A DNA stretch of 51,745 nt from Candidatus Omnitrophota bacterium (GTDB taxonomy: Bacteria > Omnitrophota > Gorgyraeia > Gygaellales > Profunditerraquicolaceae): the NCBI GenBank assembly GCA_028717245.1, contig JAQUOD010000006.1, positions 1 through 51,745 on the forward strand. Reading direction: 5' to 3'. The notes beneath the pieces were generated by a model, which worked only from the letters and a program-made list of their open reading frames with translations, had not been told where the DNA came from and did not search any database. The position numbers and the translations under genes are program-made. This document shows positions 1 through 51,745 of the stretch, in pieces. Position 1 is the first letter of the stretch; the number at the start of each line of letters is the position of its first letter.

Positions 1-75
1 ATATTCACAGTATGAACAAAAAGAAAAGTCCGTCCCAAAAGAAAAAGAACTACTATTAACAATAACATGAAAACC

Positions 76-117
76 GGACATTCTTGCTTTGCTAGAAACA
101 GGACATTTTTGCCTTGC
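76..117 (+). repeat. Two direct copies of GGACATTYTTGCYTTGC (76-92 and 101-117) upstream of the cvpA promoter
   Basis: Read directly from the sequence, 25-nt register. Possible operator or UP-like site; function unknown. Confidence 0.3.
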
Positions 118-139
118 AATAACAAAGAAAGCGCTTTCC

Positions 140-168
140 TTGACACCCCTTTCTTTATATGTTATACT
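140..168 (+). promoter_or_regulatory. Sigma70-type promoter for the cvpA operon
   Basis: TTGACA (140-145), 17-nt spacer, TATACT (163-168), preceded by TGn (extended -10). Confidence 0.5.
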
Positions 169-213
169 TTAGCATCTTCCATTATTTCCACTTATAAAAA
201 AGGCAGGTGAGCT

Positions 214-798
214 ATGTTGCTAAGTACTTTAAAGCAATTTAACTGGCTGGATATTTTTGTCTTAATTCTTTTATTGCGAATAGGTTACGTAGCAATGCGC
301 AGCGAGTTTTTCCTGGAACTCTTTAAGTTCTTAGGGACTATCCTGGCTATCTTTTTATCCCTGCATTATTATATAATTTTCTCGGATTATATCGGCAGCC
401 ACATAGGAGTGAATAATATACCTTTGGAATATCTGACTTCTGTTATTTCTATTGTTTTGGGTTTTCTGGGTTATTTTATCTTTGTAGTTTTACGCAAGGT
501 TTTTTACCGTTTTATGAAGATGGAGGCAGTGCCTAATTTGAACAAGTGGGGAGCCGTGATCCTGGGTTTATCCAGGGGGGCACTGGCCGCCAGCCTGATG
601 ATATTTATTATGGTGACCTCGCCTTTTGGTTATCTGAAAGATAGCGTATCCCATGCCTATTCGGGAAAATATATTTTTAAAATTGCGCCCGCCGTATACG
701 GTAGTTTGTGGGACGGTATAGCCTCTAAGTTTATCTCCCGGGATAAATTCAACAAGGCAATATTAGATGCCCCTAAGAACCTCGAGGCCGGAAAATGA
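214..798 (+). CDS. cvpA: CvpA family membrane protein
   Basis: 194 aa. The N-terminus NWLDIFVLILLLRIGYVAMRSEF and four hydrophobic segments are typical of the colicin V production protein family. AGGTGA RBS upstream. Confidence 0.65.
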   Translation: MLLSTLKQFNWLDIFVLILLLRIGYVAMRSEFFLELFKFLGTILAIFLSLHYYIIFSDYIGSHIGVNNIPLEYLTSVISIVLGFLGYFIFVVLRKVFYRFMKMEAVPNLNKWGAVILGLSRGALAASLMIFIMVTSPFGYLKDSVSHAYSGKYIFKIAPAVYGSLWDGIASKFISRDKFNKAILDAPKNLEAGK

Positions 799-1661
799 AA
801 CTCTCCCGTATTTATCATAAGGCCGTACAATTCGGCAGGGAATATGACCCGCGCAGAAAAGCGCGCATAAATTCTTATGCGGACACCGCTATTTTACACG
901 GCAGCCCCGATACCGATGTAAAAAAGATACTGGTAGGCATAGATATCGAGGTAGCTGAATTATTACTGGCGGATAAAATCCGTCGGGAAAAAGGCCTGGA
1001 TTTAGTGTTGGCGCACCACCCTGAGGGCAGGGCTCACGCTGCTTTTTATGAGGTGATGCAATTGCAGGTGGATATGCTGGCAAGGGTAGGCATACCTAAA
1101 AAAGTAGCGCAGGAACTGGTGGATGAGCGCAAGCGCGAAGTAGAAAGAAGGGTGCTGTCCGCAAACCATATGCGCGCGGTAGACGCGGCGCGCCTTCTGG
1201 GTATGCCTTTTATGTGCGTGCATACCCCGGCGGATAACCACGTCTCGCATTTTTTAGAGGCCTTATTTAAGAAAGAAAAACCTGCAAGGGTAGAATATAT
1301 ACTGGATATTTTAAATGGAATCCCCGAATATAAAGAGGCAGGGAAGAATCTCTGCGGGCCGCGTATTATTTTAGGCAGCCCCAAGCGCCATGCAGGTGAG
1401 ATTTTTATGGAGATGACCGGCGGTACCGAGGGCCCGAAAGACGCATTTGAGAAGATGCGTAAGCTGGGCGTGCGGACCTTAGTCTCCATGCATTTAAGCG
1501 AGGAGCATTTCAAGAAAGTCAAAGACGCCAACCTCAATGTGGTTATTGCCGGCCATATCTCTTCGGATACCCTCGGCCTTAATCTGCTTTTGGACAGGGT
1601 GGAAAAAGAAGAGAGATTAGAGATAACCGGTTGTTCCGGGTTTCGCAGAATCAGGCGCTAA
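795..1661 (+). CDS. NIF3-like (DUF34-type) metal-binding protein, tentative
   Basis: 288 aa. Has an AHHPEG motif and overall resembles the roughly 290-aa NIF3-annotated proteins of anaerobes. ATGA start/stop overlap with cvpA. Confidence 0.45.
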   Translation: MKLSRIYHKAVQFGREYDPRRKARINSYADTAILHGSPDTDVKKILVGIDIEVAELLLADKIRREKGLDLVLAHHPEGRAHAAFYEVMQLQVDMLARVGIPKKVAQELVDERKREVERRVLSANHMRAVDAARLLGMPFMCVHTPADNHVSHFLEALFKKEKPARVEYILDILNGIPEYKEAGKNLCGPRIILGSPKRHAGEIFMEMTGGTEGPKDAFEKMRKLGVRTLVSMHLSEEHFKKVKDANLNVVIAGHISSDTLGLNLLLDRVEKEERLEITGCSGFRRIRR

Positions 1662-1663
1662 AA

Positions 1664-3427
1664 ATGGCAACAGGCCGTATCCCAGAGAATATATTGGAAG
1701 ATATCTTAAGCCGCGTGGATATCGTGGAATTAATTTCCAGTTTTATCCCCTTAAAACGCGCGGGAAGGAATTTTAGGGCCCTGTGCCCTTTTCATCAGGA
1801 GAAGACCCCTTCTTTCATGATTTCTCCTGACCGGCAGATTTACCATTGTTTCGGATGCGGTGCCGGGGGGAACGCCTTTAATTTCCTTATGCAATATGAA
1901 CGCCTGGAATTCCCGGAGGCAGTAGAGACTTTGGCCAAAAAAGCCGGGGTGGCTCTGCCCGAAGAGCAAAAAGAGGATTATAAGGCAGCCAGCCTCAATA
2001 CGCAGCTCTATAAAATCAATGAATTAGCCGCGCTCTTTTATGCTAATACTTTGAATTCTGCGGCCGGATTAGGGGCCAGGAATTATCTTTTAAAACGCGG
2101 CATAAACGAGGCAACTATAAAATTATTCAAGTTGGGCTTTGCCCATGATAGATGGGATGCGCTTCTTAATGATTTAAGGAGCAAGAATATAAACCTTTCT
2201 TTGTTAGAAAAGGCCGGCCTGATTCTTAGTAAAGAAGGGGGCGGTTATTATGACAGGTTCCGTAACCGGATTATTTTTCCCATATTTGATATAAAGTCAA
2301 GGCCGCTTGCTTTCGGGGCGCGGGTGCTCGATGCAACTACGCCTAAATATGTCAATTCCCCGGAAACGCCCATATACGTAAAGGGGAGGAATCTCTACGG
2401 GCTGAATTTTAGCCGCGATGCCATCAGGCAAAACGATTGCGTGGTAGTGGTAGAAGGATACCTGGACTTTATTATGCCCTATCAGGCGGGTTTTGGGAAT
2501 ATCGTGGCATCGCTGGGCACTGCCCTGACCATTGAGCAGGCGCGTCTGATAAAACGCCATACCCGTAATGTAGTCATGGTCTATGATTCCGACGATGCCG
2601 GGCAGATGGCTACTTTAAGGACGCTGGATATATTTATCGAAGAGGAGATGAATGTGCGGGTCGTATCGCTGCCTAAGGGTTTTGACCCGGATTTATTCGT
2701 GCGTAAAAACGATATCGGCAGTTTTCAGGAAAGGGTCCGCCAAGCAGAAGACCTTTTTGATTATAAGCTCGGTATTTTAAAATCGCGCTATAGTAAAAAA
2801 GATATACAGGGCAAGGCCTCGATTTGCTCCGAGATGCTGCCTACCATCAACAGGTTTAAAAATGCCATTTTAAGAGCCGAGTATATTAAGAAACTGGCCC
2901 AGGAATTGGACATAAAAGAGGAGGCCTTACTGCAGGAATTGAAGAAGGTAAAAGAGGAGAGGCCTTACCAGGATTTAAACGCTAAGGATACGCATAAGAA
3001 GGCGTTAAATATAAACCCTACAGAGAAATTATTGATAAAATTAATGCTGGAAGAAACAGAGCTTATCAATCAGCTCAGGGAAAGAATAGAGCCGGGGGAT
3101 TTTCAGGACGAGAGGGCTCACCAAATAGTCTCGCTTATGTTTGAGCTTATGGAGCAGGGCAAGGGCATAGAGCCAAGCAAGCTTATAAACCACCTTCACG
3201 ATAAAAATATCGCGCAGGTTATCTGCGAATCAACTTTATTGCCCCGGATACCTTCGGAGAATAAAGAAAATATAATCAACGATTGCATACAGCGCATCAA
3301 AGGCGAGAGATTAAAACTCAGGAAACAACGCCTGCATGAGCAGATAAAAGCCGCCCAGGCGTTAAGGGACGAGAAGCAGCTGCACAGGCTGACGCAGGAA
3401 TTTCATTCTCTAATTAAAGAGAGGTAG
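1664..3427 (+). CDS. dnaG: DNA primase DnaG
   Basis: CHC2 zinc finger [30 protein letters not shown]; Toprim motifs VVVVEGYLD and DSDDAG. Start moved to ATG 1664 (MATGRIPE...), because the track start at 1631 lies inside the upstream gene. Confidence 0.9.
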
Positions 3428-3432
3428 ATAAA

Positions 3433-4992
3433 ATGGCGAAAAGAGAATATACCAAGAAAGATGTGGAGAAAATTATTACCCTCGGCAGGCAAAAAGGTTT
3501 CCTTACCTATGATGAGGTAAACGACCTTCTGCCTGAAGGGGTTTCTTCTTCCGAAGATATTGACAAGATCCTTGACCTCTTGGGAAACGAGGATATACAG
3601 GTTATAGAGAGCGAGGATGAGAAGGAGGCGGAAAAACGGGCCGCGCAGTCTAAAGACGACCTTTTAAGCGAACAGCTGAAGATAGAAGAGAGGTTCCTGC
3701 CTTTGGATGACCCGGTAAAGATGTACCTTAAGCAGATGGGTTCCATATCATTGCTCTCCCGGGAAAACGAAATAGAATTAGCTAAAAAAATTGAGGCAGC
3801 CGAGGAGAAATTTAAGATAGCGGTATTAGCTAATAAGTTTGTGCGCAGGGAAATATTATTGGTGGTCGATGACATCCTGGATGAGAAGGTAAATCTGGAA
3901 GAGGTGGTCAAAGAAGGGATAAAAGTAAAGAGGAATGATATCCTCAGGAAGATTAAAAAGATCACCCGGCGCTTAAAGATTACCCGCAGCGAATCCAAAG
4001 CAGTCAACCTGATATTGCAGTTTAATTTCACCACGTCGGTAATTGAAGTAGTTTTACGCCGGTTAATGGGCCTGGCGCGGGAACTGGATCATATCGAGCG
4101 CCAGAAGATATCAGGGCGTTTTGGCACAAGAAAAAAGCGCGCCCAGCTGGATTCCCGCAGGCGCCTTATTTTAAGGCGTATCGGCGAGCCCTACCCGAAG
4201 ATAAAAGAGCAGATGAAGTTAATAAAATCGGCGCACCTGAAATTTAACCGCACTAAAAAACTGCTGGTGGAGGCAAATTTAAGGCTGGTAGTGAGCATCG
4301 CTAAAAAATATACCAACAGGGGCTTATCTTTTCTGGATTTAATCCAGGAGGGCAATATTGGACTGATGCGCGCAGTAGAAAAATTTGAATATAAGAGAGG
4401 TTATAAATTTTCTACTTATGCTACCTGGTGGATCAGGCAGGCGATCACCCGTTCTATCGCTGACCAGGCACGCACCATCAGGATACCCGTGCATATGACC
4501 GAGACCATCAATAAAATCATCCGGCTTTCGCGTATCTTCGTCCAGGAGAATGGCCGTGAGCCCACGCCCGAAGAGATCGCCCAGAAGATGCGGCTGCCCC
4601 AGGAGAAGGTAAAGGGTATATTGAAGATTGCCCAGGAACCTATATCTTTACAGATGCCTATCGGAGACGAAGGCGACACGCATTTCGGGGATTTTATCCA
4701 GGATAAAAAAGCAGTCTCTCCGGCAAACGCCACAGTGCGCACCATGTTAAAAGAAGAGATGGGTTCGGTTTTAGGCACGCTTACGGATAAAGAAAAGAAG
4801 ATACTGGTCCTGCGTTTTGGCATAACCGACGGCTGCCCGCGCACCCTCGAAGAGGTGGGCAATGTTTTTAAGGTTACCCGCGAAAGAGTGCGCCAGATTG
4901 AAGCCAAGGCCTTAAAGAAGTTACGCCATCCTACGCGCTCGCGCAGGCTGCGCAGCTTCCTGGATATGACCCTGGTACACCAGAGGGAGTAA
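3433..4992 (+). CDS. rpoD: RNA polymerase primary sigma factor RpoD
   Basis: Region 2 motifs [54 protein letters not shown]; region 4 [28 protein letters not shown]. Confidence 0.95.
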
Positions 4993-5022
4993 GTGTCATT
5001 CCGCCGCTTTTCTCGCTTACAA

Positions 5023-5094
5023 GGTAGCGGGTCCTGTCTTGGGTATTTTTTCGCCGCACACCGCGGCTCAAAAACACCCAAGCCACCCGCTAAA
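5023..5094 (+). repeat. Mini-hairpin of the structured repeat family, copy A
   Basis: Nested stems TAGCGGGT/ACCCGCTA, CTTGGGT/ACCCAAG and GCCGC/GCGGC, with an asymmetric CCTGT bulge. The closing sequences match those of the full-length element. Confidence 0.6.
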
Positions 5095-5148
5095 CTCTCG
5101 TGTCAGCTCGAAAACCGCCAGATTCATTTGTGAATTGACAGGTTATTT

Positions 5149-5314
5149 TAACGGATGGCTTGGCTTGGTTTCGAACAGCATGTAGTTTATGCGAGCGGCC
5201 AGGGTTCACCCGCTATAAGGATATTGGTGAGAGCGAGCAGAAACTTCAAGCGAGATTTTCCTCGGCGGGGAAAATCGAGCGGTGCTGTGAGAAACTAAGA
5301 CAAGGCAGCCGCTA
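5149..5314 (-). ncRNA. Candidate structured RNA / structured repeat, full-length copy A (homologous to 26142-26313 on +)
   Basis: The reverse complement aligns with the 26.1-kb copy over long identical blocks (TTTCTCACAGCACCGCTCGA, GGTGAACCCTGGCCGCTCGCATAAACTACATGCTGTTCGAAA). An internal 8-bp hairpin carries a double compensatory change. No ORF. Confidence 0.45.
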
Positions 5315-5363
5315 AAGCGTTATCCTAAGTCTATGAACTCTGCGTTTCCCGCTTAATTTTCCC

Positions 5364-5392
5364 TTGCCAAAAACCCTTTAAAATAGTAATAT
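5364..5392 (+). promoter_or_regulatory. Sigma70-type promoter for the tRNA pair
   Basis: TTGCCA (5364-5369), 17-nt spacer, TAATAT (5387-5392), about 15 nt upstream of the tRNA 5' end. Confidence 0.4.
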
Positions 5393-5407
5393 ATAATATT
5401 ACTTTGC

Positions 5408-5481
5408 GGGCCCATAGCTCAGCTGGTCAGAGCAGTTGACTCATAATCAATTGGTCCGGGGTTCGAATCCCTGTGGGCCCA
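5408..5481 (+). tRNA. tRNA with CAT anticodon (elongator Met, or Ile2 if lysidinylated)
   Basis: 74-nt cloverleaf folded by hand: acceptor GGGCCCA/TGGGCCC, D arm GCTC..GAGC, anticodon loop CTCATAA, T arm CGGGG-TTCGAAT-CCCTG. CCA is not encoded. It lacks initiator features (position 1-72 is paired, and there is no run of three G-C pairs in the anticodon stem). Confidence 0.9.
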
Positions 5482-5489
5482 GTTAGTCG

Positions 5490-5563
5490 GGGCGATTGGC
5501 TCAGTTGGTTAGAGCGTTGCGTTCACATCGCAAAGGCCACAGGTTCGAATCCTGTATCGCCCA
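5490..5563 (+). tRNA. tRNA-Val (CAC)
   Basis: 74-nt cloverleaf: acceptor GGGCGAT/ATCGCCC, D arm GCTC..GAGC, anticodon stem TTGCG/CGCAA with loop TTCACAT, T arm ACAGG-TTCGAAT-CCTGT. CCA is not encoded. Confidence 0.92.
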
Positions 5564-5575
5564 TATTTAAGACAA

Positions 5576-5671
5576 GTGGGCTGACGTAAATGTCCTCCCG
5601 CACGTGTATTAGGAACAATGGCGGGAGAATCCTTCTGCGCCCACCAGATAACGAGTAGAGGCTAAAAGATG
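5576..5671 (+). other. Fragment resembling an internally deleted piece of RNase P RNA
   Basis: ACGAGTAGAGGCTAAA-GATG (5651-5671) matches rnpB 6974-6994 at 20 of 21 positions. Upstream blocks TGGCGGGAGA (5619-5628 vs 6955-6964) and GGGCT..ACGTAA.TG are colinear with rnpB. Confidence 0.5.
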
Positions 5672-5688
5672 CTGCCAAAAGGAAGACG

Positions 5689-6399
5689 GTGATTGATTTA
5701 AAGACACAGATAGGTTGCCTGGTTAATTTACAGACAATAGACAGTGAGATCTATACCCTGAAGAACGAATTAGCATCAAAGCCTAAAGAGATCGAAGTTA
5801 TTGATGCTGCTTTTGCAGAAAAGAAACAGCATCTGGCCGGGCTTGAGGCAAACCTGTTAAACTTACAAAAACAGAGAAAAGATAAAGAGCTGGAATTGGC
5901 CTCTAAAGAAGAAGGTATCAAGAAATTGCAGGGCCAGCTTTATCAACTCAAAACAAATAAAGATTATCAGGCCATGCTGCAGCAGATAGCGGGTGAAAAG
6001 GCAAACAGCTCGGTGATAGAAGACGGTATTTTAGGGATTTTTGAGCAGTCGGATAAAATAAAAAATGATATTACCCGGGAAAAAGAGAAGCTCCAGGAGG
6101 AAGAAAAGTCCAGCCAAGAGCAGAAGAAGGCTATACAGGACAGGTCAAAAGAAATAGAGGAGCGGCTCGTTCAGCTGGAGGCGCAGAGAAAGCAGGTCCT
6201 GCCGAATGTGGAGCGTAAGATGCTCGCTCAATATGAGAGGATATTGCAGAACCGAGACGGCTTAGCCATAGTCAGCGTCAAGGATAATTCCTGCGGGGGG
6301 TGTAATATGTTTGTGCCTCCCCAGGTAATAAACCTGATAAAGATGTACGAGCGCATCATTACCTGCGAGGTCTGTAACAGGATATTATATATCGAATGA
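5689..6399 (+). CDS. COG1579/DUF164 coiled-coil protein with C-terminal C4 zinc ribbon
   Basis: 236 aa, GTG start. Long heptad-rich coiled coil followed by CGGCNMFVPPQ...CEVCNRILY. Confidence 0.75.
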   Translation: MIDLKTQIGCLVNLQTIDSEIYTLKNELASKPKEIEVIDAAFAEKKQHLAGLEANLLNLQKQRKDKELELASKEEGIKKLQGQLYQLKTNKDYQAMLQQIAGEKANSSVIEDGILGIFEQSDKIKNDITREKEKLQEEEKSSQEQKKAIQDRSKEIEERLVQLEAQRKQVLPNVERKMLAQYERILQNRDGLAIVSVKDNSCGGCNMFVPPQVINLIKMYERIITCEVCNRILYIE

Positions 6400-6836
6400 T
6401 GCAGAAACTTGAATTATATATTGACGGTGCCTCCAAAGGTAATCCCGGCCCAAGCGGTGTCGGCGTAGTTATCTGTCAAGACGGCCAGACTATTAAAAAC
6501 ATATCTAACTTTATCGGCAATGCCACTAATAATATTGCTGAATATACCGCCTTAATCCACGGCCTGGAGGCAGGGCTTATGCTACGCGCAGAGAGTATTA
6601 GGATAAATACCGATAGCCAGCTTCTTTACCGGCAGGTAAAAAAAATTTATAAAATAAAGAATCCTAATATCCTGGGCCTATACAACCAGGCAATACGGCT
6701 TATTTCGGCTTTTAAAGAGTTTTCCATCAATCATATCCCGCGGGAAAATAATAAAGGCGCGGATAAATTAGCGAATCAGGCGGTAAAACAAGCGTTCTTT
6801 AAAAAACAGGGCAGGCAGAAGGTGGCCGCCCCGTAA
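6396..6836 (+). CDS. rnhA: Ribonuclease HI
   Basis: LYIDGASKGNPGPSGVGVVI, NNIAEYTALIHGLE, INTDSQL and HIPRENNKGADKLAN supply the DEDD catalytic motifs. ATGA overlap with the upstream gene. The last 28 nt overlap the 5' end of rnpB. Confidence 0.85.
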   Translation: MMQKLELYIDGASKGNPGPSGVGVVICQDGQTIKNISNFIGNATNNIAEYTALIHGLEAGLMLRAESIRINTDSQLLYRQVKKIYKIKNPNILGLYNQAIRLISAFKEFSINHIPRENNKGADKLANQAVKQAFFKKQGRQKVAAP

Positions 6837-7237
6837 TTAAGCGGGGAGGAAAGTCCGGGCTCCAGAGGACAACGTAATGGGTAATACCCATCCTGCGTAT
6901 GTAATGTACGCGGAGGATTTCCGCCATAAATTTTGGCGGACCCGCCAATCTTTTTGGCGGGAGAGCCACAGAGACGAGTAGAGGCTAAAGGATGTAACCC
7001 GAAGATCCTTCGGATGCTTTCAGCATCCTCAGGATCACTTCTCGGCCTACGGCCTCGAAGTGAAACGAGGTAATCTCTACGCGGAGCAAGGTAAAATAGG
7101 GGATAAGCGCTGGTCCGGCGCGTTATAAGTCCCGGGTAAGCTGCTTGAGCTTTGGCGGTAACGCCAGGGTCGAGAGGAATGGCCACTAGATGCGCGTATT
7201 CGTATCGAAAACAAAACTCGGCTTATTCTGCCTGCCC
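6809..7237 (+). ncRNA. rnpB: RNase P RNA, bacterial type A
   Basis: P1 GGGCAGGCAGAA (6809-6820) pairs with TTCTGCCTGCCC (7226-7237). P3 hairpin CCCCG-TAATTAAG-CGGGG. CR-I GAGGAAAGTCCGGGCTCC. GGAGCAAGGTAAAATAGGGG, GGGTAAGCTGCTTGAG and CR-V ACAAAACTCGGCTTAT are also present. Confidence 0.92.
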
Positions 7238-7247
7238 ATCTAAAAAA

Positions 7248-7318
7248 GTGTCAAAGTATCAGGGTATCGAAGCGTCAAAGTTTTTCTTTGATACTCTGAC
7301 ACATTGACACCCTGACAC
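7248..7318. repeat. Word palindrome of the TGTCAA/GTATCA/GACAC family
   Basis: GTGTCAAAGTATCAGGGTATCGAAGCGTCAAAG - TTTTT - CTTTGATACTCTGACACATTGACACCCTGACAC. Imperfect inverted arms made of 6-8-nt words. Confidence 0.7.
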
Positions 7319-7347
7319 AAAACTATAATACTTAAGGAGGAACGAAA

Positions 7348-8103
7348 ATGTCCGGTCATTCAAAATGGAAGACGAATAAAGGCAAGAAGATGGCTGCAGA
7401 CGCCAAGAAAGGCGCTGCCTACACCAAGCTTATAAAAGAAATTACCATGGTGGCGCGCGAAGGCGGCGGCAACCCCGATACCAATATCAGGCTGCGCACA
7501 GCTATGGCCAGGGCCAAGGAAGCAAATATGCCTTCTGATAACGTGAAGATGGCCGTAAAACGCGGTACCGGAGAAGTGCCGGGTATAGTTTACGAAAATG
7601 TGACCTATGAGGCATACGGGCCCGGCGGTGTAGCTATTATGATAGAGGCGTTCACCGATAATAAAAACCGCACTACTGCGGAGTTGCGCAATATCATGTC
7701 CAAGAAAAACGGTAACCTCGCGGGCGCAGGTGCGGTGAGTTGGATGTTTACCAAAAAGGGCTATCTCCTTATTGAAAGGAGCCAGGCCGAAGAAGAAGCG
7801 CTGATGACTATTGCCTTGGATGCCGGGGCAGAAGATTTTAAGTCAGACGATAAGAACTACGAAATTACAACTTCCGTACAGGACTTTGAAAAAGTAAAGC
7901 AGGCCATAGAGAGTAAGGGCATAAAATGGCAGGATGCCGAATTGACCATGATACCATCTTCAACCATCAAATTAACGGGTGGCGATGCAAAGCAATTATT
8001 GGCGTTGATAGATGCGCTGGAAGAACACGATGACGTGCAGCAGGTCTATGCTAATTTTGATATACCGGATGAAATTATGGAGCAGATCGCCGCCAGCGAA
8101 TAA
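7348..8103 (+). CDS. yebC: YebC/PmpR family DNA-binding transcriptional regulator
   Basis: MSGHSKWKT..K..AADAKKG..YTKL, the canonical family N-terminus. 251 aa. AAGGAGG RBS. Confidence 0.9.
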   Translation: MSGHSKWKTNKGKKMAADAKKGAAYTKLIKEITMVAREGGGNPDTNIRLRTAMARAKEANMPSDNVKMAVKRGTGEVPGIVYENVTYEAYGPGGVAIMIEAFTDNKNRTTAELRNIMSKKNGNLAGAGAVSWMFTKKGYLLIERSQAEEEALMTIALDAGAEDFKSDDKNYEITTSVQDFEKVKQAIESKGIKWQDAELTMIPSSTIKLTGGDAKQLLALIDALEEHDDVQQVYANFDIPDEIMEQIAASE

Positions 8104-8106
8104 AAT

Positions 8107-8589
8107 ATGCGGATATTGGGCATTGACCCGGCCTTAATCGTTACCGGATACGGCGTAATCGATATAAAAAATGGCAAACCCTTACTTTTGGAGGCAGGGA
8201 TAATTACGACTCAATCCCAAGAGGCAATAACTAAACGGTTAGATAAAATATACGGTTCAGTAACGAAGTTAATCCGGGATACTAAGCCGCAGGTGATGGT
8301 CCTGGAAAAATTATACGCGCATTACCGCCATCCTACTACTGCTTATCTTTTAGGCCAGGCGCGCGGCGTGATCTGCCTTGCCTGCGCAAAAGAAAATATC
8401 CTATTAGCCGAATACGCCGCTACCCGCGTTAAAAAGGCGATTGTGGGGCGCGGGTTAGCTTCTAAATATCAGGTGCAACGCATGGTAGCAGGCATCCTTA
8501 ATCTGAATACCTTGCCTAAATATACTGATGTGACCGATGCCCTGGCTTTAGCCATTGCCCATAGTTATATTATGAGAGTCAGAATATGA
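8107..8589 (+). CDS. ruvC: Crossover junction endodeoxyribonuclease RuvC
   Basis: MRILGIDPAL..TGYGVI, the VLEKLY region and TDALALAIAH. Confidence 0.9.
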   Translation: MRILGIDPALIVTGYGVIDIKNGKPLLLEAGIITTQSQEAITKRLDKIYGSVTKLIRDTKPQVMVLEKLYAHYRHPTTAYLLGQARGVICLACAKENILLAEYAATRVKKAIVGRGLASKYQVQRMVAGILNLNTLPKYTDVTDALALAIAHSYIMRVRI

Positions 8590-9212
8590 TCGCGCGTATT
8601 TGCGGGAAGGTAACCGAGAAAGGCACTAATTTCCTGTTTATTGATATCAACGGCCTTACATACAAAATATTTATTCCTGTGGCAGTAATGCAAAGGTTAG
8701 AGGAGAATATTTCCGAAGACGGCAGGATCAATCTCATAACTTATCATTATTTTCAGGTGGAGCCGGCAAAGAGCACTCCTATCCTAATCGGTTTTTTGAA
8801 TGAAGTGGAAAAAGAGTTCTTTGAGGCCTTTATCACTGTTTCCGGTATCGGCCCCCGGGCAGCATTGAAGGCATTGAATAAACCCATATCGCAGGTGGCC
8901 AGGGCAATAGACGAGGCAGACATCGTTTTCCTGCAATCCCTCCCCGGGATAGGCCAGCAGAGGGCAAAGGAGATCGTGGCAAAGCTCCAGAATAAAGTAG
9001 GTAAGTTCGGTTTGATACAGGATGATAAAATAGGAGAGCAAAAAATTAAAACCAGCGATATCGAAGCAGAAGCATTGGCTGTGCTGGCGCAGTTAGAATA
9101 TAAAAAATCCGAAGCGCACTCTATGATAAAAAAAGCGCTGGAGAGGGATTCTCATATACAGACCACGGAAGAATTGTTGAATGAAGTTTATAAGCAGAAG
9201 AGATTGAAGTAA
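8586..9212 (+). CDS. ruvA: Holliday junction DNA helicase subunit RuvA
   Basis: MIARICGKV..., helix-hairpin-helix motifs ITVSGIGPRAALKAL and LQSLPGIGQQRAKEIV. ATGA overlap with ruvC. Confidence 0.88.
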   Translation: MIARICGKVTEKGTNFLFIDINGLTYKIFIPVAVMQRLEENISEDGRINLITYHYFQVEPAKSTPILIGFLNEVEKEFFEAFITVSGIGPRAALKALNKPISQVARAIDEADIVFLQSLPGIGQQRAKEIVAKLQNKVGKFGLIQDDKIGEQKIKTSDIEAEALAVLAQLEYKKSEAHSMIKKALERDSHIQTTEELLNEVYKQKRLK

Positions 9213-9213
9213 G

Positions 9214-9834
9214 ATGACGGAAAATAATATACAGGCAGCGATAGAGGCCCTGCTTTTTGCCAGTGAAAAGCCCCTGGCCTTAGAGCAGATCAGGGGGGCG
9301 CTGGATAATATCGGCGCGGATGAAATACGCAAAAACATAGCAGGATTGAGCAGGGGATATGAAAGAGATAACCGCGGCATACGTATTATTGAAATAGCCG
9401 GCGGTTTTCAAATGATTACCGCGCCCGTATTCGTAACTTTTCTGAAAAAACTATATAAAAAACAACGCGCGGAGAAATTATCCCTACAAGCGCTTGAGAC
9501 ATTGGCGATAGTGGCATATAAACAGCCTGTGACCAGGCTGGAAATAGAATCCATCAGGAACGTAAATGTGGATGGTATGGTCAGCGGCCTCTTGGAAAAA
9601 AACCTCATCCGCGTGGCAGGCAGAAAAAAAGCCCCCGGAAGGCCGAAGGTCTACGGGACAACGCGCCAGTTCTTAGAGCATTTTGGTTTAAAGTCTTTGG
9701 ATGAGCTGCCTAAAATAGAAGATTTTATAGCTTCGCAGTCTAAAGAAGAAAAATCTGACGCAAATAACAGGGCCGTAGCGCTTGCGGAGGCGGGGGTAAA
9801 GGAGGAGAAAGATGGGCTTAAAGAATCTGCGTGA
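9214..9834 (+). CDS. scpB: Segregation and condensation protein ScpB
   Basis: IEALLFASEKPL, GGFQMIT, LETLAIVAYKQPVTRLEIESIRNVN and PGRPKVYGTT. Confidence 0.88.
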   Translation: MTENNIQAAIEALLFASEKPLALEQIRGALDNIGADEIRKNIAGLSRGYERDNRGIRIIEIAGGFQMITAPVFVTFLKKLYKKQRAEKLSLQALETLAIVAYKQPVTRLEIESIRNVNVDGMVSGLLEKNLIRVAGRKKAPGRPKVYGTTRQFLEHFGLKSLDELPKIEDFIASQSKEEKSDANNRAVALAEAGVKEEKDGLKESA

Positions 9835-10873
9835 TGCAGTAGATGACATAGATAAAAAAATAATCCGGCTTTTGAATACGCGCGCTGAGACTACCTTAGA
9901 TATCGCCAGGCTAAAACGGGAGGGTGGTAAGAGCGTTTATTCGCCTGAGCGCGAAAGGGAGGTTTTAAAGAGAATAGCCAGCATCAATAAAGGCCCTTTG
10001 ACTTCTGATGCCCTCGAGGCGATATACCGCGAGATTATGTCTTGCAGCCTTTCCCTGGAGGGCCCTTTGAGAGTAGCTTATTTAGGGCCGCAGGCCAGTT
10101 TTACGCACTTAGCTGCTTTGAAGAGATTTGGTTCACAGGTGGAATATATCGCCTGCAATAATATTGCTGATATCTTCCTTGATGTAGAGAAAGGAAATAC
10201 GGATTACGGCGTAGTGCCTATAGAGAATTCCGTGGAAGGAGCAGTGAGCCATACCTTGGATATGTTTGTGGATTCGGAATTAAAAATCTGCAGCCAGATA
10301 ATCCTGGATGTGGCGCACTATCTGTTAGCCAACTGCCCTAAAAATAAGATTAAGCTTGTTTATTCTAACCCGCAGGTCTTTGGGCAGTGCCGTCTCTGGC
10401 TGCAGGAGAACCTGCCGGGCATAGAAGAAATCGAGGTCTCCAGCACTACCCGCGCTGCGCAGATCGCCGCAAAGGAAAAATACAGCGCCTCCATTGCTTC
10501 GTTATTAGCGGCAAAGGTTTATAAATTAAAAGTAATCGCCGCGCATATTGAAGACTCGCCGCATAATATTACGCGCTTTCTGGTCATCGGCAATAACGAT
10601 GTGCCTGCTACCGGAAGAGACCGCACGTCTATTATGTTTTCCATCAAGGATAAGATGGGTGCTTTGCATGATATGCTCATACCTTTTAAGAAAAACAGGA
10701 TTAACCTGACCAAAATCGAATCTCGCCCTTCTAAAAAGAAGGCCTGGGATTATTACTTCTTTGTGGACTTAGAAGGCCATAAAGACGACCCGCGCATAAA
10801 AAAGGCGCTTTCGGCGTTAGAGAATAAATGCAGGTTCCTGAAGGTTTTGGGTTCGTATCCTATCGGAGAATAA
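9812..10873 (+). CDS. pheA: Bifunctional chorismate mutase / prephenate dehydratase (P-protein)
   Basis: N-terminal CM_2 helix (IDKKIIRLLNTRAETTLDIARLK), PDT domain (VAYLGPQASFTH, VPIENSVEGAV) and ACT domain (ESRPSKKKAWDYYFFVDLEGH). Confidence 0.9.
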   Translation: MGLKNLRDAVDDIDKKIIRLLNTRAETTLDIARLKREGGKSVYSPEREREVLKRIASINKGPLTSDALEAIYREIMSCSLSLEGPLRVAYLGPQASFTHLAALKRFGSQVEYIACNNIADIFLDVEKGNTDYGVVPIENSVEGAVSHTLDMFVDSELKICSQIILDVAHYLLANCPKNKIKLVYSNPQVFGQCRLWLQENLPGIEEIEVSSTTRAAQIAAKEKYSASIASLLAAKVYKLKVIAAHIEDSPHNITRFLVIGNNDVPATGRDRTSIMFSIKDKMGALHDMLIPFKKNRINLTKIESRPSKKKAWDYYFFVDLEGHKDDPRIKKALSALENKCRFLKVLGSYPIGE

Positions 10874-10874
10874 A

Positions 10875-11957
10875 ATGAGTTCTTTAGTAAGAAAACACAT
10901 AGTCAACATCGTCCCCTATGAAGCCGGTAAGCCTATAGAGGAGATTAAGAGGCAACTGGGGCTTAAGCAGGTGATAAAGCTTGCTTCTAATGAGAACCCA
11001 CTGGGTCCATCCCCTAAGGCATTAGAGGCAATCAGGAAGAATTTGGCTACGCTTAACCGTTATCCTGACTCCAGTGGTTTTTACCTGAAGAATAAACTCT
11101 CTAAATTCCTCAATGTTAAACCGCAAAATTTGGTCTTAGGCAATGGCTCCGATGAGCTTATCGAGATTATCGTTAAGACCTTCGTGGAGGAGGATGAGCA
11201 TATCATCACCGCGGATTTTACCTTCCTGGAGTATAAAATTATTTCTCACGTGAAGGGCCGCATTGTCGTGACCGTGCCTTTAAAATATTTTAAATATGAC
11301 TTAGAGGCCATCAGGAAAAGAATCGACGCAAAAACCAAGGTAGTCTTTATTTCCAATCCGAATAACCCTACGGGCACATACGTTACTAAATATGAAATAG
11401 AAGATTTCCTTAGAGACCTCCCGGAGAATGTAATTTTGGTTTTGGATGAGGCGTACGATGCCTTTATAGATGTCGATGACTTCCCGGGAAGCTTAAGTTA
11501 TATAGGCAAAAATAATGTGATTCTCCTGAGGACCTTCTCTAAGACTTACGGCCTTGCGGGATTAAGGATAGGTTATGCTGTCGCCGGGCAGGAATTGATT
11601 TCTTATATGGAGACCGCCAGGCAGCCGTTTAATACAAATTCCCTGGCCCAGGCAGCGGCAATAGCGGCCCTGGAAGATAAAAAATTCCTGAGCAGAACCC
11701 GCAAAGCCGTTTTAGAAGGAAAAAACTACATCTACGATAACCTGAATAAACTGGGCGTAGCCTATGTGCCTTCTGTAGCTAATTTTATTCTTCTGGACGT
11801 CGGCAGAGACGGCAGCGCTGTTTTTAAAGAGATGCTCAGATACGGCGTCATTATCAGAGAGTTAAAACAATACGGCCTGAAAAACTTTATCCGGGTAACC
11901 ATCGGAACAAAAAAAGAAAACGAGAGGTTCATTAAAGTCTTAAAGAAAGTGTTGTAG
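10875..11957 (+). CDS. hisC: Histidinol-phosphate / aromatic aminotransferase (class II PLP)
   Basis: LASNENPLGPSP, NPNNPTG and the PLP-lysine motif FSKTYGLAGLRIGY. Its position in an aromatic amino-acid block suggests it may act on prephenate/phenylpyruvate-type substrates (inference). Confidence 0.85.
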   Translation: MSSLVRKHIVNIVPYEAGKPIEEIKRQLGLKQVIKLASNENPLGPSPKALEAIRKNLATLNRYPDSSGFYLKNKLSKFLNVKPQNLVLGNGSDELIEIIVKTFVEEDEHIITADFTFLEYKIISHVKGRIVVTVPLKYFKYDLEAIRKRIDAKTKVVFISNPNNPTGTYVTKYEIEDFLRDLPENVILVLDEAYDAFIDVDDFPGSLSYIGKNNVILLRTFSKTYGLAGLRIGYAVAGQELISYMETARQPFNTNSLAQAAAIAALEDKKFLSRTRKAVLEGKNYIYDNLNKLGVAYVPSVANFILLDVGRDGSAVFKEMLRYGVIIRELKQYGLKNFIRVTIGTKKENERFIKVLKKVL

Positions 11958-12000
11958 TTTGTTTGAATGTTTTAATGTTGAAATGTTAGAATGTTTAAAT
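11958..12000 (+). repeat. NNAATGTT octamer array (intercistronic, hisC-aroF)
   Basis: TTTGTTTGAATGTTTTAATGTTGAAATGTTAGAATGTTTAAAT, starting at the first base after the stop codon. Confidence 0.8.
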
Positions 12001-12022
12001 ATAAAATAAAGATGAGGGGAAG

Positions 12023-13039
12023 ATGATTATTGTACTAAGGCCGGATGCTACAGACGAACAGATAAATCATATTATTGAAAAAGTCCAGAAATTAGGGTTA
12101 AAGCCCCATGTCTCTAAGGGTACCGAGCGTACCATCATCGGGGTCATCGGGCCGGAAGATGTATTACGCGTCACTCCTTTGGAAGTATTCCAGGGCGTAG
12201 AAAAAGTCATAGCGGTGTTAGCGCCCTACAAGTTAGTTTCGCGGGAATTCAAGGCAGAGGATTCAGTTATTGATTTAAGCAAAGGCATAAAATTGGGCGG
12301 TAAAAAAATTGTGGTTATGGCTGGCCCCTGCACGATAGAAAATCTGGACACCTTATACGAAGTAGCCAAAGAAGTAAAAAAAGCAGGGGCAACGGTTTTG
12401 CGCGGCGGGGCATTTAAACCGCGGACTTCGCCTTACAGTTTTCAGGGGTTAGGCGAGGAAGGTTTGAAGATATTAAACAAGGTAGGCAATGAATTAGGGT
12501 TAGCTACCATAACCGAAGTAATGGATCCGCGCGACGTAGAATTAGTCGCTAAATATGCGGATGTTTTACAGATCGGCTGCCGCAATATGCAGAATTTCAA
12601 CCTGCTTAAGGAGGTAGGGCAGACGAGAAAACCGGTTTTATTAAAACGCGGCATGTCCTCTACCATTAAGGAATTGCTTATGTCTGCGGAATATATTTTG
12701 TCAGGGGGCAATTTCAACGTCATATTATGCGAACGCGGCATCAGGACATTCGAAGATTTTACGCGTAATACCCTGGATATAAGCGCAGTGCCTGCCGCGG
12801 AGCAACTTTCGCACCTGCCTATAGTTGTAGACCCCAGCCACGCTGCGGGTAAATGGGGGATGGTGCCTGCGCTTTCTAAGGCAGCAGTCGCCTCCGGCGC
12901 AGATGGCCTGATTATTGAGGTGCACAGCCATCCCGAAGATGCTGCTTCAGACGGCGCGCAATCATTGATACCGGATAATTTCGCACAACTCATGGATGAA
13001 CTGAGGGTAATTGCAAAAGCAATAGGGAGAGAGGTTTAG
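12023..13039 (+). CDS. aroF: 3-deoxy-7-phosphoheptulonate (DAHP) synthase, type I-beta, with N-terminal regulatory domain
   Basis: 338 aa. N-terminal roughly 70-aa ferredoxin-like domain, then [36 protein letters not shown] and DPSHA. Confidence 0.88.
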
Positions 13040-13080
13040 TTTTGTTTGAATGTTTAAATGTTTTAATGTTTTAATGTTAA
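13040..13080 (+). repeat. NNAATGTT octamer array (aroF-tyrA)
   Basis: TTTTGTTTGAATGTTTAAATGTTTTAATGTTTTAATGTTAA, immediately after the stop codon. Confidence 0.8.
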
Positions 13081-13101
13081 AGGTTAGGTGGTGGATAGAA
13101 G

Positions 13102-13932
13102 ATGAAATTGTTTAATAAAGTGGCGATAGTGGGGGTAGGTTTGATAGGCGGCTCTATGGCCTTGGCTATAAAAAGGAAGGGCCTGGCCCGTGAGGTGGTG
13201 GGGGTGAGCCGCCATAAGAGCACTTTATCGTTAGCCAAAAAGAACAGGGTAATAGATAGGGGTTCGCAGGGTTTAGATATTATTAAAGGCGCGGACTTAG
13301 TGATTTTAGCTACGCCGGTAAATACCATCTTAAGGCTAGCGCCGGATATTTTCCGGCTTATCCCTGCGGGCTCTATCGTTACGGATGTAGGCAGCACAAA
13401 AAAGGAGATAGCTGCCTGCTTGAGTAAGATTTTTCCTAATTATGTGGCCAGCCATCCTTTGGCCGGTTCGGAAAAACGCGGGGTGAATAACGCCTGCGCC
13501 GGTATTTTTAAAAATTCCCTCTGTATACTGACTCCTACAGGTAAAACGAACCCGAAGGCATTAAAAAAGATAGGAAGATTATGGCATGAGTTAGGGGCAA
13601 GGATAGTTTTTTTACGGCCCGATATTCACGATAAGGCCCTTGCCTTTGTCAGCCACCTGCCGCATGCTATTGCTTTTTCTTTAATCGGTGCTATACCCGG
13701 CGAATATTTAAAGTTGGGCGCAAATAGCCTAAAGGATACTACCCGCATTGCCCTTTCAGACAGCTGCCTTTGGGCGGATATCTTTTTGAGTAACAGGAAA
13801 AATATGCTGGAAGCCATAGAATCTTTTCAGGGCAGCCTCTTTAGGATAAAGTCGGCAATTCAGAAAAAAGATAGGAAAATGTTGATTAAAATCCTAAAAG
13901 AGGCAAAGAAAAAAAGAGATATCTTAAATTAG
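13102..13932 (+). CDS. tyrA: Prephenate dehydrogenase
   Basis: Rossmann motif VAIVGVGLIGGSMA, SHPLAGSEK and SHLPHAIAF. Confidence 0.85.
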   Translation: MKLFNKVAIVGVGLIGGSMALAIKRKGLAREVVGVSRHKSTLSLAKKNRVIDRGSQGLDIIKGADLVILATPVNTILRLAPDIFRLIPAGSIVTDVGSTKKEIAACLSKIFPNYVASHPLAGSEKRGVNNACAGIFKNSLCILTPTGKTNPKALKKIGRLWHELGARIVFLRPDIHDKALAFVSHLPHAIAFSLIGAIPGEYLKLGANSLKDTTRIALSDSCLWADIFLSNRKNMLEAIESFQGSLFRIKSAIQKKDRKMLIKILKEAKKKRDILN

Positions 13933-13935
13933 GAT

Positions 13936-14014
13936 TTGTGTCAATGTGTCAAGTGTCAGAGTATCAAAGATTTTACCCTGACACTATGATACCCTGACAC
14001 TATGATACTTTAAT
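13936..14014. repeat. Word array of the TGTCAA/GTATCA/GACAC family (tyrA-cmk)
   Basis: TTTGTGTCAATGTGTCAAGTGTCAGAGTATCAAAG...CCCTGACACTATGATACCCTGACACTATGATAC. Confidence 0.7.
13978..14006 (+). promoter_or_regulatory. Candidate promoter abutting the cmk ATG (leaderless-type)
   Basis: CTGACA (13978-13983), 17-nt spacer, TATGAT (14001-14006). The ATG is at 14015 and there is no Shine-Dalgarno sequence. Confidence 0.4.
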
Positions 14015-14665
14015 ATGATTATCGCTATTGACGGCCCGGCTGGCGCAGGCAAAAGCACTGTCGCCAGATTAATAGCCCAGAAACTGGGCTTTCTTTATAT
14101 CGATACCGGAGCGATGTACCGGGCATTGACCTTAAAAGCCCTGAAGGAAAAAATAAAAATAGAAAATACCGCTGGCCTTATCGAAATGGCGCATAATGCC
14201 GGCATTGATTTGATCAATAACCCGGATGGGTCTTTAAAAATATTTTTAGATAGAGAGGATGTGACCGCAGAGATCAGGCAGCCGCGTATCACCAGACTGG
14301 TTTCCGATATCGCTAAAATTAAGGAAGTAAGGCAGGTGATGCTGGGCCTGCAAAGAAAACTGGGTGAGGCGGAAAATAGCGTTTTAGACGGCCGCGATAT
14401 AGGGACCGTAGTTTTCCCGGATGCGGATAAGAAATTCTATCTAGATGCGCAATTCTCAGAGAGGGTGAAGCGGCGGCATAAAGAATTGAGAGAATCCGGG
14501 CAGGAGATTACTCCTGAAGAAGTAGACGCTGACCTGCGTAACCGCGATACCATTGATTCTACCCGGGAATTCGCGCCCCTGAAAAAAGCAGATGATGCAA
14601 TTTATATAGATACTACCAATTTGACTATAGAGGAAGTAGTAAATAAAATCTCTAGCTATATATAG
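14015..14665 (+). CDS. cmk: Cytidylate kinase
   Basis: IAIDGPAGAGKST P-loop, YIDTGAMYRA and DGRDIGTVVFPDA. Confidence 0.92.
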   Translation: MIIAIDGPAGAGKSTVARLIAQKLGFLYIDTGAMYRALTLKALKEKIKIENTAGLIEMAHNAGIDLINNPDGSLKIFLDREDVTAEIRQPRITRLVSDIAKIKEVRQVMLGLQRKLGEAENSVLDGRDIGTVVFPDADKKFYLDAQFSERVKRRHKELRESGQEITPEEVDADLRNRDTIDSTREFAPLKKADDAIYIDTTNLTIEEVVNKISSYI

Positions 14666-14804
14666 CACCAGGTGCAAATCCAATCGGGCACCTGGTGCGG
14701 AATTGAGATTGTACCTGTCCCGTTTTAATCGGATATAATTAAGGGACAGGTACAAGATCGGATTTAGAAACGGTAGGAGATTAGCTTTGCACCAGGTGCG
14801 AAAT
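14665..14804. repeat. GCACCWGGTGC / GTACCTGTCCC palindromic element (complete, both arms)
   Basis: Contains an 11-bp perfect hairpin GTACCTGTCCC-21 nt-GGGACAGGTAC (14711-14753), flanked by GCACCAGGTGC palindromes. Related copies lie at 35410-35540 and 41514-41576. Confidence 0.75.
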
Positions 14805-14816
14805 ACGAAATATTAG

Positions 14817-16613
14817 ATGGATAAATCCTTAATTCGTAATTTTTCAATCATCGCCCATATCGACCACGGCAAATCCACCCTGGCCGACAGGATACTGGAG
14901 ATAACCGGCGCAGTGGATAAGAAGCACAGCCGCGACCAGTTACTTGATGATATGGATTTAGAGAGGGAAAGGGGTATAACTATTAAGGCCTCCATGGTGA
15001 GGTTGTCCTATCGCGCCAAAGACGGTAAAGACTACGCCTTAAATCTAATTGATACCCCGGGCCACGTTGATTTTACCTATGAAGTCTCTAAGTCCCTCGC
15101 TGCCTGCGAGGGAGCACTCTTGGTGGTAGATGCCGGCCAGGGCATAGAGGCCCAGACCGTGGCTAATTATCATTTAGCCAAAGATAATAAATTAAAAATT
15201 ATACCGGTGATAAATAAAATTGATTTATCTCAGGTAGATATCCCGCGCACCAAAAATCAGATTACCGGCATCCTGGGTTTTCAGGAAGAAGAAATAATCC
15301 TGGCTTCTGCCAAGGAAGGCACCGGTGTTAGAGAAATACTGGAGAGGATTGTGGAAGCCGTTCCTGCGCCTTCCGGAGAAGACACGCATCCTTTAAGGGC
15401 GCTCGTCTTTGACTGCCGTTTTGATATATTCAAGGGCGTAGTGGTCTTTGTCAGGATTATGGACGGTAAAATCGATCCGCATACGCAGTTAAAAATGATG
15501 CATTCAGGCAAGACCTATAAAATAGAGGAGTTGGGGGTATTTAAAAATTTAAAATATTTTGCCGTAGAAGGCTTGTCCTGCGGCGAAGTAGGTTATCTGA
15601 CCGCGAATATCCGCGACCCCCGTGAGATTATTATCGGAGATACTTTGACTGACGCAAAGAACCCTTGCCAGGAGGCCTTACCCGGATACCGTACCTTAAA
15701 ACCATTGGTATTCTGCGGTATATATCCTGTCAACCCGGGAGATTTTCCGAATTTACGCGACGCGATGGATAAACTGAAACTCTCTGACGCCTCATTTGTG
15801 TTTGAGCCGGAAAACAGCCAGTCTTTTGGTTCGGGTTTTCGCTGCGGTTTCCTGGGGCTTTTGCATATGGAGATAGTGCAGGAGCGTTTAGAAAGGGAAT
15901 ATGATTTAAACCTGATATTGACCGTGCCCAATGTCGTCTATAGGGTAAGAAAAAGAGACGGTGAGATTCTGGACGTAGATACGCCGGCAAAATTTCCTGC
16001 CCCGCAGGATATACAGGAATCTCAGGAGCCTTATGTCAGCCTGTTGATGATTATCCCCGTAGACACCATTGACCCGGTATGCGAAATGACTAAGGCCAGG
16101 AGGGGGACTTTTAAATCCAGCGAATATCTGGGCGTAGATAGAGTGAAATTGGTTTTTGAGATCCCGCTTTCTGAGATTATCGTAGATTTTTATGACCGGA
16201 TGAAATCCCTTACTAAAGGGTATGGTTCGCTGGATTATGAATTTAAAGGTTATCTCCCGGCCAATATGGTAAAATTGGACATCATGTTTAACGGCGTAAC
16301 CTGCGATGCCTTCTCTTGCCTGATACATAAAGATAAGGCAGCGCATAAGGCGCATGCGTTGGTATCCAGGCTCAAGGAGTTGATACCGCGGCAATTATTC
16401 GAGGTGGCGATACAGGCAAAGATAGGCGCACAGGTTATTGCCTCCGAAAGAGTGCGGAGCGTGGGCAAGCATGTGACGAGTAAATGCTACGGCGGCGATA
16501 TTACGCGTAAGCGTAAACTCTGGGAGGGGCAGAAGGAAGGCAAGAAACGGCTGAAACAGTTTGGGAAAGTAGAAATTCCGCAGGAAGCCTTCTTAGAAGT
16601 CTTGAGAATATAG
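14817..16613 (+). CDS. lepA: Translation elongation factor 4 (LepA)
   Basis: IRNFSIIAHIDHGKSTLADR, DTPGHVDF, NKID and the LepA C-terminal domain (KCYGGDITRKRKLWEGQKEGKKRLKQFG). Confidence 0.95.
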   Translation: MDKSLIRNFSIIAHIDHGKSTLADRILEITGAVDKKHSRDQLLDDMDLERERGITIKASMVRLSYRAKDGKDYALNLIDTPGHVDFTYEVSKSLAACEGALLVVDAGQGIEAQTVANYHLAKDNKLKIIPVINKIDLSQVDIPRTKNQITGILGFQEEEIILASAKEGTGVREILERIVEAVPAPSGEDTHPLRALVFDCRFDIFKGVVVFVRIMDGKIDPHTQLKMMHSGKTYKIEELGVFKNLKYFAVEGLSCGEVGYLTANIRDPREIIIGDTLTDAKNPCQEALPGYRTLKPLVFCGIYPVNPGDFPNLRDAMDKLKLSDASFVFEPENSQSFGSGFRCGFLGLLHMEIVQERLEREYDLNLILTVPNVVYRVRKRDGEILDVDTPAKFPAPQDIQESQEPYVSLLMIIPVDTIDPVCEMTKARRGTFKSSEYLGVDRVKLVFEIPLSEIIVDFYDRMKSLTKGYGSLDYEFKGYLPANMVKLDIMFNGVTCDAFSCLIHKDKAAHKAHALVSRLKELIPRQLFEVAIQAKIGAQVIASERVRSVGKHVTSKCYGGDITRKRKLWEGQKEGKKRLKQFGKVEIPQEAFLEVLRI

Positions 16614-16680
16614 TTTGAATGTTTGAATGTTAAAATATTTGAAAGTTTAAATGTTTAAAAATTTAAAAGTTAAACATAAT
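16614..16680 (+). repeat. NNAATGTT-type array (lepA-lepB), running into the first lepB codons
   Basis: TTTGAATGTTTGAATGTTAAAATATTTGAAAGTTTAAATGTTTAAAAATTTAAAAGTTAAAC. Confidence 0.7.
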
Positions 16681-17244
16681 AAAAAATCAGTAATTCGGGA
16701 ATGGGTAGAGTCAATTGTTGTGGCTTTTATCCTGGCAATGTTTATCCGCACCTTTGTAATACAGGCCTTCAAGATCCCCACGGGTTCTATGCGGCCTACG
16801 CTTTTGGAGGGAGACCTGATTTTAGTAAATAAATTTATCTATGGCGCAAAGGTGCCCCTTAGCAACTGGAATCTGCCTGGCCTTAGGCAGCCCTTGAGGG
16901 GGGATGTCATTGTTTTTATTTACCCCGAGAACCCCAAAAAAGATTTTATCAAAAGGTTAATCGGCCTGCCGGGTGATACAGTAGAGATTAAAGGCGGCAC
17001 GATATATGTCAACGAAGCCCCCTTGCTTGAGCCTGTTTTTAACCAGAGATATTATTATAACCGCGGAGAATTTGCCAAGGAAGGCCAGAAGATTAAAGTC
17101 CCGTCAGATAGTTTTTTTGTCCTGGGCGATAATTCCGCCTCTTCGCAGGATAGCCGCTACTGGGGGTTCGTGCCGTATAAAAATGTATTAGGTAAGGCCA
17201 TAGTCATCTATTGGCCGCCGCAACGCATTCGTATTATAAAGTGA
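16651..17244 (+). CDS. lepB: Signal peptidase I
   Basis: S26 motifs IPTGSMRPTL, FIKRLIGLPGD and GDNSASSQDSRYWGFV. Confidence 0.9.
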   Translation: MFKNLKVKHNKKSVIREWVESIVVAFILAMFIRTFVIQAFKIPTGSMRPTLLEGDLILVNKFIYGAKVPLSNWNLPGLRQPLRGDVIVFIYPENPKKDFIKRLIGLPGDTVEIKGGTIYVNEAPLLEPVFNQRYYYNRGEFAKEGQKIKVPSDSFFVLGDNSASSQDSRYWGFVPYKNVLGKAIVIYWPPQRIRIIK

Positions 17245-17249
17245 TAAGG

Positions 17250-17310
17250 CGTATCAAAGTATCAAGGTATCAATGTGTCAAAGAAAAAACTTTGATACTT
17301 TGACACAAAC
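17250..17310. repeat. Word palindrome of the TGTCAA/GTATCA family (lepB-pgsA)
   Basis: CGTATCAAAGTATCAAGGTATCAATGTGTCAAAG-AAAAAA-CTTTGATACTTTGACACAAAC. GTGTCAAAG pairs with CTTTGATAC (9 bp, including one G-U). Confidence 0.7.
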
Positions 17311-17333
17311 TATTCGTTTAACGTTAGACAAAT

Positions 17334-17897
17334 ATGAATTTCGCCAATAAAGTTTCTACTTTCAGGATTTTAACCGTGCCTTTTTTTGTCGCTACCTTAA
17401 TCTATTATTCTCCTGAGAGGAACTATTTGAGGTTCGTAGCTTTGGTTATTTTCGGCCTCGGGGTTATTTCGGATGCGGTTGACGGCTATATTGCCAGAAA
17501 ATCTAAGCAATACTCCAAGGCAGGGCTGGTCTTAGACCCGCTGGGGGATAAATTGCTCTTGATGAGCGCTTTTATCTGCCTTACCTTTATGAGCGGGTTT
17601 CCTTTACATTTTCCCCTCTGGGTTACTTTAATTGTAATCAGCCGAGACTTGATTATACTTTTAGGGGCCTTGATAATTTATATCGTCAGGCAGGATATGA
17701 ATATCGCTCCGACCAGATGGGGTAAACTTACCACTACCTTCCAGATGCTCTCGGTGATGGGAGTGCTTTTACAGTTACGCATTTCAGTAATCCTGTGGTG
17801 GTTGGCAGTATTTTTTACCATTATCTCAGGGGTAGATTACGTAAGAAGGGGGTCAAGGACGCTCTATGCTTTGGATAATTCCCGGAATCCTCGTTAG
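17334..17897 (+). CDS. CDP-alcohol phosphatidyltransferase family protein (PgsA-like)
   Basis: Signature DAVDGYIARK...GLVLDPLGDKLL, i.e. D(x2)DG(x2)AR...G(x3)D(x3)D; multiple TM helices. Confidence 0.85.
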   Translation: MNFANKVSTFRILTVPFFVATLIYYSPERNYLRFVALVIFGLGVISDAVDGYIARKSKQYSKAGLVLDPLGDKLLLMSAFICLTFMSGFPLHFPLWVTLIVISRDLIILLGALIIYIVRQDMNIAPTRWGKLTTTFQMLSVMGVLLQLRISVILWWLAVFFTIISGVDYVRRGSRTLYALDNSRNPR

Positions 17898-18510
17898 CTA
17901 TCTTATCGGGTCAATACCTACGGCTTATATATTCGGCCGTCTCTTAAAGGGTATAGATATCCGCCAGTTTGGTTCAGGCAATGTCGGCGCCACGAATGCC
18001 TTAAGGGTTTTAGGCAAGGCCCCGGGGATAACCGTATTAGCCCTGGATGTCCTGAAAGGATTCGTGGCAGTAGTTTTTTTAGGTAACATCATTCTACTAA
18101 AAGCAGGGGCCATTCCGGATACGGCAACACGCATCCTTCTGGGATTGAGTTGTATCTGTGGGCATAATTGGACAGTTTTTTTAAGATTTAAAGGCGGCAA
18201 GGGTATGGCTACGACCCTGGGCGTATTATTAGGCCTCGCCTTTAAAGTAGCGGGTTTAAAATTAATATTCGTTTTATTGGTCCTTACCTGGCTCGTAGTA
18301 TTTATTATGGCCAGGATAGTTTCTCTATCCTCAATTTTTACGGCTATCGGCCTGCCGGTATATATGCTTTTATTTGGCCCCAAAGAATCCGCCATTCTGG
18401 TTGCCGCCAGTATCCTCCTTTGTATATTCATTCTCCTGCGGCATAAAAATAACCTCAAAAGATTATTCCAGGGTAAAGAACCCCGCCTGAGTTTTCGAAA
18501 ATCCGCTTAA
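17866..18510 (+). CDS. plsY: Glycerol-3-phosphate acyltransferase PlsY
   Basis: YLIGSIPTAYIFGR, GSGNVGATNALRVLG and HNWTVFLRFKGGKGMAT. Confidence 0.92.
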   Translation: MLWIIPGILVSYLIGSIPTAYIFGRLLKGIDIRQFGSGNVGATNALRVLGKAPGITVLALDVLKGFVAVVFLGNIILLKAGAIPDTATRILLGLSCICGHNWTVFLRFKGGKGMATTLGVLLGLAFKVAGLKLIFVLLVLTWLVVFIMARIVSLSSIFTAIGLPVYMLLFGPKESAILVAASILLCIFILLRHKNNLKRLFQGKEPRLSFRKSA

Positions 18511-18551
18511 AAGTTACCAAGAAAACGCTTTCCTAAAATCCTTTTATAGCC

Positions 18552-18581
18552 TTGAAAACAAGTAAGTTAGAGTGTTATACT
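18552..18581 (+). promoter_or_regulatory. Sigma70-type promoter for the long leader of the PilZ operon
   Basis: TTGAAA (18552-18557), 18-nt spacer, TGn-TATACT (18573-18581). Confidence 0.5.
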
Positions 18582-18587
18582 TTACGT

Positions 18588-18857
18588 AGTATAGAGGTGA
18601 AATTTATTTTTTTGAGCTCTTTCTGAAAAATTTATCAAAGTATTAATAACGGCCTTTTCCCGATAAGGGCTCTCTTATAGAAATATAGGAGGGCAAAGCC
18701 CATAGGATCCCCACCAGCCCTGCCTGCCGATAGGCAGGCACGAAAGGAAGGCAAAGGGGATAGCCGGGTTGCCGAAAGAAATAGGAGGAATAAAAAACTT
18801 TATAGGCAGCCCGGCTTCTTATTATTGGATAAAATCAGGTATTTTAGGAGGTAGATA
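18588..18857 (+). promoter_or_regulatory. Roughly 270-nt structured 5' leader (L1); candidate riboswitch with c-di-GMP-I-like segments
   Basis: GGGCAAAGCCC (18690-18700), hairpin GCCTGCC-GATA-GGCAGGC (18722-18739), ACGAAAGG and AGCCGGGTTGCCGA (18762-18775). The last segment is also the 5' half of the terminator. Confidence 0.35.
18762..18826 (+). terminator. Intrinsic terminator inside leader L1
   Basis: AGCCGGGTTGCC (18762-18773) pairs with GGCAGCCCGGCT (18805-18816): 12 bp including one G-U. Followed by TCTTATTATT. Confidence 0.55.
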
Positions 18858-19193
18858 ATGCGCGACTTGGTTTTCAGGAATATCACTTCGCCGCAGAAAC
18901 AAAGAAGGATCCTGGCCAGTTCAGAGGTAGTAGATAAGGATGGCGTGCGCAACATTATCCACCGCCATTTTGTCTGTATTGTCAGAGAGATTAAGGATAA
19001 ACAAGTCGCTAAGCCTTCACCTTATATGTATGTTTTAAGAAAACGGGACAGTAAAGAACAAGAAGAGAAGTTTTTTTGCCGTGTAAAAGGGAGTTTATGC
19101 GCCGTAAATAACGGGAGGTTATTTCTTATTCTCTTTATGCATTCTTTAAGGATAAGCCTTGTTCCTGTGCCTCAAGGGGTCAGTGAAATATAA
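18858..19193 (+). CDS. Hypothetical protein (111 aa)
   Basis: Strong AGGAGG RBS 6 nt upstream. No motif that I recognise. First gene behind leader L1. Confidence 0.55.
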   Translation: MRDLVFRNITSPQKQRRILASSEVVDKDGVRNIIHRHFVCIVREIKDKQVAKPSPYMYVLRKRDSKEQEEKFFCRVKGSLCAVNNGRLFLILFMHSLRISLVPVPQGVSEI

Positions 19194-19227
19194 GCCATAA
19201 ATACGCTTAAAAGAAAGGGCGTAAGAT

Positions 19228-19581
19228 ATGCAGGAGCGCAGGGTATTCGCCAGGATCAAGATAAAAATTCCCTTAAAATTCCTCAAGTCCGGCAGCGATA
19301 CGGCAAAAGAGGCAGAAGCGGTAGATATCAGTGCCACTGGCATAGGTTTTATAACTAAAGAAAATATTGCGGTCAAGACACCTTTAGATATATGGATTAA
19401 TCTACCTGATCATCATGGGCCCATTCATCTTACGGGAAGGGTCGTTTGGTCTAAAGATTTAGGCGAGAACGGCCTAAAACGCGTAGGGATCCAGCTAGGG
19501 AAAGAAAAGCTTATGGAATTGGGCCGGGTTTGGTTGTTCCAGGAGACCCGCTCGCAGGCAAATAAACCTTCCATCCAGTAA
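19228..19581 (+). CDS. PilZ domain protein (c-di-GMP receptor family)
   Basis: N-terminal RRVFAR (RxxxR) followed by DISATGIGF (D/NxSxxG). Confidence 0.85.
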   Translation: MQERRVFARIKIKIPLKFLKSGSDTAKEAEAVDISATGIGFITKENIAVKTPLDIWINLPDHHGPIHLTGRVVWSKDLGENGLKRVGIQLGKEKLMELGRVWLFQETRSQANKPSIQ

Positions 19582-19600
19582 TTCCCGATAAGATTTAACC

Positions 19601-19629
19601 TTGACATAACTTAAATAATAGGGTATACT
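19601..19629 (+). promoter_or_regulatory. Consensus sigma70 promoter for element L2
   Basis: TTGACA (19601-19606), 17-nt spacer, TATACT (19624-19629). The 12-mer CCTTGACATAAC is shared with the tpsA promoter at 45762. Confidence 0.55.
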
Positions 19630-19635
19630 TATTTG

Positions 19636-19760
19636 TAAATTTTAGGTCCGGCATTGTCCGATAAGAAATATAAGCTAGGGAGGGGGTATCGGAACTGCCA
19701 CGGTAAATTTGAAAGCCGGATTGACGATAAAAGGGTCAGTCCGGCTTTTTCTATTTTTTT
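19636..19760 (+). ncRNA. Element L2: roughly 125-nt promoter-to-terminator unit, paralogous to L1 (sRNA or attenuator)
   Basis: Hairpin TCCGATA..TATCGGA. Terminator AGCCGGATTGAC (19714-19725) / GTCAGTCCGGCT (19735-19746) followed by a T-run. GGTCCGGC (19645-19652) can pair with the terminator 5' arm (antiterminator). Shares CCGATAAG and GAAATATA..GAGGG with L1. Confidence 0.45.
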
Positions 19761-19772
19761 AATAAATTAATA

Positions 19773-19800
19773 TTGTAATTTATGGTATTTGGTTTATAAT
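19773..19800 (+). promoter_or_regulatory. Promoter abutting the OMP gene ATG (leaderless-type)
   Basis: TTGTAA (19773-19778), 16-nt spacer, TATAAT (19795-19800). ATG at 19810. Confidence 0.45.
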
Positions 19801-19809
19801 TAATAAGGT

Positions 19810-22611
19810 ATGCATAACTTAGTGAAAAAAAATAGCATAGGGGTGTCTTTCTTCTGCGTATTATTCCTGTTTGTAAATACCGCGCCTGCCTTTTGCGCTA
19901 TGCGGACAGTAGAATACTTGTGCGAAACAGGGGTCAATTTTTATCGTAACGGCAGATACGACGAGGCCTTGCGGGAATTTAATAAGGCGTTAATAGTAGA
20001 CCCGAATAATGCGGTGGCCAAAAATTATATCACCGTTATCTTTCTTAAGGACAAGCCTATCCAGCCAGTTACAGGAGTTCCTTCTACCAGGCCGATAACT
20101 AAAAAAGTTATTGCTCCTGTTCATACAGAGGTTCCTCCTGCCGCGCCAAAATACAAACAGCCCAAACAAAGGTCAAATAGGGAAGAAATCATAAATCAGG
20201 CTTTGAATGTTTTTGATAAAAGAGAGGAGCCTAAAGAAAAAGCTGCTTCCGGGATGGAAATCGCGGGAGTAAAGATAACGGGTGAAGCACAGGCCCGGTT
20301 AGGAATAGCTCCGAAGGACACTTATTGGAAACGGGCGAACTGGGATTTGAATGAAAAGAATTGGCGTACAACTTCTAACGATGCCTTAAACAGGCGCGAA
20401 AATAGTTATGACCCAAGGATTTACGATAGATTAAGGGTCAACCTGGATACTGATAACGAGACAGGGCTGGGTTTTCATAGTAATATTACCGTTGACCCCT
20501 GGAGTTTTACCGGAAAGAGCGAAAAGGTGAATTTAAAGGGTTCCGGAGGGGATGTTGCGCAGGTAGAATTAAAATATTGGTCTAATACAGGCTATACCCT
20601 GAATCAAACTATCAGTACCTATGAAAACGGCGATTCTTTTAACCTGCCGGAAATAAAAGTAGTAGACGGCCACACCTCAACCCCGGTTTCCGTAAAATCT
20701 GCTTATAATAATATTTTTACTCTGCCGGAAACAAAAATTTCCCGTCAATTCCAGCCGGTACGCGAACTTATGTTTGATTATAAGCAGGATGGCTTAAAAT
20801 TGGTGGTGTATCCCATGGCCTATGAAAATCAGGCTTTGACTTTTGATGACCCTTTACGATTATCCAATAACCGTACCTGGTGGGAGGATAGCCCGTGGTT
20901 ACATGGTTGGCAACAGGGAATATACAATTTAGCCGCAATACCCGCTGATTTTACCAAGGGTTACTGGGATAATAGTTTGTCTTTTTCTACCAGAGACAGC
21001 GAAGGCCAGCGTTTAACTGCCCTACGCGGCTTTTCTTTGGAATTCAACCCTCTGGAAGAGACCTCTATAGCTACAAGCGTTGCCACTCCTAAGAACCTCT
21101 GGCAGGATTACGCAGAGGTTGATAATTTTCTTTCCGCTACCCGCATAAAACAGAATTTAACACAGGATTTAATGTTAGGCCTGACTGCTACCACGCGTAT
21201 GGGCTATAATACGGAAAATAGAGATAAAATTGACGCCAAGAATTACGTATTAGGGACAGACTTAGGGTATGAGATCATAGACGGCCTAAGGGCTACCGCG
21301 GAAATCGCGTATTCGCAGTCAGAATATGACCTGACTAATTCTGATTATGAGACCAAAGGGCGCGGCAATGCCTATAATGTTTCTGTTTTCGGAAGGTTTC
21401 CTTTTCAGACTGTTTCCGAAGCAAATTATAACTATGACAGCTTAAAGCCCGGAGAATACGATACTTCATTTAACAAATTCAAGTTTACCGCTTCCCGTAT
21501 GGATGAGTCTTTTGATCAGCCCCTTTCTTCTTATGTAGAAACGCGCGACGATGAGTTCTGGTCCAGGCATCTGCATTTTCGCACGCCTTTTAAATATTAT
21601 TATCAGGGTGAAGGCCAGTTATTAAGCTGGGACGATATCAAATCTTTCAGGATAGGAAACGGCATTGATATCGGCCGCAACGTATTGTCGCTACGCGTAG
21701 AATCTTCGCTATGGGATAAAACCATAGATAACCTTTTTGATGTGCGCAATGTCCACGGGACTAACGGTAAATTCATAGAAAACGTAAGCCGCGAAGAATT
21801 CGCCTGGAATATGAACGAGCGGTTGACCACTAAACTCCTGGGGATATACCATCGCCTGCCGAAGACAAAGGCAGGGACTGACCCCTTTATTTTTGACCCG
21901 CGCTCAAGGCGCTATGTTGATAACGACCAGATAGAAGGCAATAAAGATCCTTCAATAGCAACCGGTTCTTTAGGCGCGGAATATAAGTTTTTTGATTGGC
22001 TCGCTTTAAACGGCGTATGGGAATACACCAATGATATTACGCTGGGTTATGATAATTTTCCTCGGGGGGTATTATTAAATGACACTACACGTAATTATAC
22101 CTATTACGAGAATAATAATAAATACCGAGATATCAGGCAATTCCTTTATAGCCAGAATTATTTTCCTAAGCCGCCTTATCCCTATTATAATATATTTAAA
22201 ACCGGCTTAAGGTTTAACCCTGCAGAAAAAATAGAGATTTATCTGGATTATACGCGTAACCCTTATGAAAAAGCCGGCCAGGTTGATGATAATATGAACC
22301 ACATGGGTTTTCAGATCGGGTATCTGCCGACCGAGAAGTTAAGCCTCTTTTTTAAGTACAGCTATTCCCGCTGGCAGGATTTGGATAAACTGACTAAGGG
22401 TATTACCAAAGTATTCGGCCACCATAATTTCTTTACTGAATTGATCTACCGTAAATCCGACAGTGAAGATTTTACCTTCCAATACGGCGAGGCCAGCCGC
22501 GACCCCTATATGGGCGGAGTGCTTGATATAGGCTGGGATCCTTATGGCGGAAGCCTTAGGACAATAGATACCCAGCATATCGTCCGCTTATATTACCGCA
22601 GGAAATTCTAA
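19810..22611 (+). CDS. Outer-membrane protein: signal peptide + TPR + Pro-rich linker + large beta-rich domain
   Basis: 933 aa. Signal peptide ending AFCA. TPR-like GRYDEALREFNKALIVDPNNAVAKNY. Alternating aromatic/polar beta-strand pattern. C-terminal YYRRKF with a terminal Phe, typical of OMP barrels. Confidence 0.6.
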   Translation: MHNLVKKNSIGVSFFCVLFLFVNTAPAFCAMRTVEYLCETGVNFYRNGRYDEALREFNKALIVDPNNAVAKNYITVIFLKDKPIQPVTGVPSTRPITKKVIAPVHTEVPPAAPKYKQPKQRSNREEIINQALNVFDKREEPKEKAASGMEIAGVKITGEAQARLGIAPKDTYWKRANWDLNEKNWRTTSNDALNRRENSYDPRIYDRLRVNLDTDNETGLGFHSNITVDPWSFTGKSEKVNLKGSGGDVAQVELKYWSNTGYTLNQTISTYENGDSFNLPEIKVVDGHTSTPVSVKSAYNNIFTLPETKISRQFQPVRELMFDYKQDGLKLVVYPMAYENQALTFDDPLRLSNNRTWWEDSPWLHGWQQGIYNLAAIPADFTKGYWDNSLSFSTRDSEGQRLTALRGFSLEFNPLEETSIATSVATPKNLWQDYAEVDNFLSATRIKQNLTQDLMLGLTATTRMGYNTENRDKIDAKNYVLGTDLGYEIIDGLRATAEIAYSQSEYDLTNSDYETKGRGNAYNVSVFGRFPFQTVSEANYNYDSLKPGEYDTSFNKFKFTASRMDESFDQPLSSYVETRDDEFWSRHLHFRTPFKYYYQGEGQLLSWDDIKSFRIGNGIDIGRNVLSLRVESSLWDKTIDNLFDVRNVHGTNGKFIENVSREEFAWNMNERLTTKLLGIYHRLPKTKAGTDPFIFDPRSRRYVDNDQIEGNKDPSIATGSLGAEYKFFDWLALNGVWEYTNDITLGYDNFPRGVLLNDTTRNYTYYENNNKYRDIRQFLYSQNYFPKPPYPYYNIFKTGLRFNPAEKIEIYLDYTRNPYEKAGQVDDNMNHMGFQIGYLPTEKLSLFFKYSYSRWQDLDKLTKGITKVFGHHNFFTELIYRKSDSEDFTFQYGEASRDPYMGGVLDIGWDPYGGSLRTIDTQHIVRLYYRRKF

Positions 22612-22664
22612 GTGAGTGCACAATTTACGGAAACGACAATGACGTAAATTGTCTGCACGAACTT

Positions 22665-22710
22665 ACCCTTGACATTTTCAAGAGAAATAAAATATAAAAA
22701 TGTCAAGGGT
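22665..22710. terminator. Bidirectional hairpin between convergent genes
   Basis: ACCCTTGACATTTT (22665-22678) pairs with AAAATGTCAAGGGT (22697-22710), 14 bp. It is flanked by two further hairpins (ACAATTTACG..CGTAAATTGT and CACAATAACTTAC..GTAAGTTATGTG). Confidence 0.6.
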
Positions 22711-22760
22711 TCAATTCGCACAATAACTTACTCACACTATCGTGTTCGTAAGTTATGTGC

Positions 22761-25700
22761 TCATTGAAGGTATATATCGATTTGTTTTATTTGTCCGGCC
22801 CTTACTTGTTGGGCATAGGGTGAGGGAATAGTACCTTGGGGAATTTCAACGGAATTGCCATCTTTATCGTTAAAGATAATCCTTTGTATTTGCGCCGCAT
22901 CTTTACCGAAGGTATTTTTTCTTTTAGGGTTATGATAGATAACCCTGACCTTACTTAAGAAATTAAAAGCATAACTCTTATTTTTTGCGTTAAAGAGCCA
23001 ACACGCCAATATTGGCTTAAACTGTAGATTGAGTTCGCCCTTGTCATTCAGGATAAAGGGTTCTAGACCCGTGTTCATCACCAGCCAGAGCTGTAAAAAT
23101 TCTGCCGTAGAACCGGAGAGCCGTGCGACAAAACCGTTCCCATGCAGGTTTTTATCCGGGAAGGCGCTGCTGACCAAAAACGAGGAATTCTCCAGGATGC
23201 TGCGGCCATACCTTTCGGGCCTCTGGAAGGGGATAAGCACGTTCTTAAAATCCGCATAAAATTCTTCATAGAGCCCGCTCTTTAAAATCTCCAGCATATA
23301 TTTATATTCCATATGCAGCCATATTGACTCATGCTCCAGCCACCCCGGAGTAAATACGCGGCACCTGCCGATCTCCTCGGGCATGCTTTTTAAAGAAACT
23401 GTGGACTTATACATCTTCAGTTTTTTATCGTAAAGGCTGCTCTTCTTGATGGCCCTATACAATACCCGCGCTTTGTTTACGTTATCGGTTAATTTTAAGG
23501 CATGCACCTGCGCTTCCAGGAAGAAGGGCAGTTTTATCTGCGCAAATCTTGTCGGCTTCGCAAAGGATGCGCCCTGCGGTATCCATTCCTTAGGCTCGTT
23601 TATGAAATAAGCGTAATAAATATTCTTTTTCTTATCATATGCCTTTTCGATTCCCGAGCCTATTTTTTTTAATGCATTATTTAAGATAGTAATCAGCTGT
23701 TCAACGGCAGCTTCTACTTCGCCTCCGCTGAAACCCATGCGCGTTTTCTGGCGGTAATCTTCTTTCAAGGCATAACTCTTATCCCAGTATTTGTAATTTT
23801 TTTCGTCAGAATCAACGCTGGTATTTTCCTGAATTAATTTCCCCAGGTTAATCAAAAAGGCGTATATTTCTTCGGTGACGTAGATTTTTTCTATGGCGCA
23901 TTTTTCTATCGCCTCTTTTATCAGGATGACCAGCCTTTTTAATTCCAGGGTCTCATTTAATGAAGAGCCGAATAATCCGGGCAGGCCATTGAGCGCGTCA
24001 AACCAGTTAGGTTTATTCGCTTCCATCTCGATGCCGCAGCCAAAAGGGTCAAGAGATGCCAGTTTATTAACCAATAGGCAAAAAAGTTTATTGATGAGAG
24101 TCGTTTGATAGATTGAACCTTGGCCGTATTGTGTCCTCACCAGATGTTGCTGCAATGGGCGTTTTTTAATCATCTCTCTTTTGGCATTACAGGGTGAAAC
24201 CGAATGCAATTGCCTTATTTTGCCGTCTTTAAGCAGGTACTTTTCCTGTCGCGGCTTAACCGTTTCGGTGTTATCGTAAAAGGTAAAGGCCTTTTTCTCA
24301 AAGATTATTTCTTTTAATTTTTCCGGATAAACAGCCAGATAATTTTCCAAGAGGTCCAGGTTATAAGTCCAGTGGTCTGTCCAGAAACCTTCGCCGTGCT
24401 CAGCCTCCTGGTTCTTCAGGGAATGCGAAAGCAGCACGTTCAGGAATTCATCGTACGATGGCTTTTCCGCCGCATCAGCCACAGGCTGGTCTGCCTTCGC
24501 CAGAGGCGGATCTGCCTTCGGCAGAAGTTTAATTTTGTTTTCTTTAATAAAAAGGATAACATCTCCCGGAGTGAAAGGTTTGCTTAAAAAGGAAATAAGG
24601 CCAGGGATATCTTCGGTTGCCATAAAAGCGTTTAATACTGTTTTGAGTTTTTCCCTGTCCTTAAGCGTAAAGCTTATCCCTTTGACTACCAGCGGATTGA
24701 AGCCGTCGGCCTGGATAAGGTTAAAGAAGTTAATTACATTCTCATCTTTAATCTCGGGGTTAAACCAGGTATCGCACCTGCGGTTTTGGTTTATATCGCG
24801 GTAATTGCCGTTACCTTGGGAAAAATATGCCGCCTGGATGTGGAATTTATTGTAATCCCTTTCTAAGTCGCCGTGTTTACGGCCATAGAGATAGAATACG
24901 GATTCCGAGGCGCCGGACTCAAAGATGACGGGATAGCCGCCGCGCATGATATTATCCAGATAGGTCTGCCGGGCATAAAGGTTGAATTCATCACAGCTGC
25001 TTAGGGTAGTAATCTCAGATTCTAAATCCTCGATAATCTTTCTGTTTTCTTCTTTTTTAGCCAAGAGGTACTCCGGTTTGATGATCCGCGGGACCGAGGA
25101 ATTCAATATCTCTCTGCTACGCATATAACCGATGAGGGAGTAAAACTTTTTTTCGCTGTTTTTTCCGAGCTTGAAATTCAAGAGGCTCATGGCGCAGGGG
25201 GTTTTATTTTTAGTGAGGTTATTGCGCGGGAGAGTGAAATTCTTACGGGTGAGAAATTCGCGGGGACAGGAGAAGTCGGTGACCGGCCCGAATACGGATT
25301 GCGGATCAACTATGGGTTTGATGATTTTTGGCCTGTTTCCTTCATAATGAAACGCCAGATAAAAATTGCCTTCTTCTATATGGATTACTTCCGGCCTGTC
25401 AGCAGGGTCAATGTCAAGTTTATAGAAGGGCACGCCCTTATCCAGGTTTTCTATATTCATCCAGGCTTCAATAGTGCGGCTTAGTTTCTTCAAAAATAGA
25501 TTACTTACGCCGTAAGGAATGATTTGCGGCAGGCCGTCTATAAGCTGGATATCCTTAAGTTTTGATTTTGTGTTTTTGACAGTGACTGTTCTGCTTAGGG
25601 CGGCATAAGAATCTTGAGGGATGGTGAAATATTCTACTGTGACCTTAAGGCCCAGAGATAAGTTTTCTTCCTCCAGGGTTAAGCCAGAAGAGGTGATGCG

Positions 25701-26063
25701 CATGCGGTTAGTGAGGGAGAAACCTGAATTAGTAAAACCGTTATGGAAGGGTTCGTAGAGTGTAAATTTTTTACCCGTGTATATTTTTATGAAGGTACGG
25801 AATCCCTGCAGAGGCACTAACTGCCAGGCCTTATTCGCCGGGAAGAATTCTAATATCGCATGGTCCTTGTCCTTAGTGCCGAAACTGGCTATCCCTTGCC
25901 CGCGGTTGACATAGAAGACCCACATGGGTATGCCGTATTTACCGGCAATGCCGGGGAAGAAGTTGGCAAAGGGTTTGGCAAAGTTATAATTCTCAATAAC
26001 GAATTCCTTGCCTTTGGGGTTGAGGTAATACTTCGGTTGTTTGTTCCGGAAACAGCTAGCCAT
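22761..26063 (-). CDS. Large uncharacterised protein with GH94-like (alpha/alpha)6 glycoside phosphorylase/hydrolase motifs
   Basis: 1100 aa. YRDINQNRRCD (compare RDxxQD), NKPNWFDALNGLPG (compare DWNDALN, which holds the catalytic Asp) and RLSGSTAEFLQLW (compare SGSASW). AAAGGAG RBS. Confidence 0.45.
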   Translation of the reverse strand: MASCFRNKQPKYYLNPKGKEFVIENYNFAKPFANFFPGIAGKYGIPMWVFYVNRGQGIASFGTKDKDHAILEFFPANKAWQLVPLQGFRTFIKIYTGKKFTLYEPFHNGFTNSGFSLTNRMRITSSGLTLEEENLSLGLKVTVEYFTIPQDSYAALSRTVTVKNTKSKLKDIQLIDGLPQIIPYGVSNLFLKKLSRTIEAWMNIENLDKGVPFYKLDIDPADRPEVIHIEEGNFYLAFHYEGNRPKIIKPIVDPQSVFGPVTDFSCPREFLTRKNFTLPRNNLTKNKTPCAMSLLNFKLGKNSEKKFYSLIGYMRSREILNSSVPRIIKPEYLLAKKEENRKIIEDLESEITTLSSCDEFNLYARQTYLDNIMRGGYPVIFESGASESVFYLYGRKHGDLERDYNKFHIQAAYFSQGNGNYRDINQNRRCDTWFNPEIKDENVINFFNLIQADGFNPLVVKGISFTLKDREKLKTVLNAFMATEDIPGLISFLSKPFTPGDVILFIKENKIKLLPKADPPLAKADQPVADAAEKPSYDEFLNVLLSHSLKNQEAEHGEGFWTDHWTYNLDLLENYLAVYPEKLKEIIFEKKAFTFYDNTETVKPRQEKYLLKDGKIRQLHSVSPCNAKREMIKKRPLQQHLVRTQYGQGSIYQTTLINKLFCLLVNKLASLDPFGCGIEMEANKPNWFDALNGLPGLFGSSLNETLELKRLVILIKEAIEKCAIEKIYVTEEIYAFLINLGKLIQENTSVDSDEKNYKYWDKSYALKEDYRQKTRMGFSGGEVEAAVEQLITILNNALKKIGSGIEKAYDKKKNIYYAYFINEPKEWIPQGASFAKPTRFAQIKLPFFLEAQVHALKLTDNVNKARVLYRAIKKSSLYDKKLKMYKSTVSLKSMPEEIGRCRVFTPGWLEHESIWLHMEYKYMLEILKSGLYEEFYADFKNVLIPFQRPERYGRSILENSSFLVSSAFPDKNLHGNGFVARLSGSTAEFLQLWLVMNTGLEPFILNDKGELNLQFKPILACWLFNAKNKSYAFNFLSKVRVIYHNPKRKNTFGKDAAQIQRIIFNDKDGNSVEIPQGTIPSPYAQQVRAGQIKQIDIYLQ

Positions 26064-26090
26064 AGATACTCCTTTTATATTATCTAAGAT

Positions 26091-26118
26091 ATTCTACATA
26101 TTTTCCTGCATTTGTCCA
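26091..26118 (-). promoter_or_regulatory. Candidate promoter of the 1100-aa gene
   Basis: On the minus strand: TGGACA, 16-nt spacer, TAGAAT. Confidence 0.35.
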
Positions 26119-26141
26119 CAGAATTTTATTTTCTTTTCCAA

Positions 26142-26313
26142 GGTAGTGGGTCCTGTCAAGGCTATTTTCTCACAGCACCGCTCGAAATTCCCCACCGAGG
26201 AATTTCTCGCTTGAAGTTTTTGCTCGCTCTCACTGACTTCGTATTAGCCGGTGAACCCTGGCCGCTCGCATAAACTACATGCTGTTCGAAAACAGCCTTG
26301 CCACCACTAGACC
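26142..26313 (+). ncRNA. Candidate structured RNA / structured repeat, full-length copy B
   Basis: Closing stems TAGTGG/CCACTA, AAGGCT/AGCCTT, TTTTC/GAAAA and ACAGCA/TGCTGT. Internal hairpin GAAATTCC-CCACCGA-GGAATTTC (26184-26206). Homologous to 5149-5314 on the minus strand. Confidence 0.45.
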
Positions 26314-26366
26314 ATAGTATCGACAATATCGAATCGAAAAGGGAGAGTAATTTTATTTATGATGTT

Positions 26367-26434
26367 CAGCGGGTGACGCGGGGGATGCCTCGAGGAAAAT
26401 TTGACGAGAGGCGCCCCCGCGGCAGGACCCGCTG
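26367..26434 (-). repeat. Mini-hairpin of the structured repeat family, copy B
   Basis: CAGCGGGT..GCGGGGG..GCCTC / GAGGC..CCCCCGC..ACCCGCTG. The architecture and closing sequence match the 5023-5094 hairpin in the opposite orientation. Confidence 0.6.
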
Positions 26435-26476
26435 CCTCATGGGAATTTACACAAGATGAGTACGGGGGGATTGTGT

Positions 26477-26505
26477 TTGACTTTTGGGATAAAGAGTGTT
26501 ATGAT
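26477..26505 (+). promoter_or_regulatory. Sigma70-type promoter for gatCAB
   Basis: TTGACT (26477-26482), 17-nt spacer, TATGAT (26500-26505). Confidence 0.5.
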
Positions 26506-26531
26506 TAAAAGCTAATTGAGGAGAATTAATC

Positions 26532-26819
26532 ATGGGAATAACTAAAGATACGGTAAAATATGTGGCGCATTTGGCGCGTATCGACCTAAAACCAAAGGAG
26601 TTAGAAAAACTATCCCATCAGCTTCGGGATATCCTTAAGTTTATCGATAAACTTAAGGAAGCGGATGTAAAAGAGGTCCAACCGACCAGCCACATCTTAC
26701 CCCTTAAGAATGTCTTTAGGGAGGATGCCGCGCGTAAATCTTTATCCAGCGGCAAGGCCCTTGAAAATGCTCCCCGAAAAGAGGGCAATTTCTTCGGTGT
26801 GCCGAAGGTAATTGAATAA
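26532..26819 (+). CDS. gatC: Asp/Glu-tRNA amidotransferase subunit C
   Basis: 95 aa. VAHLARIDL..EL......L..IL.F...L and V.PTSH. Confidence 0.9.
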   Translation: MGITKDTVKYVAHLARIDLKPKELEKLSHQLRDILKFIDKLKEADVKEVQPTSHILPLKNVFREDAARKSLSSGKALENAPRKEGNFFGVPKVIE

Positions 26820-26856
26820 TTCAAGCTTTAAGTTTTAAGCTATAAGCGGTAAAAAA

Positions 26857-28317
26857 ATGGAAATTAATACGTTATCTGCGCATGAATTAATCGAGAAGCA
26901 AAATAAGAAAGAAATTACGCCCCAGGAGATACTTGATTCTTTAAGAAAAAGGACGAAAGAAGTAGATTCTAAAGTTAAAGCCTATGTGAGACTTTCGGAT
27001 TCTAATTCCTTAAACTTACAGCTTACAGCTTACAGCTTACAGCTTCCTTTAAAAGGTATTCCCGTTTCGATAAAAGACAACATCTGCACCGAAGGTTATC
27101 ATACCGAATGCTGCTCTAAAATTCTGGAAGGTTTTAAGCCGCCTTATGACGCTACGGTAATCCGTAAATTAAAAGAAGCAGGCGCTTCAATTTTTAGCCT
27201 TAAGACCAATATGGATGAGTTTGCCTTCGGCTCATCTACGGAGAACTCCTGTTTTGGGCCCACGCATAATCCCTGGAATTTAGAGTGTGTCCCCGGCGGC
27301 TCTTCCGGAGGTTCTGCTGCCAGCGTAGCTGCAGATGAAGCTATTTTTGCCTTAGGCTCGGATACCGGCGGTTCCATCCGCCAGCCTGCGGCATTTTGCG
27401 GCGTAGTCGGGCTTAAGCCTACGTACGGAAGGGTCTCCCGTTATGGTTTAATTGCCTTTGCCTCGAGTTTAGACCAGATCGGGCCCCTCGCTAAAGATGT
27501 GCGGGACTGCGCCCTGGCGATGAATATTATTTCGGGCTATGATCCGAACGATTCTACTTCCGTAAATATTGAAACGCCGGATTATGCCAGGGCATTGGTT
27601 AATGATATTAAAGGCATTAAGGTAGGCATACCTAAAGAGTATTTTATCGAGGGTATGGATAAAGAAGTCAGGGTAATAGTAGAAGAAGCCATAGATAAAT
27701 TGAAAGATTTAGGCGCCAGTTATAAACCGGTTTCTCTGCCGAACGCTGATTACGCCGTGCCGGTTTATTATATTATTGCTACCGCAGAAGCCAGCTCTAA
27801 CTTGGCCAGGTTTGACGGCGTGCAGTATGGTTTTAGGACCAACGACCAACGACCAACGACCAACGACCAATTGATCAATATGTATAAGAAGACACGCGGC
27901 GAAGGTTTTGGCGAAGAGGCGAAGAGAAGGGTTATTTTAGGGACCTTTGTTTTATCCCACGGTTATTACGACGCTTATTATCTCGGGGCATTGAAGGTGC
28001 GGACCCTGATAAAGCAGGATTTTGATGCGGTGTTTCAGGATTTTGATTGTATTGTTACGCCTACTTCTCCTACGCCGGCATTTAAAATCGGGGAAAAGAT
28101 AGAGGACCCTTTAAAAATGTATCTTTCGGATATCTATACTATTTCCGCAAACCTGGCAGGTATCCCCGCGATATCTGTCCCTTGTGGATTTACTAAAAAG
28201 GGATTACCGGTGGGCTTGCAGATTCTAGCTAAGCCTTTTAACGAAGAAATGCTCTTTAGGGTAGCTTATGCCTATGAGCAGAATACGCCCTGGCATAGAA
28301 TGAAACCTAAAATTTAA
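26857..28317 (+). CDS. gatA: Asp/Glu-tRNA amidotransferase subunit A
   Basis: Amidase signature [13 protein letters not shown] and [31 protein letters not shown]. Contains two in-frame heptamer arrays. Confidence 0.95.
27015..27045 (+). repeat. CTTACAG heptamer x4 inside gatA
   Basis: Four perfect copies (27015-27042) plus a partial one; encodes [10 protein letters not shown]. The reverse-complement word CTGTAAG is arrayed in the intergenic spacer at 34939-34962. Confidence 0.9.
27839..27870 (+). repeat. CCAACGA heptamer x4 inside gatA
   Basis: Four perfect copies (27839-27866) plus a partial one; encodes [12 protein letters not shown] related intergenic array lies at 33912-33946. Confidence 0.9.
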
Positions 28318-28398
28318 TTTTGTTTAAATGTTCGAAAGTTAAAAAGTTTAAATGTTATAGATAACATTCTAACATTAAAACATTCTAACATTAAAACA
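28318..28398. repeat. AATGTT / AACATT word palindrome (gatA-gatB)
   Basis: TTTTGTTTAAATGTTCGAAAGTTAAAAAGTTTAAATGTTAT-AG-ATAACATTCTAACATTAAAACATTCTAACATTAAAAC. Confidence 0.8.
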
Positions 28399-28405
28399 AC
28401 AAGAC

Positions 28406-29836
28406 ATGTATGAAACAATAATTGGTTTAGAAGTTCATGTGCATTTAAAAACGCAGACTAAGGCATTCTGCGGTTGTTCTACCGAATTCGGCCAGGAGCC
28501 GAATTCCCAGACTTGTCCGGTGTGCTTAGGGTTTCCGGGGTCTCTTCCTGTCTTAAATAAAGTAGCTTTTGATTACGCTATCAAAGTCGCCCTGGCCTTG
28601 AACTGCCGGGTGCAGGAATATACAAAGTTTGACCGGAAGAATTATTTTTATCCGGATTTGCCTAAGAATTATCAGATTTCTCAATACGATTTGCCTATTG
28701 CCAAAGACGGGTTCCTGGATATAGATTTGGAAGGCAAAACTAAACATATCAAGATCCGCCGAGCGCATTTAGAAGAGGATGCGGGGAAGCTTATCCACCA
28801 GCAAGAGGAGAGCCTCGTAGATTTTAACCGTTCCGGCATGCCCCTTTTAGAAATAGTCACTGAGCCGGATATAAATTCTCCTGATGAGGCCTATGCATAC
28901 CTGACCAAACTAAAAAGTATCATTGAGTATCTGGGGGTTTCTGATTGCGATATGGAGAAAGGGTCCTTACGCTGTGATGCCAATGTCTCTATAAGAAAAA
29001 AAGGCGCCAAGGAGCTGGGCGTAAAAACAGAAGTAAAGAATATGAATTCCTTTAAAGGCGTAAAAGAAGCCCTGGGTTTTGAGATAGAGCGCCAGATAGG
29101 ATTATTAAATAAAGGCAGGGCCATTATCCAGGAGACGCGGCTCTGGGATGCTAAGGAATTAAAGACATCTTCTATGCGCGCAAAAGAAGAGGCGCAGGAT
29201 TACCGTTATTTTCCTGAGCCGGACCTCACCACCTTTGTGATTACGCAGGAGAAAATCGAAGAACTAAGAGAGTCAATACCCGAGTTACCGCAGGAAAAAC
29301 TGCTGCGTTTTATAAAAGATTACGGGTTATCGGAATATGACGCCGGGATTTTAGTCGCCTCCCGGCAGGGCGCGGATTATGCCGAAGAGTGCTTTAAAAA
29401 GTATCCAGGTAAAGATAAGAAACCCATAGCCAACTGGCTGATTGGGCCTTTACTTAGAGAGGCGAACACCCGCAATTGCGCCCTGGTAGATTTAAAGGTG
29501 AGCCCGGAATATTTAACGGAATTGGTTAATTTTTTAGAGAACGGTCAGATTTCAAACCTCACGGCAAAATCGGTTTTGACAGAAATGGTTGAAACGAAGA
29601 AATCGCCGGCAGCCATAATCCAGGAAAAGAACCTGGTGCAGATTTCCGACTCCGCCGGCTTGAATGACGCGGTAGAAGAGGCGATTAAGGAAAATGCCAA
29701 ATCCGTGAATGATTATAAACAGGGTAAAAGTAATGCCCTGATGTTTTTGGTCGGCCAGGTCATGCGTAAGACCAAGAGCAGGGCAAACCCGCAGGTGGTC
29801 CAGGAGATATTAAAGGGGAGGCTTGATCATGCGTAA
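28406..29836 (+). CDS. gatB: Asp/Glu-tRNA amidotransferase subunit B
   Basis: YETIIGLEVHVHL, KNYFYPDLPKNYQISQ, RAHLEEDAGK and the C-terminal YqeY/GatB domain. Confidence 0.95.
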   Translation: MYETIIGLEVHVHLKTQTKAFCGCSTEFGQEPNSQTCPVCLGFPGSLPVLNKVAFDYAIKVALALNCRVQEYTKFDRKNYFYPDLPKNYQISQYDLPIAKDGFLDIDLEGKTKHIKIRRAHLEEDAGKLIHQQEESLVDFNRSGMPLLEIVTEPDINSPDEAYAYLTKLKSIIEYLGVSDCDMEKGSLRCDANVSIRKKGAKELGVKTEVKNMNSFKGVKEALGFEIERQIGLLNKGRAIIQETRLWDAKELKTSSMRAKEEAQDYRYFPEPDLTTFVITQEKIEELRESIPELPQEKLLRFIKDYGLSEYDAGILVASRQGADYAEECFKKYPGKDKKPIANWLIGPLLREANTRNCALVDLKVSPEYLTELVNFLENGQISNLTAKSVLTEMVETKKSPAAIIQEKNLVQISDSAGLNDAVEEAIKENAKSVNDYKQGKSNALMFLVGQVMRKTKSRANPQVVQEILKGRLDHA

Positions 29837-31085
29837 AAAACTTATTTTCGTTTTCGCCATAGTATTAGTAGTTTCTGTTTCTACTTCATTGGCGATTTCA
29901 GCCATAGATAAAAATAAAAAGAATGAACTCTTCCGCGAGGTACAACTTTTCTCAGACACCTTAGCCATTATAGAGACGGATTATGTAGATGAGACAAAAC
30001 CCAAAGATTTGATTTACGGTGCGCTCAAAGGCATGCTTTCATCTTTAGACCCGCACAGCCAGTTTATGGATCCCGATACCTACAATGAACTCAAAGTTGA
30101 TACAGAAGGAAAATTCGGCGGACTGGGGATTGAGATTACCATTAAGGACAGCCTTTTGACTGTGGTTACACCCATAGAAGATACCCCGGCCTGGAAGGCA
30201 GGCATCAAAGCCAATGACCGGATCGTAAAAATAAATAATGAATTAACGCGGGATATGAGCCTTACTGATGCCGTAAAAAAAATGCGGGGTAGGCCGGGTG
30301 AGGCAGTAAATATCACGGTCTTAAGGGAATCCGAAAACAAGCTTTTAGAATTCAAGATTGTGCGTGATATCATCAAGGTTAAGGACGTCAAAGAAGCGCG
30401 GATATTAGAAGACGGTATCGGTTATATCCGCCTGATTGAATTCAGGGAGAACACGCCCCAGGATATCAACGCAGCATTACAGAATTTATCCAGGGCAGGA
30501 ATGAGCGCCATCATCCTGGATTTACGCAATAACCCCGGAGGATTATTGGATGTGGCAGTAAGGGTAGCGGAAAGATTTATAGAAAAAGGGAAGATGGTGG
30601 TTTATACCAAGGGCAGGCTTAGCTCCCAGAATTTAGAATTTATTTCTTCTGCGGGGCAGCCTCTGGTTAACCTGCCCATGGTGGTTTTAATCAATGAGGG
30701 CTCGGCTTCCGGCAGCGAGATAGTCGCCGGGTGCCTGCAGGATTATAAACGCGCCATCGTCGTAGGCGTAAAGTCATTCGGCAAGGGTTCGGTGCAGACG
30801 GTTATCCCTTTAAGCGACGGTTCGGCCATCCGTTTGACCACGAGCAAATATTTTACGCCTTTGGGTAAGGAGATCCACGGAAAAGGCGTGATCCCGGATG
30901 TAGTCGTGGAAGAAGGCAAGATAGAGATTACGCAGAAGGCACAGGACATATTTGAAAAATTAGATAAGGACGAAAAGGCAAATGTAAACAAGGAAAATAA
31001 ACCCTTAGATTATAAATCCGATAACCAGTTGATGCGGGCAGTGGATATTTTAAAGGCAATCAAGATATATAAAGGGGTTAAATAA
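29829..31085 (+). CDS. ctp: Carboxy-terminal processing protease (S41)
   Basis: Signal anchor, PDZ domain (GGLGIEI..), LDLRNNPGG, GSASGSEIVAG and SFGKGSVQ. ATG 29829 preferred over TTG 29823. Confidence 0.9.
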   Translation: MRKKLIFVFAIVLVVSVSTSLAISAIDKNKKNELFREVQLFSDTLAIIETDYVDETKPKDLIYGALKGMLSSLDPHSQFMDPDTYNELKVDTEGKFGGLGIEITIKDSLLTVVTPIEDTPAWKAGIKANDRIVKINNELTRDMSLTDAVKKMRGRPGEAVNITVLRESENKLLEFKIVRDIIKVKDVKEARILEDGIGYIRLIEFRENTPQDINAALQNLSRAGMSAIILDLRNNPGGLLDVAVRVAERFIEKGKMVVYTKGRLSSQNLEFISSAGQPLVNLPMVVLINEGSASGSEIVAGCLQDYKRAIVVGVKSFGKGSVQTVIPLSDGSAIRLTTSKYFTPLGKEIHGKGVIPDVVVEEGKIEITQKAQDIFEKLDKDEKANVNKENKPLDYKSDNQLMRAVDILKAIKIYKGVK

Positions 31086-31121
31086 TGTTTGAATGTTTTA
31101 ATGTTGTAATGTTTCAATGTT
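31086..31121 (+). repeat. NNAATGTT octamer array (ctp-yibQ-like)
   Basis: TGTTTGAATGTTTTAATGTTGTAATGTTTCAATGTT. It fills the whole spacer from the stop codon to the ATG. Confidence 0.8.
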
Positions 31122-31907
31122 ATGAAAAAATGGCAAGGGTATAAAATAGCAGTTTTAATTTTAGCGGCCGTAGTAATAATAGAAACCGCGTTGGTTATTT
31201 ATCTATGGCTCGGCCGGCCCAGAAAAATAGCCAAGAAGCCCCTTAGGGTTGAGGGAAAGATAGCCATCGTCATCGACGACTGGGGGTATAATTTAAATAA
31301 CCTCTATATTTTAGACCAGATAAAGTATCCCCTGACTATGTCTATACTGCCGGATTTAGCTTATTCCCGGACCATTGCCGCAATGCTGAATAAGCGCGGC
31401 ATAGAAGTAATCCTGCATCTGCCGATGGAGCCGCGCGAAAAAATAAGGCTGGAAAAAGATACTATCCTGACCACTATGGATGGGCCGGCTATAAGGGGAA
31501 TCATCAACCGGGATTTAGACGATATATATTATGCTAAGGGCGTTTCTAACCACATGGGTTCTAAGGCTACCGAGGATTCAAGGACAATGACTATCGTCTT
31601 TGAAGAATTAAAGAAAAGAAACCTTTTTTTTCTGGATAGTTTTGTATCCCCTAAGACCGTCTGCTTTCCTTTGGCCCGTAAGATGCGCATTGGTTTTGCC
31701 AGGAGAGATGTGTTTTTAGATAATAAGGAAGAACCCGGATACATAAAACAGCAGATTTATAAATTAAAGGCAAGGGCAAAGGCTTACGGTGAGGCCATAG
31801 GTATCGGGCATGACCGGCAGGTTACACTGGAGGTTTTAAAGGAAGTAATGCCGGAATTAGAAAAACAAGGGTATAAGTTCGTTTTCCTTTCGGAGTTAAT
31901 AAAATAA
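31122..31907 (+). CDS. Divergent polysaccharide deacetylase family protein (YibQ/DUF610-like)
   Basis: N-terminal TM helix, IAIVIDDWGYN, LTMSILP, HLPMEP and NHMGSK. Confidence 0.75.
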   Translation: MKKWQGYKIAVLILAAVVIIETALVIYLWLGRPRKIAKKPLRVEGKIAIVIDDWGYNLNNLYILDQIKYPLTMSILPDLAYSRTIAAMLNKRGIEVILHLPMEPREKIRLEKDTILTTMDGPAIRGIINRDLDDIYYAKGVSNHMGSKATEDSRTMTIVFEELKKRNLFFLDSFVSPKTVCFPLARKMRIGFARRDVFLDNKEEPGYIKQQIYKLKARAKAYGEAIGIGHDRQVTLEVLKEVMPELEKQGYKFVFLSELIK

Positions 31908-32905
31908 TGTATGTTTTAGGCATAGAAACTTCCTGCGATGAGACCGCTGCCTCCATAGTAAAAGACGGTGAGGAGGTCCTTTCTAACGTAGTGAGCTCAA
32001 GCCTTAATGAACACAAGAAATACGGGGGGATTATCCCGGAGGTAGCTTTCCGTCAACAATTGGAAACTATTAGCGAGGTTACGGATTCTGCCCTGAAAAA
32101 AGCAGGGTTGGGATTAAGGAAAATAAATCTATTGAGCGTAACATCCGGGCCGGGCCTTACAGGTTCTCTGCTGGTAGGTTTATCTTTTGCTAAAGCCGTT
32201 AATTTAAGTTCCGGCATACCTTTATTAGGAATTAACCACCTCTATGCCCACATCTATGCCAGTTTTTTAAATCATTCGGGGCCGAAATTGCCTTTTGTAG
32301 CTTTAGTTATTTCCGGAGGGCATACGAGTTTATTCTACGTGCAGGATTTCGATAAAATAAAAACTTTAGGCGCTACCTCTGATGATGCCTGCGGCGAGGC
32401 ATTTGATAAGGTGGCCAAGATTTTAAGCCTGGGTTATCCCGGAGGGCCGGTGATTGAACGCATAGCCAGGTCAGGCAATCCGCAGAAAATAAAATTCAGC
32501 TGCTCTAATACCGAAAAACCCCTGGATTTTAGTTTTAGCGGCATAAAGACGGCAGTGTTGTATTATGTTCGCCGGTTGGCCGGTTGGCCGGTTCGCCGGT
32601 TACAGAATAGGCAAACAGAAGATATAGCCGCATCCTTTCAGGAAGCAGTAATCGATGCGTTAATTAGAAAATCTTTTTTAGCCTGTAAGTTAAAAAAGAT
32701 AAACCGGCTTGTAATCGGCGGCGGCGTAGCGGCAAATAACAGGTTAAGGCAGAGTTTTTATCGGGAGGCAGAGAAAGGGAACCTGGAGATTTATTTTCCT
32801 CCTAAAGAATTTTGTCTGGATAATGCCGCAATGGTCGCTGGCTTAGGATACCAGTTGTTCAAGAAAGGGCACAGGGCAGGTTTAGAGTTGAACCTGTCGC
32901 ATTAA
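31907..32905 (+). CDS. tsaD: tRNA N6-adenosine threonylcarbamoyltransferase TsaD
   Basis: VLGIETSCDETAASIV, HLYAHIY, SGGHT, DDACGEAFDKVAK and GYPGGP. Confidence 0.95.
   Translation: MYVLGIETSCDETAASIVKDGEEVLSNVVSSSLNEHKKYGGIIPEVAFRQQLETISEVTDSALKKAGLGLRKINLLSVTSGPGLTGSLLVGLSFAKAVNLSSGIPLLGINHLYAHIYASFLNHSGPKLPFVALVISGGHTSLFYVQDFDKIKTLGATSDDACGEAFDKVAKILSLGYPGGPVIERIARSGNPQKIKFSCSNTEKPLDFSFSGIKTAVLYYVRRLAGWPVRRLQNRQTEDIAASFQEAVIDALIRKSFLACKLKKINRLVIGGGVAANNRLRQSFYREAEKGNLEIYFPPKEFCLDNAAMVAGLGYQLFKKGHRAGLELNLSH
32571..32602 (+). repeat. GCCGGTTN octamer x4 inside tsaD
   Basis: GCCGGTTG GCCGGTTG GCCGGTTC GCCGGTTA; encodes RRLAGWPVRRL in a variable loop. Confidence 0.9.
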
Positions 32906-32939
32906 AGCCTGTCTACTAAGCAGGCAGGGAGGTAGGAGG

Positions 32940-33386
32940 ATGGTAAGTAACATGCAGGTGGTTATACGTTTAGTTTTATCGGTCATATTGGGCGGTTTTA
33001 TCGGGTTGGAACGCCAGATGCACCGCCGCAACGCAGGGTTACGCACGCACATCCTGGTGAGCCTGGGTTCCTGCCTTATCATGTTGACATCAATATACAT
33101 TTTTGCTATATATAAAAATGAGGCCCCGGTTGATCCGGCGCGTATTGCCGCAGGAGTAATCACCGGTATAGGTTTTCTGGGTGCCGGGACTATTATCAGG
33201 GACAGGGCCGGGGTGAAGGGACTGACTACGGCAGCCAGCCTTTGGGTAGTTGCGGGTATTGGTTTGAGCACGGGCTGCGGTTTATACAGCGCAGCTGTTG
33301 TCACTACCCTGCTGGCATTGATGACGCTTTTCTTTTTAAGGCATATAGAAGATATGATGTTTGGTAAAGAAGAACATGTACAATAG
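32940..33386 (+). CDS. mgtC: MgtC/SapB family membrane protein
   Basis: LGGFIGLERQ.H.R.AGLRTH and GVITGIGFLGAGTI. Confidence 0.85.
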   Translation: MVSNMQVVIRLVLSVILGGFIGLERQMHRRNAGLRTHILVSLGSCLIMLTSIYIFAIYKNEAPVDPARIAAGVITGIGFLGAGTIIRDRAGVKGLTTAASLWVVAGIGLSTGCGLYSAAVVTTLLALMTLFFLRHIEDMMFGKEEHVQ

Positions 33387-33407
33387 GGAGAAAGGGGGTG
33401 GCAAACC

Positions 33408-33911
33408 ATGGCTTTTAAAAAGAAATTAGAAGAAAAGGTCCTGGATGTGGATGTAGCTATGCAGGGCAACCTGGTTTTTAAAGACCCCGTAAACCTTCGC
33501 ATCAACGGTAAATTCGAAGGGATTTTGGAAACAAGAGGCAACCTCACTATCGCCGCTACTGCCGTGGTGGCTGCGGATATTATGGGCGATAATATTATTA
33601 TTGACGGCAAGGTCAGAGGAAAAATAGTGGCCAAGGAGCGGCTGACGCTTTTGCCTTCAGCGGTTGTCGAGGGAGAGATATATCCGGCAAAACTGAATGT
33701 GGCCGAAGGCGCGATACTGGAAGGCAGGTGTTCCATGCTCCGTGATTTTATGAGCGCCGACGAATTAGCGCATTACCTGGAAGTGGATTTAAATTCAGTC
33801 ATGGAATGGGCCAATTCCGGCAAGATACCGGGGTTGAAAGAAGGGGATAAGTGGAGGTTTGAAAGAAAGACCATTGATTCCTGGGTAGCCGCAGGCAAAG
33901 TCGGCAAATAA
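33408..33911 (+). CDS. Bactofilin domain fused to a C-terminal excisionase-type HTH
   Basis: Beta-helical bactofilin repeats (G.F.G.L...G.L.I...A.V.A.I....I.I.G.V.G.I) followed by MSADELAHYLEVDLNSVMEWANSGKIPGLKEGDKWRFERKTIDSWV. Confidence 0.7.
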   Translation: MAFKKKLEEKVLDVDVAMQGNLVFKDPVNLRINGKFEGILETRGNLTIAATAVVAADIMGDNIIIDGKVRGKIVAKERLTLLPSAVVEGEIYPAKLNVAEGAILEGRCSMLRDFMSADELAHYLEVDLNSVMEWANSGKIPGLKEGDKWRFERKTIDSWVAAGKVGK

Positions 33912-33946
33912 CTAACGACTAATAACCAACGACCAATAACTAATTC
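33912..33946 (+). repeat. AACGAC/CCAA word array (intergenic cognate of the gatA CCAACGA array)
   Basis: CTAACGACTAATAACCAACGACCAATAACTAATTC. Confidence 0.6.
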
Positions 33947-34258
33947 ATGGCAGAAATAAAACTTTTAACCATAAGGGATGCCTCTCTGATTTTAGGCGTT
34001 TCCGAAAGAGAGGTTATGGACCTGGTAGAAAACGGCAAGCTCATTGCTTATAAGGTCGGCGGCGTATATTTAAGGTTTAAGCGCGAGCATATAGATGAGT
34101 TTAAGAAATCCCTGAAAAGGCAGTTCCCCGATAAAATTAATACCCCGCATAAATATCCGTTTAGAGATAGGTTGGGCGATTTATTGTATTTTTATGATTT
34201 CTATATATTATCTATTCTGGTTATACTGTTGATTCTCATTATTATATTCCGGTGGTAG
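33947..34258 (+). CDS. Excisionase-type HTH protein with a C-terminal TM helix
   Basis: LLTIRDASLILGVSEREVMDLVENGKLIAYKVGGVYLRFKREHIDEF followed by YFYDFYILSILVILLILIIIF. Confidence 0.65.
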   Translation: MAEIKLLTIRDASLILGVSEREVMDLVENGKLIAYKVGGVYLRFKREHIDEFKKSLKRQFPDKINTPHKYPFRDRLGDLLYFYDFYILSILVILLILIIIFRW

Positions 34259-34269
34259 GCCCCCAATAT

Positions 34270-34938
34270 ATGCGTTATAAAAATGAAGCTTGTAGCCTTA
34301 GGTTTGCGCATCTGGATATGGAGAGGAAAACGCGCAGGGGCTATTCGGAAGTAATCTATTGCCCGGGTAAGACAAAAGAGCAGCTTAAAAAGATTGCCCG
34401 GGAATTAATCAAAGGCAAACAGGACCTGCTCTTGACCAGGTTAGAGAAGGGGATTTTTAGTTATCTTAAGAAATCGCTCCCGGGGTTAAAATATAATGCC
34501 TTGGCCAAAATAGGTTATCTGTTAAAGAAGCAGAAGGCGCCTAAAAAAGGTTTAGTGGCGGTAGTCTCCGCGGGCACCTCGGATATACCCGTGGCTGAAG
34601 AGGCAGTGGTTACTTTAGAGGCAATGGGTAACCGCGTGGTCAAGCTCTATGACGTGGGTGTAGCCGGCGTACACCGCATTATGGGCAATATGGGCGTTTT
34701 AAGAAAGGCAAAGGTGATTATCGTAGTCGCGGGTATGGAGGGGGCATTGGCAAGTTTAGTCAGCGGCCTGGTAAGCTCTCCGGTAATTGCCGTGCCCACC
34801 AGCTGCGGCTATGGCGCGAATTTCGGCGGGCTGTCGGCATTATTAACTATGTTGAATAGTTGCTCTGCGGGCGTATCAGTGGTCAACATTGACAATGGTT
34901 TCGGAGCCGGGTATTTCGCCGGCCTGATTAATAAATAA
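34270..34938 (+). CDS. larB: Nickel-pincer cofactor biosynthesis protein LarB (PurE-like)
   Basis: VAVVSAGTSDIPVAEEA, VIIVVAGMEGALASLVSGLV..PVIAVPTS.GYG and GLSALLTMLNSC. ATG 34270 preferred over GTG 34252. Confidence 0.8.
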   Translation: MRYKNEACSLRFAHLDMERKTRRGYSEVIYCPGKTKEQLKKIARELIKGKQDLLLTRLEKGIFSYLKKSLPGLKYNALAKIGYLLKKQKAPKKGLVAVVSAGTSDIPVAEEAVVTLEAMGNRVVKLYDVGVAGVHRIMGNMGVLRKAKVIIVVAGMEGALASLVSGLVSSPVIAVPTSCGYGANFGGLSALLTMLNSCSAGVSVVNIDNGFGAGYFAGLINK

Positions 34939-34962
34939 GCTGTAAGCCGTAAGCTGTAAGCT
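34939..34962 (+). repeat. CTGTAAG heptamer array (larB-fmdE spacer)
   Basis: GCTGTAAGCCGTAAGCTGTAAGCT, the reverse complement of the CTTACAG word in gatA. Confidence 0.8.
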
Positions 34963-35385
34963 ATGGACAAAAATAGGGTAACATTAAAAGAGGCAGTAAA
35001 GTTTCACGGGCACCTGGGTCCATATTTAGTATTGGGAATTTTAGCAGGGGAATTAGCATTAAAAAAATTGAGATGTAAAAAGTATTTTGGTTTGAATGTT
35101 AGAATTTGGCAAGCGCATGAGAAGCCAAAATCTTGCCTTATAGATGGCTTACAGTTGTCCACAGGAGCAACCTATGGTAAGGGAAATATAAATAAATTAA
35201 ATGGCTCTAAAATGAAGATTGAATTCCAAAATCAGATAAATCAAAAAAAAATTACACTAACATTTAATAATCAGCTTATTAAGAAATTAAATGAAGCAAA
35301 GACTCATAAAGATTCAGAATTATTAGCAAAAGAATTATATAAAATAGGCTATTCTAAACTTTTTAACTTAAAGCTTATAACTTAA
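34963..35385 (+). CDS. FmdE-family domain protein (small, no zinc ribbon)
   Basis: FHGHLGPYLVLGILAG resembles the FHGHxCPG.. motif of the FmdE/FwdE family. The gene is visibly more AT-rich than its neighbours. Confidence 0.6.
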   Translation: MDKNRVTLKEAVKFHGHLGPYLVLGILAGELALKKLRCKKYFGLNVRIWQAHEKPKSCLIDGLQLSTGATYGKGNINKLNGSKMKIEFQNQINQKKITLTFNNQLIKKLNEAKTHKDSELLAKELYKIGYSKLFNLKLIT

Positions 35386-35398
35386 AGCTTATAGCTGG
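35365..35398 (+). repeat. AACTTAAAGCTTAT x2 word array overlapping the fmdE stop
   Basis: TTAACTTAAAGCTTATAACTTAAAGCTTATAGCT. Related to the gatC-gatA spacer AAGCTTTAAGTTTTAAGCTATAAGC (26823-26847). Confidence 0.7.
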
Positions 35399-35409
35399 AG
35401 AATTACTTA

Positions 35410-35540
35410 GCACCTGGTGCAAACCCAATCGGGCACCTGGTGTGAATTTAAGATTGTACCTGTCCTATTTTTAAGATTGTACCAGGTACAAGATTGAATC
35501 CGCAGACGGTACAAGAGAGATTTCGCACCTGGTGCGAAAC
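35410..35540. repeat. GCACCWGGTGC / GTACCTGTCC element (left flank of the acs cluster)
   Basis: GCACCTGGTGCAAACCCAATCGGGCACCTGGTGTGAATTTAAGATTGTACCTGTCC (35410-35465) plus a second arm ending GATTTCGCACCTGGTGCGAAAC. Confidence 0.75.
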
Positions 35541-35557
35541 AACTGGAGACTAAAACA

Positions 35558-36886
35558 ATGGCGCTTTCCGGATTAGACATCTATAAATTGTTGCCTAAAA
35601 CAAATTGCCGCGAGTGCGGATTTGTCACCTGCCTGGCCTTTGCCATGCAGCTGGCCAAAAAGGCAGTCAGCATCGATAAATGCCCTTACTTAAGCGATGA
35701 GTCCAAAAGGGCGTTAGAGGCCTCAAGCCAGCCGCCTATAAAACTGGTGAGTATCGGCGAAGGCGAAAACAAGCTGGAGACGGGTAACGAGACCGTGCTC
35801 TTTCGGCACGAAGAAAAATTCCATCGCCCTACCGGCATAGGTTTTATTATTGAAGATAATCTATCGGAGAAAGAAATCAAGGAGAAACTGCATAGAATTA
35901 ATCAGCTGAAGTTTGAACGCATCGGCCAAGAGTTGAATGTCAACCTTATCGCCGTAAAGCAGGCGGGCGATAAAAATAAATTTGCTGCCGCAATACAGAT
36001 AGTTTTAAATAATACGCCGCTTGCGCTTACGCTGATGAGTAATGACGCCGAGGCGCTGAAAGAGGCATTGGAAATTTCTAAACAGAGAAGGCCGTTAATC
36101 TGTTCTGCGACCAAAGATAACCTTACGGAGTTTTCAAAATTAGCCAAAGAGTATCAGGCGGCTCTTGTGGTTTCGGACGGGGATTTAGAAACGCTATCAA
36201 ACTTGACTAAGGAATTGAGCAGCCAGGGAGTAAGCGGACTTATTCTGGATGTCGGCGCAAAACCGGCTAAAGATAAAATTTGGGATTTTACCCAGATCAG
36301 AAGGCAGGCATTAAAAAAATCAAACCGCAGTTTAGGTTATCCTGTTTTGGCAATTATAGATTCTAAGGACCCCTATGAAGAGGCGATAGAGGCAGCTACC
36401 TATATTTCTAAATATGCCGGTATTGTCTTGATGCGGGGGATAGAGGCCTGGCAGATTTTATCGCTTTTAACCTTAAGGCAAAATATTTATACTGACCCCC
36501 AGAAGCCCCTCCAGATTGAGCCTAAACTTTATCCTGTGGGCGCGGCTGATAAAAAATCACCGGTATTGGTAACTACTAATTTCTCGCTTACCTATTATAC
36601 GGTGCTGGGCGAAGTGGAGGCAAGCAAGGTGCCTTCTTATATCTTAAGCGTGGATACTGAAGGTATGTCAGTATTGACTGCCTGGGCAGCGGAGAAATTT
36701 ACGCCGGAAAAAGTCGCGGACACGTTAAATAAGTTTTCCGTGAAAGACGCGGTAGCGCACAACAGGCTGGTTATCCCCGGTTACGTGGCAGTAATGAGCG
36801 GAGATCTGGAAGAGAAATCCGGCTGGCAGGTAGTAGTGGGGCCGAAAGAAGCCGCCGGCATACCATCATTCTTAAAAAATCTTTAG
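35558..36886 (+). CDS. acsC: Corrinoid iron-sulfur protein large subunit (AcsC/CdhE)
   Basis: N-terminal 4Fe-4S motif CRECGFVTCLAFAMQLAKKAVSIDKCP, TIM-barrel and C-terminal B12-binding-like region. 442 aa. Confidence 0.85.
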   Translation: MALSGLDIYKLLPKTNCRECGFVTCLAFAMQLAKKAVSIDKCPYLSDESKRALEASSQPPIKLVSIGEGENKLETGNETVLFRHEEKFHRPTGIGFIIEDNLSEKEIKEKLHRINQLKFERIGQELNVNLIAVKQAGDKNKFAAAIQIVLNNTPLALTLMSNDAEALKEALEISKQRRPLICSATKDNLTEFSKLAKEYQAALVVSDGDLETLSNLTKELSSQGVSGLILDVGAKPAKDKIWDFTQIRRQALKKSNRSLGYPVLAIIDSKDPYEEAIEAATYISKYAGIVLMRGIEAWQILSLLTLRQNIYTDPQKPLQIEPKLYPVGAADKKSPVLVTTNFSLTYYTVLGEVEASKVPSYILSVDTEGMSVLTAWAAEKFTPEKVADTLNKFSVKDAVAHNRLVIPGYVAVMSGDLEEKSGWQVVVGPKEAAGIPSFLKNL

Positions 36887-36957
36887 GGACGGTTCTCAAA
36901 CGAGCACAGAACTGTCCCCAAGAGGGACACTTTTAACCGTAGTTAAGAACCGTCCCT
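36885..36957. repeat. 12-bp hairpin AGGGACGGTTCT / AGAACCGTCCCT with a 49-nt loop (acsC-acsV spacer)
   Basis: Perfect 12-bp stem. The loop contains a GTCCC-N-GGGAC sub-hairpin. Shares the TGTCCC/GGGACA words with the GTACCTGTCCC family. Confidence 0.7.
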
Positions 36958-36967
36958 GACAGGGGAG

Positions 36968-38896
36968 ATGGAAAAATTCAAGGTTACATTTTATCCGGAA
37001 AATAAGAGCGTAGAGGTGGCCAAGGATACGACTATCCTTTCTGCGGCTATTTCTGCCGGGGCCTATCTTAATTCCAGCTGCGGGGGCGATGGCGTATGCG
37101 GCAGGTGCAAGGTCATTTTAAAACAAGGCCAGGTCATTACCCAGCCCAGCGGCAGGATAAGCCATGAAGAGAAAAGGCAGGGGGTTTATCTGGCCTGCCT
37201 TACTACTATACAGAGCGATCTGGGAGTAGAGATCCCCGCAGAGTCAAGGATGGATTTGGATAAATTAAGCCCCGAAGAAATCAGCTTAAGGTTAAAGGGG
37301 CTTTATTCAGAATCCGAAGAGATAGAATCCGTAGCTTCTGTGCTGGGTGAAGAAATCTTTACGCATTCGCCCTTAGCCACAAAATTATATTTGGAATTAC
37401 CGCCGCCGGATCTGGAAGATAAAATCAGCGATTTAGAGAGGCTTTATCGCCAGATAAACCGTATTCAAAAGATACCGGTAATGCAAACCGGCTTAAGTAA
37501 TATCAGGCGGCTGGGAGAATTATTGCGCTCTGCGGATTGGAAAGTTACGGTGACCTTAGGCGACAGAAACGGCACCGCCGAGATTGTCCTGATTGAGCCG
37601 GGTGATACCTCAAGTAAAAATTTCGGGTTCTCTTTTGATATCGGCACAACCACTATCTCAGGCCAGTTAGTGGATTTAAACACTAAGAAAGTCCTGGGCA
37701 CAAAAGCCAGCTATAATAAGCAGGCAAGTTTCGGCAGCGATATCATCACCCGCATTATTTACGCGCAGGAAGAGGATGGCCTGGAGAAATTGCATCATGC
37801 CGTGGTGGATGAAATGAACCAGATGATTCATGAGCTCACTCAGGAGCATAATATAGATTTAAACGATGTAAATTGCATACTCTGCGCCGGTAATACAACG
37901 ATGATACACCTGCTTTTACGCGTTGACCCTACCTATATCAGGAGGGAGCCGTATGTCTCCACGGCTAATTTTGTCCCGACTATCCGCGCTGCCGAGGCAG
38001 GCATTAAAATAAATCCGCGCGGGCTCCTGTCTTGTGTGCCGGGTGTGGCCAGTTACGCCGGCGGAGACGTTACCGCCGGAGTCTTGTCCTGTGGCCTGGA
38101 TAGCACGGAGGATTTAAGCTTATTAATTGATGTCGGCACAAACGGAGAGATAGTTTTAGGCAGCCGCGATTTCCTGATTTCTGCCTCTGCCTCTGCCGGG
38201 CCTGCTTTTGAGGGTTCAGGGGTAAGCTGCGGTATGCGTTCCAGCCGCGGCGCAATCCAAAAAGTAAAGGTTACACCCAAGGATTTTACAGTTACCTATA
38301 ATTGTATTGCAGAGACAAAGCCGCGCGGTATCTGCGGCTCAGGATACATTGATATCCTCGCCCAGATGTTACGCGCAGGCCTCCTGGATAAAAACGGCAA
38401 GATAAAGAAGATAAAGCATGAACGTATCCGCGAAGGGCAGGAAGGCAGCGAATTCATCATTGCCTTTAAAAGAGAAACCGACACAGGCGCTGATATTGTC
38501 ATTACCGAAACAGACATTGAAAACCTTAAGCGGGCAAAGGCAGCGATTTATTCTGCCGTAGCGGCCTTAGTCAGGCATATGGACCTGGATTTTTCCCGAA
38601 TAAAGAAGATTTTTATTGCCGGAGGGTTCGGTACCTATATTGACGTGGATAATGCTGTCACCATAGGTTTACTGCCGGATTTAGAGCGCTCGAGGTTTAT
38701 TTTTGTGGGCAATAGTTCCTTGGCCGGCGCCCGTCAGATACTTTTATCTTATGAGGCAATGAAGAAAGCCGATGAAATAGCCAAAAAGATTACTTATTTT
38801 GAATTATCCGTTGAGCCGGGTTATATGGACGAATATATAGCAGCGCTTTTTTTTCCGCATACGGATTTGAATAAGTTCCCAACTGTGAAAATATGA
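36968..38896 (+). CDS. acsV: Corrinoid activation/regeneration protein (RACo; 2Fe-2S + ASKHA ATPase)
   Basis: Plant-type ferredoxin motif SSCGGDGVCGRCKV...LACL; ASKHA motifs DIGTTT and DVGTNGE. 642 aa. Confidence 0.8.
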   Translation: MEKFKVTFYPENKSVEVAKDTTILSAAISAGAYLNSSCGGDGVCGRCKVILKQGQVITQPSGRISHEEKRQGVYLACLTTIQSDLGVEIPAESRMDLDKLSPEEISLRLKGLYSESEEIESVASVLGEEIFTHSPLATKLYLELPPPDLEDKISDLERLYRQINRIQKIPVMQTGLSNIRRLGELLRSADWKVTVTLGDRNGTAEIVLIEPGDTSSKNFGFSFDIGTTTISGQLVDLNTKKVLGTKASYNKQASFGSDIITRIIYAQEEDGLEKLHHAVVDEMNQMIHELTQEHNIDLNDVNCILCAGNTTMIHLLLRVDPTYIRREPYVSTANFVPTIRAAEAGIKINPRGLLSCVPGVASYAGGDVTAGVLSCGLDSTEDLSLLIDVGTNGEIVLGSRDFLISASASAGPAFEGSGVSCGMRSSRGAIQKVKVTPKDFTVTYNCIAETKPRGICGSGYIDILAQMLRAGLLDKNGKIKKIKHERIREGQEGSEFIIAFKRETDTGADIVITETDIENLKRAKAAIYSAVAALVRHMDLDFSRIKKIFIAGGFGTYIDVDNAVTIGLLPDLERSRFIFVGNSSLAGARQILLSYEAMKKADEIAKKITYFELSVEPGYMDEYIAALFFPHTDLNKFPTVKI

Positions 38897-39639
38897 GCTA
38901 TACGATTGCAATCGCAGGCAAGGGCGGCACAGGAAAGACTACTATTGCCGCGCTTACCGTAAGGTTACTTAAAGAAAATAAGGCCGGTTCCATATTAGCC
39001 GTGGATGCTGACCCGAATAATAATCTGGCTGAGGCGTTAGGCATAGAAACCAAAGAAACCATCGGCTCAATAATCGATGATGTTTCTCGTCATCTGGATA
39101 AAATCCCCGCCGGAATGTCTAAAGATAGATTCATCGAATACCGCGTGCAGACTTCGGTTGCCGAGGGAGAAGGTTTTGATGTTTTGTCCATGGGCAGGCC
39201 CGAAGGCCCGGGGTGTTATTGTTACGTAAATAATATTCTAAGGAACATCGTGGGCAAACTCATCGCGGATTATGATTACATTGTCATTGATAATGAGGCA
39301 GGTTTTGAACATTTATCGCGGCGCACTACCCGCGCCTGCGATACTTTAATTGTGGTTTCCGACGATACAGCCGTGGGCCTGAAGGCGGCAAAGAGAATAA
39401 GCGATTTGATTGAGGAGTTAGAGATAAAAGCTAAAAAGAGCCTTCTGGTTATCAATCATTGCGATAAAAAAATAGAAGCGGAAAAGATAAAGAAGACGGG
39501 CCTGGATTATATCGGTAATATGCCCGAAGATCCGCAGGTTGAAAAAATCAGTTTAAACGGCGCTTCTTTAATGGCGCTTAAAAATGATGCGCCGAGTTTA
39601 AGTGCATTGCGTAAATTGGGAGAAAAAATATGGAGTTAA
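38893..39639 (+). CDS. cooC: CooC/AcsF-type Ni-insertion ATPase
   Basis: P-loop AIAGKGGTGKTT and the CxC metal motif GPGCYCYVNN. ATGA overlap with acsV. Confidence 0.85.
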   Translation: MSYTIAIAGKGGTGKTTIAALTVRLLKENKAGSILAVDADPNNNLAEALGIETKETIGSIIDDVSRHLDKIPAGMSKDRFIEYRVQTSVAEGEGFDVLSMGRPEGPGCYCYVNNILRNIVGKLIADYDYIVIDNEAGFEHLSRRTTRACDTLIVVSDDTAVGLKAAKRISDLIEELEIKAKKSLLVINHCDKKIEAEKIKKTGLDYIGNMPEDPQVEKISLNGASLMALKNDAPSLSALRKLGEKIWS

Positions 39640-40592
39640 TGTTAGAGAAATGGTCAGGCGCGGTTTCAGTAGTTAATATCGGCGCAACTCGCCAAGAGGG
39701 CGGGACGCGCTCTAAAACCATCCAAGTCGGCGGACAGGCAACCCTGCCTTTTTTATTTGCCGAAGGCGCTCTGCCCCATAAGCCGGTAGTGGCTTTTGAA
39801 ATCTGGGATGTGGCGCCCAATGATTGGCCGCAGGAATTAAATAAATCTTACGGAGATGTTTTCGGCGATCCCTTTGCCTGGGCACAGATGTGCGTAAAAG
39901 AATATAAAGCCGAGCTCTTATGCGTGAAATTGCAAGGGGCGCACCCGGATTTCGCGAATAAATCGCCTGATGCAGAGGCAAAATTTATCAGCCAGCTCTT
40001 AAAGAAAGTAGATGTGCCCTTGATTATTTTAGGCTGTGGAGACGACACGAAAGATAATCTGATTTTACCTGCCTGTTCTCAGGCAGCCAAAGGAGAACGC
40101 TGCCTTATCGGAAGCGCTGTACAGGATAATTATAAGACCCTGACTGCCGCGGTTTTAGCCGACGGGCATAATATCATTGCCGAATCGCCCATTGATATAA
40201 ATATCGCCAAACAATTGAATATTTTAATTTCCGATATGGGCTTGCCTTTAGAGCGCATTGTGATTAATCCGACCATCGGCGCTTTGGGTTATGGCCTGGA
40301 ATATGCTTATTCCATTATGGAGCGCGCGCGCCTCGCTGCTTTAGCCGGCGACAAAACCGTGGCCTCGCCTTTTATCTGTTTAATCGGGCAGGAGGCCTGG
40401 CGGGCAAAGGAAGCAAAAGCAACAGCGGTTGAATTTCCGGCATGGGGCCCGGAAGCTGAACGCGGTATAGTTTGGGAAGCCATTACTGCTACTGCTTTGA
40501 TTCAAGCAGGAGCGGATATCCTTGTGATGCGCCATCCCAAGGCGATAGAGAAAGTAGATGGTTATATTAAGAGACTGATGGTTAATTTATAA
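39630..40592 (+). CDS. acsD: Corrinoid iron-sulfur protein small subunit (AcsD/CdhD)
   Basis: 320 aa. IGATRQEGGTRSKTIQVGGQATLPF and the TIM-barrel pattern typical of CdhD. Confidence 0.8.
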   Translation: MELMLEKWSGAVSVVNIGATRQEGGTRSKTIQVGGQATLPFLFAEGALPHKPVVAFEIWDVAPNDWPQELNKSYGDVFGDPFAWAQMCVKEYKAELLCVKLQGAHPDFANKSPDAEAKFISQLLKKVDVPLIILGCGDDTKDNLILPACSQAAKGERCLIGSAVQDNYKTLTAAVLADGHNIIAESPIDINIAKQLNILISDMGLPLERIVINPTIGALGYGLEYAYSIMERARLAALAGDKTVASPFICLIGQEAWRAKEAKATAVEFPAWGPEAERGIVWEAITATALIQAGADILVMRHPKAIEKVDGYIKRLMVNL

Positions 40593-40593
40593 T

Positions 40594-40698
40594 TAGTTCA
40601 TTGAGTTTATTGAGTTCGTAGAGTTCATTGAGTTATCTATGGTTTAACTCAAAAAACTCAACAAACTCAAGCAACTCAACAAACTCAAATAACTCCCG
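40594..40698. repeat. Roughly 105-nt palindrome built from 9-nt words (TTCATTGAG... / CTCAACAAA...)
   Basis: Left arm TAGTTCATTGAGTTTATTGAGTTCGTAGAGTTCATTGAGTTATC; right arm AACTCAAAAAACTCAACAAACTCAAGCAACTCAACAAACTCAAATAACTC. Confidence 0.85.
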
Positions 40699-40720
40699 AG
40701 CGACAGAAGGAGCGAGGGTA

Positions 40721-41509
40721 ATGTTTATTATTGGCGAATTAATCAACGGGATGTATCAGAATATAGGTAAGGCCATTCAAGAAAAGGATAAGGCCACAAT
40801 CCAGAAGTGCGCGCTGGAGCAGATTCAGGCAGGGGCAGACGCTCTGGATGTCAATTGCGGCCCGGCATCGCGTAAACCCATAGATGATATCCAGTGGCTG
40901 GTGCAAACCATTCAGGAGGTAACCGACAAACCCCTGGTTTTAGATTCCAGCAAGCCGCAGGTTATTGAATCAGGCCTGGAAATTATTAAAAATAAGGCGA
41001 TTATCAATTCCACTACTGCTGACCCCGAGAAGTTGGATATATTAGTGCCCCTGGCAAAAAAATACCATACCAAACTGATCGGCTTGACCATTAGCGCCAA
41101 AGGCATCCCGCAGAATAAGGACCAGCGCCTGGAATTAGCAGCTGCTATTGTTGCCAGCTGTAGCGAGCAGGAATTTCCCGTCGCAGACCTTTACCTTGAC
41201 CCTATAGTGCTTCCGGTAAATGTGGCCCAGGCGCAGATGGCAGATATCTTAGAGGTCATCCGTGAATTCAAGATTATTTCCGAACCCGCGCCTAAGAGTA
41301 TTGTCGGTTTAAGCAATGTCTCCCAGGGCACTTGCGTGCGCAGCTTAGTCAACCGCACCTTCCTGACTATGGCTATAGCTTCCGGCCTAGACGCAGCCAT
41401 ACTTGACCCGAATGATAAAGACCTGATGGACGCGGCTATTACCGCGGAATTGATTTTGAATAAACACATCTATTGTGATTCTTTTTTAGAGGCATACAGG
41501 AAAAAGTAG
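40721..41509 (+). CDS. acsE: Methyltetrahydrofolate:corrinoid Fe-S protein methyltransferase (AcsE/MeTr)
   Basis: MFIIGELINGMYQNIGKAIQEKDKATIQKCALEQIQAGADALDVNCG closely resembles the Moorella MeTr N-terminus as I recall it. GAAGGAG RBS. Start moved from 40628. Confidence 0.85.
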   Translation: MFIIGELINGMYQNIGKAIQEKDKATIQKCALEQIQAGADALDVNCGPASRKPIDDIQWLVQTIQEVTDKPLVLDSSKPQVIESGLEIIKNKAIINSTTADPEKLDILVPLAKKYHTKLIGLTISAKGIPQNKDQRLELAAAIVASCSEQEFPVADLYLDPIVLPVNVAQAQMADILEVIREFKIISEPAPKSIVGLSNVSQGTCVRSLVNRTFLTMAIASGLDAAILDPNDKDLMDAAITAELILNKHIYCDSFLEAYRKK

Positions 41510-41513
41510 AAAA

Positions 41514-41576
41514 GGGACAGGTACAATCTCAGTTTCGCACCAGGTGCGAGATTGGGTTTGCACCTGGTGCGAAATC
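41514..41576. repeat. GCACCWGGTGC / GTACCTGTCCC element, inverted half-copy (right flank of the acs cluster)
   Basis: The reverse complement GATTTCGCACCAGGTGCAAACCCAATCTCGCACCTGGTGCGAAACTGAGATTGTACCTGTCCC matches 35410-35465 at roughly 49 of 56 positions (hand alignment). Confidence 0.75.
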
Positions 41577-41582
41577 AAGATT

Positions 41583-41981
41583 ATGACGCCCAGAAAAATC
41601 CTCAGGCATATCTTTCGGTTCCGCGGTTTTGCGGAGAGCTTCAAACTTGCCATAAACGGTATTGCCTATCTTTTCTTATACCATCGCAACATGCGCATCA
41701 TTTTCACACTGGGTATTTTTGCTTTTATCCTGGGCTTATATTTTTTTAAGTTGAGCGCTATTGAGCTGGTGGCGCTGTGCATCACCATTACATTAGTATT
41801 TGTGGCGGAGATATTCAATACCGCCATTGAGATGACCATGGATATGGTCAAGGTCAAATACCACACCTTAATCAAGCTGGTCAAAGATATTGCCGCAGCA
41901 GTAGTCTTACTCGCCTCGCTAAACGCCGTTGCCATAGGCTACATTCTTTTTATCAGAAAACTCTTTAAATGGCAGAATTAA
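41583..41981 (+). CDS. dgkA: Diacylglycerol/undecaprenol kinase family protein
   Basis: Three TM helices and VFVAEIFNTAIEMTMDMV, the DagK-prokaryotic signature. ATG 41583 preferred over GTG 41544, which lies inside the repeat. Confidence 0.8.
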   Translation: MTPRKILRHIFRFRGFAESFKLAINGIAYLFLYHRNMRIIFTLGIFAFILGLYFFKLSAIELVALCITITLVFVAEIFNTAIEMTMDMVKVKYHTLIKLVKDIAAAVVLLASLNAVAIGYILFIRKLFKWQN

Positions 41982-42367
41982 AAAAAATCCTTCTTTTGTC
42001 TATAATCTTCCTTTATTTCATAACAGTGCTTAAGGGCGTTTGTTTTGCCCAAGTTAACCCCGGCCAGATAGAAAGGTCGCAGGAGATTATCCAGGACGAA
42101 GAGGCATTAAGAAACCGGATAGGGCAGGAAAAAAAATTCCTCATCAAAAAAATTATTGTTGAAGGCGCGGATTTACTGGCTCCGGAGGAAATAAAAAAGA
42201 TGACCCTGGCTTATGAAAACCACTGGCTCTCTAAGAGCGATATACAGGCAATCATCGATTTATTGAAAACAGCTTATAGGGAGAAAGGTTATCCTCAGCA
42301 ACCCCGTAAAACTGCGTTCCGGATAAAGAATAATACTTTAAAAATCCACGTTTTAGAAGATAAATAA
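41969..42367 (+). CDS. Secreted stand-alone POTRA-domain protein (paralog of the tpsB N-terminus)
   Basis: Signal peptide, then ERSQEIIQDEEALRNRI and KKIIVEGADLL..EIKK......N.WLS..DIQAIIDLLKTAYREKGY. This is colinear with residues roughly 35-140 of the next ORF. Confidence 0.6.
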   Translation: MAELKKILLLSIIFLYFITVLKGVCFAQVNPGQIERSQEIIQDEEALRNRIGQEKKFLIKKIIVEGADLLAPEEIKKMTLAYENHWLSKSDIQAIIDLLKTAYREKGYPQQPRKTAFRIKNNTLKIHVLEDK

Positions 42368-42403
42368 TTTATTCATTTTACAATATTTTCGTCTATAAAA
42401 TAC

Positions 42404-42432
42404 TTGACAATAACATTAGGTTGGGGCATAAT
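42404..42432 (+). promoter_or_regulatory. Promoter abutting the tpsB ATG (leaderless-type)
   Basis: TTGACA (42404-42409), 17-nt spacer, CATAAT (42427-42432). ATG at 42442; no SD. Confidence 0.45.
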
Positions 42433-42441
42433 AAACTAACT

Positions 42442-44148
42442 ATGGCAAGTAAGATTTCTATTTATTTATTCTTAGCGTGCTTACTCTTTTTCCCGAAGAG
42501 TTATGCCTGGGCAGCTACTACTCCTGAACAGGAGATGCGCTCGCAGGAACTGCAGGAAAAAGATCAGGCGCTCAGGGAGAAAATAGAAACCCCCAGGAAA
42601 GCCCCGGAAGTTAAAGAAGAACTACCAGCGCCTCCCGCTGCCCCCACATCTACCGAAAAAGTCTCCGTCAAAAAGATTAATGTTACCGGCGTAACCCTGA
42701 TTGCCCAAAAAGAAATCAATAAGATAGTCCTGCCTTTTGAAAATCAGGACCTTAGCCTAAGAGAATTACAGAGGGCTGCGGATTTGATTACCGATATTTA
42801 CCGTCAAAGAGGCTACATCACTTCGCGCGCCTACCTGCCCCCGCAGAGGATTGAGCAGGGCGTAGTAGAAGTCCGGGTAATGGAAGGTACTACCGGAGAT
42901 ATAGAGGTAAGAGGCAACCGTTATTTTAAAACCGCGCTCCTGAAGCGTAAGATTGCCCTGAAGAAAGGCGAGCCTTTTAATTATAATATTTTGAGGAAGG
43001 GCTTAACCAAAATCAATGAGCAGCCGGACAGGTTCGCGCGCACAGTGCTTACTCCGGGCAGGGAACCCGGGGCAACAGACGTAGTCTTGGAGGTAAAAGA
43101 TAAGCTGCCTATACATGTGGGTTTTGACGGGGACAATTTCGGCTCGCGTTATATCGATAAGCAGCGTTATAGCGTCAGGTTTACCCACAATAACCTTCTC
43201 GGGCTTGATGATAAACTGGCTTTTCAATATCAGCTCGGCCAGGCGAGCAGGTATTTTTTTAAAAGCATACGTTATCTGTTCCCCGTAACTTCTGATTTGG
43301 AAGCCGGCGCTTACGCGGCATTTAGCCGCGTGAAATTAGGGCAGGAACTGGAAGATTCAGGCGTCTTTGGTAAAACCCAGATTTACAGTTTATTCGCTAA
43401 CCAGTCGCTGGTAGATGAGGAGAACTTTAATTTCAACATCAGCTTCGGGTTTGATTACAAAGACATCGCCAATTACCAGGCCAGTACCATTACCAGCCAC
43501 GATAAGTTAAGGGTTGCCCGCTTTGGCCTGGATACAGACTTAACGGATAATTTCGGCCGCACAGTGTTCACTAATGAACTGGATTTTGGTATCCCCAATA
43601 TTATGGGCGGCTTAAAAAAACAGGACACCCAAGCCAGCCGCAGCGGCTCTGGCGGGACTTTTATCAAAGACGTCGTTAATCTGATCAGGCTGCAGAAGAT
43701 GCCTTTTTCCTCGCAGCTATTATGGAAGAATCAGATTCAGTTTAGCCCTAATATCCTGACTTCTGCTGAAGAATTTCAGATCGGCGGCATTGCCAATGTG
43801 CGCGGATATCCGCCTGCAGAGGCAGTAGGCGACAGGGGCTATGCTACGACATTTGAGTGGTCATTTCCTTTTTATCCCTGCCCCAAAGAGATAAAAGTCC
43901 CTTTATCGCAGGCAAAGCTCTATGATGCCCTTAGGCTTGCGATGTTTTATGATTTGGCGAATACACGCCTGAAGAGGCCTTCTACAACCGAAGAGAAGAA
44001 TAAGACCTTAAGTTCATTAGGCTGCGGCCTGCGTTTTAACCTGCCGGAAGATTTTTCCCTGCGTTTAGATATTGCCTGGCCGTTAGATAATACTCCTTCT
44101 GACGGCGACCACGCGCACACCTGGGTGCAAGTCTCTAAGACCTTCTAA
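42442..44148 (+). CDS. ShlB/FhaC/HecB family two-partner-secretion transporter (TpsB)
   Basis: Signal peptide, POTRA (VKKINVTGVTLI...DLITDIYRQRGYITSRAYLPPQ..EQGVVEVRVMEG), beta-barrel domain and C-terminal SKTF. ATG 42442 preferred over TTG 42421. Confidence 0.85.
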   Translation: MASKISIYLFLACLLFFPKSYAWAATTPEQEMRSQELQEKDQALREKIETPRKAPEVKEELPAPPAAPTSTEKVSVKKINVTGVTLIAQKEINKIVLPFENQDLSLRELQRAADLITDIYRQRGYITSRAYLPPQRIEQGVVEVRVMEGTTGDIEVRGNRYFKTALLKRKIALKKGEPFNYNILRKGLTKINEQPDRFARTVLTPGREPGATDVVLEVKDKLPIHVGFDGDNFGSRYIDKQRYSVRFTHNNLLGLDDKLAFQYQLGQASRYFFKSIRYLFPVTSDLEAGAYAAFSRVKLGQELEDSGVFGKTQIYSLFANQSLVDEENFNFNISFGFDYKDIANYQASTITSHDKLRVARFGLDTDLTDNFGRTVFTNELDFGIPNIMGGLKKQDTQASRSGSGGTFIKDVVNLIRLQKMPFSSQLLWKNQIQFSPNILTSAEEFQIGGIANVRGYPPAEAVGDRGYATTFEWSFPFYPCPKEIKVPLSQAKLYDALRLAMFYDLANTRLKRPSTTEEKNKTLSSLGCGLRFNLPEDFSLRLDIAWPLDNTPSDGDHAHTWVQVSKTF

Positions 44149-44168
44149 AATTCAGCCAAAAATTTATA

Positions 44169-44197
44169 TTGCAATTTATTAACAAATATGTTAAACT
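44169..44197 (+). promoter_or_regulatory. Promoter abutting the abiEi ATG (leaderless-type)
   Basis: TTGCAA (44169-44174), 17-nt spacer, TAAACT (44192-44197). ATG at 44204; no SD. Confidence 0.45.
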
Positions 44198-44203
44198 TTT
44201 GCT

Positions 44204-44842
44204 ATGAAACTAGAAGAGTTCATTAAACGCGTACGGGGTCTGTCGGTAATAGACGCCGAGAATTTACTTGCCGGCGTCACTAACCCGGCGGCGGTCAAAG
44301 TGCAATTGAGCCGTTGGCGTAAATCCGGCAAACTGATTAAGCTCAAAAATAATATTTATCTATTAGCCGAAAGTTTCCGTAAGGTGGATATTTATGAGCC
44401 CTATATCGCTTCAGTGCTTAAGAAACCTTCGTATATCAGCCTCCAGAAGGCATTTGAATATCACGGGCTCATTCCTGAGGGGGTGCCGGTTTATACCTGC
44501 GTTACCACTAAGCGCCCCGGGAAAATTATTACTCCAATCGGCACATTTGACTACCGGCATATTAAAAATAGCCTTTTTTGGGGGTACGATTCATTTACGG
44601 TGAATAAACAGCTGGCATTTATCGCTAGCCCTGAAAAGGCACTTCTTGATTTTTTTTATTTAGAGGGTTTGCAGGTTGATGACGGCTATTTGGAAGAAAT
44701 GCGTTTGCAAAATACGAGAAAAATCAATTTCAACAAGCTAATAGAATACGCCAAGAAATTCCAAGGCCCCGGGATTCTAAGGGCCGCTTTGGTCATTAAG
44801 AAATACGCTGTTAAGCGCAGAAGTGAGGAAAAGCATTTATGA
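44204..44842 (+). CDS. AbiEi-family antitoxin (type IV TA / abortive infection)
   Basis: N-terminal wHTH with LSRWRKSGKLIKLKNNIYLL and a C-terminal AbiEi-type domain. ATGA overlap with the downstream NTase. Confidence 0.7.
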   Translation: MKLEEFIKRVRGLSVIDAENLLAGVTNPAAVKVQLSRWRKSGKLIKLKNNIYLLAESFRKVDIYEPYIASVLKKPSYISLQKAFEYHGLIPEGVPVYTCVTTKRPGKIITPIGTFDYRHIKNSLFWGYDSFTVNKQLAFIASPEKALLDFFYLEGLQVDDGYLEEMRLQNTRKINFNKLIEYAKKFQGPGILRAALVIKKYAVKRRSEEKHL

Positions 44843-45642
44843 AAGATTATGTATTGGAACTGGTATCCGGCAAAGAAGGGTACAACGCTAAGCTTAATAT
44901 TATGCGGGAATACCTGCAGGCATATATTTTAAGAGTAATGCACGACGAAGGCGTATTCCGTTCGGTTGCATTCTTGGGCGGCACAGCGCTTAGATTCCTG
45001 CATGGCCTGCCGAGATTTTCCGAGGACCTTGATTTTTCTTTGGTCCAAAAACCACAGGTTAGGTTTGAGGCATTACTTAAGAAGATTATGCTGGAATTAT
45101 CCTCAGCCGGATATGATACTACGTTCAGTTATAACGATAAGAAGGCCGTAAATTCAGCTTTTATTAAATTCTCAAACCTGATGTTTGAAGCGGGGGTTTC
45201 GCCTTTAAAAAGCCAGAAATTTTCTATTAAGATTGAGATTGATAACAATCCTCCACAAGGGGCTGTCCTTGAAACCCAGCTGGTAAATAAATACTTCCCT
45301 ATTTCGTTTTTGTCTTATGATACCAAGTCGCTATTTACCGGAAAACTGCATGCGTTGCTATGCAGAAAATATGCAAAAGGCAGGGACTATTTTGACCTTG
45401 GCTGGTATTTATCAAAATGGAAAGGAATAGAACCGAATTTTTTACTTTTTAAAAACGGCCTCCAGCAGACAGGATGGAGTAGTGAGCTGCCTGATAAAAA
45501 TAACTGGAGAGGGTTAATTTATAAGGTTGTTGAGCGTGCGGATTGGAAAAAGATTAAACAGGATGTTGAGCAGTTTCTAGAAAACCCATCGGATTTGAAT
45601 ATTGTTACCAGGGAAAATGTAATGCAGCTCCTGCAGCATTAA
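44839..45642 (+). CDS. AbiEii/AbiGii-family nucleotidyltransferase toxin (DUF1814)
   Basis: FLGGTALRFLHGLPRFSEDLDFS NTase motif and KLHALLCRKYAKGRDYFD. Confidence 0.8.
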   Translation: MKDYVLELVSGKEGYNAKLNIMREYLQAYILRVMHDEGVFRSVAFLGGTALRFLHGLPRFSEDLDFSLVQKPQVRFEALLKKIMLELSSAGYDTTFSYNDKKAVNSAFIKFSNLMFEAGVSPLKSQKFSIKIEIDNNPPQGAVLETQLVNKYFPISFLSYDTKSLFTGKLHALLCRKYAKGRDYFDLGWYLSKWKGIEPNFLLFKNGLQQTGWSSELPDKNNWRGLIYKVVERADWKKIKQDVEQFLENPSDLNIVTRENVMQLLQH

Positions 45643-45763
45643 TAAAAGATTTCTGCACTACCTATTCAGGGATATAAAGGTTATTTTTTCACGAGCAAAA
45701 CTATATGATAATGTTAGGGTTACGGCCCCGGGGCAGGTTTCTGAAAGTTTTTAAAAATTTTCC

Positions 45764-45792
45764 TTGACATAACCTTATTTATCGGTTATGCT
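45764..45792 (+). promoter_or_regulatory. Candidate promoter at the tpsA 5' end
   Basis: TTGACA (45764-45769), 17-nt spacer, TATGCT (45787-45792). The first ATG of the ORF (45788) lies inside the -10 box, so TTG 45839 may be the real start. Confidence 0.4.
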
Positions 45793-48700
45793 TAATTGTA
45801 AAATAAATAACCCCTATTTTAAAATAACCTTCAAAAACTTGATTCCTCCTATTTATAAAAGAAACCTGAAAATTTGGGCGAGCGTAATAGCTGTGCTATT
45901 ATGTTCTCCCCATTTTTTATATGCCGCAGAAAGAGTCATTGAAAGCGACCAAGCCAGATTAATCCTGGAATCCAGCGCAGGCTGGAATATCCCGGATGGC
46001 GACACGCTAAGAATTACTTACACCGGAAGTATCTCTGACCCAGCGGCACTATTACGCGATACCAGCGGCAATGCCTCGTACTGGGGCGGCACATACGAGT
46101 CAAATTACAACACAGTATTAGTTAATACTCGCGGTATCATCATCGGGCCGAATGCTAACATTCAGGCCGCTTCTTTTATTGCCTCAACCTTAAATATCTC
46201 CAATGATGATTTTTTAAACGACAGGTATAATTTCTATAAAGTAGCCGGTAACAACGCATTCATCATCAACCGCGGAAAAATTATTGTGCGTAATGGCGGG
46301 TATGTGGCTTTACTCTCCCAGGCAGTAGAAAATAAAGGAGTGATCCTGGCAAACTTAGGCAGGGTAGTTTTGGCATCTGGCGAAAAGATGACTCTGGCGC
46401 TAGATGACATCAATGAAATTTCCGTAGTCATTGATGAGGCAGTAAAAGATGTAGTGTTAGGAGAAAACGGAGAAAGAATTGTCAGCGCGGTGAAAAATAG
46501 CGGCACGATTAGCGCCAATGGCGGCAAGGTAATTCTAACCGCCAAGGTCTTAAACAATGTCTTTAATTATGCCATTAATAATACCGGAATCATTGAAGCT
46601 CAGTCTGTAGCTAACCATAACGGCGTAATTGAGCTGACCGCCAGCGGCGCACCAATTGTAAATACCGGCACTTTAGAAGCCGGCGCCATCAGGGTCAATG
46701 CCCAAGACACAACGTTCATCAATAAAGGTAAGCTTATTGCCGGCTCTGAACCTACCCTGCCTGACAGCGGCAAGATTGCTATCCAGGTAGGCAGCCTGGT
46801 GCAGGGCGGCTTGATTTCCGCGGATAGAATAGTGACCGTAGAAGCAGAGCGGGTGGAGGTAGTTTTAGACGGCCCACTGGCTTTAGAAATTGACCCCTTG
46901 TTAAATATCAGCCCGGGAGTAATTATCCAGGCGCCTGAAGTTAAGATAATCGCCAAGCAGTTTGGCAGCAGGACCACGCCTTTAAATATCAACGCAGCCC
47001 TTACCTATATATATAGGACGCAAGGTGACATTAATATATTAGAGAGTTTAGGTATCGGAACGAGCGTATTGCTGCGCGGCCCTCCGGATGGCTTCGGCGC
47101 AATTGTCTATAACCGCGATACAAATCTTACCTTAGAGGCACAAGCCGGAGGTATAACAACTTATGATTCCGCCATTATTCGTGCCAATAATCTTTCTTTG
47201 ATAGCAAATCAAAACATAGGGTCGATTAACCAACACGTATATTTTACAGCTAACGCTCTAATCAAAGTCACATCCTATAACAGCTCTATATATATAGATT
47301 CAAATAATTCTGATATCTATATAATAGGCGAAGTCCGCGCCCACGGCGATATAAATATTTATTCTGGCACAGGCATGATTGATGTGCGTGGCCAGAATGC
47401 GATAGTGGCTGCCGAAATAGGATATATTAACCTTGAAGCAACTACAGGCATAATTAATAACTATGGGTTAATTTCAGCTCCCTACGGAACTGTACGTTTA
47501 TGGACATCAACGCTTATGGATGGAAGCGGCGGACGCATTATCTCCATAGACTACGATGTTATTACCAATCCTGAAGATGAAAGCGTAACTACCTGGATTA
47601 ATCCTAGTAGTAGCAACTGGAATACCGCTAGTAACTGGAGCGCGGGTGTTCCTAATGCGGCTAATGAGCGCGCTGTTATAAATACCGCTGGCATAACGGT
47701 TACTTTAAATGCCAATATTACCATTGGTGGACTCGAGATATTAGACGGGATCTTGTTGTTTAGTGACAATGCTAATAGAACTTTGACAATAGTAGATACG
47801 GATAATACGATAGGCGGTAACGCCGGTCCCGGTGGCCTATATATAGGTACTTCCGGAACGCTTACCTTTGATGATAATAGAACCGGACAAAAGGTGATTA
47901 TGGCCGGGAATTATACTAATCTGGGAATATTAAATCGCAATATCGGGGCAATAGAGTTTAACAAAGCATCAGGGACACAAACCTTAAATTCAGGTGGTAC
48001 TGCTGCTGCAAAACAGTTCTACGATATTACTCACTCGGGAGCAGGCATACTGCAAATTATTACCAATAATGTTACCCTAACCCATAACCTTACTGTTTCT
48101 GCCGGAACCCTGGATCCTAATGGTTTTACGATTACCGGTAGCGGAACAAACACGTTGACTGTAACAGGCAAGTTAATAGTTGATGCCGTAACATTCACCG
48201 GTAACTATGTAGATTGGGATACTCGAACCATCAATGCTGGGAGTACTATCGATTATCAGAATGCTAATCCTACCATTGACGCTAGTTTGACCTATCAAAA
48301 CTTACAATTTAGCGGCGCAGGTACAGCAGATGTAAATGGAACATTAACGATTCAAGGAGATCTTACCAATACAGGCGGTGGGACATTAGATTTTGGTGTT
48401 AATAATGTAACGCTTAGCGGGAATGTTGCAACGAATAACATTGCCAGTTTTATAACCACTGGTACAGTTTCAATGACCAAGACTGCTGGCACGGTCACAT
48501 TCACAGGTGATATGAACGTTGGTGCGCTGACCATTAATGGTAACGGTGGGACGCTGAATCTTGGAACAGGAACGCATACTATCAGTGGTACTATTACACT
48601 GACCGCAGGCACGTTAGATTTAGCCGACAGCTCGTTAGGCGGTAGCGGTAACATCACCTTTGGCGGCGGCACGCTAAGGTATGGAGGCGCCAGCACACAA

Positions 48701-51700
48701 GATATCTCTAGTCGTATAAAGAATAGCACTAGCGCGGTCAATATCGATACCGGCGCAAACACTATTACTTTTTCTAGTGTAATTGACAATAGTAATACCG
48801 GCGGTTTAACTAAAAAAGGCACGGGCGCCCTCATATTATCAGCCACTAACACTTACACTGGCACTACCACGATCTCCGCGGGCGCGCTTGGTTTCAGTAG
48901 CGTTAGCGCCATTCCGTCCGGTAACCTGATACTTAATGGTGGCGTACTTGCCACAAACGGCACTTTCAGCCGCGCACTTGGCACTGGCGATAACCAGGTT
49001 CAGTTTGGAGCCAATGGCGGCGGTTTTTCTGCCTACGGTGGCGCGCTTTCAATTACCGGCTTTACTGGTACCCCAGTCTGGAGTAACACTACTAACTTTC
49101 TTCCGTCCGGAGCACCGTTAATTTTTGGTGACAGCACTCTTTCTAATGATGTCGTCACCTGGACAAACGATTTCTCTCTGCGTAATGCTGCCCGCACCAT
49201 CACTGTTAATGATAATCCCAATACCACTGATGATTATGCTATTATCAGCGGCGTGATTTCTTCAAGTGGCACCAGCGGTAGCCTCACTAAAGATGGTTCA
49301 GGCGCTTTAGTCCTTTCAGCCACTAACACTTACACTGGCACTACCACGATCTCCGCAGGCGCGCTTGGTTTTAGTAGTGTTAGCGTCATTCCGTCCGGTA
49401 ACCTCATACTCGACGGTGGCGTACTTGCTACAAACGGCACCTTCAGCCGCGCACTTGGCAGCACTGGTACCGGTAAAGTTCGCTTCACCAACACCACCAA
49501 CGGCGGTGGTTTTTCTGCCTATGGTGGTTCGCTTTCGGTTACCATTACTGGTACTCTGACTTGGAATTCTACTAACTTTCTTCAAAGTGGGGCACCGTTA
49601 ATTTTTGGCGACAGCACCCTTTCTGATAATGTCGTTACTTGGATAAGTAATTTCTCTTTAGGTACCATTGGCACCAATACTCGTACCATTACCGTCAATG
49701 ATAATTCTAGTACTACAGCTGATTATGCTGTTATCAGCGGCGTGATTTCGGGCAGTGCCAATAATAGCCTCACTAAAAATGGCACAGGCGCACTTGCCTT
49801 AAGCGGCTCCAATACATACGCAGGCGGCACGACGGTTAACGCCGGTACACTGAGTGTTAATAATACTAATGCGCTCGGTACAGGCGCCCTAACAGCAACA
49901 GCAGTAGGCAATACAGTCAATTACAGCCTTGCGGGCGCGCAGACCATAATAAGTACTACTTACTACAATCTTACGCTCTCCGGCAGCGGCACTAAGACTG
50001 CAGGTGGTGCTCTTACAGTTAACGGCACTCTTACCAACTCTGTTACATTAGATATGGCTGGGTATACTCTCAGCGCCGGGTCTATCGTAAACACCGGTGG
50101 CACTATACGTTTCTCCGGGGTATCTAACGGCCTTGCCATACCAACCGGCACAGTGGAGTACTACGGCACAAACCAAACCGTAGCCACTGGTCTATACGAG
50201 ACCATTAATCTTACTGCGATATCAACATATACTCCTAATGGTGCAATCACAGCCACTGACCTTACAAATGCCGGAACTTTAGATATGGGCACTTATGATC
50301 TTGATGTGTCCAGTGTGACTAATAACGGCACAATTAGGCTTGAGGGTAGTAATGGCACTTTTTCCAGCATAAGCACCGGCACTGTAGAATACTATAATGC
50401 AGGCATTTATTTTAATTGGATAGCAGGATATACTTATGACAACCTCGTATTGTCAGGAGGGGGTACTTATTTACTTGTCGATGATTCTTTAATAACCAAC
50501 AATCTGACCGTGTCCGCAGGTACGACTTTTGACCCCAATGGATATTATCTTACCGGCAGCGGCATTGCTAATATTTCTGGGACTATTTTGGTAGATGCGG
50601 CAACTTTTTCCGGTAATTATTCAGGATTTAGTACCGTAACTTTTAACGTCGGCTCAACCGTAAATTATTCCTCCAGCCTTATTGATCAGGACATTGATAG
50701 CACCTTAGACTATACAAATGCAACTTTAGAGACTTCAGGTAGCGGTACCAAGACCCTTAGCGGGCCTGCTACTGTGACCAACGTGATAGTGGGAGTCAAT
50801 ACAACATTTGATCCCGCTGGAAATCTTCTTACCGGCAGCGGCACCGCGGATATCTTCGGCACGATTAAGGTAGATGCAGATTTATTTGGCAATAATTACG
50901 CATTTAGCGGTGGGACATTAGAGTCCGGCTCAACTGTAAATTATTGCAGGCTCGGTAATCAAGAAATAGATAATATGGCTCCTACGGGTTATAGTAATTT
51001 GGTTATTTCAGGCAACGGCACAAAGACATTGGGCGGCAATACTACGGTAAATGATCTGCTATCTATGCAGGGTACAGCCAGTTTGGCGCTTAGCACATAC
51101 ACTCTTACCTATGGTGGCTCTGCTACGTTAGAGTACAAAGGAACCGCCGTTCAAACAACAGGGCCGGAATTGGCGGCTATAATTCCTAACCTTATTGTTG
51201 ACAATATTAATGGCGTCATTTTAAGTAGCAGTCCGACGATTAGCGGCACGCTCACCTTAACCAACGGTAAGTTTTTGATCACGGTTACAGCGGTGACTGA
51301 TAGTAAGCCCTATAACGGTACTACTGTTTCGGCAGGCGTGCCTACGGTCACAAGCGGTAACCTGATAGCCGGCGACAGCATCACATCCATTACCCAGACC
51401 TTCAGCAACAGAAATGCCGGCACAGGCAAAACCCTGAACCCGGCTGTGACAATAAATGATGGCAACGGCGGCAATAACTATGCCGTGACTCTGGTTGCTG
51501 ACACTACCGGTGTTATTAACCAAGAAGCGATCACCATCACCGCGGTTACCGATACCAAAGGCTATAACGGCGACACCACATCCGCCGGAATTCCTACGGT
51601 CACCTCAGGCGCCATACAAGCCGGCGACAGCATCACATCCATTACCCAGACCTTCAGCAACAGAAATGCCGGCACAGGCAAAACCCTGAACCCGGCTGTG

Positions 51701-51745
51701 ACAATAAATGATGGCAACGGCGGCAATAACTATGCCGTGACTCTG
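45788..51745 (+). CDS. Giant TpsA-like exoprotein, 3'-truncated by the window end
   Basis: Not in the supplied track because it has no stop codon. I translated frame 2 by hand and found it open for 1986 codons to the last base. It has a signal peptide (KIWASVIAVLLCSPHFLYA), a TPS/haemagglutination-activity-like domain (VLVNTRGIIIGPNANIQAASFIASTLNIS; IINRGKIIVRNGGYVALLSQAVENKGVILA), autotransporter-associated beta-strand repeats (LTKKGTGALILSATNTYTGTTTISAGAL) and YDG-like repeats at the end. Confidence 0.85.
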   Translation, partial: MLNCKINNPYFKITFKNLIPPIYKRNLKIWASVIAVLLCSPHFLYAAERVIESDQARLILESSAGWNIPDGDTLRITYTGSISDPAALLRDTSGNASYWGGTYESNYNTVLVNTRGIIIGPNANIQAASFIASTLNISNDDFLNDRYNFYKVAGNNAFIINRGKIIVRNGGYVALLSQAVENKGVILANLGRVVLASGEKMTLALDDINEISVVIDEAVKDVVLGENGERIVSAVKNSGTISANGGKVILTAKVLNNVFNYAINNTGIIEAQSVANHNGVIELTASGAPIVNTGTLEAGAIRVNAQDTTFINKGKLIAGSEPTLPDSGKIAIQVGSLVQGGLISADRIVTVEAERVEVVLDGPLALEIDPLLNISPGVIIQAPEVKIIAKQFGSRTTPLNINAALTYIYRTQGDINILESLGIGTSVLLRGPPDGFGAIVYNRDTNLTLEAQAGGITTYDSAIIRANNLSLIANQNIGSINQHVYFTANALIKVTSYNSSIYIDSNNSDIYIIGEVRAHGDINIYSGTGMIDVRGQNAIVAAEIGYINLEATTGIINNYGLISAPYGTVRLWTSTLMDGSGGRIISIDYDVITNPEDESVTTWINPSSSNWNTASNWSAGVPNAANERAVINTAGITVTLNANITIGGLEILDGILLFSDNANRTLTIVDTDNTIGGNAGPGGLYIGTSGTLTFDDNRTGQKVIMAGNYTNLGILNRNIGAIEFNKASGTQTLNSGGTAAAKQFYDITHSGAGILQIITNNVTLTHNLTVSAGTLDPNGFTITGSGTNTLTVTGKLIVDAVTFTGNYVDWDTRTINAGSTIDYQNANPTIDASLTYQNLQFSGAGTADVNGTLTIQGDLTNTGGGTLDFGVNNVTLSGNVATNNIASFITTGTVSMTKTAGTVTFTGDMNVGALTINGNGGTLNLGTGTHTISGTITLTAGTLDLADSSLGGSGNITFGGGTLRYGGASTQDISSRIKNSTSAVNIDTGANTITFSSVIDNSNTGGLTKKGTGALILSATNTYTGTTTISAGALGFSSVSAIPSGNLILNGGVLATNGTFSRALGTGDNQVQFGANGGGFSAYGGALSITGFTGTPVWSNTTNFLPSGAPLIFGDSTLSNDVVTWTNDFSLRNAARTITVNDNPNTTDDYAIISGVISSSGTSGSLTKDGSGALVLSATNTYTGTTTISAGALGFSSVSVIPSGNLILDGGVLATNGTFSRALGSTGTGKVRFTNTTNGGGFSAYGGSLSVTITGTLTWNSTNFLQSGAPLIFGDSTLSDNVVTWISNFSLGTIGTNTRTITVNDNSSTTADYAVISGVISGSANNSLTKNGTGALALSGSNTYAGGTTVNAGTLSVNNTNALGTGALTATAVGNTVNYSLAGAQTIISTTYYNLTLSGSGTKTAGGALTVNGTLTNSVTLDMAGYTLSAGSIVNTGGTIRFSGVSNGLAIPTGTVEYYGTNQTVATGLYETINLTAISTYTPNGAITATDLTNAGTLDMGTYDLDVSSVTNNGTIRLEGSNGTFSSISTGTVEYYNAGIYFNWIAGYTYDNLVLSGGGTYLLVDDSLITNNLTVSAGTTFDPNGYYLTGSGIANISGTILVDAATFSGNYSGFSTVTFNVGSTVNYSSSLIDQDIDSTLDYTNATLETSGSGTKTLSGPATVTNVIVGVNTTFDPAGNLLTGSGTADIFGTIKVDADLFGNNYAFSGGTLESGSTVNYCRLGNQEIDNMAPTGYSNLVISGNGTKTLGGNTTVNDLLSMQGTASLALSTYTLTYGGSATLEYKGTAVQTTGPELAAIIPNLIVDNINGVILSSSPTISGTLTLTNGKFLITVTAVTDSKPYNGTTVSAGVPTVTSGNLIAGDSITSITQTFSNRNAGTGKTLNPAVTINDGNGGNNYAVTLVADTTGVINQEAITITAVTDTKGYNGDTTSAGIPTVTSGAIQAGDSITSITQTFSNRNAGTGKTLNPAVTINDGNGGNNYAVTL
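48839..49792 (+). repeat. 477-bp (159-aa) tandem repeat inside tpsA
   Basis: 48839-48990 and 49316-49467 are near-identical at the DNA level (TCAGCCACTAACACTTACACTGGCACTACCACGATCTCCGC...). A third, diverged unit starts near 49768. Confidence 0.85.
51283..51745 (+). repeat. 252-bp (84-aa) YDG-like tandem repeat inside tpsA, continuing past the window
   Basis: 51367-51493 is identical to 51619-51745 (127 nt). Protein unit: ITxTAVTDxKxYNGxTxSAGxPTVTSG..AGDSITSITQTFSNRNAGTGKTLNPAVTINDGNGGNNYAVTL. Confidence 0.9.

Follow-up and report, generated by a model that had tools for sequence, protein, structure and literature searches.

A large, strand-polar hairpin repeat family with a covarying three-way-junction fold in the intergenic DNA of Candidatus Omnitrophota

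Introduction

The ERIC (or IRU) elements of enterobacteria and the Correia (NEMIS) elements of Neisseria are imperfect palindromes of 100-170 nt which lie between genes in both orientations and are often transcribed; copies are retained at orthologous sites, and internally deleted variants occur. The attC sites of integrons are structured and strand-specific, with the fold rather than the sequence conserved, and they flank promoterless small gene cassettes, in direct orientation and in arrays beside intI and attI. REP sequences carry a head motif of the GTAG type. REPINs are inverted REP doublets which occur in one preferred configuration and persist vertically (PMC3337134).

The present work concerns a family of structured repeats recognized from two loci, A and B, in a 51,745-nt stretch of DNA from a Candidatus Omnitrophota bacterium (contig JAQUOD010000006.1), the whole of which is called “the window” below. 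The strand on which the fold is better supported is called S, and the same letter is used for the repeat itself; S is the plus strand at locus A and the minus strand at locus B. The bacteria of the phylum Omnitrophota, which is poorly known, are ultra-small, have not been cultured and mostly depend on a host. To our knowledge, almost nothing is known about their genome dynamics and non-coding RNAs; a search of the literature on repeats or RNA motifs in the phylum found nothing relevant.

Like REP, REPIN and BIME sequences, S occurs both as singlets and in inverted doublets with one strongly preferred configuration, forms mosaic clusters with other short motifs, and persists at orthologous sites, where its copies occur in three to five lineages. 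It differs from them in the size and complexity of the unit, which is about 170 nt long and has a three-way junction and 53 modelled pairs, as against a hairpin of 20-40 nt, and in its foot, which is T(T/G)TAGCGGG and not a GTAG-type head. Its doublets, unlike REPINs, enclose up to 2.3 kb of unrelated genes, its host phylum is Omnitrophota and not Proteobacteria, and no RAYT-like gene was found near more than 100 copies with an approximate IS200 TnpA query. Membership of the REPIN class is not claimed here, because the unit exceeds a REP unit several-fold in size and has a branch point, and because no RAYT was found.

The ERIC and Correia elements, as they are generally described, resemble S in size, intergenic location, occurrence in both orientations, retention at orthologous sites and the existence of deleted variants, but S is unrelated to them in sequence, is branched, strand-polar and covarying, and forms head-to-head pairs round variable intervals; neither of two ERIC/Correia features, a TA duplication and an IHF-type site, was identified for S. 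The structured non-coding RNAs for which Rfam has models (6S, SRP, tmRNA, T-box, HEARO/omega RNAs, small self-cleaving ribozymes and OLE/GOLLD/ROOL/raiA) share with S its size, a closing stem, a multi-helix core, conserved junction nucleotides and covarying stems, but S is unmatched by Rfam 15 at the six loci that were scanned, is multi-copy, occurs in both orientations and has coreless derivatives. The attC sites resemble S in being structured and strand-polar and in flanking small genes; S differs in that its pairs are inverted and dispersed among housekeeping genes, and the 25 most frequent families of the 150 ORFs nearest to its copies include no integrase.

Results

Two inverted doublets in the window

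An initial annotation of the window described structured modules at 5 kb and 26 kb as inverted copies of each other. This is correct: the arms 5166-5297 and 26163-26294, each of 132 nt, are 88% complementary, no other inverted pair in the window approaches them in length, and the covariance model R1, which was built from the family and has 176 positions and 53 pairs, matches both copies over its full length. The wider region aligns at 83% identity between the two copies. The identical blocks quoted in the annotation are present in both, and three blocks (20, 29 and 42 nt) of the reverse complement of locus A are identical or nearly identical at locus B. The R1 scores also bear out the order that was described for both loci, in which a full element is followed by a spacer and an inverted mini-hairpin, with a distance of about 45-50 nt between full copy and mini in each case. 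The extent of the modules is amended to 5021-5318 and 26140-26438 (Table 1).

Table 1. Coordinates of the elements, their helices and loops, and the spacers in the window
Feature	Position	Strand	Evidence or remarks
Full element, copy A	5144-5318	+	S sense; R1 178.9 bits, E 2.6e-41, full length
Copy A, P1 closing stem	5147-5172 with 5291-5316	+	Family covariation
Copy A, tandem G-A	5173-5174 opposite 5289-5290	+	
Copy A, P2	5175-5179 with 5284-5288	+	Family covariation
Copy A, P4	5184-5192 with 5237-5245	+	Family covariation
Copy A, conserved internal loop	5193-5205 opposite 5231-5236	+	
Copy A, P5	5206-5210 with 5226-5230	+	Family covariation
Copy A, P3	5250-5261 with 5269-5280	+	Internal G-A/G-A loop; terminal loop 5262-5268
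Mini copy A	5021-5097	-	R1 52.7 bits, E 5.5e-11, local end in place of core
Spacer of doublet A	5098-5143	.	Includes CGCCAGATTCATT; flank comparison across loci
Full element, copy B	26140-26314	-	S sense on minus; R1 172.8 bits, E 7.5e-40, full length
Mini copy B	26362-26438	+	R1 with filters off: 25.4 bits on plus strand versus 3.5 bits on minus
Spacer of doublet B	26315-26361	.	Not alignable with spacer A

Locus A lies downstream of dnaG-rpoD and before the promoter of the tRNA-Met/tRNA-Val genes, and locus B is flanked by the gatCAB operon and, divergent from it, a gene for a protein of 1100 aa which is annotated as “cellobiose phosphorylase”; the names borne by homologues of this protein point to Candidatus Omnitrophota. 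Copies A and B fold better than dinucleotide shuffles on either strand (z -3.5 to -4.6). A search of the whole window with Rfam 15 at gathering thresholds returned only RNase P RNA (6811-7239) and tRNA-Met/tRNA-Val (5408-5563). Neither locus has a significant Rfam match, in keeping with the initial impression that the element belonged to no familiar RNA family: with E values up to 10, both loci gave only noise, with a top score of 24.6 bits for a Drosophila lncRNA model, and four further family loci gave no match at gathering thresholds. The CGCCAGATTCATT in spacer A is part of a linker motif, GCTCGAAA..CGCCAGATTCATT, which about 10% of the family carry shortly before the S 5' end; promoter-like matches are present in both window spacers but are not homologous to each other.

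Collection and distribution of the family

Further copies were collected with exact 19-mer and 20-mer words from the core, a procedure which yields a biased sample. Of the 21 loci that the 19-mer matched in a set with one genome for each species, 17 are true members; these are distributed over 8 MAGs (7 labelled Omnitrophota and 1 labelled Planctomycetales), with a maximum of 7 anchor-bearing copies per MAG. The scan of metagenomes with the 20-mer gave 95 loci, from which 93 non-identical full copies were obtained, and R1 also picks up more diverged copies which lack the anchor, at 91-133 bits. The element is therefore multi-copy, and across public genomes and metagenomes its copies are essentially all in Candidatus Omnitrophota. 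Viral contigs, phage records and plasmids were also scanned and contained no family match, so an origin from a phage, plasmid or virus was dropped.

The consensus in the S sense is TTTTAGCGGGTGGCTTGGCTTGATTYGAGCAGCATGTAGTTTATGCGAGCGGCCARGGTTCACC-loop-GGTGAGAGCGAGCAKAAACTCCAAGCGAGATTTTCCTCGGTGGGGAAAATCGAGCGGTGCTGCGAGAAACAAGCCAAGACAGGACCCGCTAAAA, and the feet of the unit, TTTTAGCGGG...CCCGCTAAAA, constitute conserved inverted termini of 9-10 nt. The unpaired nucleotides of the core, which extends over about 100 nt, are almost invariant, although this conservation is overestimated because the copies were fished out by exact words from the core itself. Coding potential was considered and rejected, since the core contains just a 9-codon ORF of variable length and the ORF calls which overlap elements are spurious. 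The family is real, uncatalogued and strongly structured, behaves unusually within genomes, and is best regarded as a new form of structured intergenic repeat.

Fold and strand polarity

The fold is closed by a long P1, which is interrupted by a GGA bulge and a G-A mismatch. A tandem G-A step and P2 lead from P1 to a three-way junction, one arm of which is formed by P4-P5 with a conserved 13/6-nt internal loop and the other by the P3 hairpin, which contains a G-A/G-A internal loop and ends in a conserved loop of 7 nt. When RNAalifold was applied to 86 copies, 30 pairs were predicted, 19 of which show compensatory changes; in P5, for instance, UA is replaced by GC in 25 sequences and AU by CG in 30. 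In the R1 alignment of 113 hits, which is fitted to the model but whose helices are recovered in an independent MAFFT alignment, pairing is found in 91.9% of the cells, compared to 78.4% after shuffling and at most 48.7% when the partners are slid. Both sides change in 45 of the 53 pairs (549 cells, compared to 124 expected), and none of 500 shuffles reaches any of the observed pairing measures. Mutual information is highest in the column pairs that the model predicts, and the scan for it revealed no tertiary pairs or pseudoknot beyond the helices. Support for the structure is thus strong by RNAalifold, by the R1 alignment and by mutual information.

The claims of the initial annotation about individual helices fared differently. 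Its coordinates for P3 are exact (GATTTTCC at 5254-5261 and GGAAAATC at 5269-5276; copy B has GAAATTCC/GGAATTTC instead), and the double compensatory change which it saw there corresponds to two compensatory pairs between the copies. The closing helices, on the other hand, were said to be completely different in sequence in A and B, but are instead diverged homologues.

The two strands of the element are not equivalent. The S sense folds better in all 86 copies, by 3-24 kcal/mol, and the variable pairs in that sense comprise 73 G-U as against 28 A-C (with the misaligned outer stem excluded). The base of P5 is a conserved U-G in S and a C-A on the opposite strand, and mismatches which are G-A in S are pyrimidine-pyrimidine on the opposite strand. 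Tandem G-A motifs and GAAA loops occur in the S sense only, where GNRA loops are also found; an alternative form of P5 reads GCCC-GA-GC-GAAA-GC-GA-GGGC. This signature is equally strong in copies that are sense and in copies that are antisense to the flanking genes, and its independence of gene direction argues both against a mutational strand bias and against selection in the local mRNA. S is the structurally favoured strand. The G-U pair at locus A from which a minus-strand reading had been deduced is real, but it is outvoted by the other evidence, since the family favours the plus strand at A and the minus strand at B.

The mini copies

The mini-hairpin was at first regarded as a separate module, a view which cannot be maintained, because it is a core-deleted member of the family. 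The R1 alignment extends over the whole of mini A, in which a loop of 5 nt takes the place of the 104-nt core; mini A retains P1, a compensated P2 and the tandem G-A, and it matches the family P1 motif GGTAGCGGGTCCTG exactly. Mini B retains P1 with its GGA bulge and the tandem G-A, has lost P2 and the core, and matches GGYAGCGGGTCCTG with one mismatch. Each mini is inverted relative to its own full copy, such that the S 5' ends face each other, and minis of about 76 nt are found at other family loci as well. On the evidence of these alignments, the mini-hairpins are core-deletion derivatives of the same family.

Genomic context

All family copies are intergenic, and their neighbours are housekeeping genes: cysS, tmk, argH, lysA, uvrC, a uvrD-like helicase, metF, asd, groEL, ribF and pilin genes. 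Where an ORF was called on both sides (64 copies), the S sense agrees with the direction of both neighbours in 34 copies and is opposed to both in 24; another 6 copies are situated between divergent genes, and none is situated between convergent genes. The absence from convergent regions is given no weight because convergent pairs are rare in these genomes; in the window, just 1 of about 45 non-overlapping long ORFs is on the minus strand. Many copies in the S sense span an entire operon junction, with about 4 nt between the stop codon and S and 10-17 nt between S and the start codon. Such tight junctions, with 10-17 nt before the start codon, number about 14 in the S sense as against about 3 in the antisense orientation, a bias in the arrangement of the sequences which hints at selection at the RNA level within operons.

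The promoter-like sites TGGACA-16-TAGAAT (26118-26091) and TTGACT-17-TATGAT (26477-26505) lie on either side of module B, and the boxes of the former are conserved at the related loci L001 and L002. Since module B is situated between two divergent promoter-like sites, it is probably not part of either flanking mRNA.

Several conventional roles were considered and rejected. A riboswitch or leader is contradicted by the mixed orientation of the copies and by the lack of any functional relation among the downstream genes. A promoter belonging to S itself was rejected because sigma-70-like sites, for which the 90 nt preceding S were scanned, have neither enrichment nor a fixed position in the antisense-context copies. 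An intrinsic terminator must have its T-run after the stem, whereas the element has a T-run at its start and an A-run at its end on both strands; there is no U-tract after the stem, and S sits 10-17 nt before the start codons of co-transcribed genes.

Gain, loss and persistence

The gap between gatC and the 1100-aa gene is 468 nt in the window but only 141 nt, and free of the element, at L002 and L003, while a different palindromic insert occupies it at L001. Gene order is the same at these three loci, and their 1100-aa proteins are 74-78% identical to that of the window. The contrast between the element-free 141-nt gap and the 468-nt gap identifies module B as an insertion. Look-ups of the exact GatC and RpoD proteins returned nothing, and the closest relative of the 1100-aa protein is just 78% identical, so that a near-identical empty site from which a duplication could be defined is not available.

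Other loci exhibit the same kind of difference. Two genes which abut at L090 are separated at L072 by a unit of 1.19 kb with the structure [S-]-gene-[S+]; a 75-nt intergenic region at L042 corresponds to [mini-]-gene-[S+] at L064 and L095; and a site that is empty at L100 is occupied at L052 and L062. The presence and absence of units at orthologous sites indicates that they are gained or lost as DNA. Other copies persist: the copy in cysS-[S]-tmk is present in five lineages and that in argH-[S]-lysA in three, and these copies are 75-91% identical while the DNA of the adjacent genes is 64-83% identical, a difference which the exact-word sampling inflates. Judged by these identities, the retained copies are vertically inherited and evolve more slowly than the neighbouring coding DNA.

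No target-site duplication is visible in the flanks, but the empty sites are diverged and cluttered with other repeats, and a 2-nt TA duplication would be indistinguishable from the inverted termini of the element. The initial annotation had listed dozens of copies, target-site duplications and an absence of covariation as the marks of a plain MITE; the copies are indeed many, but the covariation is strong and duplications are not seen, so this description does not fit.

Doublets and the variable slot

At loci with two hits, the S 5' ends face each other in 17 cases, which include both window loci and of which a few are duplicates or orthologues of each other; one pair is direct (L049) and none is convergent. 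The spacing is 27-50 nt at window A, window B, L023 and L039 and 0.45-2.3 kb elsewhere, and the longer intervals contain diverse ORFs for small membrane or secreted proteins on either strand. The interval between the copies behaves as a slot, which is either empty or filled with unrelated small genes that differ among related genomes. The clearest comparison is between L064 and L095, at which the minis are 90%, the full copies 96% and the flanking genes 76-80% identical, while the intervals between the copies have no similarity. A shared site and near-identical ends combined with unrelated cargo argue for exchange within a resident doublet over two separate transpositions. An inverted pair reads the same after reverse complementation, so the DNA that it brackets could recombine into a resident pair in either orientation, which would be consistent with the mixed orientation of the enclosed genes.

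Most copies are solos within conserved operons, and at 12 of 13 loci searched with the filters off no partner copy was found. A hidden partner of the solo between cysS and tmk was considered and rejected: the 17-bit match upstream of cysS at L006 is a different hairpin, of the form GGTTACG...CGTAACC.

A BLAST search with the approximate IS200 TnpA query covered the window and some 0.75 Mb of DNA surrounding over 100 copies and found no IS200/RAYT-like ORF. When the 150 nearest ORFs were assigned to Pfam families, the 25 most frequent (families in at least 2 neighbours) were all housekeeping families, and no recurrent mobile-element family appeared among them. No transposase-like gene is present inside the 17 paired units, whose cargo consists of small membrane and secreted proteins.

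Discussion

The reading that we prefer, to which we assign roughly even chances, is that the family is a REPIN/BIME-like strand-polar repeat whose single-stranded fold is under selection. This reading is based on the gain and loss of units, the occurrence in both orientations, the coreless derivatives, the polar doublets and their cassette-like intervals, the mosaic clusters and the copy that lies outside any apparent transcript. The window loci would then be “empty” doublets of phylum-specific, large, strand-polar, hairpin-type intergenic repeats, each unit of which would adopt the three-way-junction fold of about 170 nt, with a long imperfect closing stem and either the P2-P5 core or, in the minis, no core. 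The S fold, as single-stranded DNA or as RNA, may be recognized by a trans-acting protein that copies or maintains the element, the inverted pairs may provide portable homology or recombination sites at which the bracketed DNA can be swapped in either orientation, and the copies in operons may be tolerated, or co-opted as intercistronic RNA structures. The initial annotation left the choice between a new non-coding RNA and a mobile repeat open; the evidence favours a REPIN-like repeat that is gained, lost and paired over a single-copy non-coding RNA gene or a cis-regulatory leader. Against the REPIN-like reading, it must be noted that no transposase, RAYT or other recurrent mobile-element gene was found in the window or near the copies, that no duplication was defined, and that the core of about 100 nt looks more like a functional RNA. 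The hairpin-recognizing transposases known to us need far less than a conserved core of about 100 nt, and we know of no transposase-recognized hairpin that is nearly as elaborate as the S fold.

The main alternative, possible though rather doubtful, is that S is a genuine structured cis-acting RNA in mRNAs and that its dispersal as a repeat is secondary; it might then serve as a processing site, a stability element or a translation context, in the form of a self-cleaving ribozyme or a protein-binding platform. The strong covariation and the nearly invariant junctions and loops would be expected of such an RNA, as would the tandem sheared G-A pairs, the GAAA tetraloop of the alternative P5 and the U-G that is conserved in the S sense, but these motifs do not prove that the molecule is RNA, because the G-T wobble, the tandem G-A and the GAA loop have stable counterparts in single-stranded DNA. 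The cis-acting role is further suggested by the retention of orthologous housekeeping-operon copies across species, at a level above the conservation of coding DNA, and by the placement of S about 4 nt after one gene and 10-17 nt before the next, with its ratio of about 14 S-sense tight junctions to 3. It does not account for the 24 of 64 copies which are antisense to both neighbours and keep the S signature equally well without any promoter-like signal upstream of S, nor for the functionally unrelated downstream genes (tmk, lysA, uvrC, the uvrD-like helicase, metF, pilins), the position of window copy B upstream of both divergent promoters, or the propagation of minis that lack the entire core. 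We regard as distinctly unlikely an interpretation in which a DNA transposon that carries cargo and is mobilized in trans has the units as its long terminal inverted repeats, with the layout [antisense copy]-cargo-[S copy], the window modules being MITE-like internal deletions and the solos one-ended remnants. The fixed polarity of the pairs, in which the outer end is always the S 3' end (17:1:0), would follow from this layout, and the insertion of whole units relative to empty orthologous sites, the unrelated cargo that lies in either orientation in intervals of 27 nt to 2.3 kb, and the 9-10-nt inverted termini TTTTAGCGGG / CCCGCTAAAA are also in its favour. Neither a target-site duplication nor a transposase was seen, however, most copies are solos in conserved operons (12 of 13 loci being without a partner), and at L064 and L095 near-identical ends enclose unrelated cargo at the same site. 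In addition, the terminal stems of S vary by covariation while the interior is conserved, and inverted repeats that are bound by a transposase have the opposite pattern of conserved termini and a variable interior. The probability that the loci are merely two chance hairpins or ordinary intrinsic terminators is practically nil: both loci are intergenic and a terminator-like pattern is flagged inside mini A, but the 88% match over 132 nt within 52 kb and the more than 100 covarying homologues, together with a T-run that comes first and an A-run that comes last on both strands and the location of S about 15 nt before co-transcribed starts, speak against both possibilities, and the set of homologues excludes them.

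A more far-reaching version of the slot observation, which we consider unlikely but credible, is that the S fold belongs to a new gene-cassette system in which head-to-head pairs of the three-way-junction hairpin mark slots among housekeeping genes and the agent is a protein or a ribozyme/RNP. Genes for small membrane or secreted proteins would then be inserted, replaced and deleted in the slots in either orientation. The agent, if a protein, would recognize the single-stranded S fold; alternatively, the transcripts which leave the slot would be processed by S itself, as a new ribozyme or RNP RNA. The family would in that case constitute a new structured nucleic-acid class with more than 100 members, specific to one phylum.

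Under the preferred REPIN-like reading and under the alternatives, there is probably a protein partner or a catalytic activity to be found. The polar doublets point to a way in which streamlined genomes could vary their surface or secreted proteins with no need of classical mobile-element genes. Being large and clean, with strong covariation, the family can be deposited now as an RNA or repeat family, so that the regions which it occupies need no longer be annotated as empty.

Three minor observations concern the surroundings and the sequence of S. The run GAGCGAGC, which adjoins P5, resembles what we take to be the Rep-binding repeat of the T-shaped parvovirus ITRs. About 18 of 113 copies have a second conserved hairpin of about 230 nt, element 2, directly next to their S 5' end and in a fixed orientation, and its feet (GGTAACAGTTTTGCTGCGG...CCGCAAAACTGTTACC) resemble those of S. 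Further palindromic repeats crowd the same intergenic regions as the S copies.

A second conserved element next to the S repeat

In approximately 18 of the 113 model-aligned copies of S, the three-way-junction repeat of about 170 nt read in its better-supported strand sense, another conserved hairpin element, roughly 230 nt long and here called element 2, lies directly 5' of the repeat. Its orientation relative to the S 5' end is fixed, and the order of its sequence is GGTAACAGTTTTGCTGCGG...CTCGTAAATCCTTGCAGAC...TGCCAAAAAATTTCTAATGCACGCTC...CCGCAAAACTGTTACC. The loci from public genomes and metagenomes that carry it include L045, L053, L078, L100, L104 and L106, among others. No copy occurs in the window, and a comparison with Rfam gives no match.

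Composition of the intergenic regions

The intergenic regions are mosaics made up jointly of several repeat families. Small palindromic repeats, namely AGGGACGGTTCT... and GGGACAGTCCC doublets, adjoin the S element in many loci. A separate palindromic family in the window is based on GCACCAGGTGC-type hairpins, and at 14660-14805 two units of about 64 nt, each inverted with respect to the other, form a doublet resembling a REPIN. In several intergenic regions of the window an 8-nt unit (AATGTTTN) is repeated in short tandem arrays, in both orientations, and 7-mer arrays are also present (see the table).

Where two S units face each other by their 5' ends, the interval may enclose small genes. 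Three such genes encode related small multi-pass membrane proteins which share the ending ...TRP(R/K)VKEQFK, and several other enclosed genes begin with M(M)EKK(K/R).

Locations of repeats, genes and promoter-like blocks
Feature	Sequence	Position	Strand or context
Element 2 (example)	L045	about 6881-7130	immediately upstream of S 5' end
AATGTTTN arrays (8 nt)	window	11939-12004, 13022-13087, 16599-16672, 28308-28410, 31065-31130	
ACCAACG array (7-mer)	window	27824-27875	
AGCTTAC arrays (7-mer)	window	27015-27045, 34936-34962	
GCACCAGGTGC-type hairpins	window	14660-14805, 35404-35540, 41507-41582	
AGGGACGGTTCT... / GGGACAGTCCC repeats	window	36885-36957	
AGGGACGGTTCT... / GGGACAGTCCC repeats	L032, L033, L036, L056, L072, L095, L111		flanks
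...TRP(R/K)VKEQFK genes	L079; L092; L086	546-986; 4374-4784; 1495-1914	
1100-aa protein gene	window	22761-26063	(-)
TGTGGACAAATGC...AAAATATGTA(G/A/C)AAT box	window	26091-26118	(-)
TTTCCTTGACA-N17-TATACT/TATGCT block	window	135-169, 19596-19630, 45759-45793	
Direct repeats, ~480 nt	window	48809-49760	internal
Direct repeats, 279 nt	window	50521-50898	internal
Direct repeats, 252 nt	window	51367-51745	internal, 100% identical

The 1100-aa gene and promoter-like blocks

The 1100-aa protein encoded divergently from the gatCAB operon has thousands of homologues, annotated in some sources as 'cellobiose phosphorylase', and zero matches to Pfam-A at E up to 0.001. The box TGTGGACAAATGC...AAAATATGTA(G/A/C)AAT that lies 5' of this gene is kept at the corresponding sites of two public loci (L001 and L002), from genomes with a protein-level identity of 74-78%, and is probably the promoter of the gene, or an operator. 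A different promoter-like block, TTTCCTTGACA-N17-TATACT/TATGCT, occurs three times in the window.

The right end of the window

The ORF list shows no long ORF in the final 6 kb (45642-51745), probably because the reading frame extends past the window end. This region, which contains three sets of internal direct repeats, is probably a portion of a giant repetitive protein gene.

Follow-up and report, generated by a model that had tools for sequence, protein, structure and literature searches.

A type Vb secretion locus of Omnitrophota with a stand-alone POTRA gene and an inserted AbiE cassette

We propose, with a probability of roughly 0.7, that the window (the whole stretch of Omnitrophota DNA that was analysed, 51,745 nt) carries a vertically inherited sPOTRA-tpsB-tpsA secretion locus in which a small POTRA-domain protein (sPOTRA) serves as a helper of the cargo TpsA, and in which a mobile AbiE toxin-antitoxin (TA) cassette is tolerated. 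According to this proposal, the type Vb locus of Omnitrophota would commonly be a three-gene module of sPOTRA, tpsB and tpsA, with sPOTRA having arisen once, when the 5' end of tpsB was duplicated long ago. The sPOTRA product would be a soluble periplasmic protein, with an H1-like helix joined directly to POTRA1, that would use POTRA beta-augmentation to bind TpsA, a very long and acidic cargo, in the periplasm by its unfolded TPS domain or chain, keep it secretion-competent and pass it on to the complete TpsB. The self-contained 1.48-kb AbiE cassette would have entered the 80-120-nt tpsB-tpsA spacer, after the tpsB stop and ahead of the tpsA box, in an ancestor that this genome shares with the UBA1562-type lineage. 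Since tpsB and tpsA each have a near-consensus promoter-like box and the cassette lies upstream of that of tpsA, the insertion would disrupt nothing.

The two-partner secretion locus

The open reading frame (ORF) listing gives the gene order dgkA, sPOTRA, tpsB, abiEi-abiEii and a large tpsA (Table 1), and all gene identities proposed in the first-pass annotation were borne out by domain searches and by ORFs at these positions. The end of dgkA and the beginning of sPOTRA share 13 nt, an overlap that is kept in L001, L002 and L005 (L numbers denote compared loci); dgkA is a context gene outside the TPS module, and other clades have different upstream genes. sPOTRA and tpsB are separated by 53 nt.

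Table 1. Coordinates of the genes and promoter-like elements in the window
Feature	Position	Strand	Description
dgkA	41544..41981	+	prokaryotic diacylglycerol kinase family; Pfam DAGK_prokar 1.3e-26
sPOTRA	41969..42367	+	132 aa; signal peptide 1-27, H1-like charged helix ~31-52, POTRA1-type domain 57-129
promoter-like box TTGACA-17-CATAAT before tpsB	42404..42432	+	11/12 consensus matches; overlaps called TTG start
tpsB	42421..44148	+	575 aa as called; Pfam POTRA_2 2.9e-23, ShlB 2.3e-19
AbiE cassette (leader, abiEi, abiEii)	44164..45642	+	~1.48 kb; within tpsB-tpsA spacer
cassette leader, promoter-like TTGCAA-17-TAAACT	44165..44205	+	read from sequence; ends 6 nt before abiEi ATG
abiEi, antitoxin / transcriptional regulator	44204..44842	+	212 aa; PADLOC AbiEi 2.2e-51
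abiEii, nucleotidyltransferase toxin	44839..45642	+	267 aa; Pfam AbiEii 9.9e-26, PADLOC 9.4e-68
promoter-like box TTGACA-17-TATGCT before tpsA	45764..45792	+	10/12 matches; downstream of cassette
tpsA	45788..51745	+	at least 1986 aa, open at window end; Pfam TPS 2.3e-11

TpsB matched the Pfam families POTRA_2, POTRA, ShlB and Omp85, giving a barrel and two POTRA domains. Its AF2 model (pLDDT 83) consists of a signal peptide, H1 helix, disordered linker, POTRA1, POTRA2 and a barrel of ~16 strands; as modelled, TpsB is complete on its own, full N-terminus included. TpsA has a signal peptide (read from sequence), a TPS domain (44.6 bits vs the Pfam cut-off of 33.5) and beta-helix-like repeats, with matches to PATR (5.9e-23) and YDG (3.6e-11); an NCBIfam adhes_NPXG match was sub-threshold. 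Classified by the domains of TpsB and TpsA, the locus is a two-partner (type Vb) secretion system, with TpsB-dependent export of TpsA predicted. The cargo gene runs off the window, and any CdiI-type immunity gene or toxin tip lies beyond view.

The called starts of both tpsB and tpsA overlap promoter-like boxes. The true start of tpsB is likely ATG 42442 rather than the called TTG 42421, and that of tpsA is likely TTG 45839 rather than the called ATG 45788; the TpsA signal peptide aligns with those of L004 and L005 from ~45839. Of 13 loci, most have a TTGACA-type box between sPOTRA and tpsB, and TTGACA-16/17-TAnnnT follows tpsB in ~15 of 20 loci, whether AbiE is present or not. The separate tpsA promoter suggested earlier thus finds support in a promoter-like box that is conserved across loci. 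Neither an Rfam scan nor folding of the tpsA leader gave any sign of a c-di-GMP riboswitch.

sPOTRA-tpsB lies right after the acs gene cluster, mostly with dgkA between, in L001, L005 and L012, and the acs-linked position is kept in relatives down to 52% TpsB identity. Judged from this gene order, the TPS locus is vertically inherited, so that the AbiE cassette alone would have been acquired; the earlier suggestion that the AbiE insertion may point to horizontal acquisition of the secretion locus finds no support, given the same conserved position. The canonical tpsB-tpsA adjacency assumed in the first-pass annotation was found by synteny comparison in ~12 related loci, where tpsA directly follows tpsB.

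A stand-alone H1-POTRA1 protein ahead of tpsB

sPOTRA matched Pfam POTRA_2 (1.7e-9; 37.8 bits vs 24) and POTRA (6.1e-9; 36.9 vs 21.3). Its AF2 model has a beta-alpha-alpha-beta-beta fold (E57-65, H72-80, H89-105, E114-120, E123-129; pLDDT >90), for which the top Foldseek matches were CdiB (6wim) and FhaC (4qky), followed also by the POTRA domains of BamA and TpsB4. The ORF stops right after POTRA1, and linker, POTRA2 and barrel are absent; sPOTRA was rejected as a TpsB/Omp85 transporter for want of the barrel and assigned as a paralogue of the TpsB N-terminus. The colinearity with the signal peptide, helix and POTRA1 of TpsB that had been noticed earlier was recovered at 30% identity (E 3e-14), with a 20-residue gap in sPOTRA at the position of the TpsB linker, and a helix motif (Q-I-x-R-S-Q-E...L-R-x-K-I-E) is common to sPOTRA and the TpsB H1 region. 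The sPOTRA signal peptide carries a cleavage site of the signal peptidase I type, and a conserved lipobox is absent.

A single-sequence homologue search for sPOTRA gave only 3 proteins, and profile searches were needed to collect the family, yielding 470 matches. Clusters were defined at 50% identity; ~150 of the 174 retrieved cluster representatives are 110-160 aa long, with a common architecture of signal peptide, H1-like helix and POTRA1. The L030 copy was missed by Pfam and recovered through profile-profile comparison. Compared with all TpsB N-termini, sPOTRA forms one clade (support 100/99), whose sub-clades mirror those of TpsB. dN/dS is 0.14-0.27 in most sPOTRA pairs vs 0.09-0.14 for TpsB, which indicates purifying selection, and the evolutionary rate of sPOTRA is 2-4 times that of the TpsB N-terminus; the fast evolution fits an adaptor, but equally a dispensable modulator. 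In 16 of 18 assessable loci tpsB is the next gene after sPOTRA, although the genes upstream of sPOTRA vary; an orphan copy in L034 has no tpsB after it. An apparently split sPOTRA in L012 was rejected as a real disruption, the break being a run of N in the assembly. By size, phylogeny and substitution pattern, sPOTRA is a large, monophyletic and selectively constrained family and no remnant.

Some functional-looking TPS loci (L004, L006, L015-L017) have no sPOTRA, which is therefore not universally required. Complete cargos at the loci without sPOTRA are 1050-1704 aa long, and those at sPOTRA-bearing loci mostly at least 2000-3300 aa, with small numbers in this comparison.

Through its POTRA domains, TpsB binds unfolded TpsA at the TPS domain, and periplasmic TpsA intermediates can rapidly lose secretion competence (PMC5422565). 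From these two properties we infer that sPOTRA is most likely a periplasmic accessory, either receptor or holdase, for the TpsA cargo. We put forward more tentatively a three-partner system of Omnitrophota in which the free H1+POTRA1 protein would be required for exceptionally long TpsA, capturing its TPS domain and docking on TpsB. The H1-like motif that is common with TpsB could instead mean interaction with the barrel or competition with TpsB H1.

sPOTRA could alternatively be a regulator that times or limits export, acting as a decoy that draws the TPS domain away from TpsB POTRA1, or in trans as an H1-like plug or dimerisation partner that gates TpsB. The helix motif common to sPOTRA and the H1 region, the missing linker by which H1 threads the barrel in cis, the dispensability of sPOTRA in some lineages and its fast evolution all suit such a role. 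We nevertheless regard it as unlikely: a pure inhibitor that stands first in the module and is kept in ~150 clusters is less parsimonious than a helper, and the longer cargos at sPOTRA-bearing loci, few as they are, fit a helper for long cargos.

A function in general outer-membrane protein biogenesis, as a BAM/TAM helper that stands beside tpsB by chance, is very improbable. POTRA domains also occur in BamA, one source labels a family member 'BamA', and the orphan L034 copy has no tpsB after it; against this, sPOTRA branches with TpsB-type POTRA1, has its best matches in CdiB and FhaC, and is adjoined by tpsB at nearly all assessable loci even where the genes upstream differ.

An independent read set yields a contig that covers 41521-44187 with zero differences to the window, so there is no frameshift artefact at sPOTRA/tpsB. 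With this identity across the junction, a full N-terminus on TpsB itself, only 30% identity between the two proteins, ORF length conserved in ~150 clusters, dN/dS well below 1 and a single ancient clade (100/99), the first-pass alternatives of a decaying duplication remnant and of a 5' piece of tpsB split off by a frameshift or misassembly, which colinearity and the position immediately upstream might suggest, are refuted. The helper reading of sPOTRA is the one that we prefer.

The AbiE cassette in the tpsB-tpsA spacer

The AbiE assignment of the first-pass annotation stood up to the Pfam and PADLOC searches (Table 1). The PADLOC AbiEi match spans residues 1-195; AbiEi had no Pfam match, a sub-threshold NCBIfam TAA_AbiEi match (6.5e-10; 39 bits vs a cut-off of 150) and no match in a PDB sequence search. 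AbiEii has motifs I (LGGT46), II (DLDF63) and IV (KLHALLCR169), and abiEi and abiEii overlap by 4 nt (ATGA). On domains and gene arrangement the pair is a type IV TA/Abi module, for which toxicity and abortive infection are predicted.

The promoter-like sequence in the leader matches 8/12 consensus positions and is absent from the promoter scan listing. It is overlapped by a 9-nt palindrome and a 17-nt inverted repeat at 71%, both short or imperfect. The leader is nearly identical in L005, L022, L025 and L027, at unrelated insertion sites with differing flanks, and is a candidate AbiEi operator and thus a candidate for autoregulation. The leaderless-type promoter proposed earlier for the pair agrees with these data, as the promoter-like leader is placed for a leaderless transcript and is conserved with the cassette.

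The same cassette, with AbiEii 74-85% identical, occurs at unrelated places in other Omnitrophota. A tpsB-tpsA spacer occupied by AbiE occurs only in the window and in one sister lineage (L005/L033); ~12 loci have no AbiE there. Contigs from public runs have loose ends at the cassette edges (44164-44166 and 45633), and a groundwater run contains empty-site joints from 44148 to 45833/45839. The apparent break of AbiEii in L005 is a run of N in the assembly and was rejected as a real disruption. We counted nine independent cassette contexts, mostly unrelated to TPS, and many copies stand in TA/defence islets beside BrnT, ParE, MazE, Fic and HigB-like genes. Two of the nine touch TPS, namely the tpsB-tpsA spacer and a site directly upstream of sPOTRA in L030/L042/L043, and two more adjoin adhesin or beta-helix genes (L022 and L028); these four sites may be more than chance would give, though the two at TPS loci are only suggestive. 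L037 has a distant AbiE pair 3 kb upstream of sPOTRA; since two housekeeping genes lie between, it was not counted as adjacent.

It is conceivable that AbiE is functionally tied to TPS, either as an addiction module that stabilises a costly, repeat-rich adhesin locus or as phage defence coupled to a surface protein used by phages. Such a tie would account for two independent insertions at TPS loci in different positions, for the L022 and L028 sites, for the L037 pair and for the finding of no AbiEii elsewhere in ~470 kb of sequence. We consider it quite unlikely, as most TPS loci have no AbiE and most cassettes are located elsewhere, often in TA/defence islets; the sample is also small and partly biased, the window having prompted the question, and TPS spacers may simply be permissive. 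The simplest reading of the insertion is that a promiscuous mobile TA module landed here and was tolerated.

Relation to known systems and significance

The locus resembles FhaC/FhaB of Bordetella and CdiB/CdiA in the make-up of TpsB (H1, linker, a pair of POTRA domains and a ShlB-type barrel) and of TpsA, whose N-terminal TPS domain leads into long beta-helical repeats, and in the adjacency of the two genes, seen here in relatives. Unlike in those systems, there is an extra conserved gene for a barrel-less H1+POTRA1 paralogue, tpsB and tpsA apparently each have their own promoter, and a TA cassette lies between them in this lineage. Known third TPS partners are the HMW1C glycosyltransferase, HxuC, CdiC, CdiO and BcpO; in some species the last of these is predicted to be a small lipoprotein of the periplasm, on which BcpA function depends (PMC5422565). 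sPOTRA is likewise an extra gene in a TPS operon, where the known ones assist or modify the cargo; unlike sPOTRA, none of those listed has a POTRA domain or is paralogous to the transporter N-terminus (PMC5422565), and the signal peptidase I-type site further separates sPOTRA from the BcpO lipoprotein. We found no description in the literature of a POTRA-type third TPS partner like sPOTRA, which looks like an undescribed, conserved small periplasmic copy of a transporter N-terminus, resembling a third partner.

POTRA domains are soluble in isolation, and chaperone-like or substrate-binding activity is reportedly described for them in some papers, for example on Toc75. sPOTRA has the same fold as the soluble POTRA fragments of TpsB4 (2mhj) and the BamA/Toc75 constructs; unlike those laboratory truncations, it is naturally encoded, conserved and stand-alone.

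AbiE (Lactococcus pNP40, Streptococcus agalactiae) was reportedly described by Dy et al. in 2014 as a type IV TA and abortive-infection system. The cassette is similarly bicistronic with a 4-nt overlap, has a wHTH-type antitoxin first and then a DUF1814/AbiEii toxin with motifs I, II and IV, and contains inverted repeats in its leader. It differs from known AbiE in belonging to an Omnitrophota-specific subfamily with AbiEi below the Pfam and NCBIfam thresholds, and in the short, imperfect leader repeats. The AbiE part is of lesser weight: it indicates that promoter-bounded TPS spacers tolerate mobile TA cassettes, and it advises caution against reading function into nesting.

Type V secretion is seen as the simplest route, with one transporter and one cargo, and the periplasmic survival of very long unfolded cargos is an open question of the field (PMC5422565). 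As a candidate for a dedicated periplasmic partner of TPS, sPOTRA is concrete and easy to test, and it offers a natural 'POTRA in trans' experiment on the recognition of the TPS domain by POTRA. TPS loci are not mentioned in the published giant-gene studies of Omnitrophota that we examined, and the locus described here adds to the picture of large surface-protein export in these uncultured, possibly host-dependent bacteria.

Gene content and integrity of the locus

The six forward-strand ORFs of the first-pass annotation were recovered at the positions it had assigned to them. In Pfam, the 132-aa secreted protein (sPOTRA) matched POTRA_2 (1.7e-9) and POTRA (6.1e-9), the 575-aa TpsB matched POTRA_2 (2.9e-23) and ShlB (2.3e-19) together with POTRA and Omp85, the 267-aa protein matched AbiEii (9.9e-26), the giant open-ended tpsA ORF matched the N-terminal TPS domain (2.3e-11), and the gene upstream of sPOTRA matched DAGK_prokar. 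The 212-aa protein had no Pfam match and a sub-threshold NCBIfam AbiEi match; PADLOC AbiEi models matched it over its full length (2.2e-51), and PADLOC AbiEii matched the 267-aa toxin (9.4e-68). These domain searches uphold the AbiE assignment, and the 4-nt overlap between abiEi and abiEii is likewise present. Distal TpsA is predicted to be adhesin-like from its PATR and YDG domains, with the end of the gene beyond the window.

The genome collection contains relatives of this TpsB in Candidatus Omnitrophota MAGs and mislabelled PVC bins only. The DNA of the window is contained in landfill metagenome runs. A read-derived contig spanning 41521-44187 matched it with 0 differences; because of this identity, an assembly or frameshift artefact at the sPOTRA/tpsB junction was ruled out. 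At 41402-41602, the contig word depth rises to ~175, vs 21-28 on either side, and several runs show numerous loose ends at 41510-41574, evidence of a short multi-copy element in the interval from acsE to dgkA.

Features of the locus in the window and in related loci from other genomes (L numbers)
Sequence	Feature	Positions	Strand	Remarks
Window	Multi-copy element	41402-41602		Between acsE and dgkA
Window	dgkA	41544-41981	+	
Window	sPOTRA	41969-42367	+	132 aa
Window	Promoter-like box of tpsB	42404-42432	+	
Window	tpsB	42421-44148	+	575 aa
Window	AbiE cassette	44164-45642	+	Leader, abiEi (44204-44842), abiEii (44839-45642)
Window	Promoter-like box of tpsA	45764-45792	+	
Window	tpsA	45788 to window end	+	Open
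Window	Distal TpsA	48788-51745	+	PATR (autotransporter passenger-associated) repeats, YDG domains
L022-24	AbiE context			Behind C-terminus of MBG/Big adhesin, ahead of PilZ genes
L025-27	AbiE context			After groEL terminator, beside BrnT and ParE genes
L028	AbiE context			Behind beta-helix protein, ahead of MazE/ParE
L029	AbiE context	1-7807		Downstream of same acs/RACo/CooC/acsE cluster as window; HTH_17 gene, no TPS locus
L030/L042/L043	AbiE context			Immediately upstream of sPOTRA-tpsB-tpsA
L031	AbiE context			Mixed genes, no evident theme
L044	AbiE context			Beside Fic, HigB-like TA pair, transposase
L045	AbiE context			Another TA/defence cluster
L018	Split TpsB homologue	10001-11800		Short ORFs (81, 171, 160 aa)
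L034	Orphan sPOTRA	123-569		Followed by reverse-strand genes including response regulator; no tpsB
L042	AhpC/Redoxin-Pterin_4a fusion gene	3481-4326		281 aa, between sPOTRA and tpsB; one lineage

The sPOTRA family

sPOTRA is a genuine paralogue of POTRA1, exported, conserved and associated with TPS loci. Its colinearity with the TpsB N-terminus, proposed earlier, was borne out by alignment (30% identity, E 3e-14), with a 20-residue gap at the proline-rich linker of TpsB. The AF2 model comprises a signal helix, a long helix (31-52, pLDDT ~65) and a beta-alpha-alpha-beta-beta POTRA (pLDDT >90); its top structural match was CdiB, in an alignment that covered both the helix and the POTRA, and FhaC and POTRA fragments ranked next. 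sPOTRA is not a lipoprotein: it has a signal peptidase I-type cleavage site, and the cysteine close to this site is not conserved. The TpsB model contains all expected elements (H1 28-49, disordered linker 50-70, POTRA1, POTRA2, barrel); since TpsB is complete by itself, sPOTRA does not make up for a TpsB defect.

sPOTRA-like ORFs (called at 121-148 aa, ~120-135 aa with corrected starts) are found immediately upstream of tpsB in 16 of the 18 assessable loci, the exceptions being L042, with one inserted gene before tpsB, and L034, the sole orphan copy. Upstream neighbours vary by clade (dgkA, topoisomerase, NadD, YajQ/AbiE and others). When 1.84 billion cluster representatives were searched with a profile, 470 matched; about 150 of the 174 representatives retrieved from these were 110-160 aa long and matched end to end. 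L47, G66, W86, Y103 and L124 are conserved at 87-97%, and the helix carries a clear signature. Members are named in their sources as 'POTRA domain-containing protein', 'hemolysin activation/secretion protein', 'BamA' or hypothetical. Two representatives, P0148 (312 aa) and P0139 (416 aa), carry the module as the C-terminus of a longer protein, a result either of gene fusion or of stops that were missed; the N-terminus of P0148 resembles the NadD-type gene ahead of sPOTRA in L011.

A maximum-likelihood tree placed all 18 sPOTRAs on one side of a branch from 22 TpsB N-termini (support 100/99). This single split, the sPOTRA sub-clades that mirror those of TpsB, and the nesting of the sPOTRA-less L004 and L006 among sPOTRA-bearing lineages together indicate one old duplication, co-inheritance with TpsB and secondary losses of sPOTRA. 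dN/dS is 0.14-0.27 for the majority of close sPOTRA pairs and 0.45-0.55 for one, vs 0.09-0.14 for TpsB; sPOTRA is constrained, yet faster-evolving than TpsB. The split TpsB homologue of L018 is probably a pseudogene or a product of poor assembly.

An AbiE cassette within the locus

Synteny was assessed by mapping the proteins encoded in the window to 40 related loci with tblastn. Apart from the window, the UBA1562-type lineage (L005, L033) was the only one with an AbiE pair between tpsB and tpsA; about a dozen other loci have the two TPS genes in direct succession, tpsB first, with a spacer of mostly 80-120 nt that reaches a few hundred nt in some. Contigs from a groundwater run join 44148 to 45833/45839, corresponding to relatives with an empty site, and loose ends of public contigs at 44164-44166 and 45633 coincide with the cassette edges. 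The AbiEii subfamily holds 3769 proteins at E<=1e-10, many of them 65-90% identical, and nearly all named members are from Omnitrophota. Close relatives were sampled in eight more independent contexts (Table). Across cassette sites, ~40 nt ahead of the abiEi ATG are nearly identical and the sequence further out differs. These comparisons mark the AbiE pair as a mobile cassette. The AbiEii toxin has kept nucleotidyltransferase motifs I, II and IV and is therefore probably active.

The leader contains a palindrome, an imperfect inverted repeat and a promoter-like TTGCAA-17-TAAACT ending 6 nt ahead of the abiEi ATG, consistent with the leaderless transcript that had been proposed for the pair. 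This site agrees with the consensus at only 8 of 12 positions and is absent from the promoter scan list; we take it as promoter-like because the leader is conserved across sites, not because of its score. Near-consensus TTGACA-16/17-TAnnnT boxes stand at matching relative positions ahead of tpsB in most of 13 loci and ahead of tpsA in ~15 of 20, and the conserved box downstream of the cassette agrees with the separate tpsA promoter assigned earlier. The cassette sits after the tpsB stop and before the tpsA box, an insertion that the TPS locus appears to tolerate; in L042 the module likewise accommodates a foreign gene, the AhpC/Redoxin-Pterin_4a fusion, as a second such case. The longest-ORF starts of tpsB (TTG 42421) and tpsA (ATG 45788) fall inside strong promoter-like boxes, and the true starts are probably ATG 42442 and TTG 45839; from the latter, the signal peptide aligns with its L004 and L005 counterparts, and the empty-site joints agree with this position. 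An Rfam scan of 41400-46400 gave no riboswitch and no other family, and the tpsA leader showed no unusual structure.

Horizontal acquisition of the secretion locus, raised in the first-pass annotation, is contradicted by synteny: in relatives whose TpsB is as little as 52% identical, sPOTRA-tpsB still stands directly behind the acs cluster, separated from it by dgkA in L001 and L005 but not in L012. The base composition of the locus is unremarkable. By this comparison only the AbiE cassette, not the TPS locus, has been acquired, and gene content behind the acs cluster seems to vary (L029 vs the window).

A functional link between AbiE and the TPS locus is improbable. Of nine independent AbiE sites, two border a TPS gene and another two border other genes for adhesins or beta-helix proteins. 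By rough reckoning this exceeds random placement, but the sites are few and in part a biased sample, and four of them are ordinary TA/defence islets. L037 has a distant AbiE pair at 3 kb from sPOTRA, with two housekeeping genes between, and no further AbiEii copies occurred within the 470 kb of sequence examined. The AbiE module is of a known kind, in an unremarkable role. Overall, we assign a probability of about 0.72 to a three-gene TPS module with an incidental AbiE cassette.

Possible role and novelty of sPOTRA

It is established that the POTRA domains of TpsB bind the TPS domain in its unfolded state and that TpsA intermediates in the periplasm can lose secretion competence fast (PMC5422565). 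For these reasons the most economical role for sPOTRA, which we put forward tentatively, is that of a periplasmic receptor or holdase, which would capture TpsA cargo in the periplasm and deliver it to TpsB. We consider it rather unlikely that sPOTRA is instead a regulator, acting as a decoy for the TPS domain or as a trans-acting H1-like element gating TpsB; the helix motif common to sPOTRA and TpsB and the linker missing from sPOTRA speak for such a function. In the window, the POTRA part of sPOTRA is basic (pI 9.6) and TpsA strongly acidic (pI 4.5), with sPOTRA pI variable across the family. Complete TpsA cargos in sPOTRA-less loci (L004, L006, L017) are 1050-1704 aa long, and TpsA ORFs in sPOTRA-bearing loci (L008, L014, L030, L039) are mostly longer than 2000-3300 aa and continue past the contig ends; in this small sample, sPOTRA presence may be linked to cargo length.

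The additional TPS partners in a 2017 review (HMW1C, HxuC, CdiC, CdiO, CdiI and BcpO) include, unlike sPOTRA, no POTRA paralogue (PMC5422565). Stand-alone or soluble POTRA proteins, sought in an Omp85/TpsB superfamily survey and the full-text literature, appeared only as laboratory fragments, and papers on Omnitrophota giant genes make no mention of TPS, POTRA or ShlB. The sPOTRA-containing TPS module is thus a new form of a known secretion system, and sPOTRA is the part of the locus most worth attention.
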